Shown one piece after another: positions 1 through 64,000 of a stretch of 64,000 nt of DNA (position 1 is its first letter; every line of letters starts with the position of its first letter). The stretch is taken from positions 2,292 through 66,291 of the forward strand of contig JABMOS010000028.1 of the NCBI GenBank assembly GCA_013203185.1, in the 5' to 3' direction. This DNA comes from Fidelibacterota bacterium (lineage in GTDB: Bacteria > Fidelibacterota > UBA8477 > JABMPR01). The notes under the pieces were generated by a model. That model was not told the origin of the DNA. It did no database searches and saw only the letters and a program-made list of their open reading frames with translations. A program made the position numbers and the translations under genes.

Positions 1-551
1 CCTGCCAGCGCCTCATCCAGGGCTAAGGAAACAAAATTTCTGGCTCTGGAAATATCCTCGATTTTTGTTGAGCGGATATTGTCAATACCACCTGCGTATA
101 CCAGTTGACCACGAGGGTCAATGATAAACATATGGGGTGTGGTTCGAGCGCCGTATGCCCCTCCCACCTGACCATCTGCATCAACGAGATAGGCAGAGAA
201 GGCAGCATCATGTTCTTTGGCCCTCTTATTGATTTCTTTCGAACTGAAATTACCCTGGTTTCCCGGCGCTGAGGAATTGATTGACAACCAGACGACTCCA
301 CGATCTGTATAGGTTGACTGGAGGGCTTGCATGTTGCCGCTATCATAATGCTTCTTCACAAAAGGACAGTCATAATTGACCCATTCCAAGACCACATACT
401 TGCCACGATACTCTTGAAGCTGATGTGCTTTGCCATTTTGGTCTTTTAAAGAAAAGTCAGGGGCTGTATTTCCCACCATTAGGTCCTGGCTAAAACCTGT
501 AAGGGCAAGTAAAAGACTGAGGACTGAAAGCATGATATGTTTTCGACGCAT
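1..551 (-). CDS. Thioredoxin-fold (redoxin/TlpA-like) periplasmic thiol-disulfide oxidoreductase; 3' end lies outside the window (partial)
   Basis: Minus-strand frame starting at the ATG at 551 reads MRRKHIMLSVLSLLLALTGF... (signal peptide), then ...WVNYDCPFVKKHY... and ...TTPHMFIIDPRGQLVY..., typical of the thioredoxin/redoxin fold with a cis-Pro region. It is missing from the ORF track because no stop codon falls inside the window. The listed 23..346 ORF is in a different frame. Confidence 0.6.
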   Translation of the reverse strand, partial: MRRKHIMLSVLSLLLALTGFSQDLMVGNTAPDFSLKDQNGKAHQLQEYRGKYVVLEWVNYDCPFVKKHYDSGNMQALQSTYTDRGVVWLSINSSAPGNQGNFSSKEINKRAKEHDAAFSAYLVDADGQVGGAYGARTTPHMFIIDPRGQLVYAGGIDNIRSTKIEDISRARNFVSLALDEALA

Positions 552-561
552 GGGTGTCTCC

Positions 562-1314
562 TTATTGTAGTTGTTTATAGATGATTGAATTTGTGGTTTT
601 GGGTCCCGAAGGTGAGGCTCTGTTTTGCACAAGCACACCTTGTAAAGCTTCCGGAATGCTGCTCAAATCATTTTTTAAGGGAAAGATTATCCTTTCCCTT
701 AAAAGTCCTCGCTTGATATGAACAGCTGTGCCAGTGTCGTAAATCATTTCATCAAAAGGGAAAAAATCGGCACTTAGTAGCTTCTGGCTCCAGGGATAAT
801 ATTTTAAGACCAGTTCGAGGTGATCTCCCCTGTGAACGAGTTGCCCCATTACCTCTGGAAAAGCCTGGGGAAAGCTTAGCTGAGCTCGCTCAACCAGATC
901 GGTCCATTCTGCTTTTTCTGAGCCCATTGATTCACCCGGCGGGAGGATAAAATGATGCGTTGAAGACCCTGGTCGGCACAGATCATTGCACTCAAGCCAG
1001 TCGATATGAACTGAGAAACTATTGCTGTCTGCTACCTCATCAGGTGCCTGGATTTTAAAAAGATAGATCGCTTCTTCTTCATGGATGAATGTGGTGATTC
1101 CCTCTTCCATATGTCTGGTTGGTGTAGGCTCGCGCTGACTGATCAGTTGAAAGTTCTCAGGGAGGTTCCACTCAAAACTGGTGGGCATACCGGCATCTCC
1201 TGGATTATGCCAGTAGGTGTGCCAGTCCGGTTCCATGGAAAAGACCACTGCAATTTCGAAGGACCGACCCGGTGTAACTGTCTGTGTAAGGGGAATGACC
1301 TCAACAGAAACCAT
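562..1314 (-). CDS. DsbD N-terminal-domain-like (DsbC/DsbD alpha-type) thiol:disulfide interchange protein; true start is probably upstream, near 1380, at a non-canonical codon
   Basis: The motif HTYWHNPGDAGMPTSFEW resembles the DsbD alpha / DsbD_2 family. In frame upstream of the first ATG sits a textbook signal peptide, ISARLLTVLILINPFVHAANQA, with no ATG/GTG/TTG before it. Confidence 0.5.
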   Translation of the reverse strand: MVSVEVIPLTQTVTPGRSFEIAVVFSMEPDWHTYWHNPGDAGMPTSFEWNLPENFQLISQREPTPTRHMEEGITTFIHEEEAIYLFKIQAPDEVADSNSFSVHIDWLECNDLCRPGSSTHHFILPPGESMGSEKAEWTDLVERAQLSFPQAFPEVMGQLVHRGDHLELVLKYYPWSQKLLSADFFPFDEMIYDTGTAVHIKRGLLRERIIFPLKNDLSSIPEALQGVLVQNRASPSGPKTTNSIIYKQLQ

Positions 1315-1584
1315 GGCCTGGTTTGCAGCGTGAACGAAGGGGTTAATTAAAATCAGAACAGTTAACAGTCGAGCAGAAATGACAAGATCCTCTTCAGTGG
1401 AAGGTTAATAGGTGACAACAAAAGTAACGATAGTTTCTGCCCCTTTGTTCCGCAAGCTAAAGTTGTGATCTAGCTGGGCTATTTTTCCACCGGCAACCCC
1501 CACGGAGTATTAGCCCTGGGCGATGTCCTCCACTATATTGGCAGGAACCCAATTATTTGGACCCAAAAGCCAGGAAAGCCAGCC

Positions 1585-3111
1585 ATGAAACACACCATGC
1601 TATTGATCTTTGTTGCTATAATCCTTGCTGCCTGTGCGGCACCGCAGCCCGTTGTCTTACCTGAGCAACCGGAATCGGAGATTCTTGAATCCAGACATGA
1701 AATTGAAATCCCCAGGGAGTTTCGAGCGGCCTGGGTTGCTACCGTTGCCAATATTGATTGGCCCAGCAAGCCTGGTCTCACTACGGCCGAACAACAGGCC
1801 GAGGCCATTAGCCTGCTGGATAGCGCTGTGATCCTTAATCTCAATGCAATCGTGTTTCAGGTGCGACCCCAATGTGATGCTCTCTATGAGAGTGAGCTGG
1901 AACCCTGGTCTTACTTTCTTACGGGTGAACAAGGCAAGGCACCAGAGCCCTTTTATGATCCGCTAGCGTTTTGGGTAGAAGAATCCCATAAACGCGGGTT
2001 GGAGCTCCATACCTGGTTTAATCCCTATCGCGCCCACCATCCCAATGGCCAGAAAAACGAAACTTCAGTTATCTCCACCCGCCCGGAAATCGTCCATGAA
2101 ATCGATAACGGATACTTCTGGCTGGATCCCTCCATCCAAGCAACCCAGGATTACTCCTATGATGTGGTCATGGATGTGGTGAAACGCTATGATATTGATG
2201 GGGTTCATTTTGATGACTATTTTTACCCCTACAGCAATATTGAATTTCCTGATAGCACCCAATGGCAGACCTACCTGGATAACGGGGGCACCCTTGAAAG
2301 ACACGACTGGCGTCGTGAAGCTGTAAATATTTTTATCAAGCGAGTCTATGAGGGTATTAAAGCTGAAAAGAACTGGGTCAAATTTGGCCTCAGTCCTTTT
2401 GGGATCTGGCGTCCTGGCAATCCACCTTCAATCAAAGGCTATGACCAATATGATAAACTCTATGCAGATGCAAAACTGTGGCTCAACGAGGGTTGGGTAG
2501 ATTATTGGACGCCACAGCTCTACTGGCCCACACGCCAAATTCCCCAGAGTTACCCGGTCTTGCTGGGGTGGTGGGTTGGACAAAATACCCACAGCAGAAA
2601 TATCTGGCCGGGCCTCTTTACCAGCAAGATTAAGGATGAGGCGACTGCCCTTGAAAATTTCAGCCAGATAATGATTACCCGTGGAATGGTTCCTGGCGGG
2701 CCTGGAAATGTCCATTTTTCCATGAAGGCACTCCAGCGTAATTATGGCGGTATCTCAGATATACTTCTAGAAGGTCCATATACCCATCCTGTTCTTATTC
2801 CTGCTTCACCCTGGCTGGATAATCAAGCACCCGCTGCTCCCCTGGTGGAAATTGAACCCAAAGAGGGTAATGTCTACATCAACTGGTTCCATGAAGATGT
2901 GGATGATGTCAACCAATGGGTCATATATTTCCAAAGAGGCAAGCAGTGGGATTACCATATTTTGACTTCAGACAAAGAAGCTTATGTCTTACCCTTGGTA
3001 ATTCGCTCCGAGGATGGCATGACATCACCCAAGTTGTTGGATACTATTGCTGTAACAGCAGTAGACCGTCTGGGTAATGAGAGCGAGAGGGTTTATATTT
3101 CGGTAAGATAG
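1585..3111 (+). CDS. Glycoside-hydrolase-like family 10 (GHL10/YngK, DUF187) lipoprotein
   Basis: Lipobox LAAC at the N-terminus. REFRAAWVATVANIDWPS and HTWFNPY are characteristic of the GHL10 TIM-barrel family. 508 aa. Confidence 0.75.
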   Translation: MKHTMLLIFVAIILAACAAPQPVVLPEQPESEILESRHEIEIPREFRAAWVATVANIDWPSKPGLTTAEQQAEAISLLDSAVILNLNAIVFQVRPQCDALYESELEPWSYFLTGEQGKAPEPFYDPLAFWVEESHKRGLELHTWFNPYRAHHPNGQKNETSVISTRPEIVHEIDNGYFWLDPSIQATQDYSYDVVMDVVKRYDIDGVHFDDYFYPYSNIEFPDSTQWQTYLDNGGTLERHDWRREAVNIFIKRVYEGIKAEKNWVKFGLSPFGIWRPGNPPSIKGYDQYDKLYADAKLWLNEGWVDYWTPQLYWPTRQIPQSYPVLLGWWVGQNTHSRNIWPGLFTSKIKDEATALENFSQIMITRGMVPGGPGNVHFSMKALQRNYGGISDILLEGPYTHPVLIPASPWLDNQAPAAPLVEIEPKEGNVYINWFHEDVDDVNQWVIYFQRGKQWDYHILTSDKEAYVLPLVIRSEDGMTSPKLLDTIAVTAVDRLGNESERVYISVR

Positions 3112-3156
3112 TTTCTATCTGCCTTTCGATAGCTATAATCCAGGCACGGGGAACCC

Positions 3157-4104
3157 ATGATTTCGATTTCACATCTCAGAAAAACTTTTGGAGATCTGGT
3201 TGCCGTTGATGACCTGTCCCTTACCATAAATAAAGGTGAGATTCTAGGCCTCCTGGGCCCCAACGGTGCCGGAAAAACCACTATAATTCGCATGCTGTGT
3301 GCCTTACTGGAATCAGATGGGGGGGAGATTCAATGGGAGTCCTCTGCCACCCTATCAGAACTGGTGGGGTTTTGCCCCCAGGAAAATCTGTATTGGCCGC
3401 GACTCACTTGTCTGGAACAACTGGTTTTTCTGGGAAAAATGCACGGCATGTCAGCTGATTCGGCCAATAATCGAGCCATTGAATTACTCAAGATGCTGGG
3501 CTTGTCAGGAAAGTCTGACGTGTATGCCTCCAAGCTTTCAGGTGGTATGCAGCGCCGATTGAATATCGCTCTGGCCTTGATCCACGATCCACCGGTTCTT
3601 ATCTTGGATGAACCAGAGGCCGGGCTGGACCCCCAGAGTCGCATCCTGGTTCGAGATCTTATTCACTCTCTCGCCAAACAAAAAACAATCATCATAACCA
3701 CCCATAATATGGATGAAGCAGAGCGCTTATCTGATCGTGTTGCCATTATTGATCATGGAAAACTGCTCCAGGTCGGCAGTGTCGACTCTCTGAAGGAACT
3801 GTTGGGATCCGGGGATTGCCTGGAGTGCCGATTTGAGACCGATCTGGAATTTCTGCTGATAGAAAAATCCACCGAGGCGACTCAGTTCATAGCTGATGTG
3901 AACCATGTCCTGGGCCAAGCACCTGAAACCACCTCTGTGGTGCAGCATCAGTTAATCATCAGACCTTTTCAACACCTTGAAAAGCTATCTAATTTGACTG
4001 ATCTGGCAAAAAAACACGGACTGGAAATTGGGGATATCCAACTCCGAAAAACCACCCTGGAAGATGTCTTTATTCACCTCACAGGAAGAGCACTGAGAGA
4101 ATGA
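3157..4104 (+). CDS. ABC transporter ATP-binding protein (ABC-2 exporter type)
   Basis: Walker A GPNGAGKTT, signature LSGGMQRRL, Walker B ILDEPEAGLD, H-loop TTHNMDEAE. Confidence 0.92.
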   Translation: MISISHLRKTFGDLVAVDDLSLTINKGEILGLLGPNGAGKTTIIRMLCALLESDGGEIQWESSATLSELVGFCPQENLYWPRLTCLEQLVFLGKMHGMSADSANNRAIELLKMLGLSGKSDVYASKLSGGMQRRLNIALALIHDPPVLILDEPEAGLDPQSRILVRDLIHSLAKQKTIIITTHNMDEAERLSDRVAIIDHGKLLQVGSVDSLKELLGSGDCLECRFETDLEFLLIEKSTEATQFIADVNHVLGQAPETTSVVQHQLIIRPFQHLEKLSNLTDLAKKHGLEIGDIQLRKTTLEDVFIHLTGRALRE

Positions 4105-5252
4105 TCTGGGCCATCTTCACAAAAAGCGTAAAAGAGCAGCTCCGCAATTTCTGGATACTTATCCTGACGCTGTCCATGGCGCCCTTCTTTGTCTTTGTCT
4201 ATTTTTTGATCAACGAAGCCAGTCAGCCTCACTACCAGGTACGCATGCTAAACCTGGATGAAGGATTCCATGTTCTCGGGGAGGAGATCAATCTGGGAGA
4301 TGATCTACTACCAGAACTTCAGACATATATTGGCAGTGTGGACAACATTCCTTTAAGCCTCAAATCCTCAGAGTCTCGGGTTGGTGCCATTAAGGAAATT
4401 GAATCTCATAAAGCCCATGTTCTTGTGGTGATTCCTCCCGATTTCAGCCAGACCATTTTAGCTGATTCATCCACTACTCCAGTTATTGAAATTGTGGGCA
4501 ATCTCACCAGTACAGGCTACTTAATCTCAGCGGTCTGGGTAGGCGAGATGCTCAATGATTTTATGGCTCAACAGACAGGAAGGGGTCGGCTCTTCGTGGT
4601 GCAGGAAACAGCTCTTGGGCTATCAGACCAGGTTGATGAGTTCGAACTCTGGATGCCTGGCATGCTCATCCTCTCAATTATCATGCTCATGTTTTCAGCC
4701 ACCATAGCCATTATTGTTGAAGTCGATCAAGGGACTATCCTGAGATTAAAATTGTCTGGCATGAAAGCCGGGCAGTTTCTGGTAGGGGTAGGAGCCAGTC
4801 AGGTATTGGTGGGGATTATTGCCATATTTCTCACGCTGGGTGCAGCAATATCCCTGGGCTTTGAAATGCGAGGGGCTTTCTCATCCTTTTTGTTGATTAC
4901 TCTCCTCACCAGTGTGAGCATGATTGCCTTTAGCTTAATTCTGGCTGCAGCAACACGTTCAGTTACCGATGTATTGGTGGTGGGCAATTTTCCCCTCTTT
5001 TTGTTTATGTTTTTCTCCGGAGCAGCCTTTCCAATATCCACGAATACATGGTTTTATATAGGCGACTATGGCGTTAGCTGGCAATCTTTCATGTCAGCAG
5101 CACCAGCAATTTCAGCCCTTCAAAAAATCAGTATTATGGGTGTTGGGCTGGAAGATGTCAGAGGAGAACTGCTGGCGTTGACATGTATGACCGCGGTCTA
5201 CTTTGTGATTGGGCTCTGGGGTTTTCAACGACGCCACCTACGAACCAATTAA
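4101..5252 (+). CDS. ABC-2 family transporter permease
   Basis: N-terminal TM helix, large extracytoplasmic loop, then 5-6 C-terminal TM helices. The start overlaps the upstream ATPase stop by 4 nt (translational coupling). Confidence 0.8.
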   Translation: MIWAIFTKSVKEQLRNFWILILTLSMAPFFVFVYFLINEASQPHYQVRMLNLDEGFHVLGEEINLGDDLLPELQTYIGSVDNIPLSLKSSESRVGAIKEIESHKAHVLVVIPPDFSQTILADSSTTPVIEIVGNLTSTGYLISAVWVGEMLNDFMAQQTGRGRLFVVQETALGLSDQVDEFELWMPGMLILSIIMLMFSATIAIIVEVDQGTILRLKLSGMKAGQFLVGVGASQVLVGIIAIFLTLGAAISLGFEMRGAFSSFLLITLLTSVSMIAFSLILAAATRSVTDVLVVGNFPLFLFMFFSGAAFPISTNTWFYIGDYGVSWQSFMSAAPAISALQKISIMGVGLEDVRGELLALTCMTAVYFVIGLWGFQRRHLRTN

Positions 5253-5256
5253 TGTA

Positions 5257-5937
5257 TTAGGGAGTATGGGCCAGGGCAGAAGGCGTCTGGCACCCCACAA
5301 TGGCAGGCGCTTCCTGAATCAAATTATCCTTAACCATTGCATCTACCATAAATAAGGCAAAATCAATACGTCGGGTCTTGTTACTCTCCAGGATGGGATC
5401 ACCAATATGATGGCTCCAGACTGGTAACCCCTGGCTTTCACCCTCTTCTAGATCACTGCCACGGACCACCGTCCATTTGGTATCACTTTCAAAGATACGG
5501 CGACAGGCTTCGACCTGGTCATCAATCTCAAGCGCACGGAAAAAACGACCAATTTTGGCTGCAATACTTACCATGACTTTAAACAGGGAGGAGTATACAT
5601 CTTCGCCATCTCTAGTGATATGCCAGCCACAGGAAAAAATGAGGCGGGCGCCTGGTTTGGCGAAATCCAGAACGGCCTGGGCGGTTCCAGAAGCATATTG
5701 TTGAATACCCCAGGGTACCAGGACCGTGAGGACACCATCACAACCCTCTACTGCCTGCTTGATAAGATCTCTGTCATTGGTGGCTCCTGGGAGAAGGGTC
5801 ATCTTATCCTTATACTCATCAAGCTTGACCACGCTTTTTTGCCGACATACTCCCACTACTTCATAATCGAGATCCAGACAATGCTGAACCATATATTTTC
5901 CCAGTTTTCCGGATGCCCCAACGATACAGATCTTCAT
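5257..5937 (-). CDS. NAD(P)H-binding oxidoreductase (atypical SDR / NmrA-like)
   Basis: N-terminal Rossmann motif MKICIVGASGKLGKYMV. Confidence 0.7.
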   Translation of the reverse strand: MKICIVGASGKLGKYMVQHCLDLDYEVVGVCRQKSVVKLDEYKDKMTLLPGATNDRDLIKQAVEGCDGVLTVLVPWGIQQYASGTAQAVLDFAKPGARLIFSCGWHITRDGEDVYSSLFKVMVSIAAKIGRFFRALEIDDQVEACRRIFESDTKWTVVRGSDLEEGESQGLPVWSHHIGDPILESNKTRRIDFALFMVDAMVKDNLIQEAPAIVGCQTPSALAHTP

Positions 5938-6091
5938 ATATACTCCTGAACAGAACGGTTGACATTATATGCGTAAATTAGACGCATTCATTAAAAGTAG
6001 GGCCATAAATCGCCCTACAGATGAAGGATGGCAGAAATTAATTGAAGACTGACCCAAAATGTGATGATGTGGTTAAATACATCGATTGAGT

Positions 6092-7036
6092 TCAATCTGT
6101 ATCAGAAATCAACCAGTGAATAATATTAAGGACGAGTTGCTTGTTATCATAGCCACCATAATTAAATCCAGCCCGCATGGTTTTGAAAAATATCCTCACC
6201 TCTTGAGCCGTAAACATGGCTGCCTCTCCAGCAATGACCATCCTGCCATCACCGTATTTGCAGGCAATAAGTTGAGATTGTCCTGGCACTGGGAAATAAG
6301 TTGAAGTATCCGCTGATACCATGGAGGCATCAGCCCTGGTGTAATAATTTCTGGCTGAATCTGAAAGCTGCAAAATGGATGTCCAGGTGGAATCAAAACT
6401 CAGGGACTGACCCGTAAAGGTTATCACCTGCTGGATTGGCATGCCATTTTTGATGATGGCGTGGTTACCCAGGCCTCCGTTTTCCTGGCTGTATTCCAAC
6501 CAAGTGGACTTGCCAATTTCAGGGTTTTGTCTTAATGTGTCCACCGTCCAGACACTTTCCATCCCAACACCTACTGCTTTGGCCAAATCCGCAGCGGCAC
6601 TGCCAAAAGGGTCATGGTCAGCGATGAGGAGGAGTGATCCGCCCTGGTTAACCCATGAGAGGAGGACCTCAATTTCGCTATTAGAAAAGGCACTTGTCAT
6701 TCCACCATCTTTTAGCTCCTCGCCAGTGGCATTTGCAATAATAAGCAATTCAACATGCTGGAGAGCTATTTGTGTAAATTGACCTTCATGGGTTGTGAGG
6801 TCGATGCCATCATTTTTGAGTAGGGTAGCGAAGGGTTGATAGGTGGAGTAAATATCATGAAAATTCCCATGACCAGCATCAAACACAACAACCGGGGGGT
6901 TCTCAGGTTTGAAAGCAGGGAGGCTGACCGACATATCAGTTTCCATATCTGGTCTCTGATAAACACAGGAAGCAAAGATTAAGAGTAGTATCAGTAACTG
7001 AGGCAATCGCTTTATTTCCATGTGTTTCCCCTTCAA
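6092..7036 (-). CDS. Secreted hypothetical protein, possibly a class-I glutamine-amidotransferase-like (DUF4350-like) fold
   Basis: Signal peptide LLILLLIFASCVY. Motifs VVVFDAGHGNF and LLLIADHDPFG suggest a flavodoxin-like/GATase1-like fold. No specific family was recognised. Confidence 0.35.
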   Translation of the reverse strand: MKGKHMEIKRLPQLLILLLIFASCVYQRPDMETDMSVSLPAFKPENPPVVVFDAGHGNFHDIYSTYQPFATLLKNDGIDLTTHEGQFTQIALQHVELLIIANATGEELKDGGMTSAFSNSEIEVLLSWVNQGGSLLLIADHDPFGSAAADLAKAVGVGMESVWTVDTLRQNPEIGKSTWLEYSQENGGLGNHAIIKNGMPIQQVITFTGQSLSFDSTWTSILQLSDSARNYYTRADASMVSADTSTYFPVPGQSQLIACKYGDGRMVIAGEAAMFTAQEVRIFFKTMRAGFNYGGYDNKQLVLNIIHWLISDTD

Positions 7037-7259
7037 TGCGTATGTTGAATTTTTTGACGTTTAATTAAGAAGGTCAAAATTTATACCACAAGTGGATATC
7101 ATGTTATATAGTCAATAAGATCAATTGCTTGTCAAGTCTCTGAATAGAAATAATGAAGGCATAAATGTATGGTTATGATATAATCTATATACTTTACATA
7201 TTGGGGAACAGTTTATGGAGCGCGGCGATTCCCTGCACTGCCCTTAAAACTTCCCAGGT

Positions 7260-7691
7260 CTACAAATCGGTCAGCACCCATCTTTCCAGAGTTGTTTTGG
7301 CCTTTTGTGTGAGGGGGTGGCTTTTTCCGGTCTTGTCTAGAACCTGAACACTTACAGATTCAGCTTCGGCGACGCACTCCCCATTCTGGTGTAATTGCTG
7401 AAATAGATGTATTGAACTATTCCCAATCTTGATGATACCAGTACCAACTTCTACAGTGCCAGGCCAGTTTATTTCTTTCAAAAAGGTAATTTTAACTGAA
7501 GCAGCTACAAAGCTTGATTTCTCATCAAGGATGACATGCTCTCTGCTGTAAAGGATCTCCACACGTCCTGTTTCAAAAAATGTGGCAAATTTGGCATTGT
7601 TGACATGCCCCTGTCGATCTGTATCTCCATAACGAATCTTGTCGTAGGATTGCAGGGGAAAATCGCTCAGTGACATCTCTCTCATCTTCAC
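7260..7691 (-). CDS. Acyl-CoA thioesterase (4HBT / YbgC-like hotdog fold)
   Basis: The motif RYGDTDRQGHVNNAKF is the hallmark of 4HBT thioesterases. Confidence 0.8.
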   Translation of the reverse strand: MKMREMSLSDFPLQSYDKIRYGDTDRQGHVNNAKFATFFETGRVEILYSREHVILDEKSSFVAASVKITFLKEINWPGTVEVGTGIIKIGNSSIHLFQQLHQNGECVAEAESVSVQVLDKTGKSHPLTQKAKTTLERWVLTDL

Positions 7692-7712
7692 ACCTTTCCT
7701 TTTTTTCAGTAT

Positions 7713-8060
7713 TCATCTTAATTTTGGTTTTTTAGGTGGTAAGGATTTCACGAAATCAACACAAGTATTAATCCAGGATGCCAATTCCGAGTCAGAATCC
7801 AGCCCCTCAGGGGAGACATAAACCATTCCCTTCATGGCTTTCCCTGTAAAATCCATTTCGCCTGCATATTCCATACTCAGACACTTTTCATAGTTGACAG
7901 GTCCAACCCGCGCCATGAGGGTGTCTTTAATAATACCACAGGCCATGTGATCAGAGACCATGAAGCAAAGCCCCCCAAACATTTTCTTTTCTTCCACATC
8001 AGGTCGCCCATGTAAAATCTCTCGGATTCGTTCAGCCAAACCTTCATCATATGCCATCAA
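7713..8060 (-). CDS. TfoX N-terminal domain protein
   Basis: 115 aa. KMFGGLCFMV followed by a conserved G...Y pattern fits TfoX_N. Confidence 0.6.
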   Translation of the reverse strand: MMAYDEGLAERIREILHGRPDVEEKKMFGGLCFMVSDHMACGIIKDTLMARVGPVNYEKCLSMEYAGEMDFTGKAMKGMVYVSPEGLDSDSELASWINTCVDFVKSLPPKKPKLR

Positions 8061-8169
8061 ATCACCTCACCTCAAAATCATTAAATCGTAATCTATACAG
8101 GCTGGTCAAAGAGGATGGGATTCCCTTCGGGGTCCAGCTGTATAAAACACAATCTATTTCAATAGACTC

Positions 8170-8186
8170 ATGACAACAAGTGTCAT
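8170..8186. promoter_or_regulatory. Perfect palindrome ATGACA-N5-TGTCAT in the divergent tfoX / J-domain-gene intergenic region; candidate operator
   Basis: Read directly in the sequence. A third TGTCAT half-site sits at 8203..8208. Confidence 0.3.
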
Positions 8187-8341
8187 TTATTCAACTCATC
8201 CTGTCATGGAAAATGAGGCCTTCATATCAGAAGCAAACCCAAAATTATCAAAGATATGCTCTAGATTATTGAGTATCACCTGAATATCTTGCAGGCCGTA
8301 CACGAAAGTTATTCACGCACTTGAAAGGGTAAGCGACATCC

Positions 8342-9424
8342 ATGGCCAGTAAAGGCATGAAAATAGCCGAAGCACTCAAACATCTTGGTGTTGATAAATC
8401 TTCCGATGCCAATGATGTCAAGCAAGCCTATCGTGATTTGGCTAAAATCTGGCACCCCGATCGCTTTCAAAATGATGAACGGGTGGGCGCCAAGGCCGAA
8501 GCCCAGATCAAGATTATCAATGAAGCCAAAACCGTGGCACTGGCTTATATTGAGAAATATGGTCACTTCCGTCATGTCAAAGACGAAAATGCTGGAGCGG
8601 GAATGGGGTTTGAACCACCCAAACCGCCACCCAGATACCGCCAGGAGCAGGCCAGGCCACGACCTAGACCGCAGCCAGAACCTGAACCTGAACCACCACC
8701 TAAAAAGGAACCACCCAAGCCACCGCCGAAGCGACCCAAACCACCACCTCGGGCCAAGCAGCAAACTGAACCGGAACCTGACATTTTTGAAGAAAGCATG
8801 TCCTTTGGCGATTTTGTGCCTGGTTCGACGGCCATCTTTGTGGCTGCCATTTTGATTGTTCTTGTGGGTTTCTTTTTCATGCTGGGGTCATCTCTTTTTG
8901 ATTCACCAGTTGATCGCTATAAACAATTTACCGAGAAGACCAACTTGGAAACGGCTGCTAAGGTCGAGGCCCTTAAGAGAAAGGAGGCTGAACAAACCAG
9001 AGCTAAAGCCGCAGAAAAAAGAGAGGAACCCAAGACGGAAGCGGTCGTCTTAGATACCTTTTTTACCCTGGGATCAGACAAGGAGTGGGTGTCAACGGTA
9101 CAAGGACCGCCCGTTCAAATTAGGGGCCCAGAGTGGCGTTATGGGTTTTCCACGGTTCAGTTTGATGGCAATAAGGTGATTTCGTGGACATCATCCGAAT
9201 TGAATCCCCTGAAAGTTGGAATCATCCTGGACCCCAAACGCTTTTACTCTGAACGATATTTTGGTGTAGGCTCAAGACGTGATGAAGTGGCTGCTATCCA
9301 GGGCGCCCCGGATATCATCCAGCCCGATAAATGGACATATGGCGATGCCTGGATTGAGTTCGATGGCGATACTGTAGTTTCCTGGCAAAATGATGCTTCC
9401 ATCCGTCTCGCCATACGTTATTAA
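8342..9424 (+). CDS. J-domain (DnaJ-like) membrane protein with a Pro-rich PEPEPEP linker and two periplasmic BamE/SmpA-OmlA-like repeats
   Basis: N-terminal J domain DVKQAYRDLAKIWHPDRF. Pro/Glu low-complexity region. TM helix AIFVAAILIVLVGFFFML. Two C-terminal repeats, GPPVQIRGPEWRYGFSTVQFDGNKVISW and GAPDIIQPDKWTYGDAWIEFDGDTVVSW. Confidence 0.7.
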   Translation: MASKGMKIAEALKHLGVDKSSDANDVKQAYRDLAKIWHPDRFQNDERVGAKAEAQIKIINEAKTVALAYIEKYGHFRHVKDENAGAGMGFEPPKPPPRYRQEQARPRPRPQPEPEPEPPPKKEPPKPPPKRPKPPPRAKQQTEPEPDIFEESMSFGDFVPGSTAIFVAAILIVLVGFFFMLGSSLFDSPVDRYKQFTEKTNLETAAKVEALKRKEAEQTRAKAAEKREEPKTEAVVLDTFFTLGSDKEWVSTVQGPPVQIRGPEWRYGFSTVQFDGNKVISWTSSELNPLKVGIILDPKRFYSERYFGVGSRRDEVAAIQGAPDIIQPDKWTYGDAWIEFDGDTVVSWQNDASIRLAIRY

Positions 9425-9667
9425 ACGCTTTCCACAACTCAGGTAACTCTTGGAATTTCCCCTTACACCCTCCCATCACGGTGTCTAAATTCATGGCTTG
9501 AAAAACTGAACTGAATACAGTCAATTTCAGATATGAAAGCTCCTGACCGTCATCGCGAAGAAGCATAGCGCCTGTGGCGAACGCTAAATTCTAGATTGCC
9601 ACGTCCCCCGCTCAAAGCGGTGTCCTCGCAATGACTATCTGTTGATAAATAAAGGTAAGATGTAAAC

Positions 9668-12328
9668 ATGGCACAAGAACTCAGCAAACGTTATGACGCC
9701 TCTCTCATTGAGGATAAATGGTACCAGCATTGGCTGGAGCAAAATTACTTCCATTCCGAACCGGATGAGACCAAGAAACCCTATACCATTGTTATCCCAC
9801 CACCCAATGTGACAGGGATTCTCACTCTGGGTCATGTACTTAACAATACCATGCAGGACATCCTCATTCGCTGGCGTCGTATGCAGGGCCGTGAGGCTTG
9901 CTGGATCCCTGGTACTGATCATGCCTCCATTGCCACAGAAACCAAAGTAGTGAACATGCTCCGCGAAAAGGGCATCACCAAACATGAGATTGGTCGAGAC
10001 GCCTTCCTGGTACATGCCTGGGAATGGAAAGAAAAATACGGTGGTATTATTATCGAGCAGCTCAAAAAGCTGGGTGCCTCTTGTGATTGGGAGCGGGAAC
10101 GCTTCACCATGGATGATGACTATTACAAGGCTGTCCTTCATTCTTTTGTTGAACTCTATAACGCTGGTTACATCTACCGCGGTAAACGTCTGGTAAACTG
10201 GTGTCCCAAGACCAAGTCTGCCATCTCCGATGAAGAAGTCATCTACCAGGAACGCAACAGTCATCTCTGGCACATGCGTTACCCGATTAAGGATTCAGAT
10301 GATTATCTCGTCGTGGCAACGACTCGACCTGAAACCATGTTAGGTGATACCGGGGTTGCCGTCCATCCTGATGATGAGCGCTACCAGCACCTCATTGGCA
10401 AACATGTGATTTTACCGCTGGTTGGACGTGAAATCCCCATTTTCGCTGATGAATATGTGGATAAGGATTTTGGAACCGGTTGCGTAAAAATCACGCCATC
10501 CCACGATCCCAATGATTGGGAAATGGGGAAGCGTCACTCCCTCGAATTCATCAACATCTTTAATGAAGATGCCTCCATGAATAACAATGTCCCAGGAAAA
10601 TTTATTGGCCTGGATCGTTTTGAAGCCCGTGAAGTTGTGATTGAACAACTTAAAGAGCTCAATCTTATGGAAAAAATTGAAGAGCATGTCCACAAAGTAG
10701 GATACTCCGAACGCGGCAATGTTCCCATTGAACCTTATGAGTCTGAACAATGGTTCATGAATATGACTGAATTGGTCAAACCTGCGCTCCAGGCAGTCCG
10801 TGACGACAAAATAAAATTTCATCCCGCCCACTGGACCAAGACCTATGAACACTGGATGACCAACATCAAGGATTGGTGCATCAGTCGTCAATTATGGTGG
10901 GGTCACCGTATTCCGGTGTACACCTGTCAGGGTTGTAATGAAATCATGGTTCAGGTGGAAACGCCCTCCGTTTGTAGCAACTGTGGATCAGACAAACTAC
11001 ATCAGGATGAAGACGTTCTGGACACCTGGTCATCTTCCTGGTTATGGCCCTTCGCCGTACACCAATGGCCAGAGGATAGCAAAGATCTGGATTATTATTA
11101 TCCTACCAATGATCTGGTTACTGGTCCTGATATTATCTTTTTCTGGGTAGCTCGGATGATCATGGCTGGTTATCAGTTTAAGGGCGACATTCCTTTTGAA
11201 AATGTCTATTTCACCAGCATCATTCGAGATGGTGATGGACGCAAAATGTCCAAGTCCCTGGGAAATTCACCTGATCCACTCGATCTCATTTCAAAATATG
11301 GGGCAGATGCCTTGCGTTTTGGTGTCATGCTAATCGCTCCTAAAGGCCAGGACATCCTTTTTGTCGAGGAGCGTCTGGATGTAGCTCGTAATTTTATGAA
11401 CAAGGTCTGGAATGCCAGTCGCTTTGTTCTCATGAATAAAGATTTTGAACTCACATCTGATCACCTCAATCCTGAAAAATGGCAAGACCTTGAGCTTCCC
11501 GATCGTTGGATTCTTCACCGCCTTAATGTGACCATCGCACGAGTAACCAAGCAGCTGGAGAACTTCTCCTTTGATGAAACTGCGCGATCTCTCTGGGACT
11601 TTATCTGGAATGACTTCTGTGACTGGTACATCGAGATGATCAAGATGCGTTTGTATGATGGAACCGAGGCTCAAAAACAAACGGTTATGTCTGTGGCAAT
11701 CTATGTGTTGCGTGATATCATGAAAATGCTCCATCCCTATGCTCCTTTCATGAGTGAGGAAATCTGGCAGCAGGTCAAGTTGGCCGATGAACCCGATCTC
11801 ATTGTGGCACAGTGGCCAGAGGTGAAAGAGGTATTTGATGCCCCCTCCGAGGCCAAGGAAACCGACTTTCTAAAGAAAGTAATTACCGCCGTACGAACAG
11901 TTCGCTCCGAGATGAATGTGCCCCCATCACAAGCTATAAAATTGGTTGGTCGTGTGCATAGTCAGGCCCAGTTAGATATTTTAACAAAAACCAAAGCAAC
12001 CATTGCCAAACTCACCCGCTGTGATGAATTCACGCTGGGTCTTGATGTGGAGAAGCCAGGTTTTGCTGCTTCTGCCATGGTGGAGAAGATGGAGCTGTTT
12101 ATTCCTCTGGAAGGTCTGATTGACCTGGAAAAGGAAATAGAGCGGCTTGAAAAAGAAATCACAACCACTGAAGGTCTGCTGAAGTCGGTTCAAGGCAAGT
12201 TGACCAACAAGAATTTTGTGGACCGAGCACCTGAAGCAGTGGTAGCAAAAGAGCACGATAAATTGGATCACTATGCCCAATCTCTGGACAAGCTGAGAGA
12301 GCACCTTGAAACCATGAAAGCGTTGTAA
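9668..12328 (+). CDS. valS: Valine--tRNA ligase
   Basis: 886 aa. HIGH-region PPPNVTGILTLGHV, KMSKS motif KMSKSLGN, C-terminal coiled coil. Confidence 0.97.
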   Translation: MAQELSKRYDASLIEDKWYQHWLEQNYFHSEPDETKKPYTIVIPPPNVTGILTLGHVLNNTMQDILIRWRRMQGREACWIPGTDHASIATETKVVNMLREKGITKHEIGRDAFLVHAWEWKEKYGGIIIEQLKKLGASCDWERERFTMDDDYYKAVLHSFVELYNAGYIYRGKRLVNWCPKTKSAISDEEVIYQERNSHLWHMRYPIKDSDDYLVVATTRPETMLGDTGVAVHPDDERYQHLIGKHVILPLVGREIPIFADEYVDKDFGTGCVKITPSHDPNDWEMGKRHSLEFINIFNEDASMNNNVPGKFIGLDRFEAREVVIEQLKELNLMEKIEEHVHKVGYSERGNVPIEPYESEQWFMNMTELVKPALQAVRDDKIKFHPAHWTKTYEHWMTNIKDWCISRQLWWGHRIPVYTCQGCNEIMVQVETPSVCSNCGSDKLHQDEDVLDTWSSSWLWPFAVHQWPEDSKDLDYYYPTNDLVTGPDIIFFWVARMIMAGYQFKGDIPFENVYFTSIIRDGDGRKMSKSLGNSPDPLDLISKYGADALRFGVMLIAPKGQDILFVEERLDVARNFMNKVWNASRFVLMNKDFELTSDHLNPEKWQDLELPDRWILHRLNVTIARVTKQLENFSFDETARSLWDFIWNDFCDWYIEMIKMRLYDGTEAQKQTVMSVAIYVLRDIMKMLHPYAPFMSEEIWQQVKLADEPDLIVAQWPEVKEVFDAPSEAKETDFLKKVITAVRTVRSEMNVPPSQAIKLVGRVHSQAQLDILTKTKATIAKLTRCDEFTLGLDVEKPGFAASAMVEKMELFIPLEGLIDLEKEIERLEKEITTTEGLLKSVQGKLTNKNFVDRAPEAVVAKEHDKLDHYAQSLDKLREHLETMKAL

Positions 12329-12443
12329 AATATTTTCCACCATGGACTAGGCAGGGATTCGAAACGAAGTAAGCCGAGCGTAGCGCAGGCAATCCCTGCT
12401 CGGGGGACACGAAAAAACGCGTCAGAATTACAAGAGGAGCAAA

Positions 12444-14078
12444 ATGAAGACCAGAAACCTGGCCATATTATTCTTAAGTATACTTCTTCTCGCCACTTGC
12501 AAACCTGAAGAGAAACCAAAGCTAGTTGTCGTCATAGTTGTCGACCACCTTGCTCATTTTACCTACGAACATTACAAGCCGGTTTTTACCCAGGGTTTTA
12601 AATGGCTGGCTGACCATGGTAATAGCTTTGATAATGCCCATTACGAACATGGCTACTGCGCAACAGGACCAGGACACTTTGTCCTTGGTTCTGGACTAAA
12701 CCCTGGTCCAGCTGGCGTTTTGGGGAACTACTGGTATGATCGTGTCCAGAAAAAGGATGTTTATTGTGTGGGCGATCCCGACGCCAATGAATTGGATATC
12801 CCTGCAAATCAGGTGTCCTATAACAAGGTTAATGGCACAAGCTTTGGAGATTGGCTAAAAGTCGCTTCACCCCGATCAAAGGTCTATGGTGTGTCCACCA
12901 AGGACAGGTCTGCAATTATGATGTCAGGAAAAAATCCTGACCTGGCACTGTGGTACAATTACCGCGGGTCGTTTACCACGACTGATTATTACACTGATAC
13001 AATCCCCTCCTGGCTACACGACTTCAACAAAAATTTTGATGTTCTAGGATATCGAGATTCTGTCTGGAATACTAATATTGATATAGAACTCCTTGCAGAA
13101 TATACCCATGGTGATTCTTTCTATGGTGAATCAGATCGCTTTGAAAAGGATATCTATAGCCCGGTTTTCCCTATTGGATATGAGGCGGATTGGGACGATG
13201 AGAAGGTCTATGGGGAATTTCCTGGACGTCCCTGGATGGATCGTGCTGTTCTAGACTTGGCATCAACCATTGTTCAAACTGCTAATCTGGGTCAGGATGA
13301 TGCTCCTGATGTGCTGAATATTAGCCTATCCACAATGGATTGGTTAGCTCATTATTACGGACCCTTTTCCCACGAGGTGATGGATCATCTGGTAAAAGTA
13401 GATGGCTATCTCATGAACTTTATTGAATTTCTGGATCAAAACGTTGGTCTTGAGCACGTGACCTTTGTTCTTTCTTCTGACCATGGTGGGTTGCCCCTCC
13501 CGGAACACTGGACCCATGTCATGAAGAAATCTGGTGGTCGTGTGGATGAAGCGCGCTATCAGGCGACCCGCAATAAGGCCTATGCTGAGCTGGATTCGCT
13601 CTATGGAAGTCATGATTTTATTCACCGACAAGGCTCAAGCTACTACTATAACTTCTCAATGATGGATTCAATTGGCGTCCAGTCAGTCTTGGTAGATTCA
13701 GTTCTCCAGACTTATATGGAATCAATAGAGGGTGTATATCGTCTCTATACCAAAAAAGAACTCCTGGCTGCGACCCCAGACGATTATCTGGCTTATCGAC
13801 TTAGAAATTTCATGCATCCAGAATTAAGCCCGGACTTATACACTTTGCTGGAAGAGGGATGGTTATTCCGCAATCCATATGGCACGTCACACAGCACCCC
13901 CTATGAATATGATAGCCATGTTCCTCTCATATTCAGTTCGGCAAAACTGCAACCCACAAGCATCATGGATTCTGTGGCCATCCTGGATATGTCTGCCACG
14001 ATTGGTGATATCCTCGGTGTGGAACCCCTGAACAATATTGATGGAAAAAGCCTCCTCTCTCGTTTGATTTCTAACTAA
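12444..14078 (+). CDS. Alkaline-phosphatase-superfamily lipoprotein (type I phosphodiesterase / nucleotide pyrophosphatase-like)
   Basis: Lipobox LLATC, VVVIVVDHLAHF, SSDHGG metal-site motif. 544 aa. Confidence 0.7.
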   Translation: MKTRNLAILFLSILLLATCKPEEKPKLVVVIVVDHLAHFTYEHYKPVFTQGFKWLADHGNSFDNAHYEHGYCATGPGHFVLGSGLNPGPAGVLGNYWYDRVQKKDVYCVGDPDANELDIPANQVSYNKVNGTSFGDWLKVASPRSKVYGVSTKDRSAIMMSGKNPDLALWYNYRGSFTTTDYYTDTIPSWLHDFNKNFDVLGYRDSVWNTNIDIELLAEYTHGDSFYGESDRFEKDIYSPVFPIGYEADWDDEKVYGEFPGRPWMDRAVLDLASTIVQTANLGQDDAPDVLNISLSTMDWLAHYYGPFSHEVMDHLVKVDGYLMNFIEFLDQNVGLEHVTFVLSSDHGGLPLPEHWTHVMKKSGGRVDEARYQATRNKAYAELDSLYGSHDFIHRQGSSYYYNFSMMDSIGVQSVLVDSVLQTYMESIEGVYRLYTKKELLAATPDDYLAYRLRNFMHPELSPDLYTLLEEGWLFRNPYGTSHSTPYEYDSHVPLIFSSAKLQPTSIMDSVAILDMSATIGDILGVEPLNNIDGKSLLSRLISN

Positions 14079-14204
14079 GATTTCAACCATGATAATTGCT
14101 TAGACACCTTTTGTAGGGCACTTCATTGTGCCCTAAATCATTGTTATTAAGTGGCAAGGCCTTATATTCCAAATCATCATAGATGTGGCATAGGGAGGTG
14201 TATC

Positions 14205-15095
14205 ATGCGAGCACAAAAATATCGATTTCCAATCGTGGTGATCCAGATGATTTGTTTGCTAGCGCTTCTCCAGCAGTGTGCCTGGCTTGTTGGCGACAAA
14301 GCCTCTGAGGATATAGTAAAACCTCGCCCAGTAGGGGGATATGAAACCCTGAGCACACGCATCCATTATCCCAGGGCCATTCGAGAGGCTGGCATTGAAG
14401 GGACTGTGACCGTTAACGCCCTCATTTCAATTGAAGGTCAGGTGAAGCAAACCCGGGTTATGAAATCCCTCCACCCGGAATTGGATCAGATTGTGACCAA
14501 CGCCATCAAACGTACCGCCTTTGAGCCGGCAACCAGGGCTGGCAAACCAGAAGAGGTCTGGATATCCATTCCATTCATTTTTGCTTTCAAAGATTGGTCA
14601 TCAAAAGACACACCATTCAAATCTTTCATCATGACTATCCATCCTGATCCAGCATACAAGAATTTTGAAGTTGAAATTGAGGGACAATTAAAAGATGGCC
14701 TGGAATGGCCTCAACGTTTTGAATGCCTGCTACCCTTTAATGCCTCCCAACCCTGGGTTCATGCTGGAGATGGTACGGCCCCCATTTCGGGGATTATGAA
14801 TGATGATAGGGGGGAGTGGTTAATCTTTCAAGTATCCAGCAGGGACCTGTCTTTCGGCTTCACCTATAAGGCCATGGATGAAGTATATAACCAGAAATTT
14901 TTATATGAATTCACCATGAATCACGCCCTCCCCGATTGGGTTTTGAGGGTGGTCTATGGCAGCCAGACAGTAAAATTTACACAAACACCAGATAGGACGA
15001 CCACCCTGGACAATGGGGAGACCCAGTTTGAATATGATTTTAGTGCCCAGGATACCTACGAGTCGAGGTATTTGGACATTGAACTTCAGAAATAG
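14205..15095 (+). CDS. TonB C-terminal-domain protein carrying an extra uncharacterised ~170 aa C-terminal domain
   Basis: ATG at 14205 with GGGAGG upstream. N-terminal TM segment. IHYPRAIREAGIEGTVTVNALISIEGQV...LDQIVTNAIKRTAFEPATRAGKPEEVWISIPFIF matches TonB_C. No Pro-rich spacer. Confidence 0.65.
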   Translation: MRAQKYRFPIVVIQMICLLALLQQCAWLVGDKASEDIVKPRPVGGYETLSTRIHYPRAIREAGIEGTVTVNALISIEGQVKQTRVMKSLHPELDQIVTNAIKRTAFEPATRAGKPEEVWISIPFIFAFKDWSSKDTPFKSFIMTIHPDPAYKNFEVEIEGQLKDGLEWPQRFECLLPFNASQPWVHAGDGTAPISGIMNDDRGEWLIFQVSSRDLSFGFTYKAMDEVYNQKFLYEFTMNHALPDWVLRVVYGSQTVKFTQTPDRTTTLDNGETQFEYDFSAQDTYESRYLDIELQK

Positions 15096-15252
15096 GATGT
15101 CGAGATATAGATGACAAGAATCATCCTTGACAAAGCATGCCTACAAAGCAACATTTAGAGACTTGTTTAGAATCAGCAAAAATTTGTGTATGCAGCATAA
15201 TGTTTACTGCTAGAATCGTCATTTTTAACTGAATAAAACGGAAGAAAAAGCT

Positions 15253-15789
15253 ATGGAAAAAGTACAGGGATATACCAGAAAAAAGACAATCATGGAGCAA
15301 TACCCCAGCCGACAAGCCCTGGTGTATTCTGGAGCGGCATTTCTTATCTTAGTCACAGGGCTAAGAACCGTTCTTTCTGTAGCAGAGGAAGGCTTCGGCT
15401 TTATAGAGTTTGTAACCATTGGCGCCCTGGCTGTAGAGTTCAGCCTCTTGCTTCTATATGCATTGACCATTTATCAGGCAGGAAAAGAAACTTTTCTGAT
15501 CACGCTTGAAGAAGAAGCAGCCGAAATGGAGGGTGGCGGGGAATCCGCCGATGGTAGCCCTGCCCCTGTGAAAGAGTTTGCTGTGCAGTCTGCAGATGTT
15601 CCCGAAGTTGCAAAAGAAATCAACAAGTTTACCAAACAAGCCACTGTCCTCATTGATCGGCTCGCAAAAAATGCAGAGCAAAGCGAGAATTTGAATCAAC
15701 ACCTGAAAGAACTGGCTGATGAGCAGATCAATATTCGGGTCCGCAATGAGATTCAACGATTGTTAAGCGCTAATATGAGTGCCAAATAA
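15253..15789 (+). CDS. GldL/PorL-like inner-membrane protein (T9SS/gliding motor A-type subunit homologue); tentative
   Basis: Two TM helices, VYSGAAFLILVTGLRTVL and TIGALAVEFSLLLLYAL, followed by a cytoplasmic coiled coil. GldL TM1 has Y..GAAVVI.GALFK and GldL/PorL TM2 carries a buried Glu (GldL ...GTEAL.., PorL ..LVEVVV..). Here both YS.GAA...I and the intramembrane Glu (AVEF) are present. Confidence 0.5.
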   Translation: MEKVQGYTRKKTIMEQYPSRQALVYSGAAFLILVTGLRTVLSVAEEGFGFIEFVTIGALAVEFSLLLLYALTIYQAGKETFLITLEEEAAEMEGGGESADGSPAPVKEFAVQSADVPEVAKEINKFTKQATVLIDRLAKNAEQSENLNQHLKELADEQINIRVRNEIQRLLSANMSAK

Positions 15790-15807
15790 ACCGACAGGAG
15801 TAGCCGC

Positions 15808-17220
15808 ATGGCTCGCAAGAAAAAGTTCCAAGCTCGTGTCGAAGTTTATTTTATCATTTATATCGCCACGATTGTCAGCTTCTTCGCTATCGAAGGTGAA
15901 GTAAAACATTTCAAAGATAACCAGAAGAAAATTTTACTGGAAGTATCTAAAGATAAGATCCAGAATCTTGTTAGAATTCGGAATGCCACCGATATTCACA
16001 GCAAAGACACCATCAACTTGAAGGTCTCACTTGACGGTGCGTTTTCAAAAGATTCCTTTGAGGGTATCGTCCACCTCAGCCCCATTGATGCACCAGAAGA
16101 GCTGGCGCTTAAAGATTTATCTTACAACCTGGCTCCCAAAAATCATGATCCAGACAATAAGACCTTTATTGCAGTCATTCCCAAATCAGATTTTGATTTA
16201 AAGGCTGAAATTCTATATCGTATGTCAGCGGATATTAGCGTGATGCCCGATGAGGAGTTAGTCCGGTTGGAATTGGAGAAGTCGTATTCAGATAAAACCA
16301 TTGTCCACAAGATCATGGATGCCATGACTGATGTGGGAAAAATTTCCCTGGAAAAAAAATTCCAAAACACACTGGATCCTGCTGGTGGGGCCATTCAGGC
16401 GCCTTTCACCATTACGGTGGACCGCCCCCGGGTCAGCATTGTTGAGGGATTACCCTGGGAAGTCCGGGTTATTATCGGTGGTATAGTCGATTCAGATGAT
16501 CTGGAGATTTCAGCCATTAAGGGTGGAAATCTCATTGGAAATCTCAGTGCCAGCACACCAGTTACAACCGTCTCAGGTAGAGGTCGCAAAGATGGTCAGA
16601 TCACCCTGCGGGGAACCAGGCTTTCTGATGAAGAATATGTCGATGTTGACTTCCAGCTTCAGGTGAGACCTCCCGTTTGGCAAAAGCCACCTTCGGTAAG
16701 CGAAGCCTACGTAGGCGACCCCTTTATCTTTGAAGGTGCACTAAGAGATATACCTTCCTCAGAGACATCTGTCCGAGTTGGTGGAACCGCAGTACGTGGC
16801 GGCATAATGCCTGGTACCGTTGCACAGCTACAAGATTTATCTGAAGAAGGCAATATAACCTTCCAGGTTCTGGTGGATGGTCGTGAAGTCAAGGGCATGA
16901 ATCATTCAGTCACAGTAGTAAAACCCCCAGCACCCAAGGTTTCAACCAATCCAGTAGGTCGCGATGGGAATTACCTAACCTTTGAGATTACCACTTATGG
17001 CAAGAACAATAGTATTCGACGCTTCAGGAAGAAAGGTGGCATCGGATCAAATCGCCAAATGGGAGAGGCTCAGGTTCTGGGAAGTCGTAAGATCTATCGC
17101 TGGGAAGTTGAACTTGAGGAACCCCTGGACAATGTTGAATCTCAGGAAATCAAGTTTAGCGTCGATGATCAAAACAAGAGTGCAACATCATACCGCAAAA
17201 TTTTTATCTATAACTACTAA
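15808..17220 (+). CDS. GldM/PorM-like bitopic periplasmic protein (T9SS/gliding motor B-type subunit homologue); tentative
   Basis: Single N-terminal TM segment, RVEVYFIIYIATIVSFFAIEGEV, with Arg and Tyr spaced R-x7-Y as in GldM (R9...Y17: RQKMINLMYLVFIAMLALNVSKEV). Then about 430 aa of beta-rich, Ig-like periplasmic sequence. 470 aa, against 513 for GldM. Confidence 0.5.
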   Translation: MARKKKFQARVEVYFIIYIATIVSFFAIEGEVKHFKDNQKKILLEVSKDKIQNLVRIRNATDIHSKDTINLKVSLDGAFSKDSFEGIVHLSPIDAPEELALKDLSYNLAPKNHDPDNKTFIAVIPKSDFDLKAEILYRMSADISVMPDEELVRLELEKSYSDKTIVHKIMDAMTDVGKISLEKKFQNTLDPAGGAIQAPFTITVDRPRVSIVEGLPWEVRVIIGGIVDSDDLEISAIKGGNLIGNLSASTPVTTVSGRGRKDGQITLRGTRLSDEEYVDVDFQLQVRPPVWQKPPSVSEAYVGDPFIFEGALRDIPSSETSVRVGGTAVRGGIMPGTVAQLQDLSEEGNITFQVLVDGREVKGMNHSVTVVKPPAPKVSTNPVGRDGNYLTFEITTYGKNNSIRRFRKKGGIGSNRQMGEAQVLGSRKIYRWEVELEEPLDNVESQEIKFSVDDQNKSATSYRKIFIYNY

Positions 17221-17270
17221 AGGAAAGACGTCGAATATAATATGTTTGAAATGATAAGAGGGAGGGTCCT

Positions 17271-18575
17271 GTGAAAATACGAAACCTCATAACTTCATTT
17301 ATTATGCTTGTCTTTGTATCCACACTGTGGGCACAAGGATTTCAGGAAACGGGCAAGCTGGAATGGGTTGTTAAAGATCGTGAATTTAGCCGAAGCTTCA
17401 TGGAAGCCTACATCGATACCCTTATGGAGATTGATGATATGGCCGAATTGGAAGTTCAGGAAACTGATGAACTACGAGTGATTGTCGGCATCGATGTGGA
17501 AGGCCACGCCACCCTGGAAAGCATTTATGCTAAAGGACGCAGTGGTGTCTTGAACAAGCTGGTAACAGCGGTGTTGGATAGCATGGATGTAGAAATGGTT
17601 CAGCGCATTCAAAGTCGTAAATACAACTGGGACTATCTTGCCGCTGTGGATGTTGGCGGTGGCCGTGGTGATGTCATCAACGTTTTTGAGGAACGCAGCA
17701 ACAAGCAGGTCCGCGATGCTTTCTGGTGGACACATCGCCGCGTAGATATTTCCGTTTTTCCTCGAATGTTTATTCGTGTAAATCCCAATTTTGCTTTTGC
17801 CACGGAATTTGGACGACAGGATCTGGGTTTTCCTGCCGCAGCTTCCCGGACCCTGAACATGGGTCTGGCCACAGAAGTCTTAAAATTTTATGTGACGCTG
17901 CCTGCTTCCTATTTGAATCTCATGAAGAGTAGTAATTCTCCCCTTGAAGGAACATTCGGTGGTGTCTTGAAATTTGACTCCCCCAATTTTGGTGGTAGCC
18001 TGTCTTTTCAAGACATGAACTTTTTAGGAAATACAGATACAACCGGCTTCCTGAATCCTTCAAATGTGGTCTATAACCCCTCATCTGGCCAATTCTATTA
18101 TAGCTTCACCAGCCGTATTGGAACCACTGCCGACCAGCCAGGTTTTGTCCCCTTAGGATCACTACGCCTCCAGATAGGGTTTAGCTATATGCAATTTGCC
18201 TATGGTGATGTCCTGGATACTGAAGCTGGTGTTTCAGATGGTATTGGTTCCTTCAGGTTGCTGGACAAAAGTGATCCCCTGGAATCGGTATTTGGTCTGT
18301 TCAGAGCAGAGTATGCTTCGGACATGAACAACCGGTATTTCAATCGATTTAAATTGGCCGCTCAACTCAATATTGGCTTAAATGGCTTTGGTGGTTTTGA
18401 TTTCACCACAGCCTATACTATCACAGAATGGCTGGGTGTGAACTTGAACATGACCTACTTCTGGAGTCCCATGACTTTCAATTATCCTGATCCGACTCCA
18501 GGCTCAACCGAAACGCTTAGTTATGATTGGGAACCAGGTTTCTTCATTGTCCCATCCATAGCAGTGTACTTCTAG
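17271..18575 (+). CDS. Secreted putative outer-membrane beta-barrel protein (PorV/PorQ-like?), hypothetical
   Basis: SPI signal peptide ...LWAQG. Gly/aromatic-rich alternating amphipathic strands. Ends in ...IAVYF, a C-terminal Phe typical of OMP barrels. Confidence 0.4.
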   Translation: MKIRNLITSFIMLVFVSTLWAQGFQETGKLEWVVKDREFSRSFMEAYIDTLMEIDDMAELEVQETDELRVIVGIDVEGHATLESIYAKGRSGVLNKLVTAVLDSMDVEMVQRIQSRKYNWDYLAAVDVGGGRGDVINVFEERSNKQVRDAFWWTHRRVDISVFPRMFIRVNPNFAFATEFGRQDLGFPAAASRTLNMGLATEVLKFYVTLPASYLNLMKSSNSPLEGTFGGVLKFDSPNFGGSLSFQDMNFLGNTDTTGFLNPSNVVYNPSSGQFYYSFTSRIGTTADQPGFVPLGSLRLQIGFSYMQFAYGDVLDTEAGVSDGIGSFRLLDKSDPLESVFGLFRAEYASDMNNRYFNRFKLAAQLNIGLNGFGGFDFTTAYTITEWLGVNLNMTYFWSPMTFNYPDPTPGSTETLSYDWEPGFFIVPSIAVYF

Positions 18576-18581
18576 GAGGAT

Positions 18582-19856
18582 TTGAAAATGACTACATCAA
18601 TTCGCAAAATGCTCCTGGTGACACTCACATTGCTTGTCTCACTCTCTACAGTATGGGCCCAGCCCAAAGCTCCTCCAACGTTGGACCCCCGACGCTTTGA
18701 TGCGTGGACTGTTGAGTATGAACCCTTCCGTCTGCTTATAGAAAATGCCGTGGAAGAGTATATTACCCTTAACGATACGGATTTACCCCCCATTGCATCT
18801 ACAGACAACGTCATTGCCGTCAGATCCAAGTCGGGTCAACGACAGCTGTATCAAATTCGCTATGGAACCGTCTCAGAAGGGTACAACGTTATCGACAATA
18901 TGGAGGTGATGTGGGTGCTGGGTTCGACCCTGGCTCAGACCATTTCCGAGAAAGAAACCTATTATCACCTGGATACTTCTGAACCATATGAATCCACGAA
19001 ACATCAGCCAGAAATTGATTATCTGGAAGTGGAGTCTTTTTGGACCCACACTGATTTACAGATTGGTACGGATCGCCTGGTTTATCTCTTTGGGAAGTCT
19101 GGAGGAATAACCGTTGAATGGGGCAATGAGCTTTTGGGTCGTCCCTATGGTGAAGCTGGCTTTGCCCGGCTTGGCGTGATTACTCCCATCTTCAAAATGG
19201 GAATTCAAGTTCCCTCGCCCTCCATTCCACTAGGTTTCCGTACAGGTACAGACGATGCTGATGATCACCTTACTGGTGGTATAGGTGGTTTTGGTGCCTT
19301 TAAATACAAAGTTTTGTATGGAGAGTTGTTCTTCCAGTCCCTAGAGGCCGGCCTGGCCAGTGGCAGCTTTATCAATAGCTATGATTTAGGTGGTTTGATG
19401 AATCTCAGCTTTAACACCACCCTATCAGGTTTCCCCTTGGGCAAAGAAAAACGCCTTTTTGCAGGTGCCTTGCAGATCCGCCTCGGGGGTGTTATCGCCC
19501 GCGTTGACCATAGTAATATTGTAGATGATCGTATCAGCTTCCAGAATCTGAAACGCAGCTACAATGTGGCGACTGGAGACACCACGGAGGAATTTACAAA
19601 CGGGGAAGCAGCCTCACTGGAGGAGTCAGGACTTTTCTTTCGTCTCGATTATGCATCGCCACTAATAAAGAAACGCTACCCGCGTCATGAAGCTGTGTTT
19701 CAGGTTTCGGGTCCCAGTATCATGACAAAATACACATATAATGTCAACAAGACTTTAGGGTTGCCCCTTACTGTGCTAGTCTATACAGCGGATAATGAGT
19801 GGACACCCAATGCCGCCATACTGGTCGGCTTTAAATTGAGGCTTGATCAAAATTAA
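18582..19856 (+). CDS. Secreted putative outer-membrane beta-barrel protein, paralogue-like to the preceding gene
   Basis: SPI signal peptide ...VWAQP. Similar size (424 aa) and Gly/aromatic-rich strand pattern. Followed by a terminator. Confidence 0.4.
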   Translation: MKMTTSIRKMLLVTLTLLVSLSTVWAQPKAPPTLDPRRFDAWTVEYEPFRLLIENAVEEYITLNDTDLPPIASTDNVIAVRSKSGQRQLYQIRYGTVSEGYNVIDNMEVMWVLGSTLAQTISEKETYYHLDTSEPYESTKHQPEIDYLEVESFWTHTDLQIGTDRLVYLFGKSGGITVEWGNELLGRPYGEAGFARLGVITPIFKMGIQVPSPSIPLGFRTGTDDADDHLTGGIGGFGAFKYKVLYGELFFQSLEAGLASGSFINSYDLGGLMNLSFNTTLSGFPLGKEKRLFAGALQIRLGGVIARVDHSNIVDDRISFQNLKRSYNVATGDTTEEFTNGEAASLEESGLFFRLDYASPLIKKRYPRHEAVFQVSGPSIMTKYTYNVNKTLGLPLTVLVYTADNEWTPNAAILVGFKLRLDQN

Positions 19857-19879
19857 CTAGTCTCAAATGTAGTAGGACA

Positions 19880-19912
19880 AAAGGGTAGGCTTGCGCCTGC
19901 CCTTTTGTTTAT
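19880..19912 (+). terminator. Rho-independent terminator closing the 14.2-19.9 kb cluster
   Basis: aaaGGGTAGGCttgcGCCTGCCCttttgttt: GC-rich stem (one G-U pair) plus a U-run. Confidence 0.6.
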
Positions 19913-20085
19913 CAATGAAGCGGCGTGTCCAGGGAAAACCCTCCCAATAATCAGCGTTTTTCATTCAAACATCACTATTTTCATGGCATTTGAATTGTTC
20001 ACTATTATTTTGGGCTGATTTCGCCGTACAAGGGGCTTCATATTTTTTCAAAAACAGATAAAATGATTATGGGGAAGAGAATAAT

Positions 20086-20589
20086 TTGCCGTTTCGATTA
20101 ACCAATGAAGGTGAATATGCCGTTCGTCTCATGGTTTATCTGGCGGGACGGGATCGTGAACAACTGGTCTCAGCCCGGGAAATAGCAGAAAACCAGAACA
20201 TCCCCCAGCGCTTTCTCAGAACCATTGTTTCTCAGTTTGTTAAGTTGGGGTTTGTCAAATCTTTTCAGGGTAATGGCGGAGGGGTTCGTCTTGCTGAAGG
20301 TGCTGAGAACAAAACATTACTGGAAATCATTGAGGCTGTTGAAGGCCCCATATATTTGAATGTCTGCATGCAGGGTGAAGTGGCTTGTCAGTTTTCCAGT
20401 CAGTGTGCTGTTCACCTTGTCTGGCATGAAGCACAAGATGCCATTCAAAAAATATTAGGTGGAAAAAAAATCAAAGAACTAGCCCAGGTGAATTTCGACC
20501 TGGCTGCCAACGGTTTCGGTGCAGGTTCTGATGCCATGTGTGGCATACCTGTGAGCACAGAAGAAACGAAAGCCCCCCGTGGCAATTAA
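20086..20589 (+). CDS. Rrf2-family (IscR/NsrR-like) Fe-S transcriptional regulator
   Basis: TTG start. wHTH N-terminus REIAENQNIPQRFLRTIVSQFVKLGFV. Three Cys spaced C-x6-C-x5-C (CMQGEVACQFSSQC), as in the cluster-ligating Rrf2 proteins. Confidence 0.8.
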   Translation: MPFRLTNEGEYAVRLMVYLAGRDREQLVSAREIAENQNIPQRFLRTIVSQFVKLGFVKSFQGNGGGVRLAEGAENKTLLEIIEAVEGPIYLNVCMQGEVACQFSSQCAVHLVWHEAQDAIQKILGGKKIKELAQVNFDLAANGFGAGSDAMCGIPVSTEETKAPRGN

Positions 20590-23026
20590 ATTTGATAAAT
20601 ACGAAACGGGTCGGGCGCCCACAGAACAGGGGAAAGTCCTGAGTTGTTTTCATTGTGGTGAACCCTGCCCGGACAACACCATATCAATTGGGGATAAAAG
20701 CTTCTGCTGCCATGGTTGTAAAACGGTTTTTGAAATTCTCAATGTCAATGAGATGTGTGACTACTATTCCATAGAGGATACCCCAGGCATAACACCCAAG
20801 CAGGATTTGATATCTGATCGGTTTGACTATCTCGATGACGAGACAGTGAGACCCCAGGTAATTGATTTTTCAGATGGCAAAACTGAGAAGGTGACTTTCC
20901 ATACGCCCACCATGCACTGTGCTTCTTGTATCTGGCTCCTGGAAAAACTGCATGAGATGGATTCACGAATTTTCAGCTCTCTGGTCAATTTCCCCAGGAA
21001 ACAAGTGACCATCACTTTTAACCGTGAACAAATGAAGCTCAGCGAGACAGCCGCACTGCTCTCATCACTGGGCTACGAACCTCTGGTTAGCCTTGATACA
21101 GTTGGGAAAAGAGAACAATCCTCTGCTGAAAAGAAACTATATCTGAAGATTGGCCTGGCTGGCTTTGCTTTTGGCAATGTCATGATCCTCAGTTTTCCAG
21201 AATACCTCTCCCGGGTTGGTTCAGTCGATACCACTTTCAAGATGGTGTTTGGATATCTCAGCCTGGTTATGTCTTTACCGATTCTCATTTTCGCCACCAA
21301 AGATTATTACCAATCAGCCTGGGCCGGTATCAGAAGCCGCACGGTTAATATTGATGTCCCTATCACCTTGGGTATCGGCATGCTCTTTTTCAGGTCAGCC
21401 TGGGAAATCCTCACTCAAACTGGTGTGGGTTATCTCGACTCCTTTACTGGCCTGGTGTTCTTCCTGTTGGTGGGCCGACTCTTTCAGCAGAAGACATATG
21501 AGATGCTCTCTTTCGAACGAGATTATAAATCCTTTTTCCCGCTGTCAGTCACCCGCAAGATCAACAATGTGGAGGCTGTGGTTCCCGTCTCAAAACTGAA
21601 ACCTGGTGATCGAATTGTGGTTCGGAATCAGGAATTGATACCAGCCGATTCTGTTCTCCTTAAAACAGTTGCATATATTGATTATAGCTTTGTAAGTGGC
21701 GAATCCACCCCAGTGACAAAGAATGCTGGTGATTTTATCTACGCTGGAGGTCGCCAGGCAGGAACAACTATTGAACTGGAAGTCATAAACGAATCCTCAC
21801 AAAGCTATCTGACCCAACTCTGGAATAATGACGTCTTTAGTAAACCAAGATTTTCAAGGTTGAATCAGCTGGTAAATCAGGTGAGTCACTACTTTACATT
21901 TGGCGTTTTAGCCATTGCAATTATTGCATCCATTTATTGGCTTCAAATTGATACTGCCACGGGCATCAAAGTATTTACATCTGTCCTGATTGTGGCCTGT
22001 CCCTGTGCCCTGGCTTTGTCCTCGCCTTTTGCACTGGGGACCACCATGCGCATTTTTGGCCGCAAAGGTTTTTATGTGAAAAATACGGATGCAGTTGAAG
22101 CCCTCTCCAAGATTAACACTATAGTGATGGACAAAACAGGCACCTTGACAGAATCCCGACAGGAAACCATAGAATTCTCAGGAGAGGTGCTTTCCCATGA
22201 GGATCAGGAAGTTATCAAGTCCCTGGTCCAGCATTCCACGCACCCCTTGAGTCAAAAAATATTTCAAGCACTGCATATTCATTCTGTTCATCCAGTAGAC
22301 AAATATAAGGAAATATCAGGTCGGGGAATTCAGGGTGTCATCGGTGGTCACAGCATCAAATTGGGCTCTGCCAAATGGTTGGGGATTCAAGAATCCAGCA
22401 ATGATGCTGAAGATATGAAAACACGGGTTTTTCTCAGTATGAATGATGAAGTCAGGGGCTCATTCCTAATTGCAAATGTGTTTCGCAAGGGCTTACGTCC
22501 ATTGCTCTCTGAATTGAATAAGGAATTCGACATGTATCTCCTCTCTGGTGATACAGAACGCGAAAAAGCCAAGTTGGTCAATCTCTTTGGAAGCAATGAA
22601 AACTTGCTCTTTCGACAGACCCCTGAGAATAAAATGGATTTTGTTGCAAAGGTTCAGGGAGAGGGCGCTCATGTTCTTATGGTGGGGGATGGTCTCAATG
22701 ATGCCGGCGCTTTGAGGGCCAGTGAAGTCGGTATCGCCATCACTGATGATGTCTCTGCCTTTTCTCCTGCCAGTGATGGAATCCTTACTGGTAAAAACCT
22801 GCACTTACTGGGGTCATTTATAAAAATGTCCAAGGCGACCACCTCGATTATCGTAGCCAGTTTTGTAATCTCAATTATTTATAATGTGGTTGGTGTTAGT
22901 TTCGCAGTAGCGGGAAAGCTGTCCCCACTGGTGTCGGCTATTCTTATGCCAGCCAGCTCTATTTCTGTCGTGGCTTTCACCACATTTACAACGAGCTTGC
23001 GAGCCAGAATGATGAGATTAACTTGA
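20579..23026 (+). CDS. ccoI: Copper-translocating P1B-type ATPase CcoI/FixI (cbb3 oxidase assembly)
   Basis: GTG start overlapping the rrf2 stop. N-terminal CxxC pairs (CFHCGEPC, CCHGC), HMA site MHCASC, CPC motif VACPCAL, DKTGTLT, GDGLNDAGAL. Confidence 0.9.
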   Translation: MAIKFDKYETGRAPTEQGKVLSCFHCGEPCPDNTISIGDKSFCCHGCKTVFEILNVNEMCDYYSIEDTPGITPKQDLISDRFDYLDDETVRPQVIDFSDGKTEKVTFHTPTMHCASCIWLLEKLHEMDSRIFSSLVNFPRKQVTITFNREQMKLSETAALLSSLGYEPLVSLDTVGKREQSSAEKKLYLKIGLAGFAFGNVMILSFPEYLSRVGSVDTTFKMVFGYLSLVMSLPILIFATKDYYQSAWAGIRSRTVNIDVPITLGIGMLFFRSAWEILTQTGVGYLDSFTGLVFFLLVGRLFQQKTYEMLSFERDYKSFFPLSVTRKINNVEAVVPVSKLKPGDRIVVRNQELIPADSVLLKTVAYIDYSFVSGESTPVTKNAGDFIYAGGRQAGTTIELEVINESSQSYLTQLWNNDVFSKPRFSRLNQLVNQVSHYFTFGVLAIAIIASIYWLQIDTATGIKVFTSVLIVACPCALALSSPFALGTTMRIFGRKGFYVKNTDAVEALSKINTIVMDKTGTLTESRQETIEFSGEVLSHEDQEVIKSLVQHSTHPLSQKIFQALHIHSVHPVDKYKEISGRGIQGVIGGHSIKLGSAKWLGIQESSNDAEDMKTRVFLSMNDEVRGSFLIANVFRKGLRPLLSELNKEFDMYLLSGDTEREKAKLVNLFGSNENLLFRQTPENKMDFVAKVQGEGAHVLMVGDGLNDAGALRASEVGIAITDDVSAFSPASDGILTGKNLHLLGSFIKMSKATTSIIVASFVISIIYNVVGVSFAVAGKLSPLVSAILMPASSISVVAFTTFTTSLRARMMRLT

Positions 23027-23045
23027 TGAAAAGTGAGCTTCACAA

Positions 23046-23246
23046 TTGTATGTAATGTTTATTCTGATGGCCTTTAGTCTAGGGGCTTCCCTTCTTTTTT
23101 TGGGAGCCTATATCTGGTCGGTTAAAAGCGGACAGTTTGATGACAAATACACACCCTCAGTACGAATGTTATTCGAAGATAAAAAAATATCAAAAAAAAC
23201 GGAACCCGGTCTTTATTCGGGAGATAAAAACGAGGAGATTAAATAA
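23046..23246 (+). CDS. ccoS: cbb3 oxidase maturation protein CcoS/FixS
   Basis: 66 aa with a single TM segment. The motif ...KSGQFDD... fits the FixS family. Position is between ccoI and ccoN. Confidence 0.7.
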   Translation: MYVMFILMAFSLGASLLFLGAYIWSVKSGQFDDKYTPSVRMLFEDKKISKKTEPGLYSGDKNEEIK

Positions 23247-25363
23247 TGGAGATGGAAAAATTTCAGTACGATAATAAAATCGTGCGAATGTTTTTCTGGG
23301 CCACCGTTATATGGGGTGTTACTGCCTTTCTGGTGGGGCTCACTATTGCACTTCAGTTACCAGCGCCGGCCTTTAATTTCGGCACCTCATGGTTGACCTT
23401 CGGTCGGCTGCGTCCCTTACACACCAATGCTGCCATTTTTGCTTTTGTGGGCAACGGTATTTTTATGGGATACTACTATTCAGCTCAAAGACTTTTAAAA
23501 GCACGAAATTTTTCCGATGTACTGAGTAAAATACATTTCTGGGGATGGCAGGGAATCATTGTTTCCGCGGTACTGACACTGCCTGCAGGTCTCACCTCAG
23601 CTAAAGAATACGCAGAACTGGAATGGCCAATTGATATTCTCATCGCACTCATTTGGGTGGCCTGGGGTGTGAACATGATGGGGACCATCCTTAAGCGCCG
23701 TGAGAAGCATCTCTATGTAGCAATCTGGTTTTACATCGCCACCTTTGTCACCGTTGCCATGCTCCACATTGTGAACTCTCTTGCCATTCCAGTGAGCTTC
23801 TGGAAAAGCTATTCGCTCTACGCCGGTGTGCAGGATGCCCTGGTTCAATGGTGGTATGGTCACAACGCTGTCGCGTTTTTCCTCACCACGCCTTATCTCG
23901 GTTTGATGTACTATTTCATGCCCAAAGCCGCTCAGCGGCCCGTCTATTCATATAGACTGTCTATCATTCACTTTTGGGCGCTCATCTTTCTTTATATCTG
24001 GGCCGGTCCCCACCACCTGCTTTATACCTCAACGCCAGATTGGGCACAAACCCTGGGAACTGTATTTTCCATCATGTTGATTGCTCCCTCATGGGGTGGC
24101 ATGCTCAACGGCCTCCTCACCTTACGTGGCGCCTGGGATCGAGTTCGCCAGGATCCCATCCTGAAATTTATGGTGGTGGCTGTCTCCGCTTATGGAATGT
24201 CCACATTTGAAGGACCCATGATGTCATTGAAAAACTATAATGCCATCACACATTTTACGGACTACACAATTGCACATGTCCATATCGGTGCACTGGGGTG
24301 GAACGGACTCTTGACCTTTGGTATGTTGTACTGGTTGGCTCCCCGGTTATGGAATGCCAAGCTATATTCCGTTAAGCTGGCCAATGTTCACTTCTGGTTG
24401 GCCACGCTTGGAATCATTTTCTATGTGATTCCCATGTACTGGACAGGAATTACCCAGGCCTTGCTCTGGAAGCAATTCACTCCAGAGGGAATGCTGGTCT
24501 ATCCAAACTTTCTGGAAACAGTCCTACAACTGGTGCCCATGTATTGGACGCGAGCGTTTGGTGGTACACTCTATCTCACAGGGTCATTGATTATGGTTTA
24601 CAACCTGGTTAAAACCGCTCGCTCTGGTGCCCCAATCCCGGATCCTGAAATGGAAGCTGCACCCCTGAAGCCCATCGTAACTGAACCTGGCGACCACAAA
24701 CATCGTTGGCTGGAAGCCCGTCCCATGTACCTCCTGGGCTTGGCTCTGGTTGCTGTGGCTATTGGTGGCATCGTAGAATTTGTGCCCATGTTTGTTGTGA
24801 AATCAAATGTTCCAACCATCAGCACTGTGACACCTTACTCACCCCTGGAGCTTGAGGGTCGGGATATTTACATCAAGGAGGGCTGCTTCAACTGCCATTC
24901 CCAGATGATTCGTCCCTTCAGAAGTGAAACCGAACGCTATGGTGAATATTCCAAGGCCGGTGAGTTCGTTTATGATCATCCCTTCTTGTGGGGCTCAAAA
25001 CGAACGGGACCAGATCTTCATCGCGAGGGTGTTGGCAAATTAAAAAAACCTGATGCCTGGCATTACAACCATATGGAAAATCCTCGCTCAATGAGTCCTG
25101 GATCCATTATGCCGGTATACCCCTGGTTATTGGAGCGATCCAATGATTATGACGATCTTCCCAAGAAGATCAGTGTTATGCGGACCCTGGGTGTGCCCTA
25201 TGCTGAAGGTTATGAAGAGCAGGCTCTGGATGATCTTAAGAAGCAGGCAGATGGTATTGTCGCAAATCTAAAGGAATCAGGCATTGAAACATCCTGGGAT
25301 AAAGAGATAATCGCTCTTATCGCATATCTTCAGAAACTTGGAACAGGAATTCTTCCCCAATAG
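23246..25363 (+). CDS. ccoNO: cbb3-type cytochrome c oxidase, fused subunits I+II (CcoNO)
   Basis: 705 aa. N-terminal 12-TM heme-copper oxidase domain (HNAVAFFLTTPYLG, HHLLYT, W..HFW). C-terminal CcoO part with heme-c site CFNCHSQMIRPF. The fusion is as seen in Bacteroidota and relatives. Confidence 0.93.
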   Translation: MEMEKFQYDNKIVRMFFWATVIWGVTAFLVGLTIALQLPAPAFNFGTSWLTFGRLRPLHTNAAIFAFVGNGIFMGYYYSAQRLLKARNFSDVLSKIHFWGWQGIIVSAVLTLPAGLTSAKEYAELEWPIDILIALIWVAWGVNMMGTILKRREKHLYVAIWFYIATFVTVAMLHIVNSLAIPVSFWKSYSLYAGVQDALVQWWYGHNAVAFFLTTPYLGLMYYFMPKAAQRPVYSYRLSIIHFWALIFLYIWAGPHHLLYTSTPDWAQTLGTVFSIMLIAPSWGGMLNGLLTLRGAWDRVRQDPILKFMVVAVSAYGMSTFEGPMMSLKNYNAITHFTDYTIAHVHIGALGWNGLLTFGMLYWLAPRLWNAKLYSVKLANVHFWLATLGIIFYVIPMYWTGITQALLWKQFTPEGMLVYPNFLETVLQLVPMYWTRAFGGTLYLTGSLIMVYNLVKTARSGAPIPDPEMEAAPLKPIVTEPGDHKHRWLEARPMYLLGLALVAVAIGGIVEFVPMFVVKSNVPTISTVTPYSPLELEGRDIYIKEGCFNCHSQMIRPFRSETERYGEYSKAGEFVYDHPFLWGSKRTGPDLHREGVGKLKKPDAWHYNHMENPRSMSPGSIMPVYPWLLERSNDYDDLPKKISVMRTLGVPYAEGYEEQALDDLKKQADGIVANLKESGIETSWDKEIIALIAYLQKLGTGILPQ

Positions 25364-25380
25364 GGAAGGATTATTTTCGG

Positions 25381-25566
25381 ATGTTAAGTCGCATTTATCC
25401 AGGAGCAGATGGCCTACAGTTCTTTCAAGGCCTTTCCCTGGTTCTGTTCTTTCTCGTCTTCGTGGGAGCTATCGTTATGATCGTGACCATGGGGAAGGGA
25501 CACATTGATAAAATGAGCAATATGCCCCTCGAGAGCGGGGATGATCACAATAATGGAGGCCTTTAA
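25381..25566 (+). CDS. ccoQ: Small membrane protein, CcoQ-like (cbb3 subunit IV)
   Basis: 61 aa with one TM segment. Position is between ccoNO and ccoP. Confidence 0.45.
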   Translation: MLSRIYPGADGLQFFQGLSLVLFFLVFVGAIVMIVTMGKGHIDKMSNMPLESGDDHNNGGL

Positions 25567-25568
25567 TA

Positions 25569-26357
25569 ATGGGTAAAGTCACAAATGAACTCATTGATCA
25601 CGACTATGATGGAATTCAAGAATATGATAACGATCTACCAGGTTGGTGGAAAGCATTATTCCTGATCACGATCATCATAGCAATAATATATGTACCCTAC
25701 TATCACACATATGGTGATCTGCAGGAAGCCGAGTATCAAAAGGAAATGGGTACTTATGTTGAAGCCAGCGTAGGTCGCAGCGCTTTTACAGCCTACTCAT
25801 CCCCCTGGGCCAGTGATGGAGAGATCACGCCAGCCCTAAGAGCAGAAATGGATAAAATCCTGGATGCTCCTTTTGATGAACAATTGATGCGGGCCATGGC
25901 AAAGGCTGACCCTGATCAATTAGCCAAACTGCAGGCAGCTTTTCCAGATGTTATTGCAGCTTACGGAAGTGGATCTATTTCTTCACCTGATCCAACACCT
26001 GCCCAAAAAGAAGAACCTGCAGCAACCGCTTCCTCAGGAATGGCCGCTCTCACCGATGATGCCAGTCTGGCAGCAGGTAAAAAGGTTTGGGATACACAAT
26101 GCTTTACCTGCCATCTCAATGATGGTGGTGGAAGTATTGGTCCAAACATGACTGATGATTACTGGATTCATGGTGGCGATATGGAGTCAATCGTACGTAT
26201 CATCAAAGTAGGTGTGCCAGCCAAGGGTATGATTCCCTGGGAAACTACCTTAACTCCCGATCAGATCATGCAAGTGGCCAGTTATATCAAGGTTAAAATT
26301 CATGGTACAACTCCAGCTGTGCCCAAGGCACCACAAGGAGACCTGTTTGAGGGATAG
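25569..26357 (+). CDS. ccoP: cbb3 oxidase subunit III CcoP/FixP, apparently mono-haem
   Basis: FixP_N motif HDYDGIQEYDNDLPGWW, TM helix, Ala/Pro-rich linker. Only one CxxCH (CFTCH) is present. Confidence 0.8.
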   Translation: MGKVTNELIDHDYDGIQEYDNDLPGWWKALFLITIIIAIIYVPYYHTYGDLQEAEYQKEMGTYVEASVGRSAFTAYSSPWASDGEITPALRAEMDKILDAPFDEQLMRAMAKADPDQLAKLQAAFPDVIAAYGSGSISSPDPTPAQKEEPAATASSGMAALTDDASLAAGKKVWDTQCFTCHLNDGGGSIGPNMTDDYWIHGGDMESIVRIIKVGVPAKGMIPWETTLTPDQIMQVASYIKVKIHGTTPAVPKAPQGDLFEG

Positions 26358-26380
26358 CCCATAAGGATATTACTGGGGAA

Positions 26381-26410
26381 GGAACTCACGCTTGACGTGA
26401 GTTCCTTTTG
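26381..26410 (+). terminator. Hairpin plus U-run between ccoP and ccoG (internal terminator or attenuator)
   Basis: GGAACTCACGcttgaCGTGAGTTCCttttg: a perfect 10-bp stem. Confidence 0.55.
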
Positions 26411-26454
26411 CCATATTAATTTACAGAAAACAAATACTTGGAGATAGCAGGTAA

Positions 26455-27870
26455 ATGGATCAGCCAGATAGAAATCTCACTAACATTGATGCCCCTTCGG
26501 CGTTTCGAGATAGAATTGCTTCCGTGGGGGATGATGGCAAGCGAAAATGGGTTTTCCCACGAAAACCCTTCGGGCGTTTCTATAACGCCAGAACCTGGTT
26601 TTCATATCTGCTCCTGGCCATCATGTTTAGTGGTCCCTTTATTACCATCAATGGACGACCATTTCTCCTGCTCAATATTATTGAGCGCAAATTTATTATT
26701 CTGGGTATGGCCTTTTGGCCCCAGGACAGTTTTATTTTTGTGCTGGCCACCCTGACATTTATTGTGGGGATTCTCTTGTTTACGGTCATTTTTGGCAGGC
26801 TTTTTTGTGGCTGGGCTTGTCCCCAAACCATCTTCCTGGAAATGGTCTTTCGCAAAATCGAATATCTCATTGATGGCAACGCCAATAAACAGCGCAAGCT
26901 GAAGGCCCAGAAATGGAATGCTGAAAAGATTTTCAAACGGATCTCAAAGCACGCCATCTTTTGGGTTCTGTCCTTTATTATCGGCAATACTTTTCTGGCC
27001 TATATCATTGGTAAGGATGAATTATTTGAGATCATCACTTCGCCGGTTTCAGAGCATGCAGGTGGCTTTGCAATCATGGTTCTGTTTACCACAATCTTCT
27101 ACTATGTCTATGCTTCTTTTCGGGAACAGATTTGTACACAAATTTGCCCCTATGGTCGCTTGCAGTCCGTGCTGCTGGATGACAAATCAATCGTGGTCGC
27201 CTATGATTTCACTCGAGGTGAAACTCGAGGCAACCCCAGGAAGAATACTACAGAGGAGCTAGGAGATTGTATTGACTGTAATCAGTGCGTTGAGGTTTGT
27301 CCTACAGGCATAGATATTAGAAATGGCACCCAGCTGGAATGTGTCAATTGTACGGCCTGTATCGATGCATGTGATACGGTCATGGACAAGGTCAAACGAC
27401 CACGTGGTTTGATTCGGTATGATTCATTTAATGGTATTCGAACAGGCGAAAAACTGAGTCTGAATTTTCGAAATATTGGTTATTCTGCAATGTTGGTAGC
27501 CCTTATAGTCTTCTTCTTTTTCCTACTGGTCACCCGTTCAGATGTTGAATCAACCATCTTGCGCTCCTATGGTACCATGTATCAGGATGTTGGGAATAAC
27601 CATTTCACAAATTTATATACAGTTAAAGTGCTCAATAAAACATTTGGTGATCTTCCTCTCCGGTTTGAATTGCTGGAACCCTCAGGAGAACTGAAGATGG
27701 TGGGAGACGATTTAGAAGTAAGCGGTCAGGACCAAACTGAGGGCGCGTTTTTTATCGATTTATCTGGCGATTTACTTGATGGTACGGAAACCAAACTAAA
27801 GATTACTGTGCATAGTGGTGACAGGCTCCTGGAAACAGTAAAAACATCATTTATGGGACCAAGGAAATAA
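26455..27870 (+). CDS. ccoG: cbb3 oxidase assembly ferredoxin CcoG/FixG/RdxA
   Basis: TM helices, CGWACP, and two 4Fe-4S motifs (CIDCNQCVEVCP, CVNCTACIDAC). Confidence 0.9.
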   Translation: MDQPDRNLTNIDAPSAFRDRIASVGDDGKRKWVFPRKPFGRFYNARTWFSYLLLAIMFSGPFITINGRPFLLLNIIERKFIILGMAFWPQDSFIFVLATLTFIVGILLFTVIFGRLFCGWACPQTIFLEMVFRKIEYLIDGNANKQRKLKAQKWNAEKIFKRISKHAIFWVLSFIIGNTFLAYIIGKDELFEIITSPVSEHAGGFAIMVLFTTIFYYVYASFREQICTQICPYGRLQSVLLDDKSIVVAYDFTRGETRGNPRKNTTEELGDCIDCNQCVEVCPTGIDIRNGTQLECVNCTACIDACDTVMDKVKRPRGLIRYDSFNGIRTGEKLSLNFRNIGYSAMLVALIVFFFFLLVTRSDVESTILRSYGTMYQDVGNNHFTNLYTVKVLNKTFGDLPLRFELLEPSGELKMVGDDLEVSGQDQTEGAFFIDLSGDLLDGTETKLKITVHSGDRLLETVKTSFMGPRK

Positions 27871-28346
27871 TGACTGAACAAGGGAAATCTGGTGAGTTGT
27901 GGATGTGGGGCCTTACGGCCTCAATTGTGGTCTTTATTGCATTCTTTGTGGGATTTGCCATCTGGACCTTCCAGGATGATGTTGAGCTGGTTTATGACAA
28001 CTACTACGAAAAAGATGTGGTTTTTGAACAGCAGATTAAGCGGATTGGCAGAACAGAAGCATTGTCATTTAAACCGACCATAAAATACAGACCAGATAAA
28101 CAGACCCTCCAGTTGAACTACCCCCTGGCCATGGGACACACCCCCACAGAAGGAACAGTTCTGATATTTCGTCCTGCTGACCTCCATGAAGATCGATTAT
28201 TCCCTCTGGATTTAGCTGGTGACAGTCTACAGATAATAAGACTTCCAGATATGCTCCCTGGCCTGTGGAGAGTAAAGCTTAGTTGGACCAGTGGGGGTCA
28301 AGAGTACTATCTGGAAAAACCACTTATGATAAAGGGGAAAAGATAG
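27870..28346 (+). CDS. ccoH: FixH/CcoH-family protein
   Basis: N-terminal TM segment WMWGLTASIVVFIAFFVGFAIW followed by a periplasmic domain. Position is after ccoG. Confidence 0.65.
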   Translation: MTEQGKSGELWMWGLTASIVVFIAFFVGFAIWTFQDDVELVYDNYYEKDVVFEQQIKRIGRTEALSFKPTIKYRPDKQTLQLNYPLAMGHTPTEGTVLIFRPADLHEDRLFPLDLAGDSLQIIRLPDMLPGLWRVKLSWTSGGQEYYLEKPLMIKGKR

Positions 28347-28464
28347 AATGGTTGAGATTTATCAAGACTGAAGGATAGCCTTTGGGAGGATTGTCTCCAA
28401 CAAATAACCCTTGCTGAACATGTAGCTCAAGTTAATTTTTTCCAATTGGTTTAGGAGATATACT

Positions 28465-29517
28465 ATGGGGCTGAAACGCGGGCTCATTCTTACAATTCTT
28501 GGGATGTTTATTCTAACTGCATGCAGCGAAGATCCAGATGTACTATTCTCAAAAGCCGAAACTGAAGCAGCCCTTGGCTCACGCCAAAAGGCTTTGAGTC
28601 TGCTCTTGGTCATTCAACAATCCCACCCCCAGTATACACAAGCATATTTATTTGCTGCACGTCTCTTTTTTGAGGATAATAATCTTACAGATGCAGTCAA
28701 TCAATGCAGACGCGGCTTGGACGCTCAGGCTGACTCATCTCAAATATTAAGATATATCGGAGAGATCTATCATTTGAGCGGCAGCATGGAAAATGCCTAC
28801 CAATATTATCGCATGGCTGTTCAGGCTAATCCAAAGGATGTTGACGCCCGTATCAGTATGGGATATATACTCGATGAAAAAGATTTATACGAGCAAGCCC
28901 TGAGACATTTTGATGAAGCGCTTGAGCTGGATTCAGCCAATTATGAAGCAACAGTTGGTAAGGCGAGGACATTGAGAAATTCTGGCAAGACGGCTGCTGC
29001 AATTGAAATGTTGGAGGAGGCGGTGAAAAGTGAACCCATGTTAGGTGCCGCGTATGGTGCTCTGGCAATGGCACAGGAACAAACCGCCACAAAAGATAAA
29101 GATATCCTGGAAAATTATGCCCTGGCCGTCAAATTGTCAGCCAATGATAAATCCATATGGGATGCTTATGTCGATTTCATGATGAAGGGTCAAGACCAAA
29201 AAGAGGCTGTCAAGGTTCTTCAACAATACGTTTCTCATTTTCCTCAGGTCATCGAAGGAAGACATAGTCTGGCTGAGCTATATATTGATCTGGCCAGATC
29301 TGAAAGTCTCTCCTGGTTGGATGCTGCAAGACAACAATGTGATCAGGCTTTAATAACTGATAAGAATGATCATTACTCCCATGCCTTGCTAGCCAAAATT
29401 TATCTGCTTCAGGAAAAGCCAAGGCTTGCTATTCTTGAAGCACAATTAGCATTTGAAATCAATCCAAATACTGAATATCGGGAATTGGTGGATCAGGCCA
29501 AATTTTTTACGAACTGA
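28465..29517 (+). CDS. TPR-repeat lipoprotein
   Basis: Lipobox LTAC and multiple 34-aa TPR-like repeats (AYLFAARLFF, YYRMAVQANP, and others). Confidence 0.7.
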   Translation: MGLKRGLILTILGMFILTACSEDPDVLFSKAETEAALGSRQKALSLLLVIQQSHPQYTQAYLFAARLFFEDNNLTDAVNQCRRGLDAQADSSQILRYIGEIYHLSGSMENAYQYYRMAVQANPKDVDARISMGYILDEKDLYEQALRHFDEALELDSANYEATVGKARTLRNSGKTAAAIEMLEEAVKSEPMLGAAYGALAMAQEQTATKDKDILENYALAVKLSANDKSIWDAYVDFMMKGQDQKEAVKVLQQYVSHFPQVIEGRHSLAELYIDLARSESLSWLDAARQQCDQALITDKNDHYSHALLAKIYLLQEKPRLAILEAQLAFEINPNTEYRELVDQAKFFTN

Positions 29518-29572
29518 TATTGCTTTCATAAAAGCTTTCCCTGTCGAATCAGACATTTGGAAACTCATTCCA

Positions 29573-29610
29573 AAGCCATCCAAGCCAACACGCTGGGGAT
29601 GGCTTTTTAA
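29573..29610 (+). terminator. Rho-independent terminator after the TPR gene
   Basis: AAGCCATCC-15 nt-GGATGGCTTTTT: a 9-bp perfect stem plus a U-run. Confidence 0.5.
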
Positions 29611-29656
29611 TTAATTCCCCATTGGCAAAAGCCGGGGCTCAAAAACAGGATGTGAT

Positions 29657-30790
29657 ATGCGCAAAAAAGTTGTCGTATTGGGTGCAGGTATGGTTGGAAG
29701 AGCCATGGCCATCGATTTGAGCAAACAACATGATGTGACCTCAGTTGATAGGGATGAAGGTGCTCTGGCACTCCTTGACGGCCATCCAAAACTGAGGTCC
29801 ATCACTGGGGATCTGGCAGACGCTGACACAGTCACAAAGGTAATTGCAGATGCAGATATCGTCGTTGGTGCAGTTCCTGGGTTTATGGGCTTTAAGACCT
29901 TGAGGACCGCCATTGAAGCTGGTAAGAACATTGTGGATATTTCTTTTTTCCCTGAAGACCCTTTTGAGCTGGATGCGCTGGCAAAATCTAAGGGCGTGAT
30001 TGCTGTCATGGATGCCGGGGTTGCTCCTGGGATGAGCAATCTCATTTTAGGATCTTATCAAAGTGAAAAGCAAGTAACAGACTTCACCTGTTATGTTGGC
30101 GGTCTACCCAGGGTACGAACCTGGCCCTACGAATACAAAGCACCTTTTTCACCTATTGATGTGATTGAAGAATACACCCGACCTTCCCGTATCATTGAAA
30201 ATGGTAAAATTATACAGAAAGCAGCCCTTTCAGAGCCTGAACTCATCGACTTCCCTGAAGTAGGAACACTGGAAGCCTTCAACACGGATGGTCTGAGGAG
30301 TTTGGTCCACACCATGAAAATACCCAACATGAAGGAAAAGACGCTGCGCTATCCAGGTCACATTGAACTTATGCGCGTACTCCGCGAAACAGGATTTTTT
30401 GGAGAGCATAAAGTTCAAGTTGGTGATCAAAGCATCAGGCCCATTGATTTGACGACTTCTTTGCTTTTTCCAAAATGGAAACTGGGGGCTGAGGAAGAGG
30501 AATTCACCATTATGAATATCCTCATTGAGGGTCTGGTTGGCCGTAAGAAATTCAAGCATAAATTTGAATTGCTGGATCGTTATGACCCTGAGACCAAAAC
30601 GTCCTCTATGGCCAGAACCACGGGTTATACCTGTACGGCCATTACCCAACTCATATTGGATGGCCAGTACACGCGTAAAGGGATCAGTCCACCTGAGTTT
30701 ATCGGTGTGATAAAGGGCTGCTTGAAGACCGTTTTCGATTATCTCGAGCAGAGAGGTGTTGTCTACAAAAAAAGCATAATAGAGGGCTAA
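29657..30790 (+). CDS. Saccharopine dehydrogenase-family NAD(P)-binding protein
   Basis: MRKKVVVLGAGMVGRAMAIDL Rossmann motif, Sacchrp_dh-like architecture. 377 aa. Confidence 0.75.
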   Translation: MRKKVVVLGAGMVGRAMAIDLSKQHDVTSVDRDEGALALLDGHPKLRSITGDLADADTVTKVIADADIVVGAVPGFMGFKTLRTAIEAGKNIVDISFFPEDPFELDALAKSKGVIAVMDAGVAPGMSNLILGSYQSEKQVTDFTCYVGGLPRVRTWPYEYKAPFSPIDVIEEYTRPSRIIENGKIIQKAALSEPELIDFPEVGTLEAFNTDGLRSLVHTMKIPNMKEKTLRYPGHIELMRVLRETGFFGEHKVQVGDQSIRPIDLTTSLLFPKWKLGAEEEEFTIMNILIEGLVGRKKFKHKFELLDRYDPETKTSSMARTTGYTCTAITQLILDGQYTRKGISPPEFIGVIKGCLKTVFDYLEQRGVVYKKSIIEG

Positions 30791-30799
30791 AGGTCGGTT

Positions 30800-32221
30800 T
30801 TGAAGCTGGCGAAAACCACAAAAGGTTTATCCCTGTGGACATTGGTCATGTTGATCTTTGTTCCCACCTTTGGTTTTAATAATATCACCACCAATGGTGT
30901 GGCCCTGGGACCAGCAGCCGTTCCTTCCTGGATACTAGTTTGCATTTTCTACTTTTTACCCCTCACAGCCATCATCGCAGAGCTGGCATCGGTAAACAAG
31001 AACAAGCGTGGAGGAATCTACAGCTGGATCGCTTACAGTCTGGGGCATCGATGGGCCTTTTTTGGTACGTGGTCATACTTTATTTCAAATTTGTTTTATC
31101 TACAGTTTGTTTTTGCCCGCATTCCAGTCATGGCCTCGTGGGCCCTCTTTGGTGAAAACCGCTTTACAGATGCAAATGTGAGCCTGCTTCCCTATTATTC
31201 CATTTTATTGTGTCTTATGCTGACCTGGATCGCCAGTAGGGGAGTGAAAACATTTTCCAAATTGAGTAACCTGGGTGGAAAGTTGACCTTCGCAGTGACC
31301 GGCGGCTTTATTGTTTTTGCCTTCATTGCATATTTTAGAGGCACTCCTTCTGCAACGGAGTTTTCTGTGGAAAGCATGATGCCAGATTTTTCAACCAGCT
31401 ACTTTGCTACCTTTTCCTGGCTGTTGTTAGCCGTTGCTGGTGCGGAAGTGGCGGGGACCTATATTGATAAAATTGAGAACCCCTTGAGAAATTTCCCTCG
31501 AGGTGTAATCATGGCAACCATGCTGGTGGGGGCTGCTTATATCCTGGGATCCTTAGCCGTGAGCCTGGTGGCTTCTCCAGAGGTATTGTCAGAAGCCGGT
31601 TTGAAAGACGCCATCTTTGTTGTCCATAAACTGTTGGCTGAAAGTTTGGGTATTAATGGAGAGTTGGTTGTGAGACTCCTGGCATTAATTTTCCTGCTGA
31701 CGTCTATGGCGGCCTATGTCGTCTGGATAGAGTCTCCCTTGAGGGCTATGTTTTCAGAAGTACCGGAAGGAACCTTCCCTGAAGTTTTGACTCGAAAAGA
31801 TGCAGAGGGTGGAATGACTCACGCCCTATGGATCCAGGCTGGCGTAGTGATTATTCTTATTGCCATCCCCCTGATCGGACTTGAATCCATAGATTCATTT
31901 TTCCGGTTGATTACTGATTTGACGGCTTTGAGCCTGGTGATACCCTATATGATTTTAGCTGCAGCATATCTTGTATTTAGAATGAATAATGATCCTGGAC
32001 CCTTTACCATGATGCGGTCCAATAGACTGGCTAAATCTGTTGCTACGGGAACACTTATAATAAGTATTGCTGCATTCTTTGGCGCTGGTATAGATTATTA
32101 TGTTGACGCTGAAACAGGCTGGGAGGCTGCAAAAGCAATTATGATGACTTATGGCGGACCTATTGTTCTCATCGCGCTTGGATATGGACTTACCCATTTT
32201 AACAATCCATCTTCGAGCTAG
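30800..32221 (+). CDS. APC-superfamily amino-acid permease
   Basis: TTG start. About 12 TM helices with an APC-family pattern. Adjacent to the saccharopine-dehydrogenase-like gene. Confidence 0.75.
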   Translation: MKLAKTTKGLSLWTLVMLIFVPTFGFNNITTNGVALGPAAVPSWILVCIFYFLPLTAIIAELASVNKNKRGGIYSWIAYSLGHRWAFFGTWSYFISNLFYLQFVFARIPVMASWALFGENRFTDANVSLLPYYSILLCLMLTWIASRGVKTFSKLSNLGGKLTFAVTGGFIVFAFIAYFRGTPSATEFSVESMMPDFSTSYFATFSWLLLAVAGAEVAGTYIDKIENPLRNFPRGVIMATMLVGAAYILGSLAVSLVASPEVLSEAGLKDAIFVVHKLLAESLGINGELVVRLLALIFLLTSMAAYVVWIESPLRAMFSEVPEGTFPEVLTRKDAEGGMTHALWIQAGVVIILIAIPLIGLESIDSFFRLITDLTALSLVIPYMILAAAYLVFRMNNDPGPFTMMRSNRLAKSVATGTLIISIAAFFGAGIDYYVDAETGWEAAKAIMMTYGGPIVLIALGYGLTHFNNPSSS

Positions 32222-32262
32222 TATTGACAATAATTCCGGGGTGATATGATAAAGGAGTTCGT

Positions 32263-33207
32263 ATGAAAAATTTGGTGTTTGGAACGGGTCCCCTGGCCTG
32301 GTGGGTCATGCAAATCTTACTGGAGAAGGGTGACGCAGTGGCCCTGGCCAGTCGCAGCGGCAAAATAAATAAGACCTTGCCAGCCAAAGTTAAAATTCAT
32401 GCCTGTGATGCCACTCAGCCTGATGAGGTGGCCGAAGTCTGCAAGGATATGGATGCAGTCTATTTTTGTGCCATGCCACCTTATACCAATTGGCCTGATC
32501 TTTTTCCGCCTCTTGCTATTGGCTTTCTTAAGGGGATTGCCAAAACCAAGGCAAAGGTGATTTTTGGTGATAATCTTTACTTATATGGACCTACCCAGGG
32601 AACTAAAATTAGTGAAATAGTCGCCCACGATGCAGTGGGTCATAAAGGTCGCACCAGGGAATTTGTCGCTCGTCAGTTTATGGCAGCCCATGAACGGGAG
32701 GATAATCTGGTTACCATCGGACGCACATCCGATTTTTATGGCCCTGAAACACTGAATGCTGTTTTTGGGGAAATGTTTTTCAAGCCTGCTCTGGCTGGAA
32801 AAACCGCCAATCTCCTAGGTGATATTGACCTACCCCACACCTTTAGTTACATCAAGGATTTTGCTAAAGGACTGGTCACCCTAGGCAGTAATGACTCAGC
32901 CTTTGGAGAGGTGTGGCACACGCCTTGTGCGCCAACCGTTTCCACCAGGGAAATGCTCAAGATGATAGAAGCCGAGCTGGATACTAAGGTAAAAGTCCGT
33001 ATAGCCGGTAATACAATGATTTCTCTCCTTGGGATGTTTAGCCCCATGATCAAAGAAACCAAAGAAATGATGTATACCTGGGAAGAAGCATATGTAGTAG
33101 ACCATTCTAAATTTGAAGCAGCCTTTGGATCTGAGGCCACCAGTCATGAGGCGGCCATCAAAGAAACGGTTACCTGGTTCAAAGACTATCTCAAGGTCAA
33201 CAAGTGA
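32263..33207 (+). CDS. NAD-dependent epimerase/dehydratase-family (SDR) protein
   Basis: MKNLVFGTGPLAWWV glycine-rich N-terminus, YxxxK-like region. Confidence 0.65.
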   Translation: MKNLVFGTGPLAWWVMQILLEKGDAVALASRSGKINKTLPAKVKIHACDATQPDEVAEVCKDMDAVYFCAMPPYTNWPDLFPPLAIGFLKGIAKTKAKVIFGDNLYLYGPTQGTKISEIVAHDAVGHKGRTREFVARQFMAAHEREDNLVTIGRTSDFYGPETLNAVFGEMFFKPALAGKTANLLGDIDLPHTFSYIKDFAKGLVTLGSNDSAFGEVWHTPCAPTVSTREMLKMIEAELDTKVKVRIAGNTMISLLGMFSPMIKETKEMMYTWEEAYVVDHSKFEAAFGSEATSHEAAIKETVTWFKDYLKVNK

Positions 33208-33617
33208 AAAAACGGAGTCAGAATCAAATACTGAACTTTCTTCTGTATGCAGGTGCGGTCTACTTTTTTGGGGTAGCGCTGGTACACAGCATGGGTGTGA
33301 AGATTCCAGGATTGTATGTTTACTACAATGTACCATCCTATGCCTATCAGGATAGGATCATTTCTTTCCTGGCTTTTGGGTGGGGTGGCCTCTTCCTTCT
33401 GACGGCAAAAAAGATGGACAAAGAACTCATAAAACTCATTGTATACATAGGCATGATTGCTGTCATTGCCCTGGTACTCAACACACTTGTTACCGATTTC
33501 AAGCAACTCGATCCTGCCATTAGTGGCTCTGACTTCAAGTGGATTCTTGGCGTCCTGATCTTTTACTGGTTAGGTCTGGTCATGCATTCCAGACAATACC
33601 TGTTTAAACACAAGTAA
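33204..33617 (+). CDS. Small 4-TM membrane protein, hypothetical
   Basis: 4-nt overlap with the upstream gene. Four hydrophobic helices. Confidence 0.5.
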   Translation: MKKRSQNQILNFLLYAGAVYFFGVALVHSMGVKIPGLYVYYNVPSYAYQDRIISFLAFGWGGLFLLTAKKMDKELIKLIVYIGMIAVIALVLNTLVTDFKQLDPAISGSDFKWILGVLIFYWLGLVMHSRQYLFKHK

Positions 33618-33674
33618 TGGTCTCAATTTATCAGTTCAATTCTTCTTACATACCGATAAACAGGTGAGCAGCGA

Positions 33675-34193
33675 ATGAAAATCAGACGATCCGCACGAAC
33701 CATAATTGCCACGGTGTTGCTGCTGACTGCTTTTACATCTTTTACTGTATGGCACAATAAAGCCCCAGGGAAACTCTCAGAACAAGCCCAACAAGTATCA
33801 ATAGCAGAACTTGGATTTAAAAACCCTGGGCTCAACCTTTTGACGGATAATTTGAATTCAGTGAATAGCGCTTTGGGTTTTTATGTCATAGGCCCAGACC
33901 CTCAAAACGCCTGGCCGACGTGTCTATACAGAGCTTCCTATTCAGACCCTCTGGCAGGCTTTCGGAGAGTCTCATCTGGTGAAGTGCTTATCAGATATCG
34001 TAGTATTGAAGATTTTCTATTCATTGTGAATGAGGCAGAGAGAAAAACACCAGGCGCTCTGAGTGGTTTGACTTTTCACGGTTTTCGGACCATTCCAGAA
34101 CCTTCTCTATCAATCTCATACAGGTTGTTCTTTTCACTCATAATAGGTGGTGTGGGAGTGATGATGGTGAAGTTTTACAACAGAACAAAATGA
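33675..34193 (+). CDS. Hypothetical exported/membrane protein
   Basis: N-terminal signal/TM segment and a C-terminal hydrophobic segment. No recognisable family. Confidence 0.45.
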   Translation: MKIRRSARTIIATVLLLTAFTSFTVWHNKAPGKLSEQAQQVSIAELGFKNPGLNLLTDNLNSVNSALGFYVIGPDPQNAWPTCLYRASYSDPLAGFRRVSSGEVLIRYRSIEDFLFIVNEAERKTPGALSGLTFHGFRTIPEPSLSISYRLFFSLIIGGVGVMMVKFYNRTK

Positions 34194-34373
34194 TAGGACT
34201 CCTGGGCTTACACCTACTTATGGACAGCGCTTTTCTGTTTCACCTATTGTTATAAAAACGCAAGAAATCCTCAGATCAAAAGGTAGCCAAAACGGCATAA
34301 AAAATGTATGTTGGATGCTCAAATGAATAGCACAAAAAATCTAGAAATATTAACGATAAATTAAGGTGTTAAC

Positions 34374-36293
34374 ATGAAACGTAATCAGATTTTTATTCTG
34401 TTGATTCTCGCTGTTTGCCTGATGTTTTGGTCATGCGGTGGTGGTGATAAACCAGCTGCAGAAACTGCAGGGATTGACAACATGGCAATTGTCAAAGATA
34501 TGACCACCCCCCCTGAAGCAGGTGGATATGGATTTGAGGAGATGTCAGCAGCTTTAGGCTATTCTACTTATGAGATGAAACCTCAGGAGCAGGTCTTTTT
34601 CGGTGACCCCCGCGCCAAAAAAGGAGGCTTGTTTCGTCATATCACAACACGTTTTCCAGCAACCATGCGCACGGAAGGCCAAAATGCCAACTATGTTGAG
34701 AATAACACCATTGCTGGACTTTGCTATGAAGGTCTGATTTCGACTCATCCCCTTACGCTCGAGTTTGTCCCTGCCCTGGCTTCACACTGGAAAGTTTCTG
34801 AAGACAAAATGAAATTCTGGTTCCGCATCAACCCAGATGCCCGCTGGTCAGATGGCCGCGAAGTGATTGCTGCAGATGTTGTGGCAACCTGGGATCTTCA
34901 TATGGATGAAACCATCCTCTCTCCTTCCGATCAATTGGTTTTTGGGAAGTTTGAGCGTCCCATTGCAGAAGGAAAGTACATCGTTTCTGTCGTTGCTAAA
35001 GAGCTAAGCTGGAGAAACTTCCTCTATTTTGGTGGTATGTCCATTCTACCCTCCTACTATTTGAACCAGATTGATGGATCTGAATACCTGAAAGAGTACC
35101 AGTTTAAAATGTTACCAGGAACAGGTCCTTACGAGATCAAGGAAGATGATATTATCAGCCAGGAGTCATTTACCCTAACCAGAAGAACTGATTATTGGGG
35201 GATAGATGATCCAACCAGCAAATACACCTCCAATTTTGACAAGATCAAATTCATTGTTGTAAAAGACAACAACGCCCTGATTTTCGAAAAATTCAAAAAG
35301 GGAGAGGCTGATTTCTATACAGTTGCTGCTGCCAGGGAATGGATTGAAGAAACTGATTTTGAAGCTGTTCAGAAGGGTTGGGTCCAGAAGCACAAAATTT
35401 ATTCTGAAAAACCAGCTGGTACTTCTGGATATGCCTTCAACATGCGAAAATGGCCCTTTGACGATAAGCGGGTCCGCATGGCTTTTGCCTACCTCTATAA
35501 TCGTGAAAAAATGAATGAAGAGATGTATTACAGTGAATACGCCATGATGAATTCATTGTATTCTGGGTCTGTTTATGAAAACCCCAATAATGAAAAAGTT
35601 ATTTATTCTCCTGAAAAAGCTGCAAAACTTCTCGATGAGGCGGGTTACACCTCCCGCAATCAAGAGGGTTGGCTGGTTCACGAAGATGGTCGGGTATTAC
35701 GCTTCGAGCTGGCAATTCAAAAGGGGTTGGACTATATGGTTACACCGGTTCAGCAGATGATGAAGGAGTATGGCATCGATATGCAAATCAAGTATATCGA
35801 TGGAAATGCCAACTGGAAAAACCTCATGGAAAGAAATTACACCATTTATATGCAAAATTGGGGCGGCCTGGTCTTTCCAAATCCAGAAACATCATTGCAC
35901 TCTTCTTTAGCAGACCAGGATAACAATAACAATATCAGTGGGTTTAAAAGCGAGCGAGTTGACGAACTTCTGGAAGAATATGATGTCACCTTTGATCAGG
36001 CAAGACGTGTTGAAATTATCCGTGAGATTGATGGTATCTACTCTGATATCCATCCTGCTGCCTGGGGTATTGCCCGGAATTATCAACGCGTGCTTTTCTG
36101 GGATAAGTTTGGATATCCAGAATATATGGTGGGACGTTACACCGGTGACTATCGTACGGTATTCACCCATTGGTGGTTTGAAGATGAAAAAAAGAAAGCT
36201 CTTGAAGAAGCGATGACCAATGGCACAGATCTCCCCAAGGGTGAGATTGATGTGATGTTCTGGCCAGACTATTTAAAAGCGATGAATAACTAA
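34374..36293 (+). CDS. ABC transporter substrate-binding lipoprotein, family 5 (OppA/DppA-like)
   Basis: Lipobox WSCGG. 639 aa. SBP_bac_5-like pattern. Confidence 0.8.
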   Translation: MKRNQIFILLILAVCLMFWSCGGGDKPAAETAGIDNMAIVKDMTTPPEAGGYGFEEMSAALGYSTYEMKPQEQVFFGDPRAKKGGLFRHITTRFPATMRTEGQNANYVENNTIAGLCYEGLISTHPLTLEFVPALASHWKVSEDKMKFWFRINPDARWSDGREVIAADVVATWDLHMDETILSPSDQLVFGKFERPIAEGKYIVSVVAKELSWRNFLYFGGMSILPSYYLNQIDGSEYLKEYQFKMLPGTGPYEIKEDDIISQESFTLTRRTDYWGIDDPTSKYTSNFDKIKFIVVKDNNALIFEKFKKGEADFYTVAAAREWIEETDFEAVQKGWVQKHKIYSEKPAGTSGYAFNMRKWPFDDKRVRMAFAYLYNREKMNEEMYYSEYAMMNSLYSGSVYENPNNEKVIYSPEKAAKLLDEAGYTSRNQEGWLVHEDGRVLRFELAIQKGLDYMVTPVQQMMKEYGIDMQIKYIDGNANWKNLMERNYTIYMQNWGGLVFPNPETSLHSSLADQDNNNNISGFKSERVDELLEEYDVTFDQARRVEIIREIDGIYSDIHPAAWGIARNYQRVLFWDKFGYPEYMVGRYTGDYRTVFTHWWFEDEKKKALEEAMTNGTDLPKGEIDVMFWPDYLKAMNN

Positions 36294-36327
36294 GAAATAA
36301 AAAGGAATAAGGAAAAACGAAGAAGGG

Positions 36328-36753
36328 TTGCAAAACGTTTTGGAAGAAAAGTACAAAGCCAAACATGCTGATGCACCGACGATTGTCTCGGAACCAGACA
36401 AAGCTTGGGATTTAAAGGCAAGAACGAAAGCCTTTGCGCTCCAGTGTATCAAGCTAGTGGAGGCACTTCCAAATTCTGATACAGGTCGTGTTATAGGAAA
36501 ACAGATATTGAGGTCTTCAACATCTGTTGGTGCAAATTATCGCGCCGCAAGTTTAGCTCAATCTAAAGCATCGTTCATAGCCAAACTGAGTATTGTACTC
36601 GAAGAGGCAGATGAATGCTGTTATTGGCTCGCTTTGATTGTGGAGTCCAAGTTGATGAGCCGAGAAAAAGTGAATGACCTGTATGATGAAGCAGTAGAGC
36701 CTACTAAAATATTTGCAGCTTCTCGGATTAAAGCCAAAAGCAATGGAAACTGA
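36328..36753 (+). CDS. Four-helix-bundle protein (23S rRNA intervening-sequence protein family, TIGR02436-like)
   Basis: 141 aa. AxxLxxxGxxxGKQxxRSxxSVGANYRAAS...EEADECxYWL is typical of this family. Inserted between the SBP and permease genes. Confidence 0.7.
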   Translation: MQNVLEEKYKAKHADAPTIVSEPDKAWDLKARTKAFALQCIKLVEALPNSDTGRVIGKQILRSSTSVGANYRAASLAQSKASFIAKLSIVLEEADECCYWLALIVESKLMSREKVNDLYDEAVEPTKIFAASRIKAKSNGN

Positions 36754-36787
36754 TTTAACCTTCTTCCTTATTACTTATTAATTACAA

Positions 36788-38065
36788 ATGACGACATATT
36801 TTATACGCCGCATTTTACTCATGATCCCCACATTTCTGGGGTCGACCATCCTCATTTTTGTCATTCTTCAGATGGCACCTGGTGGTCCCCTGGAACGAAC
36901 GATTCAGCAATTGCAGGCTGGCGCCATGCAACAGGGAGAATCCGTTGGTAGTGTAGGCGATATTATGGGCGGCGGTAGTTCTGTCCTCCCTGAATCAGCC
37001 TTGCGGGAGTTAAAACGTTTCTATGGCTTTGATAAGCCCATCTATCAACGTTATATGATTTGGCTGGGTATCTGGCCACGGGAAACAAAACATCGTGAAG
37101 TCGAATTCAAGGATGGCGCAATCGAACTTCAAAAGAATGTTGGCCGGGGTAATTATATGACCCTGAAGCTGGAGGGTGAAAAGGTCGGCGTTTACAATAG
37201 CGATGGGACGATTAGCGAAATATGGAAAGCTGCCATTGATAAGGATGCATCAAAAGACGGCAAGCTTCTAGCCACTATCTTTCAATCTGAATTTTCGGGA
37301 ATACTCACAGGGAATCTGGGAACTTCTTACACTTACGACCAGCCAGTAACGGATGTCATGGCTCCCCGGTTTAAAATATCCATGTTCTTTGGTCTAACAG
37401 GGATGTTTCTCTCCTATCTCGTTTGCATTCCCCTGGGTATTCGTAAAGCTTTGAATCATGGATCAGCCTTTGATTTTCTATCCAGTGTGGTCATTTTTGT
37501 TGCCTACTCAATCCCTGGTTTTGCCCTGGGAGGTGTGCTCCTCGTGCTTTTTGGAGGGGGCTCTTTTTGGGATGTCTTCCCTCTCGGCGGTTTTCGATCA
37601 CCTACAGAGGTCTGGGAAACACTTTCGGTATGGGGACAAATCAAGGATCAACTCTGGCATGCGGTTTTACCGATTATAGCCTGGTCTATCGGAAGTTTTG
37701 CAGGGCTAACAGTTCTTATGAAAAATAGCTTATTAGAAAATATCTCTCAGGACTATATCCGAACTGCTTTCGCCAAAGGCTTACAGGAAAAAAGAGTTAT
37801 ATGGGTACATGCCATTCGCAACTCGGTCATTCCCATTGCCTCTGGTATTGGTGGTGTCATTGGCGTGGTAATCGCTGGTTCCTATCTGATTGAGAAAGTA
37901 TTCAATATTGATGGCTTTGGAAAGATGGGTTTCCAGGCCATTCTGGATCGTGATTATCCTATTACATTAGGTTTCCTGGTCATTGTGGTTGTTATCCGCC
38001 TGATTGCCAACATCCTGTCGGATATCGCACTGGCCACCGTTGACCCAAGAATCAGGTTTAGGTAG
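36788..38065 (+). CDS. Peptide ABC transporter permease (OppB/DppB/YejB-like) with an enlarged periplasmic insertion
   Basis: N-terminal TM1 (MIPTFLGSTILIFVILQMAPGGP). A periplasmic insert of about 150 aa. BPD_transp_1 core with the EAA-like region. Confidence 0.85.
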   Translation: MTTYFIRRILLMIPTFLGSTILIFVILQMAPGGPLERTIQQLQAGAMQQGESVGSVGDIMGGGSSVLPESALRELKRFYGFDKPIYQRYMIWLGIWPRETKHREVEFKDGAIELQKNVGRGNYMTLKLEGEKVGVYNSDGTISEIWKAAIDKDASKDGKLLATIFQSEFSGILTGNLGTSYTYDQPVTDVMAPRFKISMFFGLTGMFLSYLVCIPLGIRKALNHGSAFDFLSSVVIFVAYSIPGFALGGVLLVLFGGGSFWDVFPLGGFRSPTEVWETLSVWGQIKDQLWHAVLPIIAWSIGSFAGLTVLMKNSLLENISQDYIRTAFAKGLQEKRVIWVHAIRNSVIPIASGIGGVIGVVIAGSYLIEKVFNIDGFGKMGFQAILDRDYPITLGFLVIVVVIRLIANILSDIALATVDPRIRFR

Positions 38066-38066
38066 A

Positions 38067-39134
38067 ATGGAAAGCAAGAACATGTCCGAACAGCAAGAAA
38101 TATCCCTTTCCATTCTTAAGAAACGCTGGCTGAAGTTTAAAACGCTGAGGCGTGGCTATTACTCATTTATCATCATCTTAACGCTCTATATTCTGTCCTG
38201 GTTTTTGCCTATTCTCATCAACAACCGAGCACTGGTCGTCAGTTATGAGGGTGATTTGTATTTTCCAGTGTTCTCTGGTTATCATGCTGGATCTGTATTT
38301 CATCAAGATGTTCCTGGCGAAGCTGTCTATCGAGAGCTCAAGGCCGAGTGGAAGCAGGCTGATAGTGAGAACTGGCTAATCATGCCACCCTATCCCTACA
38401 GTCCATATGAAGACATAACTGTACAGGGCAACAAGATGTTTGAAGAACCCAGCAGTACACACTGGCTAGGTACGGACAACACCGGGAGGGATGTCTTCTC
38501 GCGTCTGTGTTATGCATTTAATATCTCCATCTCCTTCGCCTTGATCCTCTCCACCCTCAATTACTTCATTGGTATCCTCATTGGTGGAAGTATGGGGTAT
38601 TTTGGAGGAAAATTTGATCTCATTTTCCAGCGGTTGATCGAAATCTGGTCCAGCCTGCCCATGTTATTTGTGATCATCATTATCAGTTCCATTATTCGCC
38701 CAACCTTCTTTTTGCTGATCTTTATTTACACCATTGTGAACTGGATCGGTATGACCTACCTGATGAGGGCAGAATTCTATCGTGAAAAATCAAAGGATTA
38801 TGTGGCTGCCGCACTTTCAATGGGTCAAACCAATTTCAAGGTCATGTTCAAACATATTTTACCCAATTCACTGGTTCCAGTAATAACCTACTTCCCGTTT
38901 TCAGTGGTCGGTGGGATCACAGCCCTGGTTAGTCTGGACTATTTAGGCTTTGGCATGCCACCACCAACCCCCAGTTGGGGACAGATGCTAGATGTGGGTC
39001 TCTCTAATATCCCTAAATGGTGGATGGTTTTTGCCCCGGTCTCAGCACAATTCGTAACGCTTATCATGGTTGTCTTTATCGGGGAGGCTGTTCGTGAAGC
39101 CTTTGACCCCAAAGTATATTCGAGGTTGCGATGA
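38067..39134 (+). CDS. Peptide ABC transporter permease (OppC/DppC/YejE-like)
   Basis: ATG at 38067 (MESKNMSEQ...). N-terminal OppC_N-like region plus BPD_transp_1 core. The ORF-track start at 38004 is an upstream alternative. Confidence 0.85.
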   Translation: MESKNMSEQQEISLSILKKRWLKFKTLRRGYYSFIIILTLYILSWFLPILINNRALVVSYEGDLYFPVFSGYHAGSVFHQDVPGEAVYRELKAEWKQADSENWLIMPPYPYSPYEDITVQGNKMFEEPSSTHWLGTDNTGRDVFSRLCYAFNISISFALILSTLNYFIGILIGGSMGYFGGKFDLIFQRLIEIWSSLPMLFVIIIISSIIRPTFFLLIFIYTIVNWIGMTYLMRAEFYREKSKDYVAAALSMGQTNFKVMFKHILPNSLVPVITYFPFSVVGGITALVSLDYLGFGMPPPTPSWGQMLDVGLSNIPKWWMVFAPVSAQFVTLIMVVFIGEAVREAFDPKVYSRLR

Positions 39135-40609
39135 GTCGGGTAAAACTTGTTGAGGTTAAGGGTTTAAAAACCCGCTTTAATGTTGGTGGGGAGTGGGCCA
39201 CGGCAGTAGATGGTGTCAGTTTTGATATCTATGAAGGCGAGACTCTAGGTATCGTAGGTGAGTCCGGGTCAGGTAAATCGGTCTCAGTTCTGTCTTTGAT
39301 TCAATTGATTCCGAACCCACCAGGTGAAGTCTTTGACGGTGAAATTATTTTCAAGGGTGAAAAAATATTTGATGCCGATGATCTGGCTGCTGTCCGAAAA
39401 GTTTCACAGTTTAAATATTTCCAATTTATTCCCGAGGCAAAACGTAATCAGGGTGCAGGTCTATTCTTTGTGCTCTGGGTTTTGCTGTATTCTCAGCTTC
39501 CCATAACAGGTTTGCTCTGGGGAATTTTAGCTTTGATCGTCGGTCTGTCGGTCATGGTTCATCTCTTTTACAATTCACCACTTTCAAAAGCGATGGCTGA
39601 ATTCAGAGAAAAGATATACAGTCGTATGTGGGATATCCGTGGCTCAGAAATCGCAATGATTTTCCAGGAACCCATGACATCGCTCAATCCCGTTTTTACT
39701 ATCGGGATGCAGGTCATGGAATCCATTCGACCGACACCGATTATAGATTCGATCAAGGCCTGGTTTATCAGTCGCTCAAAAAGCCTTAAGGGATACTCCC
39801 GAAAGAGTCGTGCCCAGACATCAGTAGCTTTTGGCGTCATCGTGCTTGTTTTCTCCCAGCTCGCCTCGGGATGGAGTTTTGCACCCGGTGCCATGGTTAC
39901 AGCCATGGTGATTGGAAGTCTGGTACCTACGATTGTGGCATATTTGATTATTGGAATGAATCAAATAATCAGTGATGACTTCAAAGCATACCATCAAAAA
40001 CTATTTGATGATGCAGTAAAATTGCTGAATACTGTGGGTATTCCAGATGCAGAACGACGGATGGGGGATTATCCTCATCAATTTTCAGGGGGAATGCGCC
40101 AACGGGTGATGATTGCCATGGCCCTGGCTAAGAATCCATCTCTGCTCATTGCCGATGAGCCAACCACAGCACTGGATGTAACCATTCAAGCTCAGATTCT
40201 GGACCTGATGTTGGACCTTAAAAAGTATAACACTGAAGCCGCTGTGGTTTTGATTACCCATGATCTTGCTGTTGTGGCCGAGACCTGTGAGCGGGTTATT
40301 GTGATGTACGGTGGAGTCATTCAGGAGAATGCTGAAGTGAATGATCTATTTAGTAGACCCTTGCATCCCTATACACGTGGATTGCTGAATTCAATTCCCA
40401 GGCCTGAAAAACACTCTAAACGAGAACGGCTGGAGACGATCCCGGGCATGGTCCCCAATATTCTGGATTTACCAGTAGGGTGTAAATTTTGTACGCGATG
40501 TACGGTCAAGTTAGATAAATGTGATACAGTAGAACCGCCACTTCAGGAGATTACTCCAGGTCATTTTGTACGCTGTTTTGTGACCCAGGAAGAGCAGGTG
40601 TCAGCATGA
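39131..40609 (+). CDS. Peptide ABC transporter ATP-binding protein (OppD-like) with two inserted hydrophobic segments
   Basis: Walker [10 protein letters not shown]-loop MIFQEP, signature FSGGMRQR, Walker [13 protein letters not shown]-terminal oligopeptide-ATPase domain. At 492 aa it is about 150 aa longer than canonical OppD. Confidence 0.85.
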
Positions 40610-41616
40610 GCAATAACACACTGGTGGATGTAAAAAACCTGTCGGTACACTTTCCTGTGTATGGTGGTGTCTTTTCAAAAAGAATTGCCACTGTGAAGGC
40701 CGTGGATGGTATCAATTTTTCAATCGACCGGAAGCAAATTGTTGGTATGGTTGGAGAATCCGGCTGTGGCAAGACCACCGTTGGAAGAGCCATGATCAAC
40801 ATCCTGCGTCATGTCGCCCCAGGTGTTGAAATCGGCGGCAGTATTGAATATCATTTCGGCGATGAAGTGGTCGATTTTGCCAAATTAAGCTCCAGTGAAG
40901 TGAGGAAATATCGATCCAGAGTTCAAATGATTTTTCAAGATCCCTATGCCTCACTTAATCCACGAATGACAGTTGCACAAATTATCAGTGAGCCCCTGCA
41001 GCTTCATACCGACATGAACAATAAAGAACAAACAGAACGCGTGGGCTGGTTATTGAATAAGGTTGGTTTGCAGCCTGAACAAGCTAAACGATATCCCCAT
41101 GAATTTTCAGGTGGTCAGAGACAGCGTGTTGGAATTGCCCGTGCGCTGGCCACAAATCCTGATCTCATTATCTGTGACGAACCGGTTTCAGCCCTTGATG
41201 TTTCCATTCAAGCCCAGGTGATCAATTTGATGCTGGATCTTCAGGAGGAATTTGATGTTTCCTACCTGTTTATTGCCCACGATCTTTCCGTAGTCGAACA
41301 TATTTCAGATAAAATTGCAGTGATGTATCTGGGAGATATGGCAGAATATGGCAATGCCCAGGATGTGTACCATCATCCAAGGCACCCCTATAGTAAAGCA
41401 TTGTTGTCTGCAGTTCCCTTGCCTGATCCAAGTCGCAAAAACAGAAAAAGGATCGTGTTGCAGGGAGATGTCCCAACACCCCTAAATAAACCAAGCGGCT
41501 GTGCATTCAGAACACGCTGTCCTATCGCTCAACCCTCGTGTGCAGAATCAAAACCGGAGTTTAAGGAACAAGCCAAAGATCATTTTGTCGCTTGCCCCCT
41601 GGTAGAGGACAATTAA
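40606..41616 (+). CDS. Peptide ABC transporter ATP-binding protein (OppF-like)
   Basis: Walker A GESGCGKTT, signature FSGGQRQR, Walker B ICDEPVSALD, C-terminal oligo domain. Confidence 0.9.
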   Translation: MSNNTLVDVKNLSVHFPVYGGVFSKRIATVKAVDGINFSIDRKQIVGMVGESGCGKTTVGRAMINILRHVAPGVEIGGSIEYHFGDEVVDFAKLSSSEVRKYRSRVQMIFQDPYASLNPRMTVAQIISEPLQLHTDMNNKEQTERVGWLLNKVGLQPEQAKRYPHEFSGGQRQRVGIARALATNPDLIICDEPVSALDVSIQAQVINLMLDLQEEFDVSYLFIAHDLSVVEHISDKIAVMYLGDMAEYGNAQDVYHHPRHPYSKALLSAVPLPDPSRKNRKRIVLQGDVPTPLNKPSGCAFRTRCPIAQPSCAESKPEFKEQAKDHFVACPLVEDN

Positions 41617-41625
41617 ATCTCAGGT

Positions 41626-42378
41626 ATGGAAATGGTGTCTGAGCCACTAAAACTGGCAATAGTAACTGGAACCAGTTCTGGCATCGGAGCGGGCCTGACT
41701 CAGGCTTTGTTGGATGAAAATTGGGTGGTTGTGGGGCTAGCCCGTCGAAATGTGGATCTTCAATCTCCTCACTATACGCATATCAGGGCTGATTTGTCAG
41801 ACATACCATTCATTGCAGAACAAGTATTTCCAGACCTTATTCAAAAGCTACATCAGTCCACCTGGGAGCGTATTGCTCTGGTTAATAATGCTGCTGCTAT
41901 TGGTTCTTTAAAGGGGCTGGGTGAGATCTCCCCACAGGAACTAACGACTGTATATAATGTGAATGTAATTGCAGCCGGGATTTTCATGGGACTGGTCAGC
42001 AAGCATGTTCCAGATAACACGTGGCTCAGGATTCTGAATGTTTCCACAGGCGCTGTTCATCGAGGGATTCCTGGCTTGGCAGATTACGCTGGCAGTAAAG
42101 CAGCCTTGCGTCTCACAGGCATGACCCTGGCAAGTGAATTTGAGCAGTTCAGGCGGTCTAAGGCAGCCATCCTAAGTTATGAACCCGGCATTGTGGATAC
42201 TGAAATGCAGGTCACGGCGAGAACCTCTACCGAAGGATTTCCTTCTCAGAAGATATTTCAAGGCTTTCATTCCAGCGGGTCTTTGCAGCCGGTCAGTGCG
42301 GTGATCATAGAGATGCTAAAGTTCCTGGGTGATGTTGATAGTCCCTCGTTTACCGAATCACGTTTTGTAGCGTCCTAA
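41626..42378 (+). CDS. Short-chain dehydrogenase/reductase (SDR) family oxidoreductase
   Basis: TGTSSGIG glycine motif, Y..SK catalytic region (YAGSKAA). Confidence 0.8.
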   Translation: MEMVSEPLKLAIVTGTSSGIGAGLTQALLDENWVVVGLARRNVDLQSPHYTHIRADLSDIPFIAEQVFPDLIQKLHQSTWERIALVNNAAAIGSLKGLGEISPQELTTVYNVNVIAAGIFMGLVSKHVPDNTWLRILNVSTGAVHRGIPGLADYAGSKAALRLTGMTLASEFEQFRRSKAAILSYEPGIVDTEMQVTARTSTEGFPSQKIFQGFHSSGSLQPVSAVIIEMLKFLGDVDSPSFTESRFVAS

Positions 42379-42385
42379 TCTTCTT

Positions 42386-42853
42386 CTAGCTCTTTCGAGC
42401 CTTTCGCAGACTTTTAACCGCTTTCACTTTTTCAATAAATGTTTTCATGGGCAGTGATGCGATGGTCTTTGCTATTAATTCAAGTGGCAGATCATCCAGT
42501 TTTTTAAAACGCACACATGATTTGCCCAGATCCATTCGTTTTCCTGTTTCTTTATAGGCCTTATGAAAGCTCTTGGCTTTGTCCTCAAACATATAAATGC
42601 CTGATAAATATACGGCCATATGATTTTTTTGGGAGGCCAGAGCGGCATAAAGGAGTGGCTCCTTGTTGTAAGTGTCCGGGTAAACACCCAGAGGAACCTC
42701 ATAGGTGATCATTCCCCAATTCATGGATTCCACATAACCCTCTGGCAGGTTGGCAAGGATGACCTCTCTAACTTGAGTAATTTGTGATACCCTGTCTTCA
42801 GGCAATTCACTTAAATATGCTTCTATGGTTGTGGCTTTGGATTGCATTTTCAA
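42386..42853 (-). CDS. DUF1801 (YdhG-like) domain protein
   Basis: 155 aa with a conserved DUF1801-like pattern (ATIEAYLSELPEDR...). No further function inferred. Confidence 0.5.
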   Translation of the reverse strand: MKMQSKATTIEAYLSELPEDRVSQITQVREVILANLPEGYVESMNWGMITYEVPLGVYPDTYNKEPLLYAALASQKNHMAVYLSGIYMFEDKAKSFHKAYKETGKRMDLGKSCVRFKKLDDLPLELIAKTIASLPMKTFIEKVKAVKSLRKARKS

Positions 42854-43015
42854 TACCTTTTCTATTCAGGAGACTAGCCAGGGATAGAGTCTCTGACAAA
42901 ACGAACTGTTAATCTTGCTTCCAATATTTGGAATCACGCCTAAATTTGCGCCCAATACGGTTGAAGAAAACCAAAATTTATTATTCTAGTAGAATTGTAA
43001 ATATCATACGAAAGG

Positions 43016-44491
43016 TTGCCCCGGAAGTTTTCAATGAAGAAAAGAATTTATCTCATCGCACTTGTTTTAGTCTGGCTTTTCCTGTCTGGTCGCCTTTTCT
43101 ATATGACTTACTTTCACGGGGGATCTGGATCTTACCTATCACTGGCCTCGGGTATGCGCGAACTGCCCAGCGAATCGGAGTGGATGAATATATTTCTCGA
43201 TGGCAAAAAAATGGGACATACGGTATACTCCATTGAAAATCAGGGTGCCAATGGCTATACCATCAAAAGTTCAAGCAACTTGAATGTGGTTTTTGGTGGC
43301 CTGGAGTCAGAAATTCACCTCGAAAATTCTGCTATAATGGATACATCCTTCAGACTTCAAGCCTTCAGTTTCTGGATGGTATCCGATCAATATACAACCC
43401 ACGTCCAGGGGCAAAAATACGGCACAACAATGGCGTTGGAATTCATTCAGGGCAAGGATACCACCCGAACTGAATTAACGGTACCCCAGGATTTGTACAC
43501 ATATACTGCCATTCAACCCATGATTGCAAGCAAGGGAATTCTAGAGGGGCAAACTGTCAGAGTACCAGCCTATGACGCCATGTCCAATGAGATGGCAGAC
43601 GTGACCATTACCCACGAAGGCAAGGAATTCGTAACTGTTGCTGGTGAGAAACACTTTTTGAACAAGCTCCGTATTGAGTTTAAAAGTATACCTTCCATTA
43701 TGTGGCTGGACGATAATGGAATTACCTACAAGGAAGAAACCATCATGGGGATGATGATGGAGAGAACCACACCAGAATTAGCCTTGGCTAAGTCTGAGGC
43801 AGGTCAAGTTGATTTATTAAATGGTTTTGCTGTGATCCCCAGCTACCCCATCTCCAACACGAAGAAGCTAAAAGAGCTAAAAATTGGTCTGTCTGGTGTC
43901 ACACCCGATGTCCTGGTCGGACTATCATCTGAGCGACAGAAAATTGTGAGTGAAGATCCATTCGTCGTCGCCTTAAGTCAAGCAGCCACGCCTTTGAATC
44001 CTGACGAACAAGGCCTCCACCTGAAAGCGTCAGATATGGTCCAGAGTGATCACGAGGTAATTCGTGAAAAGGCTATTCAGATTTTAGGAGGTGAGAAAAA
44101 AGCCATCGCCATTAGTCATACTCTGACCAAGTGGGTATATAACTATCTGGAGAAAAAGCCAGTAGCCAGTATTTCGGGTGCCGTGGATATTCTCAATACT
44201 GGGGTAGGAGATTGTACAGAACATACCACGCTTTATACTGCTCTAAGTCGAGCTGCAGGTGTTCCCACCAAGATTCATATAGGGTTGGTCTATCTCCAGG
44301 GGCGCTTCCTGTTCCATGCTTGGCCCGTAGTTGCCATAGATGGTGAGTGGGTAGATGTAGACCCCAGTCTGAATCAATTCCCTGCTGATGCCACGCATAT
44401 CGCTCTGGTTGAAGGTGATTTTGAGAATCTGACCAATCTTATTCCTGTTCTGGGTAATGTTGAAATAGAGATTCTTGAACAAGTTTATTAA
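43016..44491 (+). CDS. Transglutaminase-like cysteine-protease superfamily protein with an N-terminal membrane anchor
   Basis: N-terminal TM segment. C-terminal transglutaminase core GDCTEHTTLYTALSRAAGVPTKIHIGLVYL...FHAWP...D (Cys-His-Asp). Confidence 0.75.
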   Translation: MPRKFSMKKRIYLIALVLVWLFLSGRLFYMTYFHGGSGSYLSLASGMRELPSESEWMNIFLDGKKMGHTVYSIENQGANGYTIKSSSNLNVVFGGLESEIHLENSAIMDTSFRLQAFSFWMVSDQYTTHVQGQKYGTTMALEFIQGKDTTRTELTVPQDLYTYTAIQPMIASKGILEGQTVRVPAYDAMSNEMADVTITHEGKEFVTVAGEKHFLNKLRIEFKSIPSIMWLDDNGITYKEETIMGMMMERTTPELALAKSEAGQVDLLNGFAVIPSYPISNTKKLKELKIGLSGVTPDVLVGLSSERQKIVSEDPFVVALSQAATPLNPDEQGLHLKASDMVQSDHEVIREKAIQILGGEKKAIAISHTLTKWVYNYLEKKPVASISGAVDILNTGVGDCTEHTTLYTALSRAAGVPTKIHIGLVYLQGRFLFHAWPVVAIDGEWVDVDPSLNQFPADATHIALVEGDFENLTNLIPVLGNVEIEILEQVY

Positions 44492-44548
44492 GTCTCAATT
44501 AGTAGAACTGTCAATATCTTTGAATTTTATCCTCAAGACCCCTGCCCC

Positions 44549-45718
44549 ATGTTTTTAATAGATGGACCCTACGTTTCTGACTACCTAAAACAGACGCTTC
44601 AAAACCTCAAAATCCCAATTATTCAAACCGCATATGCACAACAGGCATTGGCGGGATATGAGGTAAAATTCGTGACTGAGCGTCAGGCAGTTCAGGCCTT
44701 TGATGTGCAGAGCGAGTTTTACACAAACTCTGAAAATGCACTGGAATGGATTCTAAGCCAGTTCCCATCAAGCGCGCTTGCAGTTACCATTGGACAGGTG
44801 AAGGATAAGGTGCGCTTCAGGGATGTTTTATCTGAGCTTCATCCTGCATACTACTACAGGGCCTGCCCGTATTCTGAGTTAGAGAAATTTGATCCAGACT
44901 CAATTCCATTTCCCATCATCCTGAAACCTTCAATTGGCTTTTTTAGTTTGGGTGTTCAAAGGATAGAGGATAAAAAACAGTGGAAGAGCACGCTATCCAA
45001 ACTTGACGAACTTATTGGCAGCTATGAGGATATTTACCCCACAGGGGTTCTAGACAACAACACCTTTATTGTGGAAGCAGTAATTCCCGGCGATGAATTT
45101 GCAGTAGACTGTTATTATGATGATCAGGGGCAGGTTGTCATTTTGAATATGATGAAACATCTATTTGCCTCTGGGGACGATGTGAATGATCGAGTATATG
45201 TCACCTCTGCAGCTATTGTAGAGCAGTATTTGACCCCCATCCAGAGATATTTGAACCAGCTTGGATCACTTTTTAACCTGAAGCATTTCCAGGCCCATAT
45301 TGAAATTAGAATTAATCATGATGAAATAGCAGCCATCGAGATAAATCCACTGCGTTTTGGTGGGTGGTGCTCTACTGCAGATCTTGCTCAATATGCCTGG
45401 GGCATGAACATCTACGAGGCCTTGGTCACCAAATCCAAGCCAGACTGGACCGAGCTGGTTCTGCGTGCTCCATCACGGGTGTATGCTCTCATTGTGTTAA
45501 ACAATAGCACCGGTGTACCCGGCACTGAAATTGTCAATTTTGATTATGATAGGCTGCTGGAAAATATTCAGAATCCACTGGAACTGCGCAAAACGGACTT
45601 TACCAGATTCCCCCTATTTGGTTTTCTCATGTGCCAGGTTCCGGCAAACAATTTATTTGAATTAGAGCGGCTGCTTCATTCAGACCTGAGCGAGTTTATC
45701 ACCACTTACTCCGGGTAG
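44549..45718 (+). CDS. ATP-grasp domain protein
   Basis: FPIILKPSIGFFSLGVQRI and E..I.G.EFAVD match ATP-grasp nucleotide-binding and central-domain patterns. 389 aa. Confidence 0.6.
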   Translation: MFLIDGPYVSDYLKQTLQNLKIPIIQTAYAQQALAGYEVKFVTERQAVQAFDVQSEFYTNSENALEWILSQFPSSALAVTIGQVKDKVRFRDVLSELHPAYYYRACPYSELEKFDPDSIPFPIILKPSIGFFSLGVQRIEDKKQWKSTLSKLDELIGSYEDIYPTGVLDNNTFIVEAVIPGDEFAVDCYYDDQGQVVILNMMKHLFASGDDVNDRVYVTSAAIVEQYLTPIQRYLNQLGSLFNLKHFQAHIEIRINHDEIAAIEINPLRFGGWCSTADLAQYAWGMNIYEALVTKSKPDWTELVLRAPSRVYALIVLNNSTGVPGTEIVNFDYDRLLENIQNPLELRKTDFTRFPLFGFLMCQVPANNLFELERLLHSDLSEFITTYSG

Positions 45719-46995
45719 TAATTCTTTATTCTATTTTTCTGAGCTTCAATAGCTTCACTCAAGTCATCCTCTGAGAACGCTTGTTTTTGCTGTAGAATCC
45801 AGAGGATTCTCTCCTCAGCGATCCTGGCTCGAGGATGAACGATTTGAAGCTCCAGGCTTAACTGGTAGAGGTGTAGCGCTGAATCAATCTGACCCATGAG
45901 GTGTGCAGAGGGTTCAATATTTTCCCCATGAATTTGGTTGAAAAGGACTTCGGCTTCCTTAAATGCCTCAAACCAATTCTCAAGGGAATACCATTCATAT
46001 CCAGCTGCAGTAAAAAAACTAAAGGGAGCTGGATGCATGGCGTTGCCTTGAATATTCCGGGCGAAAACTTGGAAGGAAACACTGTTTTCGGTCGAGGAAT
46101 CTGGTGTTGCAGTGAGAATGCCTGAATTCGAATCCCAGTGGGATTGAAGTTGTACCCCATCCTGAAAAATCATGAAGCTGTTTTCTTCAAAGAATGTATT
46201 GCCAAAACCATCGTCAAGTTCGAATTCAATGGGCCGACTCAGGTCAATATACTTCAGTGAATCAGCCAGTAGACAGGTGGCGAAGGGGGTTCCACGATTA
46301 AAATATTCCAGAATAGCCTGATAGTAGATGTCTGCTTCCAGCTTATTATAATCCTTTGATTTAAGCCGTCCCTCACCGGCGGGATTAGTAAAAAACCCAG
46401 CCTCTCCAATAACCCCTGGCATATCACCAATAGTGTTTCTCAAAACCGATGTACCAGAGCTATAAATAAGATGATCACTGTAGACGGCGCCATCTTGCTG
46501 CTGCCTGAAGATCAATCCGGCACGCAAGCTGTCAATGAGAATTTTTGCAAAATCGACTGAAGCGGGATTCAGTATTGCTGAGCCATAAAAATAGACGATG
46601 GGTAGGTCAATAGAGGGGTCATTTTGTGACCCATTGTGGTGGATGGAAACAAATAGATCACTCCCATGTTGCTTGGCCAGGGCGGCTCTTCCACCCAGGC
46701 TCACATCTCGATCTTTGGTGCGGGTCATAAGCACATTGGCACCAGCCAGGGTCAACTTACGGGAGAGTATCTTGGCAACTCTCAGATTAATCCACTCTTC
46801 ACGTTCTCCTGTAGGTCCAATTCGGAAAGAATCATAGGCCTCTGTTGCTCCATGTCCAGGATCAATAGTAATGTTGACCCCCTTTAAGGGTTGGTCTTCA
46901 GTAAGCATGGATTGAGTTCCCACGCAAGCTGATAGCACCAGGCCGACGAAAATAATAATTGCAATTTTTTGGTACATATTGACCTCGTTATTCAA
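45706..46995 (-). CDS. N-acetylmuramoyl-L-alanine amidase (Amidase_3) lipoprotein with a C-terminal extra domain
   Basis: Lipobox LSAC. The motif ITIDPGHGATE with downstream H and E residues fits the Amidase_3 zinc site. Its 3' end overlaps the convergent ATP-grasp gene by 13 nt. Confidence 0.8.
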   Translation of the reverse strand: MNNEVNMYQKIAIIIFVGLVLSACVGTQSMLTEDQPLKGVNITIDPGHGATEAYDSFRIGPTGEREEWINLRVAKILSRKLTLAGANVLMTRTKDRDVSLGGRAALAKQHGSDLFVSIHHNGSQNDPSIDLPIVYFYGSAILNPASVDFAKILIDSLRAGLIFRQQQDGAVYSDHLIYSSGTSVLRNTIGDMPGVIGEAGFFTNPAGEGRLKSKDYNKLEADIYYQAILEYFNRGTPFATCLLADSLKYIDLSRPIEFELDDGFGNTFFEENSFMIFQDGVQLQSHWDSNSGILTATPDSSTENSVSFQVFARNIQGNAMHPAPFSFFTAAGYEWYSLENWFEAFKEAEVLFNQIHGENIEPSAHLMGQIDSALHLYQLSLELQIVHPRARIAEERILWILQQKQAFSEDDLSEAIEAQKNRIKNYYPE

Positions 46996-47047
46996 GGATG
47001 ACAGGAGTGTTTGTCGCTAGCCTATAATATGATCATGAAAGGGGAAG

Positions 47048-47086
47048 CCTATAAAAGAAAATCCCCGCTGAAAAATTAACGGGGAT
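47048..47086 (-). terminator. Rho-independent terminator (minus strand) after the PLP-enzyme gene
   Basis: Minus-strand read: ATCCCCGttaatttttcagCGGGGATtttctttt. Confidence 0.55.
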
Positions 47087-47113
47087 AGATAAAAAAGAAG
47101 CAGAGATAGTCGT

Positions 47114-48304
47114 TTAGATTAAAGCGAGAGCCTGTTCCAGATCAGCCTGTAAATCCTCGACATCTTCAGTTCCAATGGCGAAACGAATCAAGCCATCTGT
47201 GATTCCAGCAGCAACCCGTTCTTCTTCAGGGATATTTGCATGGGTCATGGAAGCCGGGTGCTGGATGAGTGATTCATAACCACCGAGCGAAACAGCCAAC
47301 TGAGGGATGGTTACATTATTTAAAACGGTTTTTCCAGCTTCAACACCACCCCTGACCTCAAAACTGATCATAGATCCGAAACCCTTCATCTGTCGCTTGG
47401 CAAGATCATGCTGGGGATGGGACTTTAATCCAGGATAACGTACCCATTCAATCTTGGGATGAGCTTCCAGAAATTCAGCCAGTTTTTGGGCGTTCTCTTC
47501 ACCTCTCTGAACGCGCAATGAGAGGGTTCTCATGCCCCGCAACACCAACCAGCTCTGATGGGGATCCATGGTTCCACCTGTAGCATTGACTATTGATTTA
47601 ATACGATCAAAATTTTCCTGGGTTTTTGTAATAATCACGCCACCCACAACATCAGTATGTCCGTTTATATATTTGGTGATGCTATGTAGAACCACATCAG
47701 CCCCAAGATCCAGTGGGTTTTGAAGAATGGGACTCATAAAAGTATTGTCAACAACCAACAGGGCGCCGTGCTCATGAGCAATTTCCGCACAGGCTTCAAT
47801 ATCTGCAAGCTTGATGGTTGGATTGGCTGGTGTTTCAATATACAGCAACTTTGTGTTTGGCTTCATGGAGTGTCTAACAAGATCCAGGTCAGCCGTATCA
47901 ACAAAAGAGCTCTCTACGCCAAAACGACTAAATTCATTTTCAATAACCATTCTTGAAGAGCCATAAACAGCGTCAGTTCCTACCATATGGGCACCTGCCC
48001 CCAGATAGGCCATGTATACACCACAAACTGCCGCCATACCTGATGCTGTTGCGATCCCACCAACCCCGTGTTCAAGTAAGGCCACAGCCTCCTCAAATGA
48101 ATTGGTGGTTGGATTACCAATACGAGTATAGATATATCCTTTTTCTTCGCCACCAAACAGGCGAGCACCATGATCTGCATCCTGGAATTTGAAAGTTGAA
48201 GTCTGATAGATTGGTATGCCAACACTGCCGTGAACTGTGTCAGGATTTTCACCGGCATGGGTTACCCGTGTATTTATGCCTTTGTTCTTTAGGTTAAGAC
48301 TCAT
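47114..48304 (-). CDS. Cys/Met-metabolism PLP-dependent enzyme (methionine gamma-lyase / cystathionine lyase / O-acetylhomoserine sulfhydrylase family)
   Basis: N-terminal TRVTHAGE, PLP-Lys region HSITKYINGHTDVVGG. 396 aa. Confidence 0.85.
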   Translation of the reverse strand: MSLNLKNKGINTRVTHAGENPDTVHGSVGIPIYQTSTFKFQDADHGARLFGGEEKGYIYTRIGNPTTNSFEEAVALLEHGVGGIATASGMAAVCGVYMAYLGAGAHMVGTDAVYGSSRMVIENEFSRFGVESSFVDTADLDLVRHSMKPNTKLLYIETPANPTIKLADIEACAEIAHEHGALLVVDNTFMSPILQNPLDLGADVVLHSITKYINGHTDVVGGVIITKTQENFDRIKSIVNATGGTMDPHQSWLVLRGMRTLSLRVQRGEENAQKLAEFLEAHPKIEWVRYPGLKSHPQHDLAKRQMKGFGSMISFEVRGGVEAGKTVLNNVTIPQLAVSLGGYESLIQHPASMTHANIPEEERVAAGITDGLIRFAIGTEDVEDLQADLEQALALI

Positions 48305-49350
48305 GCGAACACTCCTTCGTTTAATGTTAGAAGGTCGGATAACACGGCATAACCGGTTTCTACACCACCCGCTCCAGGCCCCGTAATAGTTACATCTCCA
48401 AGAAGATCAGTAGAAAAAGTGATGGCATTTAGGGTACCATTGACTTGAGCAAGAGGATCTGAAAGCGCAAGTTTCTCTGGTCGTATTTGAGCGATGATTT
48501 TGTCATCTCTCACTGAAAGAGAGGCTATGAGCTTCCAACGCTTGTCTTCTCGACGTGCTTCTTCTATATGTACTTGTGTTATAGCGGAAATACCCTCCCG
48601 CTTGATATCTCCAAGTTCAATGGTGAGATCAAAAAGTTCACTGGCTAAAATTGCCAGCTTTGCCTGAGCATCATATCCATCTATATCGGCAGAAGGATCA
48701 GCTTCTAGATATCCTAGCGTTTCGGCTTGTTGAAGTGCGTCATCATAACTTGAGCCGCTCTCCATCTCACTTAGAATAAAGTTTGTGGTTCCGTTCAAAA
48801 CCCCCCTCAAACCGCTAATCTGGTTACCCTTGAGGGCACTGTGAAAAAAGCTCAGGGTTGGTGTCCCGCTGAGGACTGTCGCTTCATTTAGAAAAGCACA
48901 CCCTCGTTTTCTAGCCAGGCCCTTCATTTCAGAATAAGCCAGTGCCGCCGGACCCTTGTTTCCAGAGATAATGTGTTTCCCTGTTTTAAAGGCGGTTCGA
49001 CAGTGGGTGAGGGCAGGTTCTGCATCTACCAGGTTGGTGTGGGAGAGCTCAACAACGACGGTTGCATTGGACTCTCTTATCATCTCTTCAGCATCCCAGT
49101 CTTTGACATTCTCCACAAAAGGAGTGTCGTTTTGGCTGAGATAATTGAGAGAGGAGAGAGATAAACCGGCAGGGTGAAACATGGTTCCACGGCTACGGGT
49201 GCTCACAGCGACAATTTCAAACTCAAAATGATGATCACGCTTCAGGGTGTCTCGTTTCTCAATCAGAATCTTGCACAGCCCCTGAGCCACAGTCCCAAAA
49301 CCCACCAGGGCGATAAGGTGCTTCCGGGCAGAGCCTTTATTCGTGAGCAT
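48301..49350 (-). CDS. hom: Homoserine dehydrogenase
   Basis: N-terminal NAD-binding LIALVGFGTVAQGL. Catalytic-domain motif GYLEADPSADIDGYDAQAKLAILA. Start taken at ATG 49350 (MLTNKG...) so that it abuts the lrp stop. The ORF track extends to 49398. Confidence 0.8.
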   Translation of the reverse strand: MLTNKGSARKHLIALVGFGTVAQGLCKILIEKRDTLKRDHHFEFEIVAVSTRSRGTMFHPAGLSLSSLNYLSQNDTPFVENVKDWDAEEMIRESNATVVVELSHTNLVDAEPALTHCRTAFKTGKHIISGNKGPAALAYSEMKGLARKRGCAFLNEATVLSGTPTLSFFHSALKGNQISGLRGVLNGTTNFILSEMESGSSYDDALQQAETLGYLEADPSADIDGYDAQAKLAILASELFDLTIELGDIKREGISAITQVHIEEARREDKRWKLIASLSVRDDKIIAQIRPEKLALSDPLAQVNGTLNAITFSTDLLGDVTITGPGAGGVETGYAVLSDLLTLNEGVFA

Positions 49351-49351
49351 G

Positions 49352-49840
49352 CTATACAGACCGGGAGTCTTTAAGGTTAGTGGGCATTTTGGTCTCATGC
49401 TTCAGAGTGGAAAGGACCACCATGGTTTTCAAATGCTGAACTTCAGGTAGGGCCGTCAACTTATGGAGGACAAAAGTTTCATAGTCAGGGATATCTTGAC
49501 TGGCCACCTTAAGCAGAAAATCAGCGCCGCCAGTAATGTGATGACATTCCATGACTTCATCTAGAGCAGTAATAGCTTTCATAAATCTTTCAACCCCTTC
49601 GCGCCCGTGACGCACCAGAGTGACTTCAACATATGTGAAGCAATTCAATCCAAGCTTGGCCGGGTTGGTCAGAGCAACATAGTTTTGTATGATTCCATTA
49701 CGCTCTAATTTTTTCACACGTTCCAGGGTTGGCGGAGGGGACATGTTAATCTGTCGAGCTAGCTCTGCATTTGAGATGCGACCATTTTCCTGCAAAATGT
49801 CTAAAATTTGCCTGTCAATTTTATCTAAACCCATAATCAC
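49352..49840 (-). CDS. lrp: Lrp/AsnC-family transcriptional regulator
   Basis: HTH region DKIDRQILDILQENGRISNAELARQINMSPPPTLERVKKLE followed by a C-terminal RAM domain. Confidence 0.85.
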   Translation of the reverse strand: MIMGLDKIDRQILDILQENGRISNAELARQINMSPPPTLERVKKLERNGIIQNYVALTNPAKLGLNCFTYVEVTLVRHGREGVERFMKAITALDEVMECHHITGGADFLLKVASQDIPDYETFVLHKLTALPEVQHLKTMVVLSTLKHETKMPTNLKDSRSV

Positions 49841-50077
49841 CTAATAATAGTTATGTTATTTATTCAATTATATGGTAAAGATAATGTATTCTCTTTTACT
49901 TACAATTGTTATGATCTGTTGATGTGCGATATTTACCTGTACCAGTGAAAGTAAGAAATGATCAAAAAATAGGAGAGCTTGGTCTTTATTCTGTCAAAAT
50001 AGTGGCTAAATTGCTGTTCGAGAAAAGCAGGGCTAACAGGAATATTATTTATTATTGAAGGGGTTAGAATATAAAAA

Positions 50078-50494
50078 ATGAAGAAAAAAGTTCTCTTTTT
50101 ATGCACAGGAAATTCATGTCGCTCCCAAATAGGTGAAGGGTTGATGCGCCATTTGGCCGCTGATAAATACGAGGTTTATTCAGCTGGCGTAGAGCCAAGT
50201 CGTATTCATCCCATGTCAGTCCTGGTCATGAATGAAATCGGTATAGATATCAGCCAACAAAGCTCAGATGATGTAAATGATTATCTGAATACGGGGATAG
50301 ACATCGTCATCTCAGTTTGTGATCATGCTGCACAGACCTGTCCCACATTTCCTGGGAATGTGCAACGGATTCACTGGGGCCTCAAGGACCCTTTTCATGG
50401 TTGGGATGTAGATGAGACCAAACTTCCTGATTACCGCAACACCAGAGATGACTTGAAACAAAGGATTCAGGATTTTTTGTCAAGCCAGGCTTAA
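50078..50494 (+). CDS. arsC: Arsenate reductase (thioredoxin-coupled ArsC) / LMW protein-tyrosine phosphatase family
   Basis: P-loop LFLCTGNSCRSQ plus the C-x6-C pair (VCDHAAQTCP), as in Trx-coupled ArsC. Confidence 0.7.
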   Translation: MKKKVLFLCTGNSCRSQIGEGLMRHLAADKYEVYSAGVEPSRIHPMSVLVMNEIGIDISQQSSDDVNDYLNTGIDIVISVCDHAAQTCPTFPGNVQRIHWGLKDPFHGWDVDETKLPDYRNTRDDLKQRIQDFLSSQA

Positions 50495-50503
50495 AGCCTC
50501 GAC

Positions 50504-51022
50504 GTGATTATATACTACACTGCAGTAGACTCTCCCCTTGGACAGCTCTATCTGGCTCAACATGCAAACGGCCTATGTTGTTTGAGTCTGGGTGGGGGTG
50601 CCCAGGATAAACTTTATTCCTATATTAGGAAAATCTTTCCTACTGCTGAACTCAAGGCTTCCAAGCCACCCCTTCAAGATGCAATTCAGCAACTCACGGA
50701 GTATTTCTCTGGAGGCCGTACCCATTTTGATGTAAGCCTGTTTTTAACAGGAACAGATTTTCAAAAGCAAGTTTGGAATGGTCTTCTGGAGATTCCCTAT
50801 GGTAAAACCATTTCATATGGTGATCTGGCAGATCGCCTGGAAAATCCAGGAGGCATGAGAGCTGTTGGTGCAGCCAATGGGCAAAATCCAATTCCCATTA
50901 TCATTCCCTGTCACAGGGTGATTGCAGCAGATGGTTCACTGGGTGGATACACTGGTGGACTGGAAATAAAGCGGAAGCTCCTTGATCTGGAGCAACAGAA
51001 ATACACGCCAACCCTGTTCTAA
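50504..51022 (+). CDS. ogt: Methylated-DNA--protein-cysteine methyltransferase
   Basis: GTG start. Active site IPCHRVI with a DNA-binding HTH region. 172 aa. Confidence 0.85.
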   Translation: MIIYYTAVDSPLGQLYLAQHANGLCCLSLGGGAQDKLYSYIRKIFPTAELKASKPPLQDAIQQLTEYFSGGRTHFDVSLFLTGTDFQKQVWNGLLEIPYGKTISYGDLADRLENPGGMRAVGAANGQNPIPIIIPCHRVIAADGSLGGYTGGLEIKRKLLDLEQQKYTPTLF

Positions 51023-51061
51023 ATTAATTTTAGTGCCGGGAATCCATTCCCCCAATACCTA

Positions 51062-52375
51062 TCACAGTAGATTCGATGCCAACTCGGCCAGGGCAGAACG
51101 CTCGCCTTTCTCCAGATTCATATGGGCATACAGGCGCTGTCCCTTGAAACGATCGATGAGATAGGAGAGTCCATTGGATTGACTATCCAGAAAGGGATGG
51201 TCAATCTGGAAAACATCTCCTGTGAAAACAACCTTGGTTCCTTCACCAGCTCGGGTAATGATGGTCTTGATTTCATGGGGGGTCAGGTTCTGAGCTTCAT
51301 CAACGATAAAGAATATTTTCTGTAAACTGCGACCGCGGATGTAAGTCAGTGGAGCGATGACTATCTTTTCCTCTTCCACCAACTTATTGATTTTTTCAAA
51401 CTCTGAATTGTCATTCAAATACTGATTCTGAATCACCTTCAGGTTATCCCAAAGAGGCTGTAAATAAGGATCAATCTTGGATTTAATATCACCAGGTAAA
51501 TACCCGATATCCTTATTGCTTAAGGGAACGATGGGACGGGCGATATATATCTGTCGATACGACCTTTTTTTCTCCATTGCAGCGGCCAGGGCAAGCAAGG
51601 TTTTACCTGTTCCTGCCTTACCAGAAATGGAAACCAGAGGTATTTCATCGTTCATCAACACGTCAAGAGCAAACAATTGTTCCGCGTTGCGAGGAATGAT
51701 GCCATGAGCGGGGCGCTTATCCAGACGCTGCATGAGGTCTTGATTGGGATTGTAAACTGCCAAGGCAGACTTTTGATCGTTTTTAAGAATGTAATGATGC
51801 CAGGGGGCTGGTGTCTCTTCAATCCCGGTCTGGTCAAAGGGCATCTCAAAGGGCGCTTTATATAGTGTATCGATTACTTCTGTGTCTACGTGCTCCTGGA
51901 TTGATTTTCCGGTATAGAGCTCATCAACACTGGCCACCTTATCAGTAAAGTAATCCTGGGCTTCCATTCCCAGGGCTTTAGCCTTCATGCGCAGGTTCAC
52001 ATCCTTGCTTACCAGTACCACCCGTTGTTTTTGAGTTTTGGCGAGCTCATAGGCTGTGTACAAAATCCGATGATCAGTAATATCTTCGGCAAAAACACCA
52101 GCCAGTTCCTCGCTGGTTGAATTAATTTCCACTCTAAAAACGCCCTGCTTGGCGCCCAGCTTGACCCCTTTTTCAAACATTTTTTCAGTGGAAAGTTTAT
52201 CAATAGCACGCACAAAGGCCCGGGCGTGATAGTTCAGAACATCATTGCCCTTCTTGAAATGGTCCAGCTCTTCCAATACAGCCATGGGTAATACGATATC
52301 GTTGTCTTCAAAATGGTAGATGCAGTCACTGTCATGGAGAATGACATTGGTATCCAGAACGAGCGTCTTTTTCAT
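51062..52375 (-). CDS. PIN-domain + PhoH-like ATPase (YlaK family)
   Basis: Probable start at ATG 52375 (MKKTLVLDTNVILHD = PIN domain). The PhoH P-loop is GKAGTGKTLLA. The ORF track extends to 52477. Confidence 0.8.
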   Translation of the reverse strand: MKKTLVLDTNVILHDSDCIYHFEDNDIVLPMAVLEELDHFKKGNDVLNYHARAFVRAIDKLSTEKMFEKGVKLGAKQGVFRVEINSTSEELAGVFAEDITDHRILYTAYELAKTQKQRVVLVSKDVNLRMKAKALGMEAQDYFTDKVASVDELYTGKSIQEHVDTEVIDTLYKAPFEMPFDQTGIEETPAPWHHYILKNDQKSALAVYNPNQDLMQRLDKRPAHGIIPRNAEQLFALDVLMNDEIPLVSISGKAGTGKTLLALAAAMEKKRSYRQIYIARPIVPLSNKDIGYLPGDIKSKIDPYLQPLWDNLKVIQNQYLNDNSEFEKINKLVEEEKIVIAPLTYIRGRSLQKIFFIVDEAQNLTPHEIKTIITRAGEGTKVVFTGDVFQIDHPFLDSQSNGLSYLIDRFKGQRLYAHMNLEKGERSALAELASNLL

Positions 52376-52573
52376 GAGTTCTCCTTTAGAAAATGAATGT
52401 AAATAATCTAATATTTGGAAATGAAGAATACTCCACGTTTTTTGTAAGTGAGCGTAGAAACAAAAATCATCATCCATATGAATTGTTGCCGTCCAATTGA
52501 AAAAAGAGACCTATTTAACATCACTGCGGTTATTTTAGGGCTCTAAAAGTGATTAAAACCCGGAGATTCCTAC

Positions 52574-54271
52574 ATGAGCAAGAAAGCATATATAAATCGT
52601 TCTGATGTGAAGCACTATCTCGCTACTGCTGACCCTACTGTTTTGAATTATATTGAACAATGTGAAGTACAGATTGACAAGTTGGCCGAAATCGGATTTC
52701 AACTCTCTGCAGAGCGCGACCTCCCAACGCTGCTCAATCTTATAATTGAAGAAGGCATGCGTATCACCAATTCAGATGGTGGCACCCTCTATTTACGAAC
52801 TGAAGATGATCGTCTGGCCTTTGAAATCATGAAGACCAAAACACTGGGGACGGACTGGGGCGGTGTCAGTGGAACTGCCATCCCTGAGTTCATATACCCG
52901 GTGAAGCTTTACATGCAAGATGGCGAGCCTAATGATCATATGATTTCTGCCCACGTGGGCTTATCGGGAGAGACTCTGAATATTCCGGATGCTTATGAGA
53001 ATGATGTTTTTGATTTTTCTGGCACCAAGGCTTTTGACTCCAAAAGCAATTATCTATCGAAGTCTTTTCTCTGTATTGCCATGAAAAATCATGAGAGCGA
53101 TATTATTGGTGTCCTACAACTCATCAATGCGACGGATCCAATTACGGGTGATATAATTCCCTTTTCAGAAGACATGCAAAAGCTAATTGAATCTCTAGCT
53201 GGCCAGGCAGCGGTCGCCATCACGACGGTGCGGCTCATTGAGGGCCTGGAAACCTTATTGGAATCCTTTATTCAATTGATTGCTGACGCCATTGATGAAA
53301 AATCACCCTACACCGGTGGACACTGTTCCCGTGTCCCTGCTCTGACCATCATGCTGGCTGAAAAAGTCAATCAGACCAGAGAGGGTCCCTTTGCAGATAT
53401 CCAATTCTCACAGGAGGATATGGATGAGTTAAGGATTGCTGCTTGGTTGCATGATGTTGGAAAAATCACAACCCCGGAATATGTAGTTGATAAGGCAACC
53501 AAGCTGGAAACCATCTATGATCGTGTCAATGAAATGAATACTCGCTTTGAAGTAATAAAAAGGGATGTTGAAATCAGCCATTTAAATGCCTTGATTCAAA
53601 ACCCTGAAAAGCAAGCAGAGTTAGAGGCAGAAAAAATTGCTGAGATTGCCCAGATAGAAGATGATCGGTTATTCCTTAATGAATGCAATACCGGTGGTGA
53701 GTTCATGGCCGATGATAAAAAAGAAAGAGTCATCAATATCTCCAAGCGACAGATTGTTCTTAATGATGAAGTGCAGAACATTCTAACTGATGACTGGGTG
53801 GCAAATTTAAATATTTCCCGTGGTACCTTGAATAATGATGAGAGAGAAAAAATTAATGATCATATTGTGGTTACCATTAAAATGTTGGAAAGACTGCCCT
53901 TTCCCAAGCATCTCAAGCGAGTTCCCGAGTTTGCCGGGGGTCATCATGAGACCATGATTGGAACAGGATATCCCAAGGGTTTATCTAAGGCTGATATGTC
54001 TGTTCAGGCGCGAATTATGGGTATCGCTGATATTTTCGAAGCCCTCACAGCCAGTGATCGTCCTTATAAAAAAGGAAAAACGCTTTCGGAAGCTATGCGC
54101 ATTATGGGTTTTTTCAAAGCCGACCATCATATTGATGCCGATTTGTTTGATGTCTTCCTCTCAGAGGGTGTCTTTCAGGAGTATGCAGATCAATTCCTTG
54201 ATGCTAAATACATCGATGAAGTAAATGTTCAACAGTATTTGGATATTCAACCCAAACCACTGAGCAACTAA
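52574..54271 (+). CDS. GAF-domain + HD-GYP phosphodiesterase (c-di-GMP signalling)
   Basis: N-terminal GAF-like region. HD motif WLHDVGK. GYP motif GGHHETMIGTGYPKGL. Confidence 0.85.
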   Translation: MSKKAYINRSDVKHYLATADPTVLNYIEQCEVQIDKLAEIGFQLSAERDLPTLLNLIIEEGMRITNSDGGTLYLRTEDDRLAFEIMKTKTLGTDWGGVSGTAIPEFIYPVKLYMQDGEPNDHMISAHVGLSGETLNIPDAYENDVFDFSGTKAFDSKSNYLSKSFLCIAMKNHESDIIGVLQLINATDPITGDIIPFSEDMQKLIESLAGQAAVAITTVRLIEGLETLLESFIQLIADAIDEKSPYTGGHCSRVPALTIMLAEKVNQTREGPFADIQFSQEDMDELRIAAWLHDVGKITTPEYVVDKATKLETIYDRVNEMNTRFEVIKRDVEISHLNALIQNPEKQAELEAEKIAEIAQIEDDRLFLNECNTGGEFMADDKKERVINISKRQIVLNDEVQNILTDDWVANLNISRGTLNNDEREKINDHIVVTIKMLERLPFPKHLKRVPEFAGGHHETMIGTGYPKGLSKADMSVQARIMGIADIFEALTASDRPYKKGKTLSEAMRIMGFFKADHHIDADLFDVFLSEGVFQEYADQFLDAKYIDEVNVQQYLDIQPKPLSN

Positions 54272-54294
54272 AGTGACAATAAGGGAGTCTGATC

Positions 54295-54897
54295 ATGGAA
54301 ATTAAACCTGATCTTGGCAAGCTGATGCGGCGGGAGATATATACGCTGATTACCATCACGATGAGCATCATCATTATTTTTCTAAGCATACAGGCTTTGG
54401 TTGTAAATTTTGATCCAGAGGTAACAAATGCTGAGTTTGTGAAATATGTTTGGTCCTGGGTGGCGGGGTTTCTCATTGCGATCTGGATTTTTACTCCCTG
54501 GCTGCAATATTTGTGGATTACGAATTTACGCTATTCCATTGAGGATGAGCGCCTGTCGATCCATAAAGGAATACTAAACAAACAGGATGTGAGTATTCCA
54601 TATTCTGCAGTAACAGACTTTACGCTGAGCCGCTCTCTCTATGAACGCTGGCTGGATATTGGAACTATCCTGGTTCAGACTGCAGGCCAGGGGGCACAGG
54701 CAGGAGGACATGAGGGTAAACTTGTTGGCTTGGTAGATTTTGATTCTCTGCATGCCGTCCTGAGAGAAAAAATTAAAATCTATCGTGGACAGGGTGCTCA
54801 AGAGCTAAAATCTGTAAGTCAAAGCGAACTAGCTGGCGCTGATGTCTTGAAATCCATCCTTGAGGAAATACAAAAGATTAATCAAAAACTGAAATAA
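54295..54897 (+). CDS. Bacterial PH-domain (bPH_2, YdbS/YdbT-like) membrane protein
   Basis: Two N-terminal TM helices followed by a bPH_2-like domain (ERLSIHKGILNKQDVSIPYSAVTDF). Confidence 0.6.
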   Translation: MEIKPDLGKLMRREIYTLITITMSIIIIFLSIQALVVNFDPEVTNAEFVKYVWSWVAGFLIAIWIFTPWLQYLWITNLRYSIEDERLSIHKGILNKQDVSIPYSAVTDFTLSRSLYERWLDIGTILVQTAGQGAQAGGHEGKLVGLVDFDSLHAVLREKIKIYRGQGAQELKSVSQSELAGADVLKSILEEIQKINQKLK

Positions 54898-55671
54898 TTA
54901 TCGTTTCCTCAGAAAAACTCTGAGGAAAAATATCAATACACCGATATGAACTACCATCCCAAAAAATAGGTCGCTCCAGATCCAGGCTGATGACATCTGA
55001 CTATGTACAAAAGCCTTGGCTATCCAAAAGGGTGGTAGAAAAGCAGAGAGCCAATGCCATCCCGAGGTCCAGAAAAACACAAGGGGAATGGCGAGATACA
55101 TAATCCCCAGAACTTTACTAAAAGCCAACCCCTCAACTTTATTCTCTGAAAACGCTACCAGAAAAAGTGTGCCAATGGCAGCCTCAATAGCAACCATTAT
55201 GGACACACCCATAGCATGCACAGGGTTGAATTGAATCAGAGAGCTGGCGAAAATGATGAAGAGAAAAAAGCCCGCGCTGAGGAGCATGGGCATGATCAAT
55301 TTATAAGTCAAATAACCTCGTTTTCTCAGAGGGGTAATGCTGATGAAATCAATCACATCCTCATCTCGTTCATCCAGTATTATAAAACCATAAATCATGG
55401 CAAAGAGCATCCCAGGAATGAGACTTAGGAAAACCACAATGAAGGAGCGATAGGGGGTCAGGTCAAAACTAATTTTACTGAGAACAAGAGCTTCAATTGA
55501 AGGCAGGAAGAAAATTAGACACGTTATGGCTATTGGTCCAAAAAGGGCCATGACCAGGGTTGAGTCACGGACGATGAGCTTCAGGTCTCCACGAGCCAAA
55601 ACGGATACAGGTGTTTTCATCTCAGACAGGATGCCTGACATATCTGTCAAATCGTTGATAAACCCAGGCAC
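54898..55671 (-). CDS. ABC-2 family transporter permease
   Basis: Six predicted TM helices. Lies downstream of the ATPase and the other permease. A more likely start is the internal Met at about 55620 or 55641, which would avoid the 50-nt overlap. Confidence 0.6.
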   Translation of the reverse strand: MPGFINDLTDMSGILSEMKTPVSVLARGDLKLIVRDSTLVMALFGPIAITCLIFFLPSIEALVLSKISFDLTPYRSFIVVFLSLIPGMLFAMIYGFIILDERDEDVIDFISITPLRKRGYLTYKLIMPMLLSAGFFLFIIFASSLIQFNPVHAMGVSIMVAIEAAIGTLFLVAFSENKVEGLAFSKVLGIMYLAIPLVFFWTSGWHWLSAFLPPFWIAKAFVHSQMSSAWIWSDLFFGMVVHIGVLIFFLRVFLRKR

Positions 55672-56314
55672 TGAGAATAGTGAACCAAATCAGGAGGTTG
55701 GCCACTGAATATAGTTTTTCAGAAAGAGCATAATCCCCACCCAGGGTATCCAGCAAGATGAGGGTCGCCCTGGTGGGGAAGATATAAAAGAGGGGTGTGT
55801 CAAACAGACCTAAATAAGCCAGTATCGGTAAACTAATCAACAGTCCAATCCCCAAAGATTTTACGAAGTAATCATTCACATGCCGAGCCCTGGCTGCGAA
55901 AACGAGACCGAAGAGCGTATAGATCAAGGCACTAAAAATTGCCCCAAAAATGAACCACAAGAGGTCCTGTCCACCTACTGAACCTCCAAGCATGATGAGA
56001 AAAGCAGACACTATGGAGAGCAATAGAAAGGAGAGAATTTTTGCCAGCAGATATTCATGAAGTCTCAATGGGGTTACGAAGAGACTCTGGGTCAGATTTT
56101 GTCCACGCTCCAGCAGGACAATGGCCCCAATAAAGAAAAATCCCAGGGCACAGATATCAGTAAACAGGATTATGATCAGGGCTGGATATACAAGGCTCTC
56201 AGGGAGCAATCTCAAGCTGAGGATATAAAGGATGGTTAGCACCAGATAAGCATAGTAAAACCCATGCCTGAACTGAAAGCGAATATCCTGGCCCAAAGCA
56301 GTCAGAAGCCTCAC
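55622..56314 (-). CDS. ABC-2 family transporter permease
   Basis: Six hydrophobic helices. 4-nt overlap with the upstream ATPase gene. Confidence 0.6.
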   Translation of the reverse strand: MRLLTALGQDIRFQFRHGFYYAYLVLTILYILSLRLLPESLVYPALIIILFTDICALGFFFIGAIVLLERGQNLTQSLFVTPLRLHEYLLAKILSFLLLSIVSAFLIMLGGSVGGQDLLWFIFGAIFSALIYTLFGLVFAARARHVNDYFVKSLGIGLLISLPILAYLGLFDTPLFYIFPTRATLILLDTLGGDYALSEKLYSVANLLIWFTILSAWVYQRFDRYVRHPV

Positions 56315-57165
56315 TGAAGTGACCTTCCTGTGGTCTTCACAAAAACGTCTTCCAGACTGGCTTCCCTGCTGTGAATTGTTTCCATGTAATGATTCTTCAA
56401 AATGTCCTGAAAAGTGTCGTTGGAACCGAGTTTGTCCATGGGAATCGATTTGGTCTTTAGTGAATCACCATCACGATATTCAACATCCACGAATCTTTCA
56501 CCATGCTGCAGCTTGAGCTGTCTGGGTGAATCAATGAGGCTGACCTCGCCATCCACAATGAAGGCGACGCGATCACACAAAGTATCGGCTACATGCATGT
56601 CATGGGTTGTGATGCAAATGGTGTTACCCCGGGCTTTTTCAGCAAGAATCAAGGTCTCCATCTTTCGTAGATTAACAGGATCCAGGCCAGCTGTTGGTTC
56701 GTCCAGGAAGATAAGTTTCGGGTTGTTCAGCAGACTTCGACAAAAGTTCAATCGAACCTTCATTCCTTTGGAAAAATCACTGACGCGGGTATTCGCTGCA
56801 TCTTTAAGACCAACAGCCTCAAGAAGCTCATTGGGATTCCGGGTTTCGCCGGCATAAAACTGGGCAAAGAAGTCAAGGTTTTCAAGGGCCGTGAATTTGG
56901 TATATAAATTTGGGGTCTCAAAGGCAACCCCGATGGATTCATAGAAATCAGACGTCAGCTTTTGAAGATCAAGACCATTGACGAAAACGGTTCCTCTGTA
57001 GTTATTCAGAATGCCAATAAGGATTTTTTGAGTTGTGCTTTTTCCAGCGCCACTGGGGCCAAGGAATCCAAAAACTTCACCGCTGTCGATATGGAAGTTT
57101 AACCCGTTGAGGGTGTCCTTAGAATTGGAACCATAGGCAAAGTGAAGCTTGGTAACTCGAATCAT
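56311..57165 (-). CDS. ABC transporter ATP-binding protein
   Basis: Walker A GPSGAGKSTT, signature-like region, Walker B FLDEPTAGLD, H-loop TTHDMHVA. Confidence 0.9.
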   Translation of the reverse strand: MIRVTKLHFAYGSNSKDTLNGLNFHIDSGEVFGFLGPSGAGKSTTQKILIGILNNYRGTVFVNGLDLQKLTSDFYESIGVAFETPNLYTKFTALENLDFFAQFYAGETRNPNELLEAVGLKDAANTRVSDFSKGMKVRLNFCRSLLNNPKLIFLDEPTAGLDPVNLRKMETLILAEKARGNTICITTHDMHVADTLCDRVAFIVDGEVSLIDSPRQLKLQHGERFVDVEYRDGDSLKTKSIPMDKLGSNDTFQDILKNHYMETIHSREASLEDVFVKTTGRSLQ

Positions 57166-57187
57166 GAGGAGTGCCTCATTTTTGAAA

Positions 57188-58027
57188 TCAATTGTCGTCT
57201 AAGAGTTCTATCCCACGTGGTTCAAGCTTGATCAGGCGTTTTTTATAGAGTGCCCCAAGTGAGCGCTTAAACACCTTTTTACTTAGTCCAAATTCACGAT
57301 AAATGATATCAGGTGGCGTTTTGTCGTTAAAGGGAAGGAATCCCTGATGCTCTTTGAGTAAATCAAGAATCTTTTGACTGGCTGCATCCATGTGTTGCAC
57401 GCCAGGCTCCTGAAGGGTGAGATCAATCTTGCCATCCTCGCGGATATTTTTGATGTAGCCTTCAAGTCGTTGGCCCTGTTGCAGGGGCTGGAAGACTTCG
57501 TCTTTGAACAGGAGTCCCCAATAGCCATTCTCAATGATGGCCTTAAATCCCAGATCTGTGAGATTGACAATAAAGAGATCAACCTTTTCCCCAGGAGTGA
57601 AACGTGGATTTTCGTCACTTAAAAACTTATCCAGCTTGGTGCTGGCGGCTATACGGTTGCTCGCATTATCGAGATAGGTATAGACCACATAATGTCGACC
57701 TTCGAGAAGGTTGTGGCTTTGTTCGCGGAAGGGCACCAGCAGGTCTTTGGGTAGCCCCCAATCCAGAAAAGCACCCATTTCATTATTGTCTATGACCTTC
57801 AAACTGGCAAATTCACCGACCATGGTTTTAGGCTTTATGGTTGATGCAATGATGGTGTCTGTGGAATCAAAGTAAACAAACACCTCCAGCATATCATCCA
57901 CTTTGGTACCAGCTGGAACCTCACGTTTTGGGAGAAGAATATCACCCAGTTCTTCACCATCCAAATAGATCCCAAAGTCCACTTCCCGCATGACATGGAG
58001 CGTATTCATTCTTCCAACTTGAGACAT
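57188..58027 (-). CDS. cvfB: CvfB/YitL-family S1-like RNA-binding protein
   Basis: MREVDFGIYLDGEELGDILLPKREVP. Tandem S1-like domains plus a C-terminal winged helix. Confidence 0.7.
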   Translation of the reverse strand: MSQVGRMNTLHVMREVDFGIYLDGEELGDILLPKREVPAGTKVDDMLEVFVYFDSTDTIIASTIKPKTMVGEFASLKVIDNNEMGAFLDWGLPKDLLVPFREQSHNLLEGRHYVVYTYLDNASNRIAASTKLDKFLSDENPRFTPGEKVDLFIVNLTDLGFKAIIENGYWGLLFKDEVFQPLQQGQRLEGYIKNIREDGKIDLTLQEPGVQHMDAASQKILDLLKEHQGFLPFNDKTPPDIIYREFGLSKKVFKRSLGALYKKRLIKLEPRGIELLDDN

Positions 58028-58208
58028 AGAACCCCTTATAAGTTTGTGGCTGAAGTTAAGGATGGGGAAATGGGATGAAACTGGAAAGATGATGTGTCAT
58101 CCTGAGGTGTCACACTAAACTCGTCGAAGTGTTCTCGAGGGATAGTCGAAGCCCAAGGTCGTTTTTTAATAAAGGTTGGACATTTCGACGAGCTCAATGT
58201 CCAGAAAA

Positions 58209-58664
58209 TTAACGGGGGAATTTAACCGTGCTGTCCATGACCAGAGTTACTGGACCTTCATTCATGATATGGACTTGCATTTCTGCTCCGAACTCACCCT
58301 TTTCAACTTCAATTCCCTGGTGCCAGAGCTGGTCCATGAAATATTCATAAAGGGGGATGGCTTTTTCAGGAGGAGCAGCTTTGGTGAAGCCTGGTCTTCG
58401 ACCCCGTTTATAATCAGCAAGCAGGGTAAACTGAGATATAACCAGAGCTTTCCCCTCCACATCCTTGATGGATAAATTCATCTTTTCGTTTTCATCTTCA
58501 AAGATTCTTAAACCGACTATCTTTTCTGCCAACCAGTCGGCATCCTGCTGACTATCATCCTCGGCAACACCTAACAAAATCACATACCCCTTGCCAATCT
58601 TGCCTCTGGATCGACTGGAGATTTTGACTTCACCGCTGCTCACTCTTTGGACGACGGCAATCAT
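58209..58664 (-). CDS. dtd: D-aminoacyl-tRNA deacylase
   Basis: MIAVVQRV..., SQFTL, and NEGPVT motifs. 151 aa. Confidence 0.9.
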   Translation of the reverse strand: MIAVVQRVSSGEVKISSRSRGKIGKGYVILLGVAEDDSQQDADWLAEKIVGLRIFEDENEKMNLSIKDVEGKALVISQFTLLADYKRGRRPGFTKAAPPEKAIPLYEYFMDQLWHQGIEVEKGEFGAEMQVHIMNEGPVTLVMDSTVKFPR

Positions 58665-58784
58665 AGCTCAGCTATATTTGTAAATAGGCAGCCTTCGAGC
58701 CACCGCCTTTGGCGGGGTTCAATTTCCAGTCTATGCCTCACAGCTTCGACTTGGCAGGCAAGGTGACACCGATGGGGAGATATG

Positions 58785-61700
58785 TTATGCCAGCCAGACG
58801 TTTTCTTCACCAAAAGATTCACGGAGCGTTCGGATAAAACCCCGATTTGCAGAGACCCTGGCGCTTCTGGCCATCATTATTCTTTCGCGTTTATCACCTT
58901 CTCTAAGGTGGAAAATCAGAGTACAAGCGCCTGAATATCGCCTGGCAAGAATTTGAGTCTCATCCAGGATATTTCCCGCTAGAAGGGCAGGATCAAAAGC
59001 GATGTGAACTTCTCGTGCATATTCGTTTTGACCTTCTTCAAGAGGAATCACCTTGTTCACAAGGACTTTCAGGTCATCGTCACTTCTTTTTGAAATTCGA
59101 CCCTCCATGTAGACCCTGGAATCATTGGCGATATATTCCTTATACTTGGTAAATGCATCTGAGAAGGCCAGCGCCTCGATGGATCCATCCAGACCATTCA
59201 ATGTGAAAAAAGCCATCTGGTTATTGCGCTTATCATAATGAATTTTCATGCCTGAGATAATGCCGCCAATGCGTACATCCTGCTCATCTCGGCTGGCGCT
59301 CAGATCAATGAGATCAAGATTTGAAAAGGCATTGATTTCACTCTCAAAACCATGTAGGGGATGGCCGGTGAGATAGAACCCGATATACTCCCGCTCCCGA
59401 TTGAGCATATCCATATTATTCCAGGCTGGGGCATCACTGAGTTCTGGATCACGAATCATGGCAGATTCACCACCACCACCAAAGAGATCGGTTTGGTTGG
59501 TGTTTTTAAGCGTTTGAACCCGCTGACCATGATAAACGGCATCTTCTACACTGAGGAATTTCTCCCAACGTGTCCCTGGAAGCGTGTCCATAGCGCCGCT
59601 ACCTACCAGAGCCTCCACCACACCTTTGTTGGTGTTCTGTGAGTCAACCCTGGAACAGAAATCAAAGATAGATTCGAAGGGACCATTGTCCAGGCGTTCC
59701 TGCATGATGACTTCAGCAGCCTTGGAGCCCACCTTTTTGATGGCGTTCAGGCCGTAAATTATACTTTTTCCTTCACCGGGTGCAAAGTGAACCATACTGG
59801 CATTTACATCTGGGGCGATGGTATTGATACCCAGCTTGCGACATTCGGCCAGAAGCATCTGAATCTTGTCAGCGTTGTCCTTTTCAGAGCTCATGTTGGC
59901 AGCCAGAAATTCGACTGGATAGTGGGTCTTCAGATAAGCGGTCTGGTAGGCAATGACCGAATAAGCAGCAGAGTGACTTTTATTAAAACCATATTCTGCA
60001 AATTTCTCAATTAAATCCCATATCTTACTGGCCAGTTTTTCATTGATGTCATTTTTCTTGGCACCACTTATAAACTCTTCCTTCATCTCGTCCATGAGAG
60101 ACTTGATCTTTTTACCCATGGCCCGACGCATTAAATCGGCTTTTGAGAGAGAGAAACCAGCGATCACTGACCCTAGTTGCATGACCTGTTCTTGGTAGAC
60201 GATAATACCGTACGTTTCTTTGAGAATCTCTTCCATCAGGGGATGGAGAGAGGTGACCTTTTGCTCGCCATGTTTACGGGCGATAAAGTCATTAATATTA
60301 CCCATGGGCCCTGGTCGATACAAGGCATTCATGGCAAACAGGTCTTCTAGAACTGTTGGTTTGAGCTTCTTCAGATACTCGCGCATACCCGTAGATTCGA
60401 ACTGGAACAGGCCAATGGTGAGACCATCAGCAAACAATTTATAGACTGCAGGGTCATCCATGGGAATGGCGTTGATATCAATCTCCACCCCCTGAAACTG
60501 CTTAATAAGTTCGATGGCTTCCTGAATGACTGTGAGCGTTCTCAAGCCAAGGAAATCAAATTTGATTAAGCCCACATCCTCCAGCGCTTTCATGTCGTAT
60601 TGGCTGGTTACGGAACCGTCTTTCGCCGACTTATAAAGTGGGATATAATCTGTGAGTTTCCCTGGGGCGATAACCAGACCAGCGGCATGTTTACCAGCAT
60701 TGCGATTCATGCCCTCCAATACTTCGGAATAGTCAAAAAGTTGCTTGTGTACCTCATCCATTTCTGAAGCTTGTTTCAGCTCAGGGCTTTTCTTGAGAGC
60801 TTGAGGCAGTTTGATGCCCAATTCCTCAGGGACCAGCTTGGCGATTCGGTCCGTTTCTTTGATGGGGACTTCCAAGACACGTCCCACATCTCGAATAACA
60901 GCCCGAGCCTTAAGCTTATTGAAAGTAATGATCTGAGTAACTGAATCATGTCCAAAGCGGTCCCGCATGTAGTCGATGACCTCTTCTCGCCTGTCATAAC
61001 AAAAATCGATATCAATATCGGGCATGCTCACACGATCAGGATTCAGAAAGCGCTCAAACAATAAATCATATTGAAGCGGATCGAGGTCAGTAATACCTAA
61101 TGAATATGCTACCAGGCTTCCAGCTGCAGACCCACGACCTGGTCCTACAGGAATGCCTTGTTTTTTGGCATAATTCACAAAGTCGTGAGTAATAAGAAAG
61201 TATCCGGGGAAGCCCATTTTCTTGATGACATCAAGCTCATAATCCAGACGTTCTTTGTAGCGGGTATCGATGTTTTTGACACGATGCTCCATGCCTTCCC
61301 AGGTGATTGCATCGAGGTGGTCATTGAGAGAACGGCCTTCTGGAATGGGAAATTCCGGCATGTGGTTTACACCAGTTTCTAGCTGGAACTGGCACATTTC
61401 ATCAATGCGCAATGTGTTCTCAATGGCTTCTGGAACATCTTTGAACAGTTCGACCATCTGCTCTGCACTTTTGATATAAATGTCTTTGGTGTCATACTTC
61501 ATGCGATTGGTATCACTGACATATTTACCGCGACCGATACAAATCAAGGCATCATGGGCTTTGTGGTGATCTGCGCTGACATAATGGGAATCATTGGTTG
61601 CTACGAGGGGAATGCCAGTATCTTTGGAGACCTTCTGAACCACTTCACGTGCAATGGCCTCCAGCTCAAACTCACGACCTTCAAGGGTAAAGTGACGTTG

Positions 61701-62228
61701 CATCTCCAGAAAGAAATTACCCCGACCAAATATCTCGTCATATTCAATAGCCTGTTCCCTGGCACGGTCGTAATCCCCTCGGGCAGCATGATAGGTAACC
61801 TGTCCACTGAGACAGGCTGTCGTGGCGATCAGACCCTCAGAGTGTTGTCGTAGCATATCTTTATCAACTCGGGGGACAAAATAGAAGCCATCCTGATAGG
61901 CCATGGAAGTCAATTTCATGAGGTTTCGATAGCCCGTGTTATTTTTGGCCAGGAGAACCAGATGATAGGCGCGCTTTCCCTCAGTAGGCAATCGTTTTTC
62001 AGTGTGGAGGCCCGGTGCTACATATGCTTCCATCCCGATAATAGGTTTGATCCCAGCTTTCTTGGCATATTTGTAAAATTCTACAGCACCAAACATGTTG
62101 CCATGATCAGTGAGAGCAAAGCTTTTCATCTCCAGTTCGGAGACCTTGGAAATAATTTGATCTATGCGAGCAGCGCCGTCTAGCAGCGAATAATGGGAGT
62201 GATTGTGAAGGTGAACGAATTCAGCCAC
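58785..62228 (-). CDS. dnaE: DNA polymerase III alpha subunit
   Basis: 1147 aa. PHP domain FVHLHNHSHYSLLDGA, polymerase core, C-terminal OB fold. Confidence 0.97.
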   Translation of the reverse strand: MAEFVHLHNHSHYSLLDGAARIDQIISKVSELEMKSFALTDHGNMFGAVEFYKYAKKAGIKPIIGMEAYVAPGLHTEKRLPTEGKRAYHLVLLAKNNTGYRNLMKLTSMAYQDGFYFVPRVDKDMLRQHSEGLIATTACLSGQVTYHAARGDYDRAREQAIEYDEIFGRGNFFLEMQRHFTLEGREFELEAIAREVVQKVSKDTGIPLVATNDSHYVSADHHKAHDALICIGRGKYVSDTNRMKYDTKDIYIKSAEQMVELFKDVPEAIENTLRIDEMCQFQLETGVNHMPEFPIPEGRSLNDHLDAITWEGMEHRVKNIDTRYKERLDYELDVIKKMGFPGYFLITHDFVNYAKKQGIPVGPGRGSAAGSLVAYSLGITDLDPLQYDLLFERFLNPDRVSMPDIDIDFCYDRREEVIDYMRDRFGHDSVTQIITFNKLKARAVIRDVGRVLEVPIKETDRIAKLVPEELGIKLPQALKKSPELKQASEMDEVHKQLFDYSEVLEGMNRNAGKHAAGLVIAPGKLTDYIPLYKSAKDGSVTSQYDMKALEDVGLIKFDFLGLRTLTVIQEAIELIKQFQGVEIDINAIPMDDPAVYKLFADGLTIGLFQFESTGMREYLKKLKPTVLEDLFAMNALYRPGPMGNINDFIARKHGEQKVTSLHPLMEEILKETYGIIVYQEQVMQLGSVIAGFSLSKADLMRRAMGKKIKSLMDEMKEEFISGAKKNDINEKLASKIWDLIEKFAEYGFNKSHSAAYSVIAYQTAYLKTHYPVEFLAANMSSEKDNADKIQMLLAECRKLGINTIAPDVNASMVHFAPGEGKSIIYGLNAIKKVGSKAAEVIMQERLDNGPFESIFDFCSRVDSQNTNKGVVEALVGSGAMDTLPGTRWEKFLSVEDAVYHGQRVQTLKNTNQTDLFGGGGESAMIRDPELSDAPAWNNMDMLNREREYIGFYLTGHPLHGFESEINAFSNLDLIDLSASRDEQDVRIGGIISGMKIHYDKRNNQMAFFTLNGLDGSIEALAFSDAFTKYKEYIANDSRVYMEGRISKRSDDDLKVLVNKVIPLEEGQNEYAREVHIAFDPALLAGNILDETQILARRYSGACTLIFHLREGDKRERIMMARSARVSANRGFIRTLRESFGEENVWLA

Positions 62229-62266
62229 GGTGTATCCTTATTATGATTCCCTTAAGGGAAAAGCAG

Positions 62267-63100
62267 TTAAAAAGTCTGGCCGAAATATAGAGCAGCGAGA
62301 CCCACAAAAATATCGAGTTTTAAAAACAATTGTGCCCTGGAGTAATTTTTTTTGTTCGGCTGCTTCCATAATATGAATGCGATAACCAGAAGCGGCAGAT
62401 TGATACCCACAATGACTATCCAGAGATAGACATGATTATAAACACCGAGGAAAAATGGGAGGGTATCCAGACCCACAAAAATACCCATGAGCAGGAGCAC
62501 CAACGCAAGCGTTTTGCTTTCTCCCCAGACCAGGGGAAGCGTTCGCGCTTTGTCCTGGGCATCACCCTCCATATCTTCCAGATCCTTTACGATTTCTCGG
62601 ATCAGAGTGAAGCCAAAGGCCAGAGCCGCCATCACCAGGGTCGCCTGAATATTACCAAAAGCCGAGCCGACATAGATAAATGCCAGTCCAAGCATAAATG
62701 AAACTGTCAGATTGCCAATGAGGGGCTGCCGTTTAAAACAGGCCGAGTAAGCAACCAGCGTTGGAATTGAAATGAGTCCCGCAATAATGAAAGCCTCCAT
62801 GGAAATAAACCATGAAAGCACTACCCCAACTGAAAAATTAAAGATAAGATAAAACCGTGCTTGAGCGACACTCATGACACCAGAAGGCAGGGGTCTAGCA
62901 GGTCGATTTATACGATCAATTTCCAGATCGTAGATGTCGTTGATGATATTACCACCAGCGTTAATGGTGATAACCGACAGAATCAACAGGAGGAGCACAT
63001 CCAATTGCCCCAATTCACCTAGAAAAGCTGTTGTGAGAACAACAGCCAGAGTTGCTTGAAGCAGATTAAGGGGTCTGAGAATGGTTATCCAGGGCTGCAT
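62267..63100 (-). CDS. UbiA-family prenyltransferase, archaeal DGGGP-synthase-like
   Basis: Probable start at ATG 63100 (MQPWITILRPL...); the ORF track extends to 63193. First Asp-rich motif NDIYDLEIDRINRPARPLPSG. Second motif KDLEDMEGDAQDKARTLP. About 8 TM helices. Confidence 0.7.
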   Translation of the reverse strand: MQPWITILRPLNLLQATLAVVLTTAFLGELGQLDVLLLLILSVITINAGGNIINDIYDLEIDRINRPARPLPSGVMSVAQARFYLIFNFSVGVVLSWFISMEAFIIAGLISIPTLVAYSACFKRQPLIGNLTVSFMLGLAFIYVGSAFGNIQATLVMAALAFGFTLIREIVKDLEDMEGDAQDKARTLPLVWGESKTLALVLLLMGIFVGLDTLPFFLGVYNHVYLWIVIVGINLPLLVIAFILWKQPNKKNYSRAQLFLKLDIFVGLAALYFGQTF

Positions 63101-63283
63101 GCTCGAAACTAAACCAGAAGCCGTCGTGATGAAGTGAAAAGGCTTCGCCTGAGGGAAGAAACATAGAAGCTCCTTGCTATAACCAACACACAATTATAGT
63201 TTTTAGCACTATCAAGAAATCACCATCTTATTCAATGGTGAAATAGACAGGCAATTATGAAAACTTATTTTTTGGGATCTATT

Positions 63284-64000
63284 ATGAGACGCCTCTCCGT
63301 GCTAACACTTGTTTGCCTGGGCCTATCCAGCGGACTTGCCTACACCACAGAGCGGGTGGTTCTGGTTATCATCGATGGTTTACGCTACAGCGAGGGTTTG
63401 GGTGATGTCAACCATGTCATGGTGCCACAGATGGCCTCCCTGGCTGAACAAGGCGCATTGGTAGGCAATTTTCAAAACGACGGCTATACCTACACAAGTA
63501 GGGCTATCCCGGCTATCTGGTGTGGAGCCTGGACTGAGATTAACACGTTTAGTGATCCTTATTGCAATGGTACCTCAAACAATACCACTGAATTGCCCAC
63601 CGTTTTTGAATATTATCGCAAACAATTGTCCCGACCTGCAGAGGATTGCGTGTATACACTTAAAGAGCTCTGTTCCTGGAAGGCCAGCCTGGATCCAGAT
63701 TATGGCATGGACTATTGGCCACAATATCATGAAGCTGGTGTCACAGATACAGATGTCTGGAATGAAACCCAACAGATCATTGCCAGCCAATCCCCTCGTT
63801 TTTTACTCATGTATCTGGCAGATGTTGATTCCAAGGGACATTCAGGTGTCTGGGATGATTACATCGATGCCATTTCAATAGCTGATGGTATAATCGGTGC
63901 GCTCTGGACAACCCTTCAAGCCGATACTGCTTACGCTGGCAAGACTACTATGCTCATCACCAATGACCACGGTAGACATGATTATAATTTTCAAGGGCAC
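63284..64000 (+). CDS. Alkaline-phosphatase-superfamily protein (phosphodiesterase/nucleotide-pyrophosphatase-like); 3' end lies outside the window (partial)
   Basis: ATG at 63284. Reads MRRLSVLTLVCLGLSSGLAYTTERVVLVIIDGLRYSEGLG...ITNDHGRHD. It is missing from the ORF track because no stop codon falls inside the window. Confidence 0.55.
   Translation, partial: MRRLSVLTLVCLGLSSGLAYTTERVVLVIIDGLRYSEGLGDVNHVMVPQMASLAEQGALVGNFQNDGYTYTSRAIPAIWCGAWTEINTFSDPYCNGTSNNTTELPTVFEYYRKQLSRPAEDCVYTLKELCSWKASLDPDYGMDYWPQYHEAGVTDTDVWNETQQIIASQSPRFLLMYLADVDSKGHSGVWDDYIDAISIADGIIGALWTTLQADTAYAGKTTMLITNDHGRHDYNFQGH

What the first reader, a model, noticed from the sequence alone, without database searches (positions are those of the whole stretch)
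14205..19912. Five-gene cluster encoding a divergent GldL/GldM (PorL/PorM)-like motor pair, preceded by a TonB-C-domain protein and followed by two beta-barrel-like secreted paralogues
The small gene at 15253..15789 and the following gene at 15808..17220 carry the defining residue spacings of GldL/PorL and GldM/PorM (detailed in the features and the next finding). No gldK/porK or gldN/porN-like gene lies between or beside them. Instead a TonB_C-domain protein precedes them and two signal-peptide, Gly/aromatic-rich, OMP-like proteins follow, with a terminator at 19880. This looks like a compact, non-canonical T9SS-like (or TonB-like) energy-transducing module. It is distinct from the canonical gldKLMN arrangement and may be uncharacterised.
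Basis: partly seen in the sequence, partly recalled or inferred. Interest (0 to 1): 0.85.

Follow-up and report, generated by a model that had tools for sequence, protein, structure and literature searches.

The report
GldLM-like motor with two barrel partners
A conserved, unannotated four-gene module in Marinimicrobia and some related bacteria pairs two inner-membrane proteins that look like a distant cousin of the proton-driven GldL/GldM motor with two outer-membrane barrel proteins, so it may be an undescribed envelope-spanning machine.

Summary
The five ORFs, the TonB_C domain, the signal peptides, the paralogy of the last two genes and the terminator are all real. The organism is a Marinimicrobia (SAR406) bacterium.

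The conserved unit has four genes, not five: a 178-aa protein with two TM helices (L-like), a 470-aa protein with one TM helix (M-like), and two paralogous outer-membrane barrel proteins. This order holds in 56 Marinimicrobia species. It also holds in distant relatives from Kapabacteria, Chlorobi and Bacteroidota MAGs. The TonB_C gene occurs only in the window's close clade.

No curated profile or PDB sequence search recognises GldL, GldM, ExbB or ExbD. Fold searches return only generic tandem Ig domains.

Profile-profile comparison through the distant relatives gives moderate, specific support for remote homology:
- L-like TM hairpin vs GldL/PorL: P 7e-4, and 1.2e-5 against one GldL.
- M-like periplasmic domains vs PorM: P 2.5e-4.
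- ExbB/TolQ, MotA and ExbD/TolR controls: no comparable match.

Membrane-embedded charged residues are conserved throughout: L-like Arg38 and Glu62, and M-like Glu12, which GldM lacks.

Best reading: a GldLM-type ion-driven motor coupled to an outer-membrane barrel pair, without PorK/PorN. Its cellular function is unknown, and whether a canonical T9SS motor coexists was not testable.

The parts
14114..14135 (+). Terminator-like hairpin after the upstream phosphodiesterase gene. It marks the upstream boundary of the region.
   Evidence: Scan (8-bp stem, 5 GC pairs, loop of 6); sequence.
14205..15095 (+). 296-aa protein: an N-terminal signal or anchor segment, a TonB_C domain at residues 53-126, and a roughly 170-aa C-terminal part of unknown fold. 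It is a neighbour, not part of the conserved module.
   Evidence: Pfam TonB_C E=8.8e-17. NCBIfam tonB_Cterm E=6e-13. RBS GGGAGG before the ATG. Present only in the 14 loci of the close clade (82% or more M-like identity), where unrelated neighbours such as PDE, ValRS and CopA are also syntenic. Absent from L003/L015 (60% clade) and from all more distant loci. A 157-bp gap separates it from the next gene.
15253..15789 (+). L-like subunit, 178 aa. Basic cytoplasmic N-terminus, TM1 (about 19-46), short periplasmic loop, TM2 (about 50-75) with invariant mid-membrane Glu62, disordered linker, and a long cytoplasmic helix 113-177 ending in the conserved motif VRxEIQRLL.
   Evidence: AF2 model, (pLDDT 66 overall, 76-86 over the hairpin). 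V24 Y25 G27 A28 L31 R38 E62 L66 are invariant across Marinimicrobia and 7 distant relatives. Marinimicrobia vs distant L-like: hhalign probability 98%, 2.8e-14. vs GldL/PorL: P=0.03 for Marinimicrobia only, 3.5e-3 broad, 7e-4 distant set, 1.2e-5 vs the 7sax GldL. No Pfam/NCBIfam/PDB hit.
15808..17220 (+). M-like subunit, 470 aa. Basic N-terminus, one TM (13-28) opened by the motif [RK]x[ED][IVL]YFxxY[LI], helix 29-52, a mixed alpha/beta domain 56-184, and three Ig-like beta-sandwich domains 201-287, 299-371 and 383-467.
17271..18575 (+). OMP1, 434 aa. Signal peptide (...LWAQ), a roughly 130-aa N-terminal periplasmic region, and a Gly/aromatic-rich C-terminal part ending ...IAVYF. Predicted outer-membrane beta-barrel.
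   Evidence: C-terminal Phe in 50/54 family members; no hydrophobic helix after the signal peptide; alternating-hydrophobicity segments. Directly follows the M-like gene in almost all loci long enough to show it (the exceptions are two distant L+M-only loci). No Pfam/PDB relatives, and only one family member has a weak OMP_b-brl hit, E=0.006.
18582..19856 (+). OMP2, 424 aa. Paralogue of OMP1 with signal peptide (...VWAQ). In other Marinimicrobia clades the orthologue is 760-790 aa with N-terminal cadherin-type repeats.
   Evidence: BLASTP E=3e-6 vs OMP1. Reciprocal jackhmmer hits around 1e-71. C-terminal Phe in 31/50; the window clade ends ...RLDQN. Cadherin Pfam hits on the L001 orthologue.
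19880..19912 (+). Intrinsic-terminator-like hairpin (AAAGGGTAGG / CCTGCCCTTT, loop CTTGCG) followed by TGTTTAT. Marks the end of the operon.
   Evidence: Read directly from the sequence. Not listed by the consensus scan.

Best explanation
Genes 15253..19856 form one operon for an envelope-spanning machine. Its inner-membrane part is a distant relative, or at least a close architectural analogue, of the GldL/GldM (PorL/PorM) proton-driven 5:2 rotary motor.

Inferred mechanism:
- Several L-like subunits (probably five) surround the TM helices of an M-like dimer.
- Protonation and deprotonation of the invariant mid-membrane Glu62 of L-like drives rotation or a power stroke. It would act with Arg38 of L-like and the basic/acidic pair R/K10-Glu12 at the cytoplasmic end of the M-like helix.
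- The M-like periplasmic rod (one alpha/beta domain plus three Ig-like domains) carries this movement across the periplasm.
- It delivers the movement to the N-terminal periplasmic regions of the two paralogous outer-membrane barrels, OMP1 and OMP2. These take the place that the PorK/PorN ring has in the type IX secretion system.

Shown: gene order and conservation, topology, domain layout, conserved charged TM residues, and weak-to-moderate specific profile similarity to GldL and PorM.

Inferred: stoichiometry, ion coupling, the M-OMP contact and the cellular output. The neighbouring cadherin, He_PIG and NHL surface-protein genes in other clades suggest adhesin export or movement as the output.

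The TonB_C gene upstream is a clade-specific neighbour and not a component.
For: Conservation:
- The order L-like, M-like, OMP1, OMP2 holds in nearly all 56 Marinimicrobia species loci.
- It also holds in Kapabacteria, Chlorobi and Bacteroidota MAG loci L060-L063, L065 and L067.
- Gene gaps are 18, 50 and 6 bp, with a terminator after OMP2.

Topology and layout match GldL (two TMH plus cytoplasmic tail) and GldM (one TMH plus a periplasmic four-domain rod): and bioRxiv 10.1101/2020.05.11.089193.

Conserved membrane charges:
- L-like R38 and E62 are invariant.
- M-like E/D12 in 43/45, with Y14, F15 and Y18 nearly invariant.

Homology signal for L-like:
- Distant L-like vs GldL/PorL: P=7e-4 local and 1.7e-5 global.
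- vs Sphingobacterium GldL: probability 81%, P=1.2e-5, over a 41-column alignment of the TM hairpin broken only by two one-residue gaps. It pairs GA/GA, R/K and E/E.
- Column-shuffle null: 0 of 100 reach the real score; the reversed template scores 11.3 against 20.9.
- Controls ExbB/TolQ and MotA: P 0.17-0.89.
- The window's L-like is an unambiguous homologue of the distant set (2.8e-14).

Homology signal for M-like:
- Distant M-like vs PorM: P=2.5e-4, collinear over D2-D3.
- A GldM HMM puts only M-like ORFs in its top 12 of 2060 ORFs.

OMP1 and OMP2 have signal peptides and a C-terminal Phe beta-signal.
Against: - No curated profile (Pfam GldL_N PF22827, the GldM families, NCBIfam PorL/GldL) and no PDB sequence search detects either protein, even at E up to 10.
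- With Marinimicrobia sequences alone the hhalign signal is absent or marginal: L-like P=0.03-0.13, M-like P=0.81.
- hhalign probabilities stay below the usual 90% level, and about 15 comparisons were tried for each protein.
- M-like D1 is mixed alpha/beta, whereas GldM D1 is helical.
- The M-like TM is not similar to the GldM TM, and it carries a Glu where GldM has Lys11.
- The TM region of the M-like model has pLDDT below 50.
- Stoichiometry, ion flow and the contact with the OMPs are untested.
- The barrel fold of OMP1/OMP2 rests on sequence features only.
Confidence: 0.55

Rival explanations
1. The pair is simply the lineage's own, highly diverged PorL/PorM. In this reading it is the motor of the ordinary type IX secretion system of Marinimicrobia, working with PorK/PorN, SprA and PorV encoded elsewhere. 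OMP1/OMP2 would be accessory T9SS outer-membrane proteins in the manner of PorP/SprF or PorQ.
For: - SAR406 genomes carry many Por-secretion C-terminal sorting-domain proteins, so they need a T9SS motor (PMC5596340).
- A PorV gene lies 4.5 kb from the module in L060/L061, and a Por_Secre_tail protein sits next to it in L063.
- The weak homology signal points specifically to GldL/PorL and PorM.
Against: - No porK/porN-like gene is adjacent in any of about 65 loci, whereas porKLMN/gldKLMN are normally contiguous (established knowledge of T9SS operons).
- OMP1/OMP2 do not match PorP_SprF, PorV or any other T9SS Pfam family at E up to 1.
- Divergence from GldL/GldM is far beyond that seen among PorLM and GldLM, which still share Pfam families (one search shows PF22827 on the GldL proteins it listed, all from Flavobacterium).
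- I could not test whether a canonical motor coexists in the same genomes.
Confidence: 0.2
2. The module is a passive envelope-spanning scaffold or tether with no ion-driven movement, for example one that positions or assembles the two barrel proteins or holds the outer membrane. The conserved charged TM residues would only stabilise oligomerisation.
For: - Curated-profile, PDB sequence and fold searches give no family assignment.
- The M-like periplasmic part is a generic string of Ig-like domains, as in many structural proteins.
- The long coiled-coil-like tail of L-like attracts only coiled-coil hits.
Against: - An invariant Glu in the middle of TM2 plus an invariant Arg in TM1, kept from Marinimicrobia to the Chlorobi-type relatives, together with a near-invariant acidic residue at the start of the partner's single TM, is the hallmark of ion-coupled stator complexes.
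- The specific similarity to GldL, and not to the ExbB or MotA controls, argues for a motor origin.
Confidence: 0.15
3. The module is a TonB/ExbB-ExbD-type system. The TonB_C protein would be the force transducer, energised by the two membrane proteins, and would open the two downstream barrels as TonB-dependent gates.
For: - A real TonB_C domain is encoded immediately upstream in the window.
- The acidic residue at the cytoplasmic end of the single TM of M-like recalls ExbD Asp25, TolR Asp23 and MotB Asp32 (own knowledge).
Against: - The TonB_C gene is confined to the close clade, and it is missing from the 60%-identity clade and all others.
- TonB_C sits right after the N-terminal anchor, not at the end of a periplasm-spanning linker.
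- L-like has two TM helices, not the three of ExbB, and shows no similarity to ExbB/TolQ (P 0.32-0.89) or MotA.
- M-like shows no meaningful similarity to ExbD/TolR: P about 0.65 for the distant and broad profiles. The Marinimicrobia-only profile gives P=0.026 (probability 1.9%), but the aligned stretch is periplasmic (M-like 216-273 vs ExbD/TolR 62-116), not the TM.
- OMP1/OMP2 have no TonB_dep_Rec or Plug domains.
Confidence: 0.05

Closest known systems
GldL/GldM (PorL/PorM) motor of the type IX secretion and gliding system (PDB 6YS8, 7SAT-7SAZ, 6EY4; Pfam GldL_N PF22827 and the GldM families)
   Same: - Same gene order: small two-TM protein, then a roughly 470-510-aa single-TM protein.
- Same topology, with a cytoplasmic tail on the small subunit.
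- A four-domain periplasmic rod ending in beta-sandwich domains.
- An invariant Glu in TM2.
- A basic residue 11 positions after a conserved Gly-Ala in TM1.
- Restricted to the FCB superphylum.
- Weak-to-moderate, specific profile similarity.
   Different: - Not recognised by any curated GldL/GldM/PorL/PorM model.
- No adjacent PorK/PorN; two outer-membrane barrel paralogues follow instead.
- M-like D1 is alpha/beta rather than a helical bundle.
- The M-like TM carries a near-invariant Glu/Asp (the EVYF motif) where GldM has Lys11, and the GldM Arg9 position is not conserved.
- TM2 of L-like is about four residues longer after the Glu.
- The conserved cytoplasmic C-terminal motif differs (VRxEIxR vs ...SLNxVYGGMLSAM).
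ExbB-ExbD-TonB and TolQ-TolR-TolA
   Same: - An inner-membrane, presumably pmf-using complex that acts on outer-membrane barrels.
[quoted passage not shown]
- A TonB_C-domain gene happens to lie upstream in this window.
   Different: - The small subunit has two TM helices, not three.
- hhalign shows no meaningful similarity.
- The TonB_C gene is not conserved with the module.
- The barrels lack plug and receptor domains.
Myxococcus Agl-Glt gliding machinery (AglRQS motor, GltG/GltJ TonB_C-like proteins, outer-membrane barrels GltA/B/H/K)
   Same: - Concept: an ion-driven inner-membrane motor linked through the periplasm to several paralogous outer-membrane barrels and surface adhesins.
- NCBIfam 'AgmX/PglI C-terminal' gives a weak hit on the window's TonB_C protein (E=1.6e-5, below cut-off).
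   Different: - The Agl motor is of TolQR type.
- No sequence relation of L-like, M-like or the OMPs to Glt proteins was tested or seen.
- This comparison rests on my own knowledge and was not tested.
MotA/MotB and ZorA/ZorB 5:2 stator-type complexes
   Same: General principle: a ring of multi-TM subunits surrounds a dimer of single-TM subunits that carry a carboxylate.
   Different: - MotA and ZorA have four TM helices and large cytoplasmic domains.
- There is no similarity to MotA (P 0.17-0.53).
- M-like has no peptidoglycan-binding domain.

Membership tests
GldL/PorL | Matches the curated family model (Pfam GldL_N PF22827; NCBIfam PorL/GldL) | tested here: not met
   No hit at E up to 1 for the window protein and none at E up to 10 for 10 family members, including the distant ones. 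A profile search against the PDB GldL/PorL chains also gives no hit.
GldL/PorL | [quoted passage not shown] | tested here: met
   The AF2 model has helices 19-46 and 50-93, then a disordered linker and helix 113-177. The N-terminus is basic.
GldL/PorL | Invariant Glu in TMH2 (GldL E49) | tested here: met
   E62 is invariant in 80 Marinimicrobia and 7 distant sequences. hhalign aligns it with E49.
GldL/PorL | Conserved Tyr13 in TMH1, and Lys27/His30 at the periplasmic end | tested here: inconclusive
   Y25 is invariant but lies one residue out of register relative to the aligned Gly-Ala. R38 (K in 3 sequences) aligns with K27. There is no conserved His; only L065 has RFAH.
GldL/PorL | Statistically supported sequence homology | tested here: inconclusive
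   hhalign P=0.13 and 0.03 for Marinimicrobia only, 3.5e-3 for the broad profile, 7e-4 for the distant set, and 1.2e-5 (probability 81%) against one GldL. Shuffle and ExbB/MotA controls are negative. About 15 tests were run, and the probability is below 90% except in none.
GldM/PorM | Matches the curated family models (Pfam GldM_N, GldM_C and related; NCBIfam) | tested here: not met
   No Pfam/NCBIfam hit for the window protein, for 10 distant relatives (Pfam) or for 3 distant relatives (NCBIfam). None of the 56 homologues carries a precomputed Pfam domain. A profile search against PDB GldM/PorM chains gives no hit.
GldM/PorM | Single N-terminal TMH plus an elongated periplasmic part of four domains: D1 helical, D2-D4 beta | tested here: inconclusive
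GldM/PorM | Arg9 and invariant Tyr17 in the TMH | tested here: not met
   The window has R10 and Y18 with the same spacing. But R10 is not conserved (R 11, K 14, S 8 and others). Y18 is conserved in 44/48. TM profile comparison gives P=0.12, and 10 of 60 shuffles reach the real score. The family-specific invariants are E12, Y14 and F15.
GldM/PorM | Statistically supported sequence homology of the periplasmic domains | tested here: inconclusive
   hhalign: broad profile P=4.9e-3, distant set P=1.2e-3, vs PorM P=2.5e-4 (probability 43%), collinear over D2-D3. Marinimicrobia only gives P=0.81. A GldM HMM has best E=0.011, with its top 12 of 2060 ORFs all M-like.
Type IX secretion core (PorKLMN/GldKLMN) | Motor genes contiguous with porK/gldK and porN/gldN | tested here: not met
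   No such gene is in the window or flanks the module in about 65 loci.
5:2 ion-driven rotary motors (general class) | Pentamer of the multi-TM subunit around a dimer of the single-TM subunit, with an ion path through membrane carboxylates | not testable with these tools
Conserved membrane carboxylates are present.
ExbB/ExbD-TonB | Three-TM ExbB-like subunit, ExbD-like subunit, and a TonB with C-terminal TonB_C conserved with them | tested here: not met
   L-like has two TM helices. hhalign vs ExbB/TolQ gives P 0.32-0.89. vs ExbD/TolR it gives P about 0.65 for the distant and broad profiles; the P=0.026 for the Marinimicrobia-only profile lies in a periplasmic stretch. The TonB_C gene is absent from most loci.
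Outer-membrane beta-barrel proteins (BAM substrates) | Signal peptide, no TM helices, C-terminal aromatic beta-signal, barrel fold | tested here: inconclusive
   Signal peptides are present, and Phe is the last residue in 50/54 OMP1 and 31/50 OMP2. One weak OMP_b-brl hit. The barrel fold was not modelled.

The most novel reading that the evidence does not exclude
The four genes encode a previously undescribed envelope-spanning machine of the FCB superphylum. It would be an offshoot of the GldLM motor lineage that is wired directly to a heteromeric pair of outer-membrane barrels rather than to the PorK/PorN ring. It would coexist with, and act independently of, the type IX secretion system. Its output could be the movement or export of cadherin-type surface adhesins in abundant, uncultured ocean bacteria. 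It would also be a GldLM-type motor in which the axle subunit carries its own carboxylate, bridging the GldLM and MotB/ExbD/TolR designs.
Probability: 0.4. Interest if true: 0.85.

Novelty: new variant of a known kind. Interest (0 to 1): 0.7.

Why it matters
Only a handful of ion-driven 5:2 motor families are known: MotAB, ExbBD/TolQR, GldLM and ZorAB.

A further GldLM-related branch would show how this motor type has been re-used for a new output. This branch has a different outer-membrane partner set and a carboxylate on the axle subunit.

Its hosts matter too. Marinimicrobia (SAR406) are among the most abundant uncultured bacteria of the dark ocean and of oxygen-minimum zones. A conserved envelope machine linked in some clades to cadherin-type surface proteins bears on how they attach to or process particles.

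The family has no Pfam or NCBIfam model. Defining it would annotate genes now labelled hypothetical in these lineages: about 126 clusters at 50% identity for the M-like protein alone.

If the pair instead proves to be the only T9SS motor of these phyla, it would redefine which T9SS core components are indispensable.

Tried and rejected
- Direct hmmscan of all five proteins against Pfam and NCBIfam found only TonB_C.
- Profile searches of the L-like, M-like and OMP alignments against PDB sequences gave only coiled-coil designs, CTLA-4 and noise.
- Foldseek of the L-like model returned nothing with E below 1.
- The AFDB library was unavailable.
- The metagenome-contig scan, intended to collect diverse gldL-gldM operons, failed with an error and consumed the cap.
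- The last homologue search, made with the GldL alignment, returned only Flavobacterium sequences. The GldL profile therefore stayed at the five PDB sequences.
- hhalign of the M-like TM against the GldM TM showed no signal. A first attempt was spoiled by a 2426-aa sequence in the alignment.
- The idea that the TonB_C protein is part of the system was rejected on synteny.
- The ExbB/ExbD, TolQ/TolR and MotA readings were rejected on topology and on the hhalign controls.
- OMP1/OMP2 as PorP/SprF, PorV or PorN relatives: no Pfam hit at E up to 1 in 18 members.
- Literature searches for T9SS or gliding components in Marinimicrobia found only the report of many Por sorting-domain proteins in SAR406. 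I found no paper describing this module.
- I could not determine whether canonical gldKLMN exists elsewhere in these genomes.

Full report
**What is there.** The window carries five + strand ORFs at 14205..15095, 15253..15789, 15808..17220, 17271..18575 and 18582..19856.
- The first has a good ribosome-binding site (GGGAGG) before ATG 14205.
- The gaps between the last four genes are 18, 50 and 6 bp. A 157-bp gap separates the first gene from the second.
- A 10-bp GC-rich hairpin followed by a T-rich tail lies at 19880..19912.
- The closest homologues are named Candidatus Marinimicrobia/Neomarinimicrobiota, so the window is from a SAR406-type bacterium.
- Flanking genes are housekeeping: ValRS, a phosphodiesterase, an Rrf2 regulator, a CopA/FixI-type ATPase, cbb3 oxidase genes, an oligopeptide ABC transporter and DnaE. 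I found no T9SS gene among the window proteins I scanned, which covered most of the large ORFs.

**The conserved unit has four genes.** One scan of 185,579 species genomes with the 470-aa family found 56 loci. Nearly all are labelled Marinimicrobia.
- I called ORFs in all loci and classified them with jackhmmer. The order L-like (130-180 aa), M-like (about 465-480 aa), OMP1, OMP2 recurs in nearly every locus that is long enough.
- The TonB_C protein occurs only in the 14 loci of the close clade (82% or more M-like identity). Unrelated neighbours (phosphodiesterase, ValRS, CopA) are syntenic there too.
- The 60%-identity clade (L003, L015) lacks the TonB_C gene although it keeps Rrf2/CopA downstream.
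- Other clades have different genes in front. One has a cadherin/He_PIG lipoprotein and a TPR-HTH protein. Another has a ParA-like ATPase, a coiled-coil membrane protein and a 326-aa protein with a weak GspB/CdsD_C-like end.
- In those clades OMP2 is 760-790 aa with N-terminal cadherin repeats, and an NHL-repeat protein often follows.

**The family reaches beyond Marinimicrobia.** An exhaustive HMMER search of 1.84 billion representatives with the M-like profile found only 126 clusters.
- About twenty full-length distant members (426-518 aa) have no Pfam domains.
- Where they are named, they come from Candidatus Kapabacteria, Chlorobi/Chlorobiota and Bacteroidota MAGs.
- Five of the seven contexts I could fetch again show L-like, M-like and two proteins of about 380-420 aa with signal peptides. 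Two show only L-like plus M-like.
- A PorV gene lies 4.5 kb away in one such genome, and a Por_Secre_tail protein is adjacent in another. These organisms therefore also have type IX secretion components.
- SAR406 genomes are reported to encode many Por sorting-domain proteins (PMC5596340).

**Anatomy of the two membrane proteins.**

*L-like protein* (AF2 model, pLDDT 76-86 over the hairpin):
- It has a basic N-terminus and a TM hairpin (helices 19-46 and 50-93).
- A disordered linker follows, and then a long helix 113-177.
- Across 80 Marinimicrobia and 7 distant sequences, V24, Y25, G27, A28, L31, R38 (K in three), E62 and L66 are invariant.
- A C-terminal motif VRxE(I/L)xR is also shared.

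*M-like protein* (AF2 model, pLDDT 81.5 overall, residues 1-30 below 50):
- It has one N-terminal hydrophobic segment and a helix 29-52.
- It then has a mixed alpha/beta domain (56-184) and three beta-sandwich domains.
- Its N-terminus carries the motif [RK]-x-[ED]-[IVL]-Y-F-x-x-Y-[LI].
- E12 is acidic in 43 of 45, Y14 is kept in 44/45, F15 in 45/45 and Y18 in 44/48. R10 is not conserved.

**Tests of the GldL/GldM interpretation.**

*Curated models and fold searches fail.*
- There is no Pfam or NCBIfam hit for either protein or for their distant relatives, even at E up to 10.
- Profile searches against PDB sequences do not find the GldL/PorL or GldM/PorM chains.
- Foldseek of the L-like model returns nothing.

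*Profile-profile comparison, L-like.* I recovered the true GldL/PorL and GldM/PorM sequences from the PDB and ran hhalign.
- With Marinimicrobia sequences alone the L-like signal is marginal (P=0.13 and 0.03).
- The seven distant L-like proteins are unambiguous homologues of the window protein (probability 98%, 2.8e-14).
- Those seven give P=7e-4 local and 1.7e-5 global against the five-sequence GldL profile.
- Against the Sphingobacterium GldL of 7SAX they give P=1.2e-5, probability 81%. The 41-column alignment spans the TM hairpin with only two one-residue gaps. It pairs Gly-Ala with Gly-Ala, Arg38 with Lys27 and Glu62 with Glu49.
- On a TM-only template, a column-shuffle null never reached the real score (0 of 100). 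The reversed template scored 11.3 against 20.9.
- ExbB/TolQ and MotA controls gave P 0.17-0.89.

*Profile-profile comparison, M-like.*
- The Marinimicrobia profile alone shows nothing (P=0.81).
- The distant members are homologous to the Marinimicrobia ones at 2.7e-31. They give P=1.2e-3 against GldM/PorM and P=2.5e-4 (probability 43%) against PorM. The match is collinear over D2-D3 at nearly the same positions in the two proteins.
- An HMM built from four GldM/PorM sequences was searched over all 2060 ORFs of the held loci, which include many cadherin and Ig-domain proteins. Its twelve best hits are all M-like proteins (best E=0.011, D3-D4 region).
- ExbD/TolR gave P about 0.65 for the distant and broad profiles. 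For the Marinimicrobia-only profile it gave P=0.026 (probability 1.9%), in a periplasmic stretch rather than the TM.
- The M-like TM segment shows no similarity to the GldM TM beyond chance (P=0.12).

*Caveat on these numbers.* About 15 comparisons were made per protein, and the profiles are thin. I take this as moderate evidence, not proof. I put remote common ancestry with GldLM/PorLM at roughly 70%.

**Comparison with the functional residues of GldLM.** In GldLM, GldL E49 and GldM Y17 are invariant. [quoted passage not shown] K27 and H30 act at the periplasmic interface (bioRxiv 10.1101/2020.05.11.089193).
- The TM2 Glu and the basic residue ending TM1 are kept here.
- The TM1 Tyr is kept but is shifted by one position.
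- The His is not kept.
- In the axle subunit the Tyr (Y18) is mostly kept, but the Arg is not.
- A new near-invariant carboxylate (E12) appears where GldM has Lys11. Its position relative to the TM recalls the Asp of MotB, ExbD and TolR (own knowledge).

**The two downstream proteins.** They are paralogues.
- Both have signal peptides and no later hydrophobic helix.
- They end in Phe in 50/54 (OMP1) and 31/50 (OMP2) family members. This is the usual signature of BAM-assembled outer-membrane barrels.
- They have no Pfam or PDB relatives. One of 18 members gives a weak OMP_b-brl hit.

**Most likely mechanism.**
- The L-like and M-like proteins form a GldLM-type ion-driven motor in the inner membrane.
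- Glu62 of L-like acts as the proton-carrying residue, and Arg38 and the R/K10-Glu12 pair act as partners.
- The M-like rod transmits movement across the periplasm to the N-terminal regions of the OMP1/OMP2 barrels, which replace the PorK/PorN ring.
- The output is unknown. The cadherin, He_PIG and NHL surface proteins encoded beside the module in other clades, and the cadherin-bearing OMP2 variants, make adhesin export or movement the most plausible guess.
- Shown here: conservation, synteny, topology, domain layout, conserved membrane charges and specific weak homology.
- Inferred: stoichiometry, ion coupling, contacts and output.

**Rivals.**
- It could be the lineage's own diverged T9SS motor (0.2). 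I could not scan whole genomes for a canonical gldKLMN, so this remains open.
- It could be a passive scaffold (0.15).
- The TonB/ExbBD reading (0.05) is contradicted by synteny, topology and the controls.

**Verdict.**
- It is wrong about the TonB_C gene and overstated about the 'defining' residues.
- The module is a new variant of a known kind of machine. It is conserved in a major uncultured marine phylum and lacks any family model.

**Scores.** Interest is 0.7. Confidence in the best explanation is 0.55.

Noticed in passing
window 20086..28346: A complete cbb3-oxidase maturation and structural cluster follows the module. It comprises an Rrf2 regulator, a CopA/FixI-type P-type ATPase (815 aa), a 66-aa FixS/CcoS-like ORF (23046..23246), a fused CcoN-CcoO (705 aa, COX1+FixO), CcoP/FixP, FixG/CcoG and FixH. 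The fused N-O subunit and the Rrf2 gene in front are the unusual points.
   Followed up: partly
L020-L022, L025, L029, L030, L042, L056 (genes upstream of the L-like gene, e.g. L020 584..4552): In one Marinimicrobia clade four co-oriented genes precede the module. They are a 242-aa protein with an N-terminal hydrophobic segment, a ParA/MinD-type ATPase (273 aa), a 476-aa coiled-coil protein with a C-proximal TM, and a 326-aa TM protein whose C-terminus weakly resembles GspB/T2SSB and CdsD_C (sub-threshold). This may be an assembly or positioning platform for the machine.
   Followed up: partly
L001, L027, L033 and similar loci (e.g. L001 4288..17072): In another clade the module sits among surface-protein genes. 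Upstream are a TPR protein with a C-terminal HTH and a cadherin/He_PIG lipoprotein. OMP2 itself carries N-terminal cadherin repeats (about 777 aa). Downstream is a roughly 769-aa NHL-repeat protein with a C-terminal hydrophobic anchor.
   Followed up: partly
L060, L063, L064, L066, L067 (L-like genes, e.g. L060 9147..10004): The Kapabacteria/Chlorobi-type L-like proteins carry an extra conserved cytoplasmic N-terminal domain of about 95 aa (motifs GRxxLQKYW and HPLGxRxGxRxWMEEI). The Marinimicrobia proteins lack it, and it has no Pfam match.
   Followed up: no
L003 1..1352: Genes with FliF (faint hit) and FliG domains lie 6-7 kb upstream of the module in the 60%-identity relative. This suggests that some module-carrying Marinimicrobia-like genomes also encode flagella.
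   Followed up: no
L064 and L066: Two distant relatives have only the L-like and M-like genes, placed after an LptF/LptG-family permease gene, with no adjacent OMP1/OMP2. In L066 an OEP/TolC-family gene follows. The barrel partners may be encoded elsewhere or replaced.
   Followed up: no
window 51062..52477 (- strand): A PIN-domain plus PhoH-like ATPase fusion protein (471 aa).
   Followed up: no
window 3157..7036: An ABC-2 type exporter (ATPase 315 aa, permease 383 aa) lies near a divergent 314-aa ORF on the opposite strand. That ORF has a sub-threshold ABC_transp_aux (GldG-type) hit (E=7e-4). The ATPase scores best as the DrrA subfamily, with GldA second and below its cut-off. There is no real evidence for a gliding ABC transporter.
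   Followed up: partly
window 1..64000: ARAGORN finds no tRNA or tmRNA gene in the whole 64-kb window.
   Followed up: yes

What the first reader, a model, noticed from the sequence alone, without database searches (positions are those of the whole stretch)
15253..17220. Residue-level support for motor-type ion coupling: intramembrane Glu in the L-like protein and R-x7-Y in the M-like TM helix
The L-like TM1 (VYSGAAFLILVTGLR) resembles GldL TM1 (YGMGAAVVIVGALFK). Its TM2 contains the buried acidic residue (AVEF) that is functionally essential in GldL (Glu49) and PorL. The M-like single TM has Arg and Tyr with GldM-like spacing (Arg9/Tyr17 in GldM). These are specific, falsifiable predictions for a proton-driven 5:2 motor.
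Basis: partly seen in the sequence, partly recalled or inferred. Interest (0 to 1): 0.7.

Follow-up and report, generated by a model that had tools for sequence, protein, structure and literature searches.

The report
Unannotated GldLM-like membrane motor pair
Two adjacent unannotated genes of a marine Marinimicrobia (SAR406) bacterium look like a distant cousin of the proton-driven motor that powers type IX secretion and gliding in Bacteroidota. The buried glutamate claim holds up, the "Arg-x7-Tyr" claim does not, and true kinship to GldL/GldM is not proven.

Summary
The L-like protein (178 aa) has two TM helices and one long C-terminal helix. Glu62 ("AVEF") in TM2 is kept in 57 of 60 relatives down to about 20% identity, along with Tyr25, G27-A-A, Gly36 and Arg/Lys38.

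Profile-profile alignment to GldL/PorL places Tyr25 on GldL Tyr13, Arg38 on Lys27 and Glu62 on Glu49. Its significance depends on the alignment used (P = 0.0012, 0.012 or 0.22). No Pfam, NCBIfam, PDB-sequence or fold search finds GldL. GldL's His30 and its cage motif are absent.

The M-like "R-x7-Y" is not supported:
- Arg10 is R, K or G.
- Tyr18 is Asn in the largest marine branch.
- The alignment to GldM scores no better than shuffled controls.

The conserved M residues are instead Tyr14 (23/23), Glu12 (22/23) and E29-G-E31.

L and M always sit in a four-gene cassette, L-M-X-Y, where X and Y are paralogous, apparently outer-membrane proteins (80 metagenome loci). In one distant lineage an L-M pair lies directly upstream of bona fide T9SS PorU and PorV.

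Best reading: a divergent GldLM/PorLM-type ion-driven envelope motor. This rests on inference, not demonstration.

The parts
14151..15095 (+). TonB_C-domain protein (314 aa): N-terminal TM, TonB_C at residues 71-144, then an extra C-terminal domain of about 170 aa. It is a possible accessory part in this clade only.
   Evidence: Pfam TonB_C 9.9e-17 and TIGR01352 7e-13. It is syntenic directly upstream of L in the closest clade (L095; L096-L105 and L113). It is absent in more distant cassettes (L086; all other loci).
15253..15789 (+). L-like protein (178 aa): two TM helices and one long cytoplasmic helix. It is the proposed ring subunit of the motor.
   Evidence: ORF. AF2 pLDDT 86 with helices 13-46, 50-93 and 113-177. 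31 close homologues, all from Marinimicrobia or unnamed MAGs. 61 representatives in the exhaustive HMM search. No Pfam or NCBIfam family.
15316..15381 (+). L TM1 (about A22-V43), holding Tyr25 (15325-15327), G27-A28-A29, Gly36 and Arg38 (15364-15366).
   Evidence: Conservation in 60 sequences: Y25 57, G27 55, A28 60, G36 60, R38 R50/K8. hhalign maps Y25 on GldL Y13, GAA on GAA and R38 on K27.
15400..15474 (+). L TM2 (about F50-Y74) with the buried Glu62 (15436-15438) in 'AVEF'. A conserved stripe runs T55, L59, E62, L66, Y69, I73.
   Evidence: E62 57/60, F63 53/60, Y69 48/60 and 36/36 in metagenome variants. It aligns to GldL E49 in every hhalign run. E52 is conserved only in the close clade (12/60).
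15808..17220 (+). M-like protein (470 aa): N-in single TM, a stalk helix (31-52), an alpha/beta domain (55-185) and three Ig-like beta-sandwich domains (about 199-290, 299-371, 383-467). It is the proposed axle and periplasmic shaft.
15835..15900 (+). M TM helix (V11-I28) with flanking residues: Arg10 (15835-15837), Glu12 (15841-15843), Tyr14 (15847-15849), Tyr18 (15859-15861) and E29-G30-E31 (15892-15900).
   Evidence: Conservation in 23 sequences: R10 R12/K10/G1, E12 22, Y14 23, F15 23, Y18 Y15/N8, E29 22, E31 23. Variants: KKGVEVYFVIY, KKVEVYFLIN, PKASFYFVLY and RRVDIYFVLY.
17271..18575 (+). X (434 aa): signal peptide and a C-terminal '...SIAVYF'. It is a probable outer-membrane protein and the third gene of the cassette.
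   Evidence: ORF. No Pfam, NCBIfam or PDB-sequence match. Orthologues in L084, L086, L088 and L091 all end in F. Present downstream of M in every sufficiently long locus.
18582..19856 (+). Y (424 aa): signal peptide; a paralogue of X and the fourth gene of the cassette.
   Evidence: BLASTP X against Y gives E = 3e-6 over 278 aa. Orthologues in L086, L091 and L095. A second XY-type gene occurs in most loci.

Best explanation
L and M form an inner-membrane, ion-driven (probably proton-driven) motor of the GldLM/PorLM type. It is either a very remote homologue or a close structural analogue.

Proposed mechanism:
- Several copies of the two-TM L protein surround the single TM helices of an M dimer.
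- The nearly invariant Glu62 on the conserved face of L TM2 is the protonatable coupling residue, bracketed by L Tyr25 and M Tyr14.
- It faces the cytoplasmic end of the M helix, which carries a basic residue (Arg10 here) and a nearly invariant Glu12.
- Ion flow changes L-M helix packing. The movement passes along M's stalk helix and its chain of Ig-like domains across the periplasm to the two paralogous outer-membrane proteins X and Y encoded just downstream.

Shown:
- topology;
- residue conservation;
- the conserved four-gene cassette;
- linkage of a distant L-M pair to PorU and PorV.

Inferred:
- homology to GldLM;
- 5:2 stoichiometry;
- ion coupling;
- rotation;
- the outer-membrane location and role of X and Y.
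For: 1. Architecture equals GldL plus GldM. L has two TM helices and a cytoplasmic helical tail. M has an N-in single TM and about 440 periplasmic residues ending in three Ig-like domains. The genes are 18 bp apart.
2. A charged residue is kept in the middle of a TM helix across a family that has diverged to 20-30% identity: E62 57/60 and 36/36.
3. Every hhalign run against GldL puts E62 on E49 and Y25 on Y13. The best run also puts R38 on K27, with P = 0.0012, and only 1 of 150 within-segment shuffles reached the score. These are the residues shown by mutagenesis to matter in GldL (preprint 10.1101/2020.05.11.089193; PMC8986121).
4. M keeps a conserved Glu at the periplasmic end of its TM (E31, 23/23), as GldM does with its own E31.
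5. L-M-X-Y order holds in all 80 metagenome loci that are long enough, over M identities of 25-92%, and in L086, L088 and L091.
6. In L094 and L093 a distant L-M pair lies directly upstream of PorU and PorV. That L matches the L profile at E = 3.6e-4 against 1.8 billion proteins. That M's N-terminus matches the M profile at 5e-6. PorU scores 741 bits on NF033707 (cutoff 420) and PorV 251 bits on NF033710 (cutoff 250).
Against: - No curated GldL/PorL or GldM/PorM model matches the window proteins at E <= 1. The same holds for 59 of 60 L relatives and all 18 M relatives. The single exception is a weak TIGR03513 hit at 1.9e-4.
- Profile HMMs of each family score the other at only a few bits.
- The hhalign signal is unstable: P = 0.012, 0.056 and 0.22 with other alignments.
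- Fold searches return only generic helical hairpins (L) and generic tandem Ig domains (M).
- GldL His30 and the conserved post-TM2 cage motif (D-W-x-x-V-Y-P-E-L) are absent.
- GldM's invariant Tyr17 has no invariant counterpart at the aligned position.
- GldM D1 is all-helical, whereas M has one helix and then an alpha/beta domain.
- No GldK/PorK or GldN/PorN is present. X and Y match nothing known.
- The PorU/PorV linkage comes from one lineage only (two closely similar contigs). It is absent from the 80 marine loci.
Confidence: 0.5

Rival explanations
1. L is an unrelated two-TM coiled-coil scaffold. L and M would form a static trans-envelope tether or assembly platform for the outer-membrane proteins X and Y, with no ion-driven movement. 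The conserved Glu, Tyr and small residues (GAA, G36) would serve only helix-helix packing and oligomerisation.
For: - No significant sequence or fold match to any motor family.
- The similarity to GldL is short, hydrophobic and alignment-dependent.
- The L C-terminus is one long coiled-coil-type helix that draws only generic coiled-coil hits.
- GxxxG-like small-residue motifs and polar residues are common drivers of TM oligomerisation (general knowledge).
Against: - A carboxylate kept as Glu (57 E, 1 D, 2 Q of 60) in mid-membrane is costly and is typical of ion-coupled machines.
- A second nearly invariant carboxylate (M E12) and invariant Tyr residues lie at the same cytoplasmic-side level.
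- The register of Y25, R38 and E62 coincides with the functionally essential GldL residues.
- A family member is linked to PorU and PorV, whose system is motor-driven.
Confidence: 0.25
2. It is an ion-driven motor, but its chemistry follows MotAB/ExbBD/TolQR rather than GldLM. The key proton-binding carboxylate would be Glu12 on the single-TM axle protein M, equivalent to MotB Asp32, ExbD Asp25 or TolR Asp23. L Glu62 would play a secondary role. The upstream TonB_C protein might be a client in this clade.
For: - M E12 is 22/23 conserved and is D in L093/L094. It sits two residues into the TM from the cytoplasmic side, where the MotB/ExbD/TolR Asp lies (position from established knowledge).
- GldM has no such carboxylate (alignment: PRQKMINLMY).
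- A TonB_C gene is syntenic directly upstream in the window's clade.
Against: - L has two TM helices, not the three or four of MotA/ExbB/TolQ, and has no MotA_ExbB Pfam match.
- M has no ExbD, OmpA or MotB domain.
- E12 is Ser in the most distant cassette, L091, while L keeps its Glu there.
- The TonB_C gene is missing from most cassettes.
Confidence: 0.15
3. The M-like 'R-x7-Y' is a coincidence. Arg10 would be an ordinary positive-inside topogenic residue and Tyr18 one of several aromatic residues in a Tyr/Phe-rich helix, with no specific correspondence to GldM Arg9 and Tyr17.
For: - R10 varies (R12/K10/G1) within a Lys/Arg-rich N-terminus.
- Y18 is Asn in 8 of 23 sequences and in 12 of 14 distinct metagenomic motifs.
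- The hhalign score of the N-termini equals that of shuffled controls.
- The GldLM authors themselves note that GldM R9 probably acts as a topogenic signal.
Against: - The unconstrained hhalign alignment does pick R10 on R9 and Y18 on Y17.
- The distance from the basic residue to the conserved periplasmic Glu is 21 residues here against 22 in GldM.
- R-x7-Y recurs in L082, L086, L090 and L093.
Confidence: 0.7

Closest known systems
GldL/GldM (PorL/PorM), the proton-driven 5:2 motor of the type IX secretion and gliding machinery of Bacteroidota (PDB 6YS8, 7SAT, 7SAU, 7SAX, 7SAZ)
   Same: - The gene pair runs in the same order.
- L has two TM helices and a cytoplasmic helical tail.
- M has an N-in single TM and a long periplasmic rod ending in Ig-like domains.
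- There is a near-invariant Glu in L TM2, a Tyr near the cytoplasmic end of TM1 and a basic residue at the periplasmic end of TM1, all in GldL register by hhalign.
- M has a conserved Glu at the periplasmic end of its TM.
- One family member is adjacent to PorU and PorV.
   Different: - Nothing matches PF22827/TIGR03513 or the GldM models.
- There is no His30 equivalent and no D-W-x-x-V-Y-P-E-L cage motif.
- The GldM motif P-R-Q-K-M-I-N-L-M-Y is replaced by [RK]-V-E-V-Y-F-x-I-[YN], which adds a carboxylate.
- M's first periplasmic domain is alpha/beta, not a helical bundle.
- The partners are two novel paralogous proteins, X and Y, instead of GldK and GldN.
- The host is Marinimicrobia (Fidelibacterota), which the review checked does not list among the FCB phyla where T9SS may occur.
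ExbB/ExbD-TonB, TolQ/TolR-TolA and MotA/MotB 5:2 motors
   Same: - An inner-membrane ring-plus-axle logic that reaches the outer membrane.
[quoted passage not shown]
- A TonB_C-domain gene next door in this clade.
   Different: - L has two TM helices, not three or four, and no MotA_ExbB domain.
- M has no ExbD, TolR or OmpA-like domain.
- M itself spans the periplasm with Ig-like domains.
ZorA/ZorB (Zorya anti-phage 5:2 motor)
   Same: The ring subunit carries a long C-terminal helix that could form a cytoplasmic coiled-coil tail. One L relative gave weak ZorA model hits (2e-4 and 5e-3).
   Different: The hits come from the coiled-coil region only. The genes sit among housekeeping genes, not in a defence context, with no ZorC or ZorD. 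The partners are secreted or outer-membrane proteins.

Membership tests
GldL/PorL (Pfam PF22827, NCBIfam TIGR03513) | Match to the curated family model | tested here: not met
   There was no hit at E <= 1 for the window protein. PF22827 was not among the families listed for any of the 60 relatives. One weak TIGR03513 hit (1.9e-4) appeared among the 60. A PDB profile search did not find 6YS8 or the 7SA* entries. True GldL fragments all carry PF22827.
GldL/PorL | Two N-terminal TM helices (N-in, C-in) followed by a cytoplasmic helical domain | tested here: met
   The AF2 model has pLDDT 86 with helices 13-46, 50-93 and 113-177. A Lys/Arg-rich N-terminus precedes TM1.
GldL/PorL | Strictly conserved Glu in TM2 (Glu49), essential for function | tested here: met
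   E62 is 24/24, 57/60 and 36/36. It aligns to E49 in all hhalign runs. Function was not tested.
GldL/PorL | Conserved Tyr near the cytoplasmic end of TM1 (Tyr13) | tested here: met
   Y25 is 57/60 and aligns to Y13.
GldL/PorL | Invariant periplasmic-loop Lys27 and His30 | tested here: not met
   R38 (R50/K8 of 60) aligns to K27, a conservative match. The position aligned to H30 is Leu41 and is variable.
GldL/PorL | Conserved membrane-proximal cage motif after TM2 (D-W-x-x-V-Y-P-E-L) and Glu59 | tested here: not met
   The motif is invariant in the 5 solved GldL/PorL proteins and in 120 homologues. It is absent from L, which has ...YALTIYQAGKETF.... Only some distant relatives have an [FY]-x-P-[ED] stretch.
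GldL/PorL | Statistically significant remote homology (profile-profile) | tested here: inconclusive
   hhalign gives P = 0.0012, with 1 of 150 shuffles reaching the score. Other alignments give 0.012, 0.056 and 0.22. HMM-to-sequence scores are at most 7 bits.
GldL/PorL | Pentameric ring around a GldM dimer; Glu49-Arg9 salt bridge | not testable with these tools
   No multimer prediction and no model coordinates are available. The fold search with the monomer was uninformative.
GldM/PorM (Pfam GldM domain models, NCBIfam TIGR03517) | Match to the curated family models | tested here: not met
   There was no hit at E <= 1 for the window protein or for 18 relatives.
GldM/PorM | Invariant Tyr17 and highly conserved Arg9 in or before the TM helix | tested here: not met
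   Y18 is Y15/N8 and R10 is R12/K10/G1. The N-terminal hhalign score equals that of shuffles. The invariant Tyr is Y14, one helical turn earlier.
GldM/PorM | Single N-terminal TM helix, then a long periplasmic region of four domains (D1 helical, D2-D4 beta-sandwich) | tested here: inconclusive
Type IX secretion system (as a system) | Motor genes together with PorK/GldK and PorN/GldN | tested here: not met
   The neighbours are a TonB_C protein upstream and X and Y downstream. There is no FGE-sulfatase/GldK or GldN match.
Type IX secretion system (as a system) | Association with the outer-membrane T9SS parts PorU and PorV | tested here: inconclusive
   The association is met for the distant pair in L093/L094, where PorU and PorV pass NCBIfam cutoffs. 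It was not seen within 9 kb in the 80 marine loci or in the parts of the window checked. The rest of the genome could not be searched.
MotA/ExbB/TolQ with MotB/ExbD/TolR | MotA_ExbB channel domain in the ring subunit; conserved Asp in the single TM of the partner | tested here: not met
   There is no MotA_ExbB or ExbD match. Only an analogous carboxylate is present: M Glu12, 22/23.

The most novel reading that the evidence does not exclude
L-M is a previously unrecognised branch of GldLM-type rotary motors outside Bacteroidota, too divergent for current family models. In SAR406/Marinimicrobia it would drive a new outer-membrane machine built from the paralogues X and Y. In another lineage it would serve as the missing motor for a PorU/PorV-containing type IX-like secretion system. 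Its axle would carry its own carboxylate (Glu12), a hybrid between GldLM and MotB/ExbD coupling chemistry.
Probability: 0.35. Interest if true: 0.8.

Novelty: new variant of a known kind. Interest (0 to 1): 0.6.

Why it matters
GldLM is one of only a few families of ion-driven 5:2 motors. It is described as specific to Bacteroidota and its type IX secretion and gliding apparatus.

A recognisable but very divergent relative would be informative in several ways:
- It occurs in one of the most abundant uncultured marine phyla.
- It is wired to two unknown outer-membrane proteins, and in another lineage to PorU and PorV.
- It would widen the known distribution of this motor class.
- It would show which residues are truly indispensable: the TM2 Glu and TM1 Tyr, but not the GldM Arg/Tyr pair or the GldL cage.
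- It would point to a new envelope-spanning machine in SAR406.

Tried and rejected
- **Family models.** Pfam and NCBIfam scans of L, M, X, Y and of 60 L and 18 M relatives found no GldL, GldM, ExbB, ExbD or MotA. The hits were coiled-coil noise such as DUF948, MCE, IcmG and ZorA.
- **PDB sequence searches.** Profile searches with L and with X/Y found nothing relevant.
- **Fold searches.**
  - The L model gave only generic helical hairpins in Foldseek, with no GldL in the top 50.
  - The AFDB library, which holds full-length GldL models, was unavailable.
- **Bridging subgroup.** I tested whether a more GldL-like subgroup of distant L relatives (the 'GLRGL ... [FY]xP[ED]' type) bridges to GldL. 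It did not: hhalign P = 0.056.
- **Full-length comparison.** L against GldL over the full length did not extend the alignment into the cytoplasmic domain (P = 0.22).
- **Fused-chain prediction.** I prepared a fused L5-M2 single-chain construct for AlphaFold.
- **Metagenome scan with L alignments.** The M alignment worked.
- **Promoter and terminator scan.** The counts matched chance, so the scan was uninformative.
- **X/Y as PorV relatives.** Rejected: the best BLASTP E-value was 0.21.
- **P0146.** This 400-aa protein carries an L-like C-terminal half but stands alone without an M partner. I left it out of the argument.
- **Literature.** No paper in the library links Marinimicrobia with T9SS.
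Full report
**What is there.**
The interval holds two adjacent + strand ORFs, L-like (15253-15789, 178 aa) and M-like (15808-17220, 470 aa), 18 bp apart. Two ORFs with signal peptides follow:
- X, 17271-18575, 434 aa
- Y, 18582-19856, 424 aa

A TonB_C-domain protein precedes them (14151-15095; Pfam TonB_C 1e-16). Around the cluster lie housekeeping genes:
- ValRS and a PafA-like phosphatase;
- an Rrf2 regulator and the cbb3-oxidase genes;
- Opp-type ABC transporter genes and DnaE.

Close homologues of L and M come only from Candidatus Marinimicrobia or unnamed MAGs, and all are annotated as hypothetical.

**The observation.**
The named residues are present:
- L has V24-YSGAAFLILVTGL-R38 and A60-V-E62-F63.
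- M begins MARKKKFQA-R10-V-E12-V-Y14-FII-Y18.

My recalled GldL and GldM sequences were checked against PDB 6YS8 and were essentially exact. GldM R9/Y17 and GldL Y13/K27/H30/E49 are therefore the right comparators. Their functional importance comes from the GldLM structure preprint (10.1101/2020.05.11.089193), its follow-up (10.1101/2022.01.28.478170) and Vincent et al. (PMC8986121).

**Family membership by sequence and fold.**
- Neither protein matches any Pfam or NCBIfam model for GldL/PorL or GldM/PorM at E <= 1.
- An exhaustive HMM search of 1.84 billion representatives with the L profile found 61 relatives.
- Among 60 of them, only one gave a weak TIGR03513 hit (1.9e-4). None gave a listed PF22827 hit. 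Real GldL fragments all carry PF22827.
- The AF2 model of M (pLDDT 81) shows a TM segment, a helix (31-52), an alpha/beta domain (55-185) and three beta-sandwich domains.
- The AF2 model of L (pLDDT 86) is a helical hairpin (13-46, 50-93) plus one long helix (113-177).
- Foldseek finds only generic hairpins for L, with nothing at E < 0.001.

By these tests the proteins are not members of the GldL or GldM families as currently defined.

**Remote similarity of L to GldL.**
- I compared the N-terminal part of the extended L family with 125 GldL/PorL N-termini. hhalign gave P = 0.0012.
- That alignment places Y25 on Y13, G27AA on G16AA, R38 on K27 and E62 on E49.
- Column shuffles that keep the TM-loop-TM layout averaged 11.1 +/- 2.8 against an observed score of 20.2. 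Only 1 of 150 reached it. The reversed profile scored 10.5.
- The same residue correspondences recur with other alignments, but significance falls to 0.012 (five PDB sequences) and 0.22 (full-length, Flavobacteriaceae only). A separate run with a distant L subgroup gave 0.056 and aligned TM1 only.
- HMM-to-sequence scores are only a few bits.

I therefore call homology suggestive, not established. GldL's invariant His30 and its conserved cage motif D-W-x-x-V-Y-P-E-L are absent from L.

**Residue conservation.**
In the L family (60 sequences, down to about 20% identity):

| Residue | Count |
|---|---|
| Y25 | 57 |
| G27 | 55 |
| A28 | 60 |
| G36 | 60 |
| R38 | R50 / K8 |
| E62 | 57 (plus 1 D, 2 Q) |
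| F63 | 53 |
| Y69 | 48 |

- In 36 distinct metagenomic variants, Y25 and E62-F63 are invariant.
- The conserved TM2 positions 55, 59, 62, 66, 69 and 73 form one helical face that includes the Glu.
- E52, conspicuous in the window, is conserved only in the close clade (12/60).

In M (23 sequences):

| Residue | Count |
|---|---|
| R10 | R12 / K10 / G1 |
| E12 | 22 |
| Y14 | 23 |
| F15 | 23 |
| Y18 | Y15 / N8 |
| E29 | 22 |
| E31 | 23 |

- Most marine variants read KKVEVYFLIN.
- hhalign of the M and GldM N-termini does choose R10 on R9 and Y18 on Y17. Its score (10.7) equals the shuffle mean (10.2), and 57 of 150 shuffles scored at least as high.
- The informative M residues are Y14, E12 and the periplasmic E-G-E. 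E31 parallels the conserved but dispensable GldM E31.
- The carboxylate at M position 12 has no GldM counterpart. It recalls the Asp of MotB, ExbD and TolR (general knowledge).

**Genomic context.**
- L is always followed by M. Pairs were seen at 32-46% L identity (L082, L086), in still more distant pairs (L088, L090, L091) and in a separate branch (L084).
- A metagenome scan returned 80 loci with M identities of 25-92%. Every locus long enough has the order L, M, X-type, and usually a second X/Y-type gene.
- X and Y are paralogues (E = 3e-6).
- They have signal peptides and mostly end in an aromatic residue, typically F. This suggests outer-membrane beta-barrels, but that is inference.
- X and Y match nothing in Pfam, NCBIfam or PDB sequences, and they do not match PorV.
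- The TonB_C gene is syntenic only in the window's clade.

**Link to type IX secretion.**
- A distant L relative, P0142/P0285, matches the L profile at E = 3.6e-4 against the whole library.
  - Its TM1 reads FVYAGAAFLLVMIGLLRL.
  - Its TM2 reads ...LSIEAFLLLL.
- It is followed by a 513-aa M-type protein with N-terminus RRRRVDIYFVLY..., which matches the M profile at 5e-6 over the N-terminal 80 residues.
- Next come a bona fide PorU (NF033707, 741 bits, cutoff 420) and PorV (NF033710, 251 bits, cutoff 250).
- This is the only direct tie to a known system, and it rests on two closely similar contigs.
- A 2024 review lists several FCB phyla where T9SS may occur and does not include Marinimicrobia. 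No paper in the library links the two.

**Interpretation.**
The most economical reading is a GldLM/PorLM-type ion-driven envelope motor of a divergent kind:
- a ring of two-TM L subunits with E62 as the protonatable residue;
- an M dimer as the axle and periplasmic shaft;
- X and Y as the outer-membrane end.

I put this at about 0.5. The main rival is a static two-TM coiled-coil scaffold unrelated to GldL (about 0.25). A variant has the coupling carboxylate on M (Glu12), as in MotB and ExbD (about 0.15). Stoichiometry, salt-bridge geometry and ion dependence could not be tested with these tools.

**Verdict.**
The Arg/Tyr observation is literally true in this sequence but is not conserved and is not above chance. 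The motor interpretation is plausible and gains independent support from gene context, but membership of the GldL and GldM families is not demonstrated.

- Novelty: new variant of a known kind
- Interest: about 0.6

Noticed in passing
window 17271-19856 (X and Y); L084, L086, L088, L091, L095-L175: Two paralogous secreted proteins of about 430 aa follow L-M in every locus examined. They have no match in Pfam, NCBIfam or PDB sequences, and their C-termini mostly end in an aromatic residue (typically F), as outer-membrane proteins' often do. They form an uncharacterised family in their own right.
   Followed up: partly
L094 4951-12317 (GCA_036847245.1) and L093 5381-10254 (GCA_002405405.1): A distant L-M pair is followed directly by T9SS sortase PorU and channel protein PorV, both passing NCBIfam cutoffs, and preceded by LptF/G. 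No canonical PorL/PorM model matches this pair.
   Followed up: partly
window 14151-15095: An unusual TonB_C-domain protein (314 aa) has a single N-terminal TM and an extra C-terminal domain of about 170 aa. It also gives a weak match to the AgmX/PglI C-terminal domain (1.5e-5). It is syntenic upstream of L only in the window's clade.
   Followed up: partly
L084 11191-13524 and the second XY-type genes of L119, L124, L126, L135 and others: In the abundant divergent marine branch, the gene after X is about 770 aa. It combines an X/Y-type region with cadherin/Big_9/tandem-95 repeats. A neighbouring TPR protein gives a weak PorW/SprE hit (1.8e-6, far below the cutoff).
   Followed up: no
P0146 in L092 9001-10203: A 400-aa protein has a C-terminal half like L (TM hairpin with Glu, then coiled coil), fused to an N-terminal membrane region. 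It stands alone with no M-type neighbour.
   Followed up: no
window 20086-27870: A cbb3-oxidase cluster lies directly downstream. It comprises an Rrf2 regulator, a CcoI-type P-type ATPase (815 aa), CcoS (66 aa), an apparent fused CcoN-CcoO ORF of 705 aa (its C-terminal part contains a CFNCH haem-c motif) and CcoG. The Rrf2 and ATPase genes keep their position after Y in relative L095.
   Followed up: no
L095 1-528: A FliG gene lies about 6 kb from the cassette in a 72%-identical relative. These Marinimicrobia may therefore also carry flagellar (MotAB-type) motors.
   Followed up: no
L016 (CALLZX010000437.1, labelled Ignavibacteriales MAG): This contig carries a gldL 86% identical to that of Flavobacterium johnsoniae. 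That is more likely a binning contaminant than an Ignavibacteriales gene.
   Followed up: no
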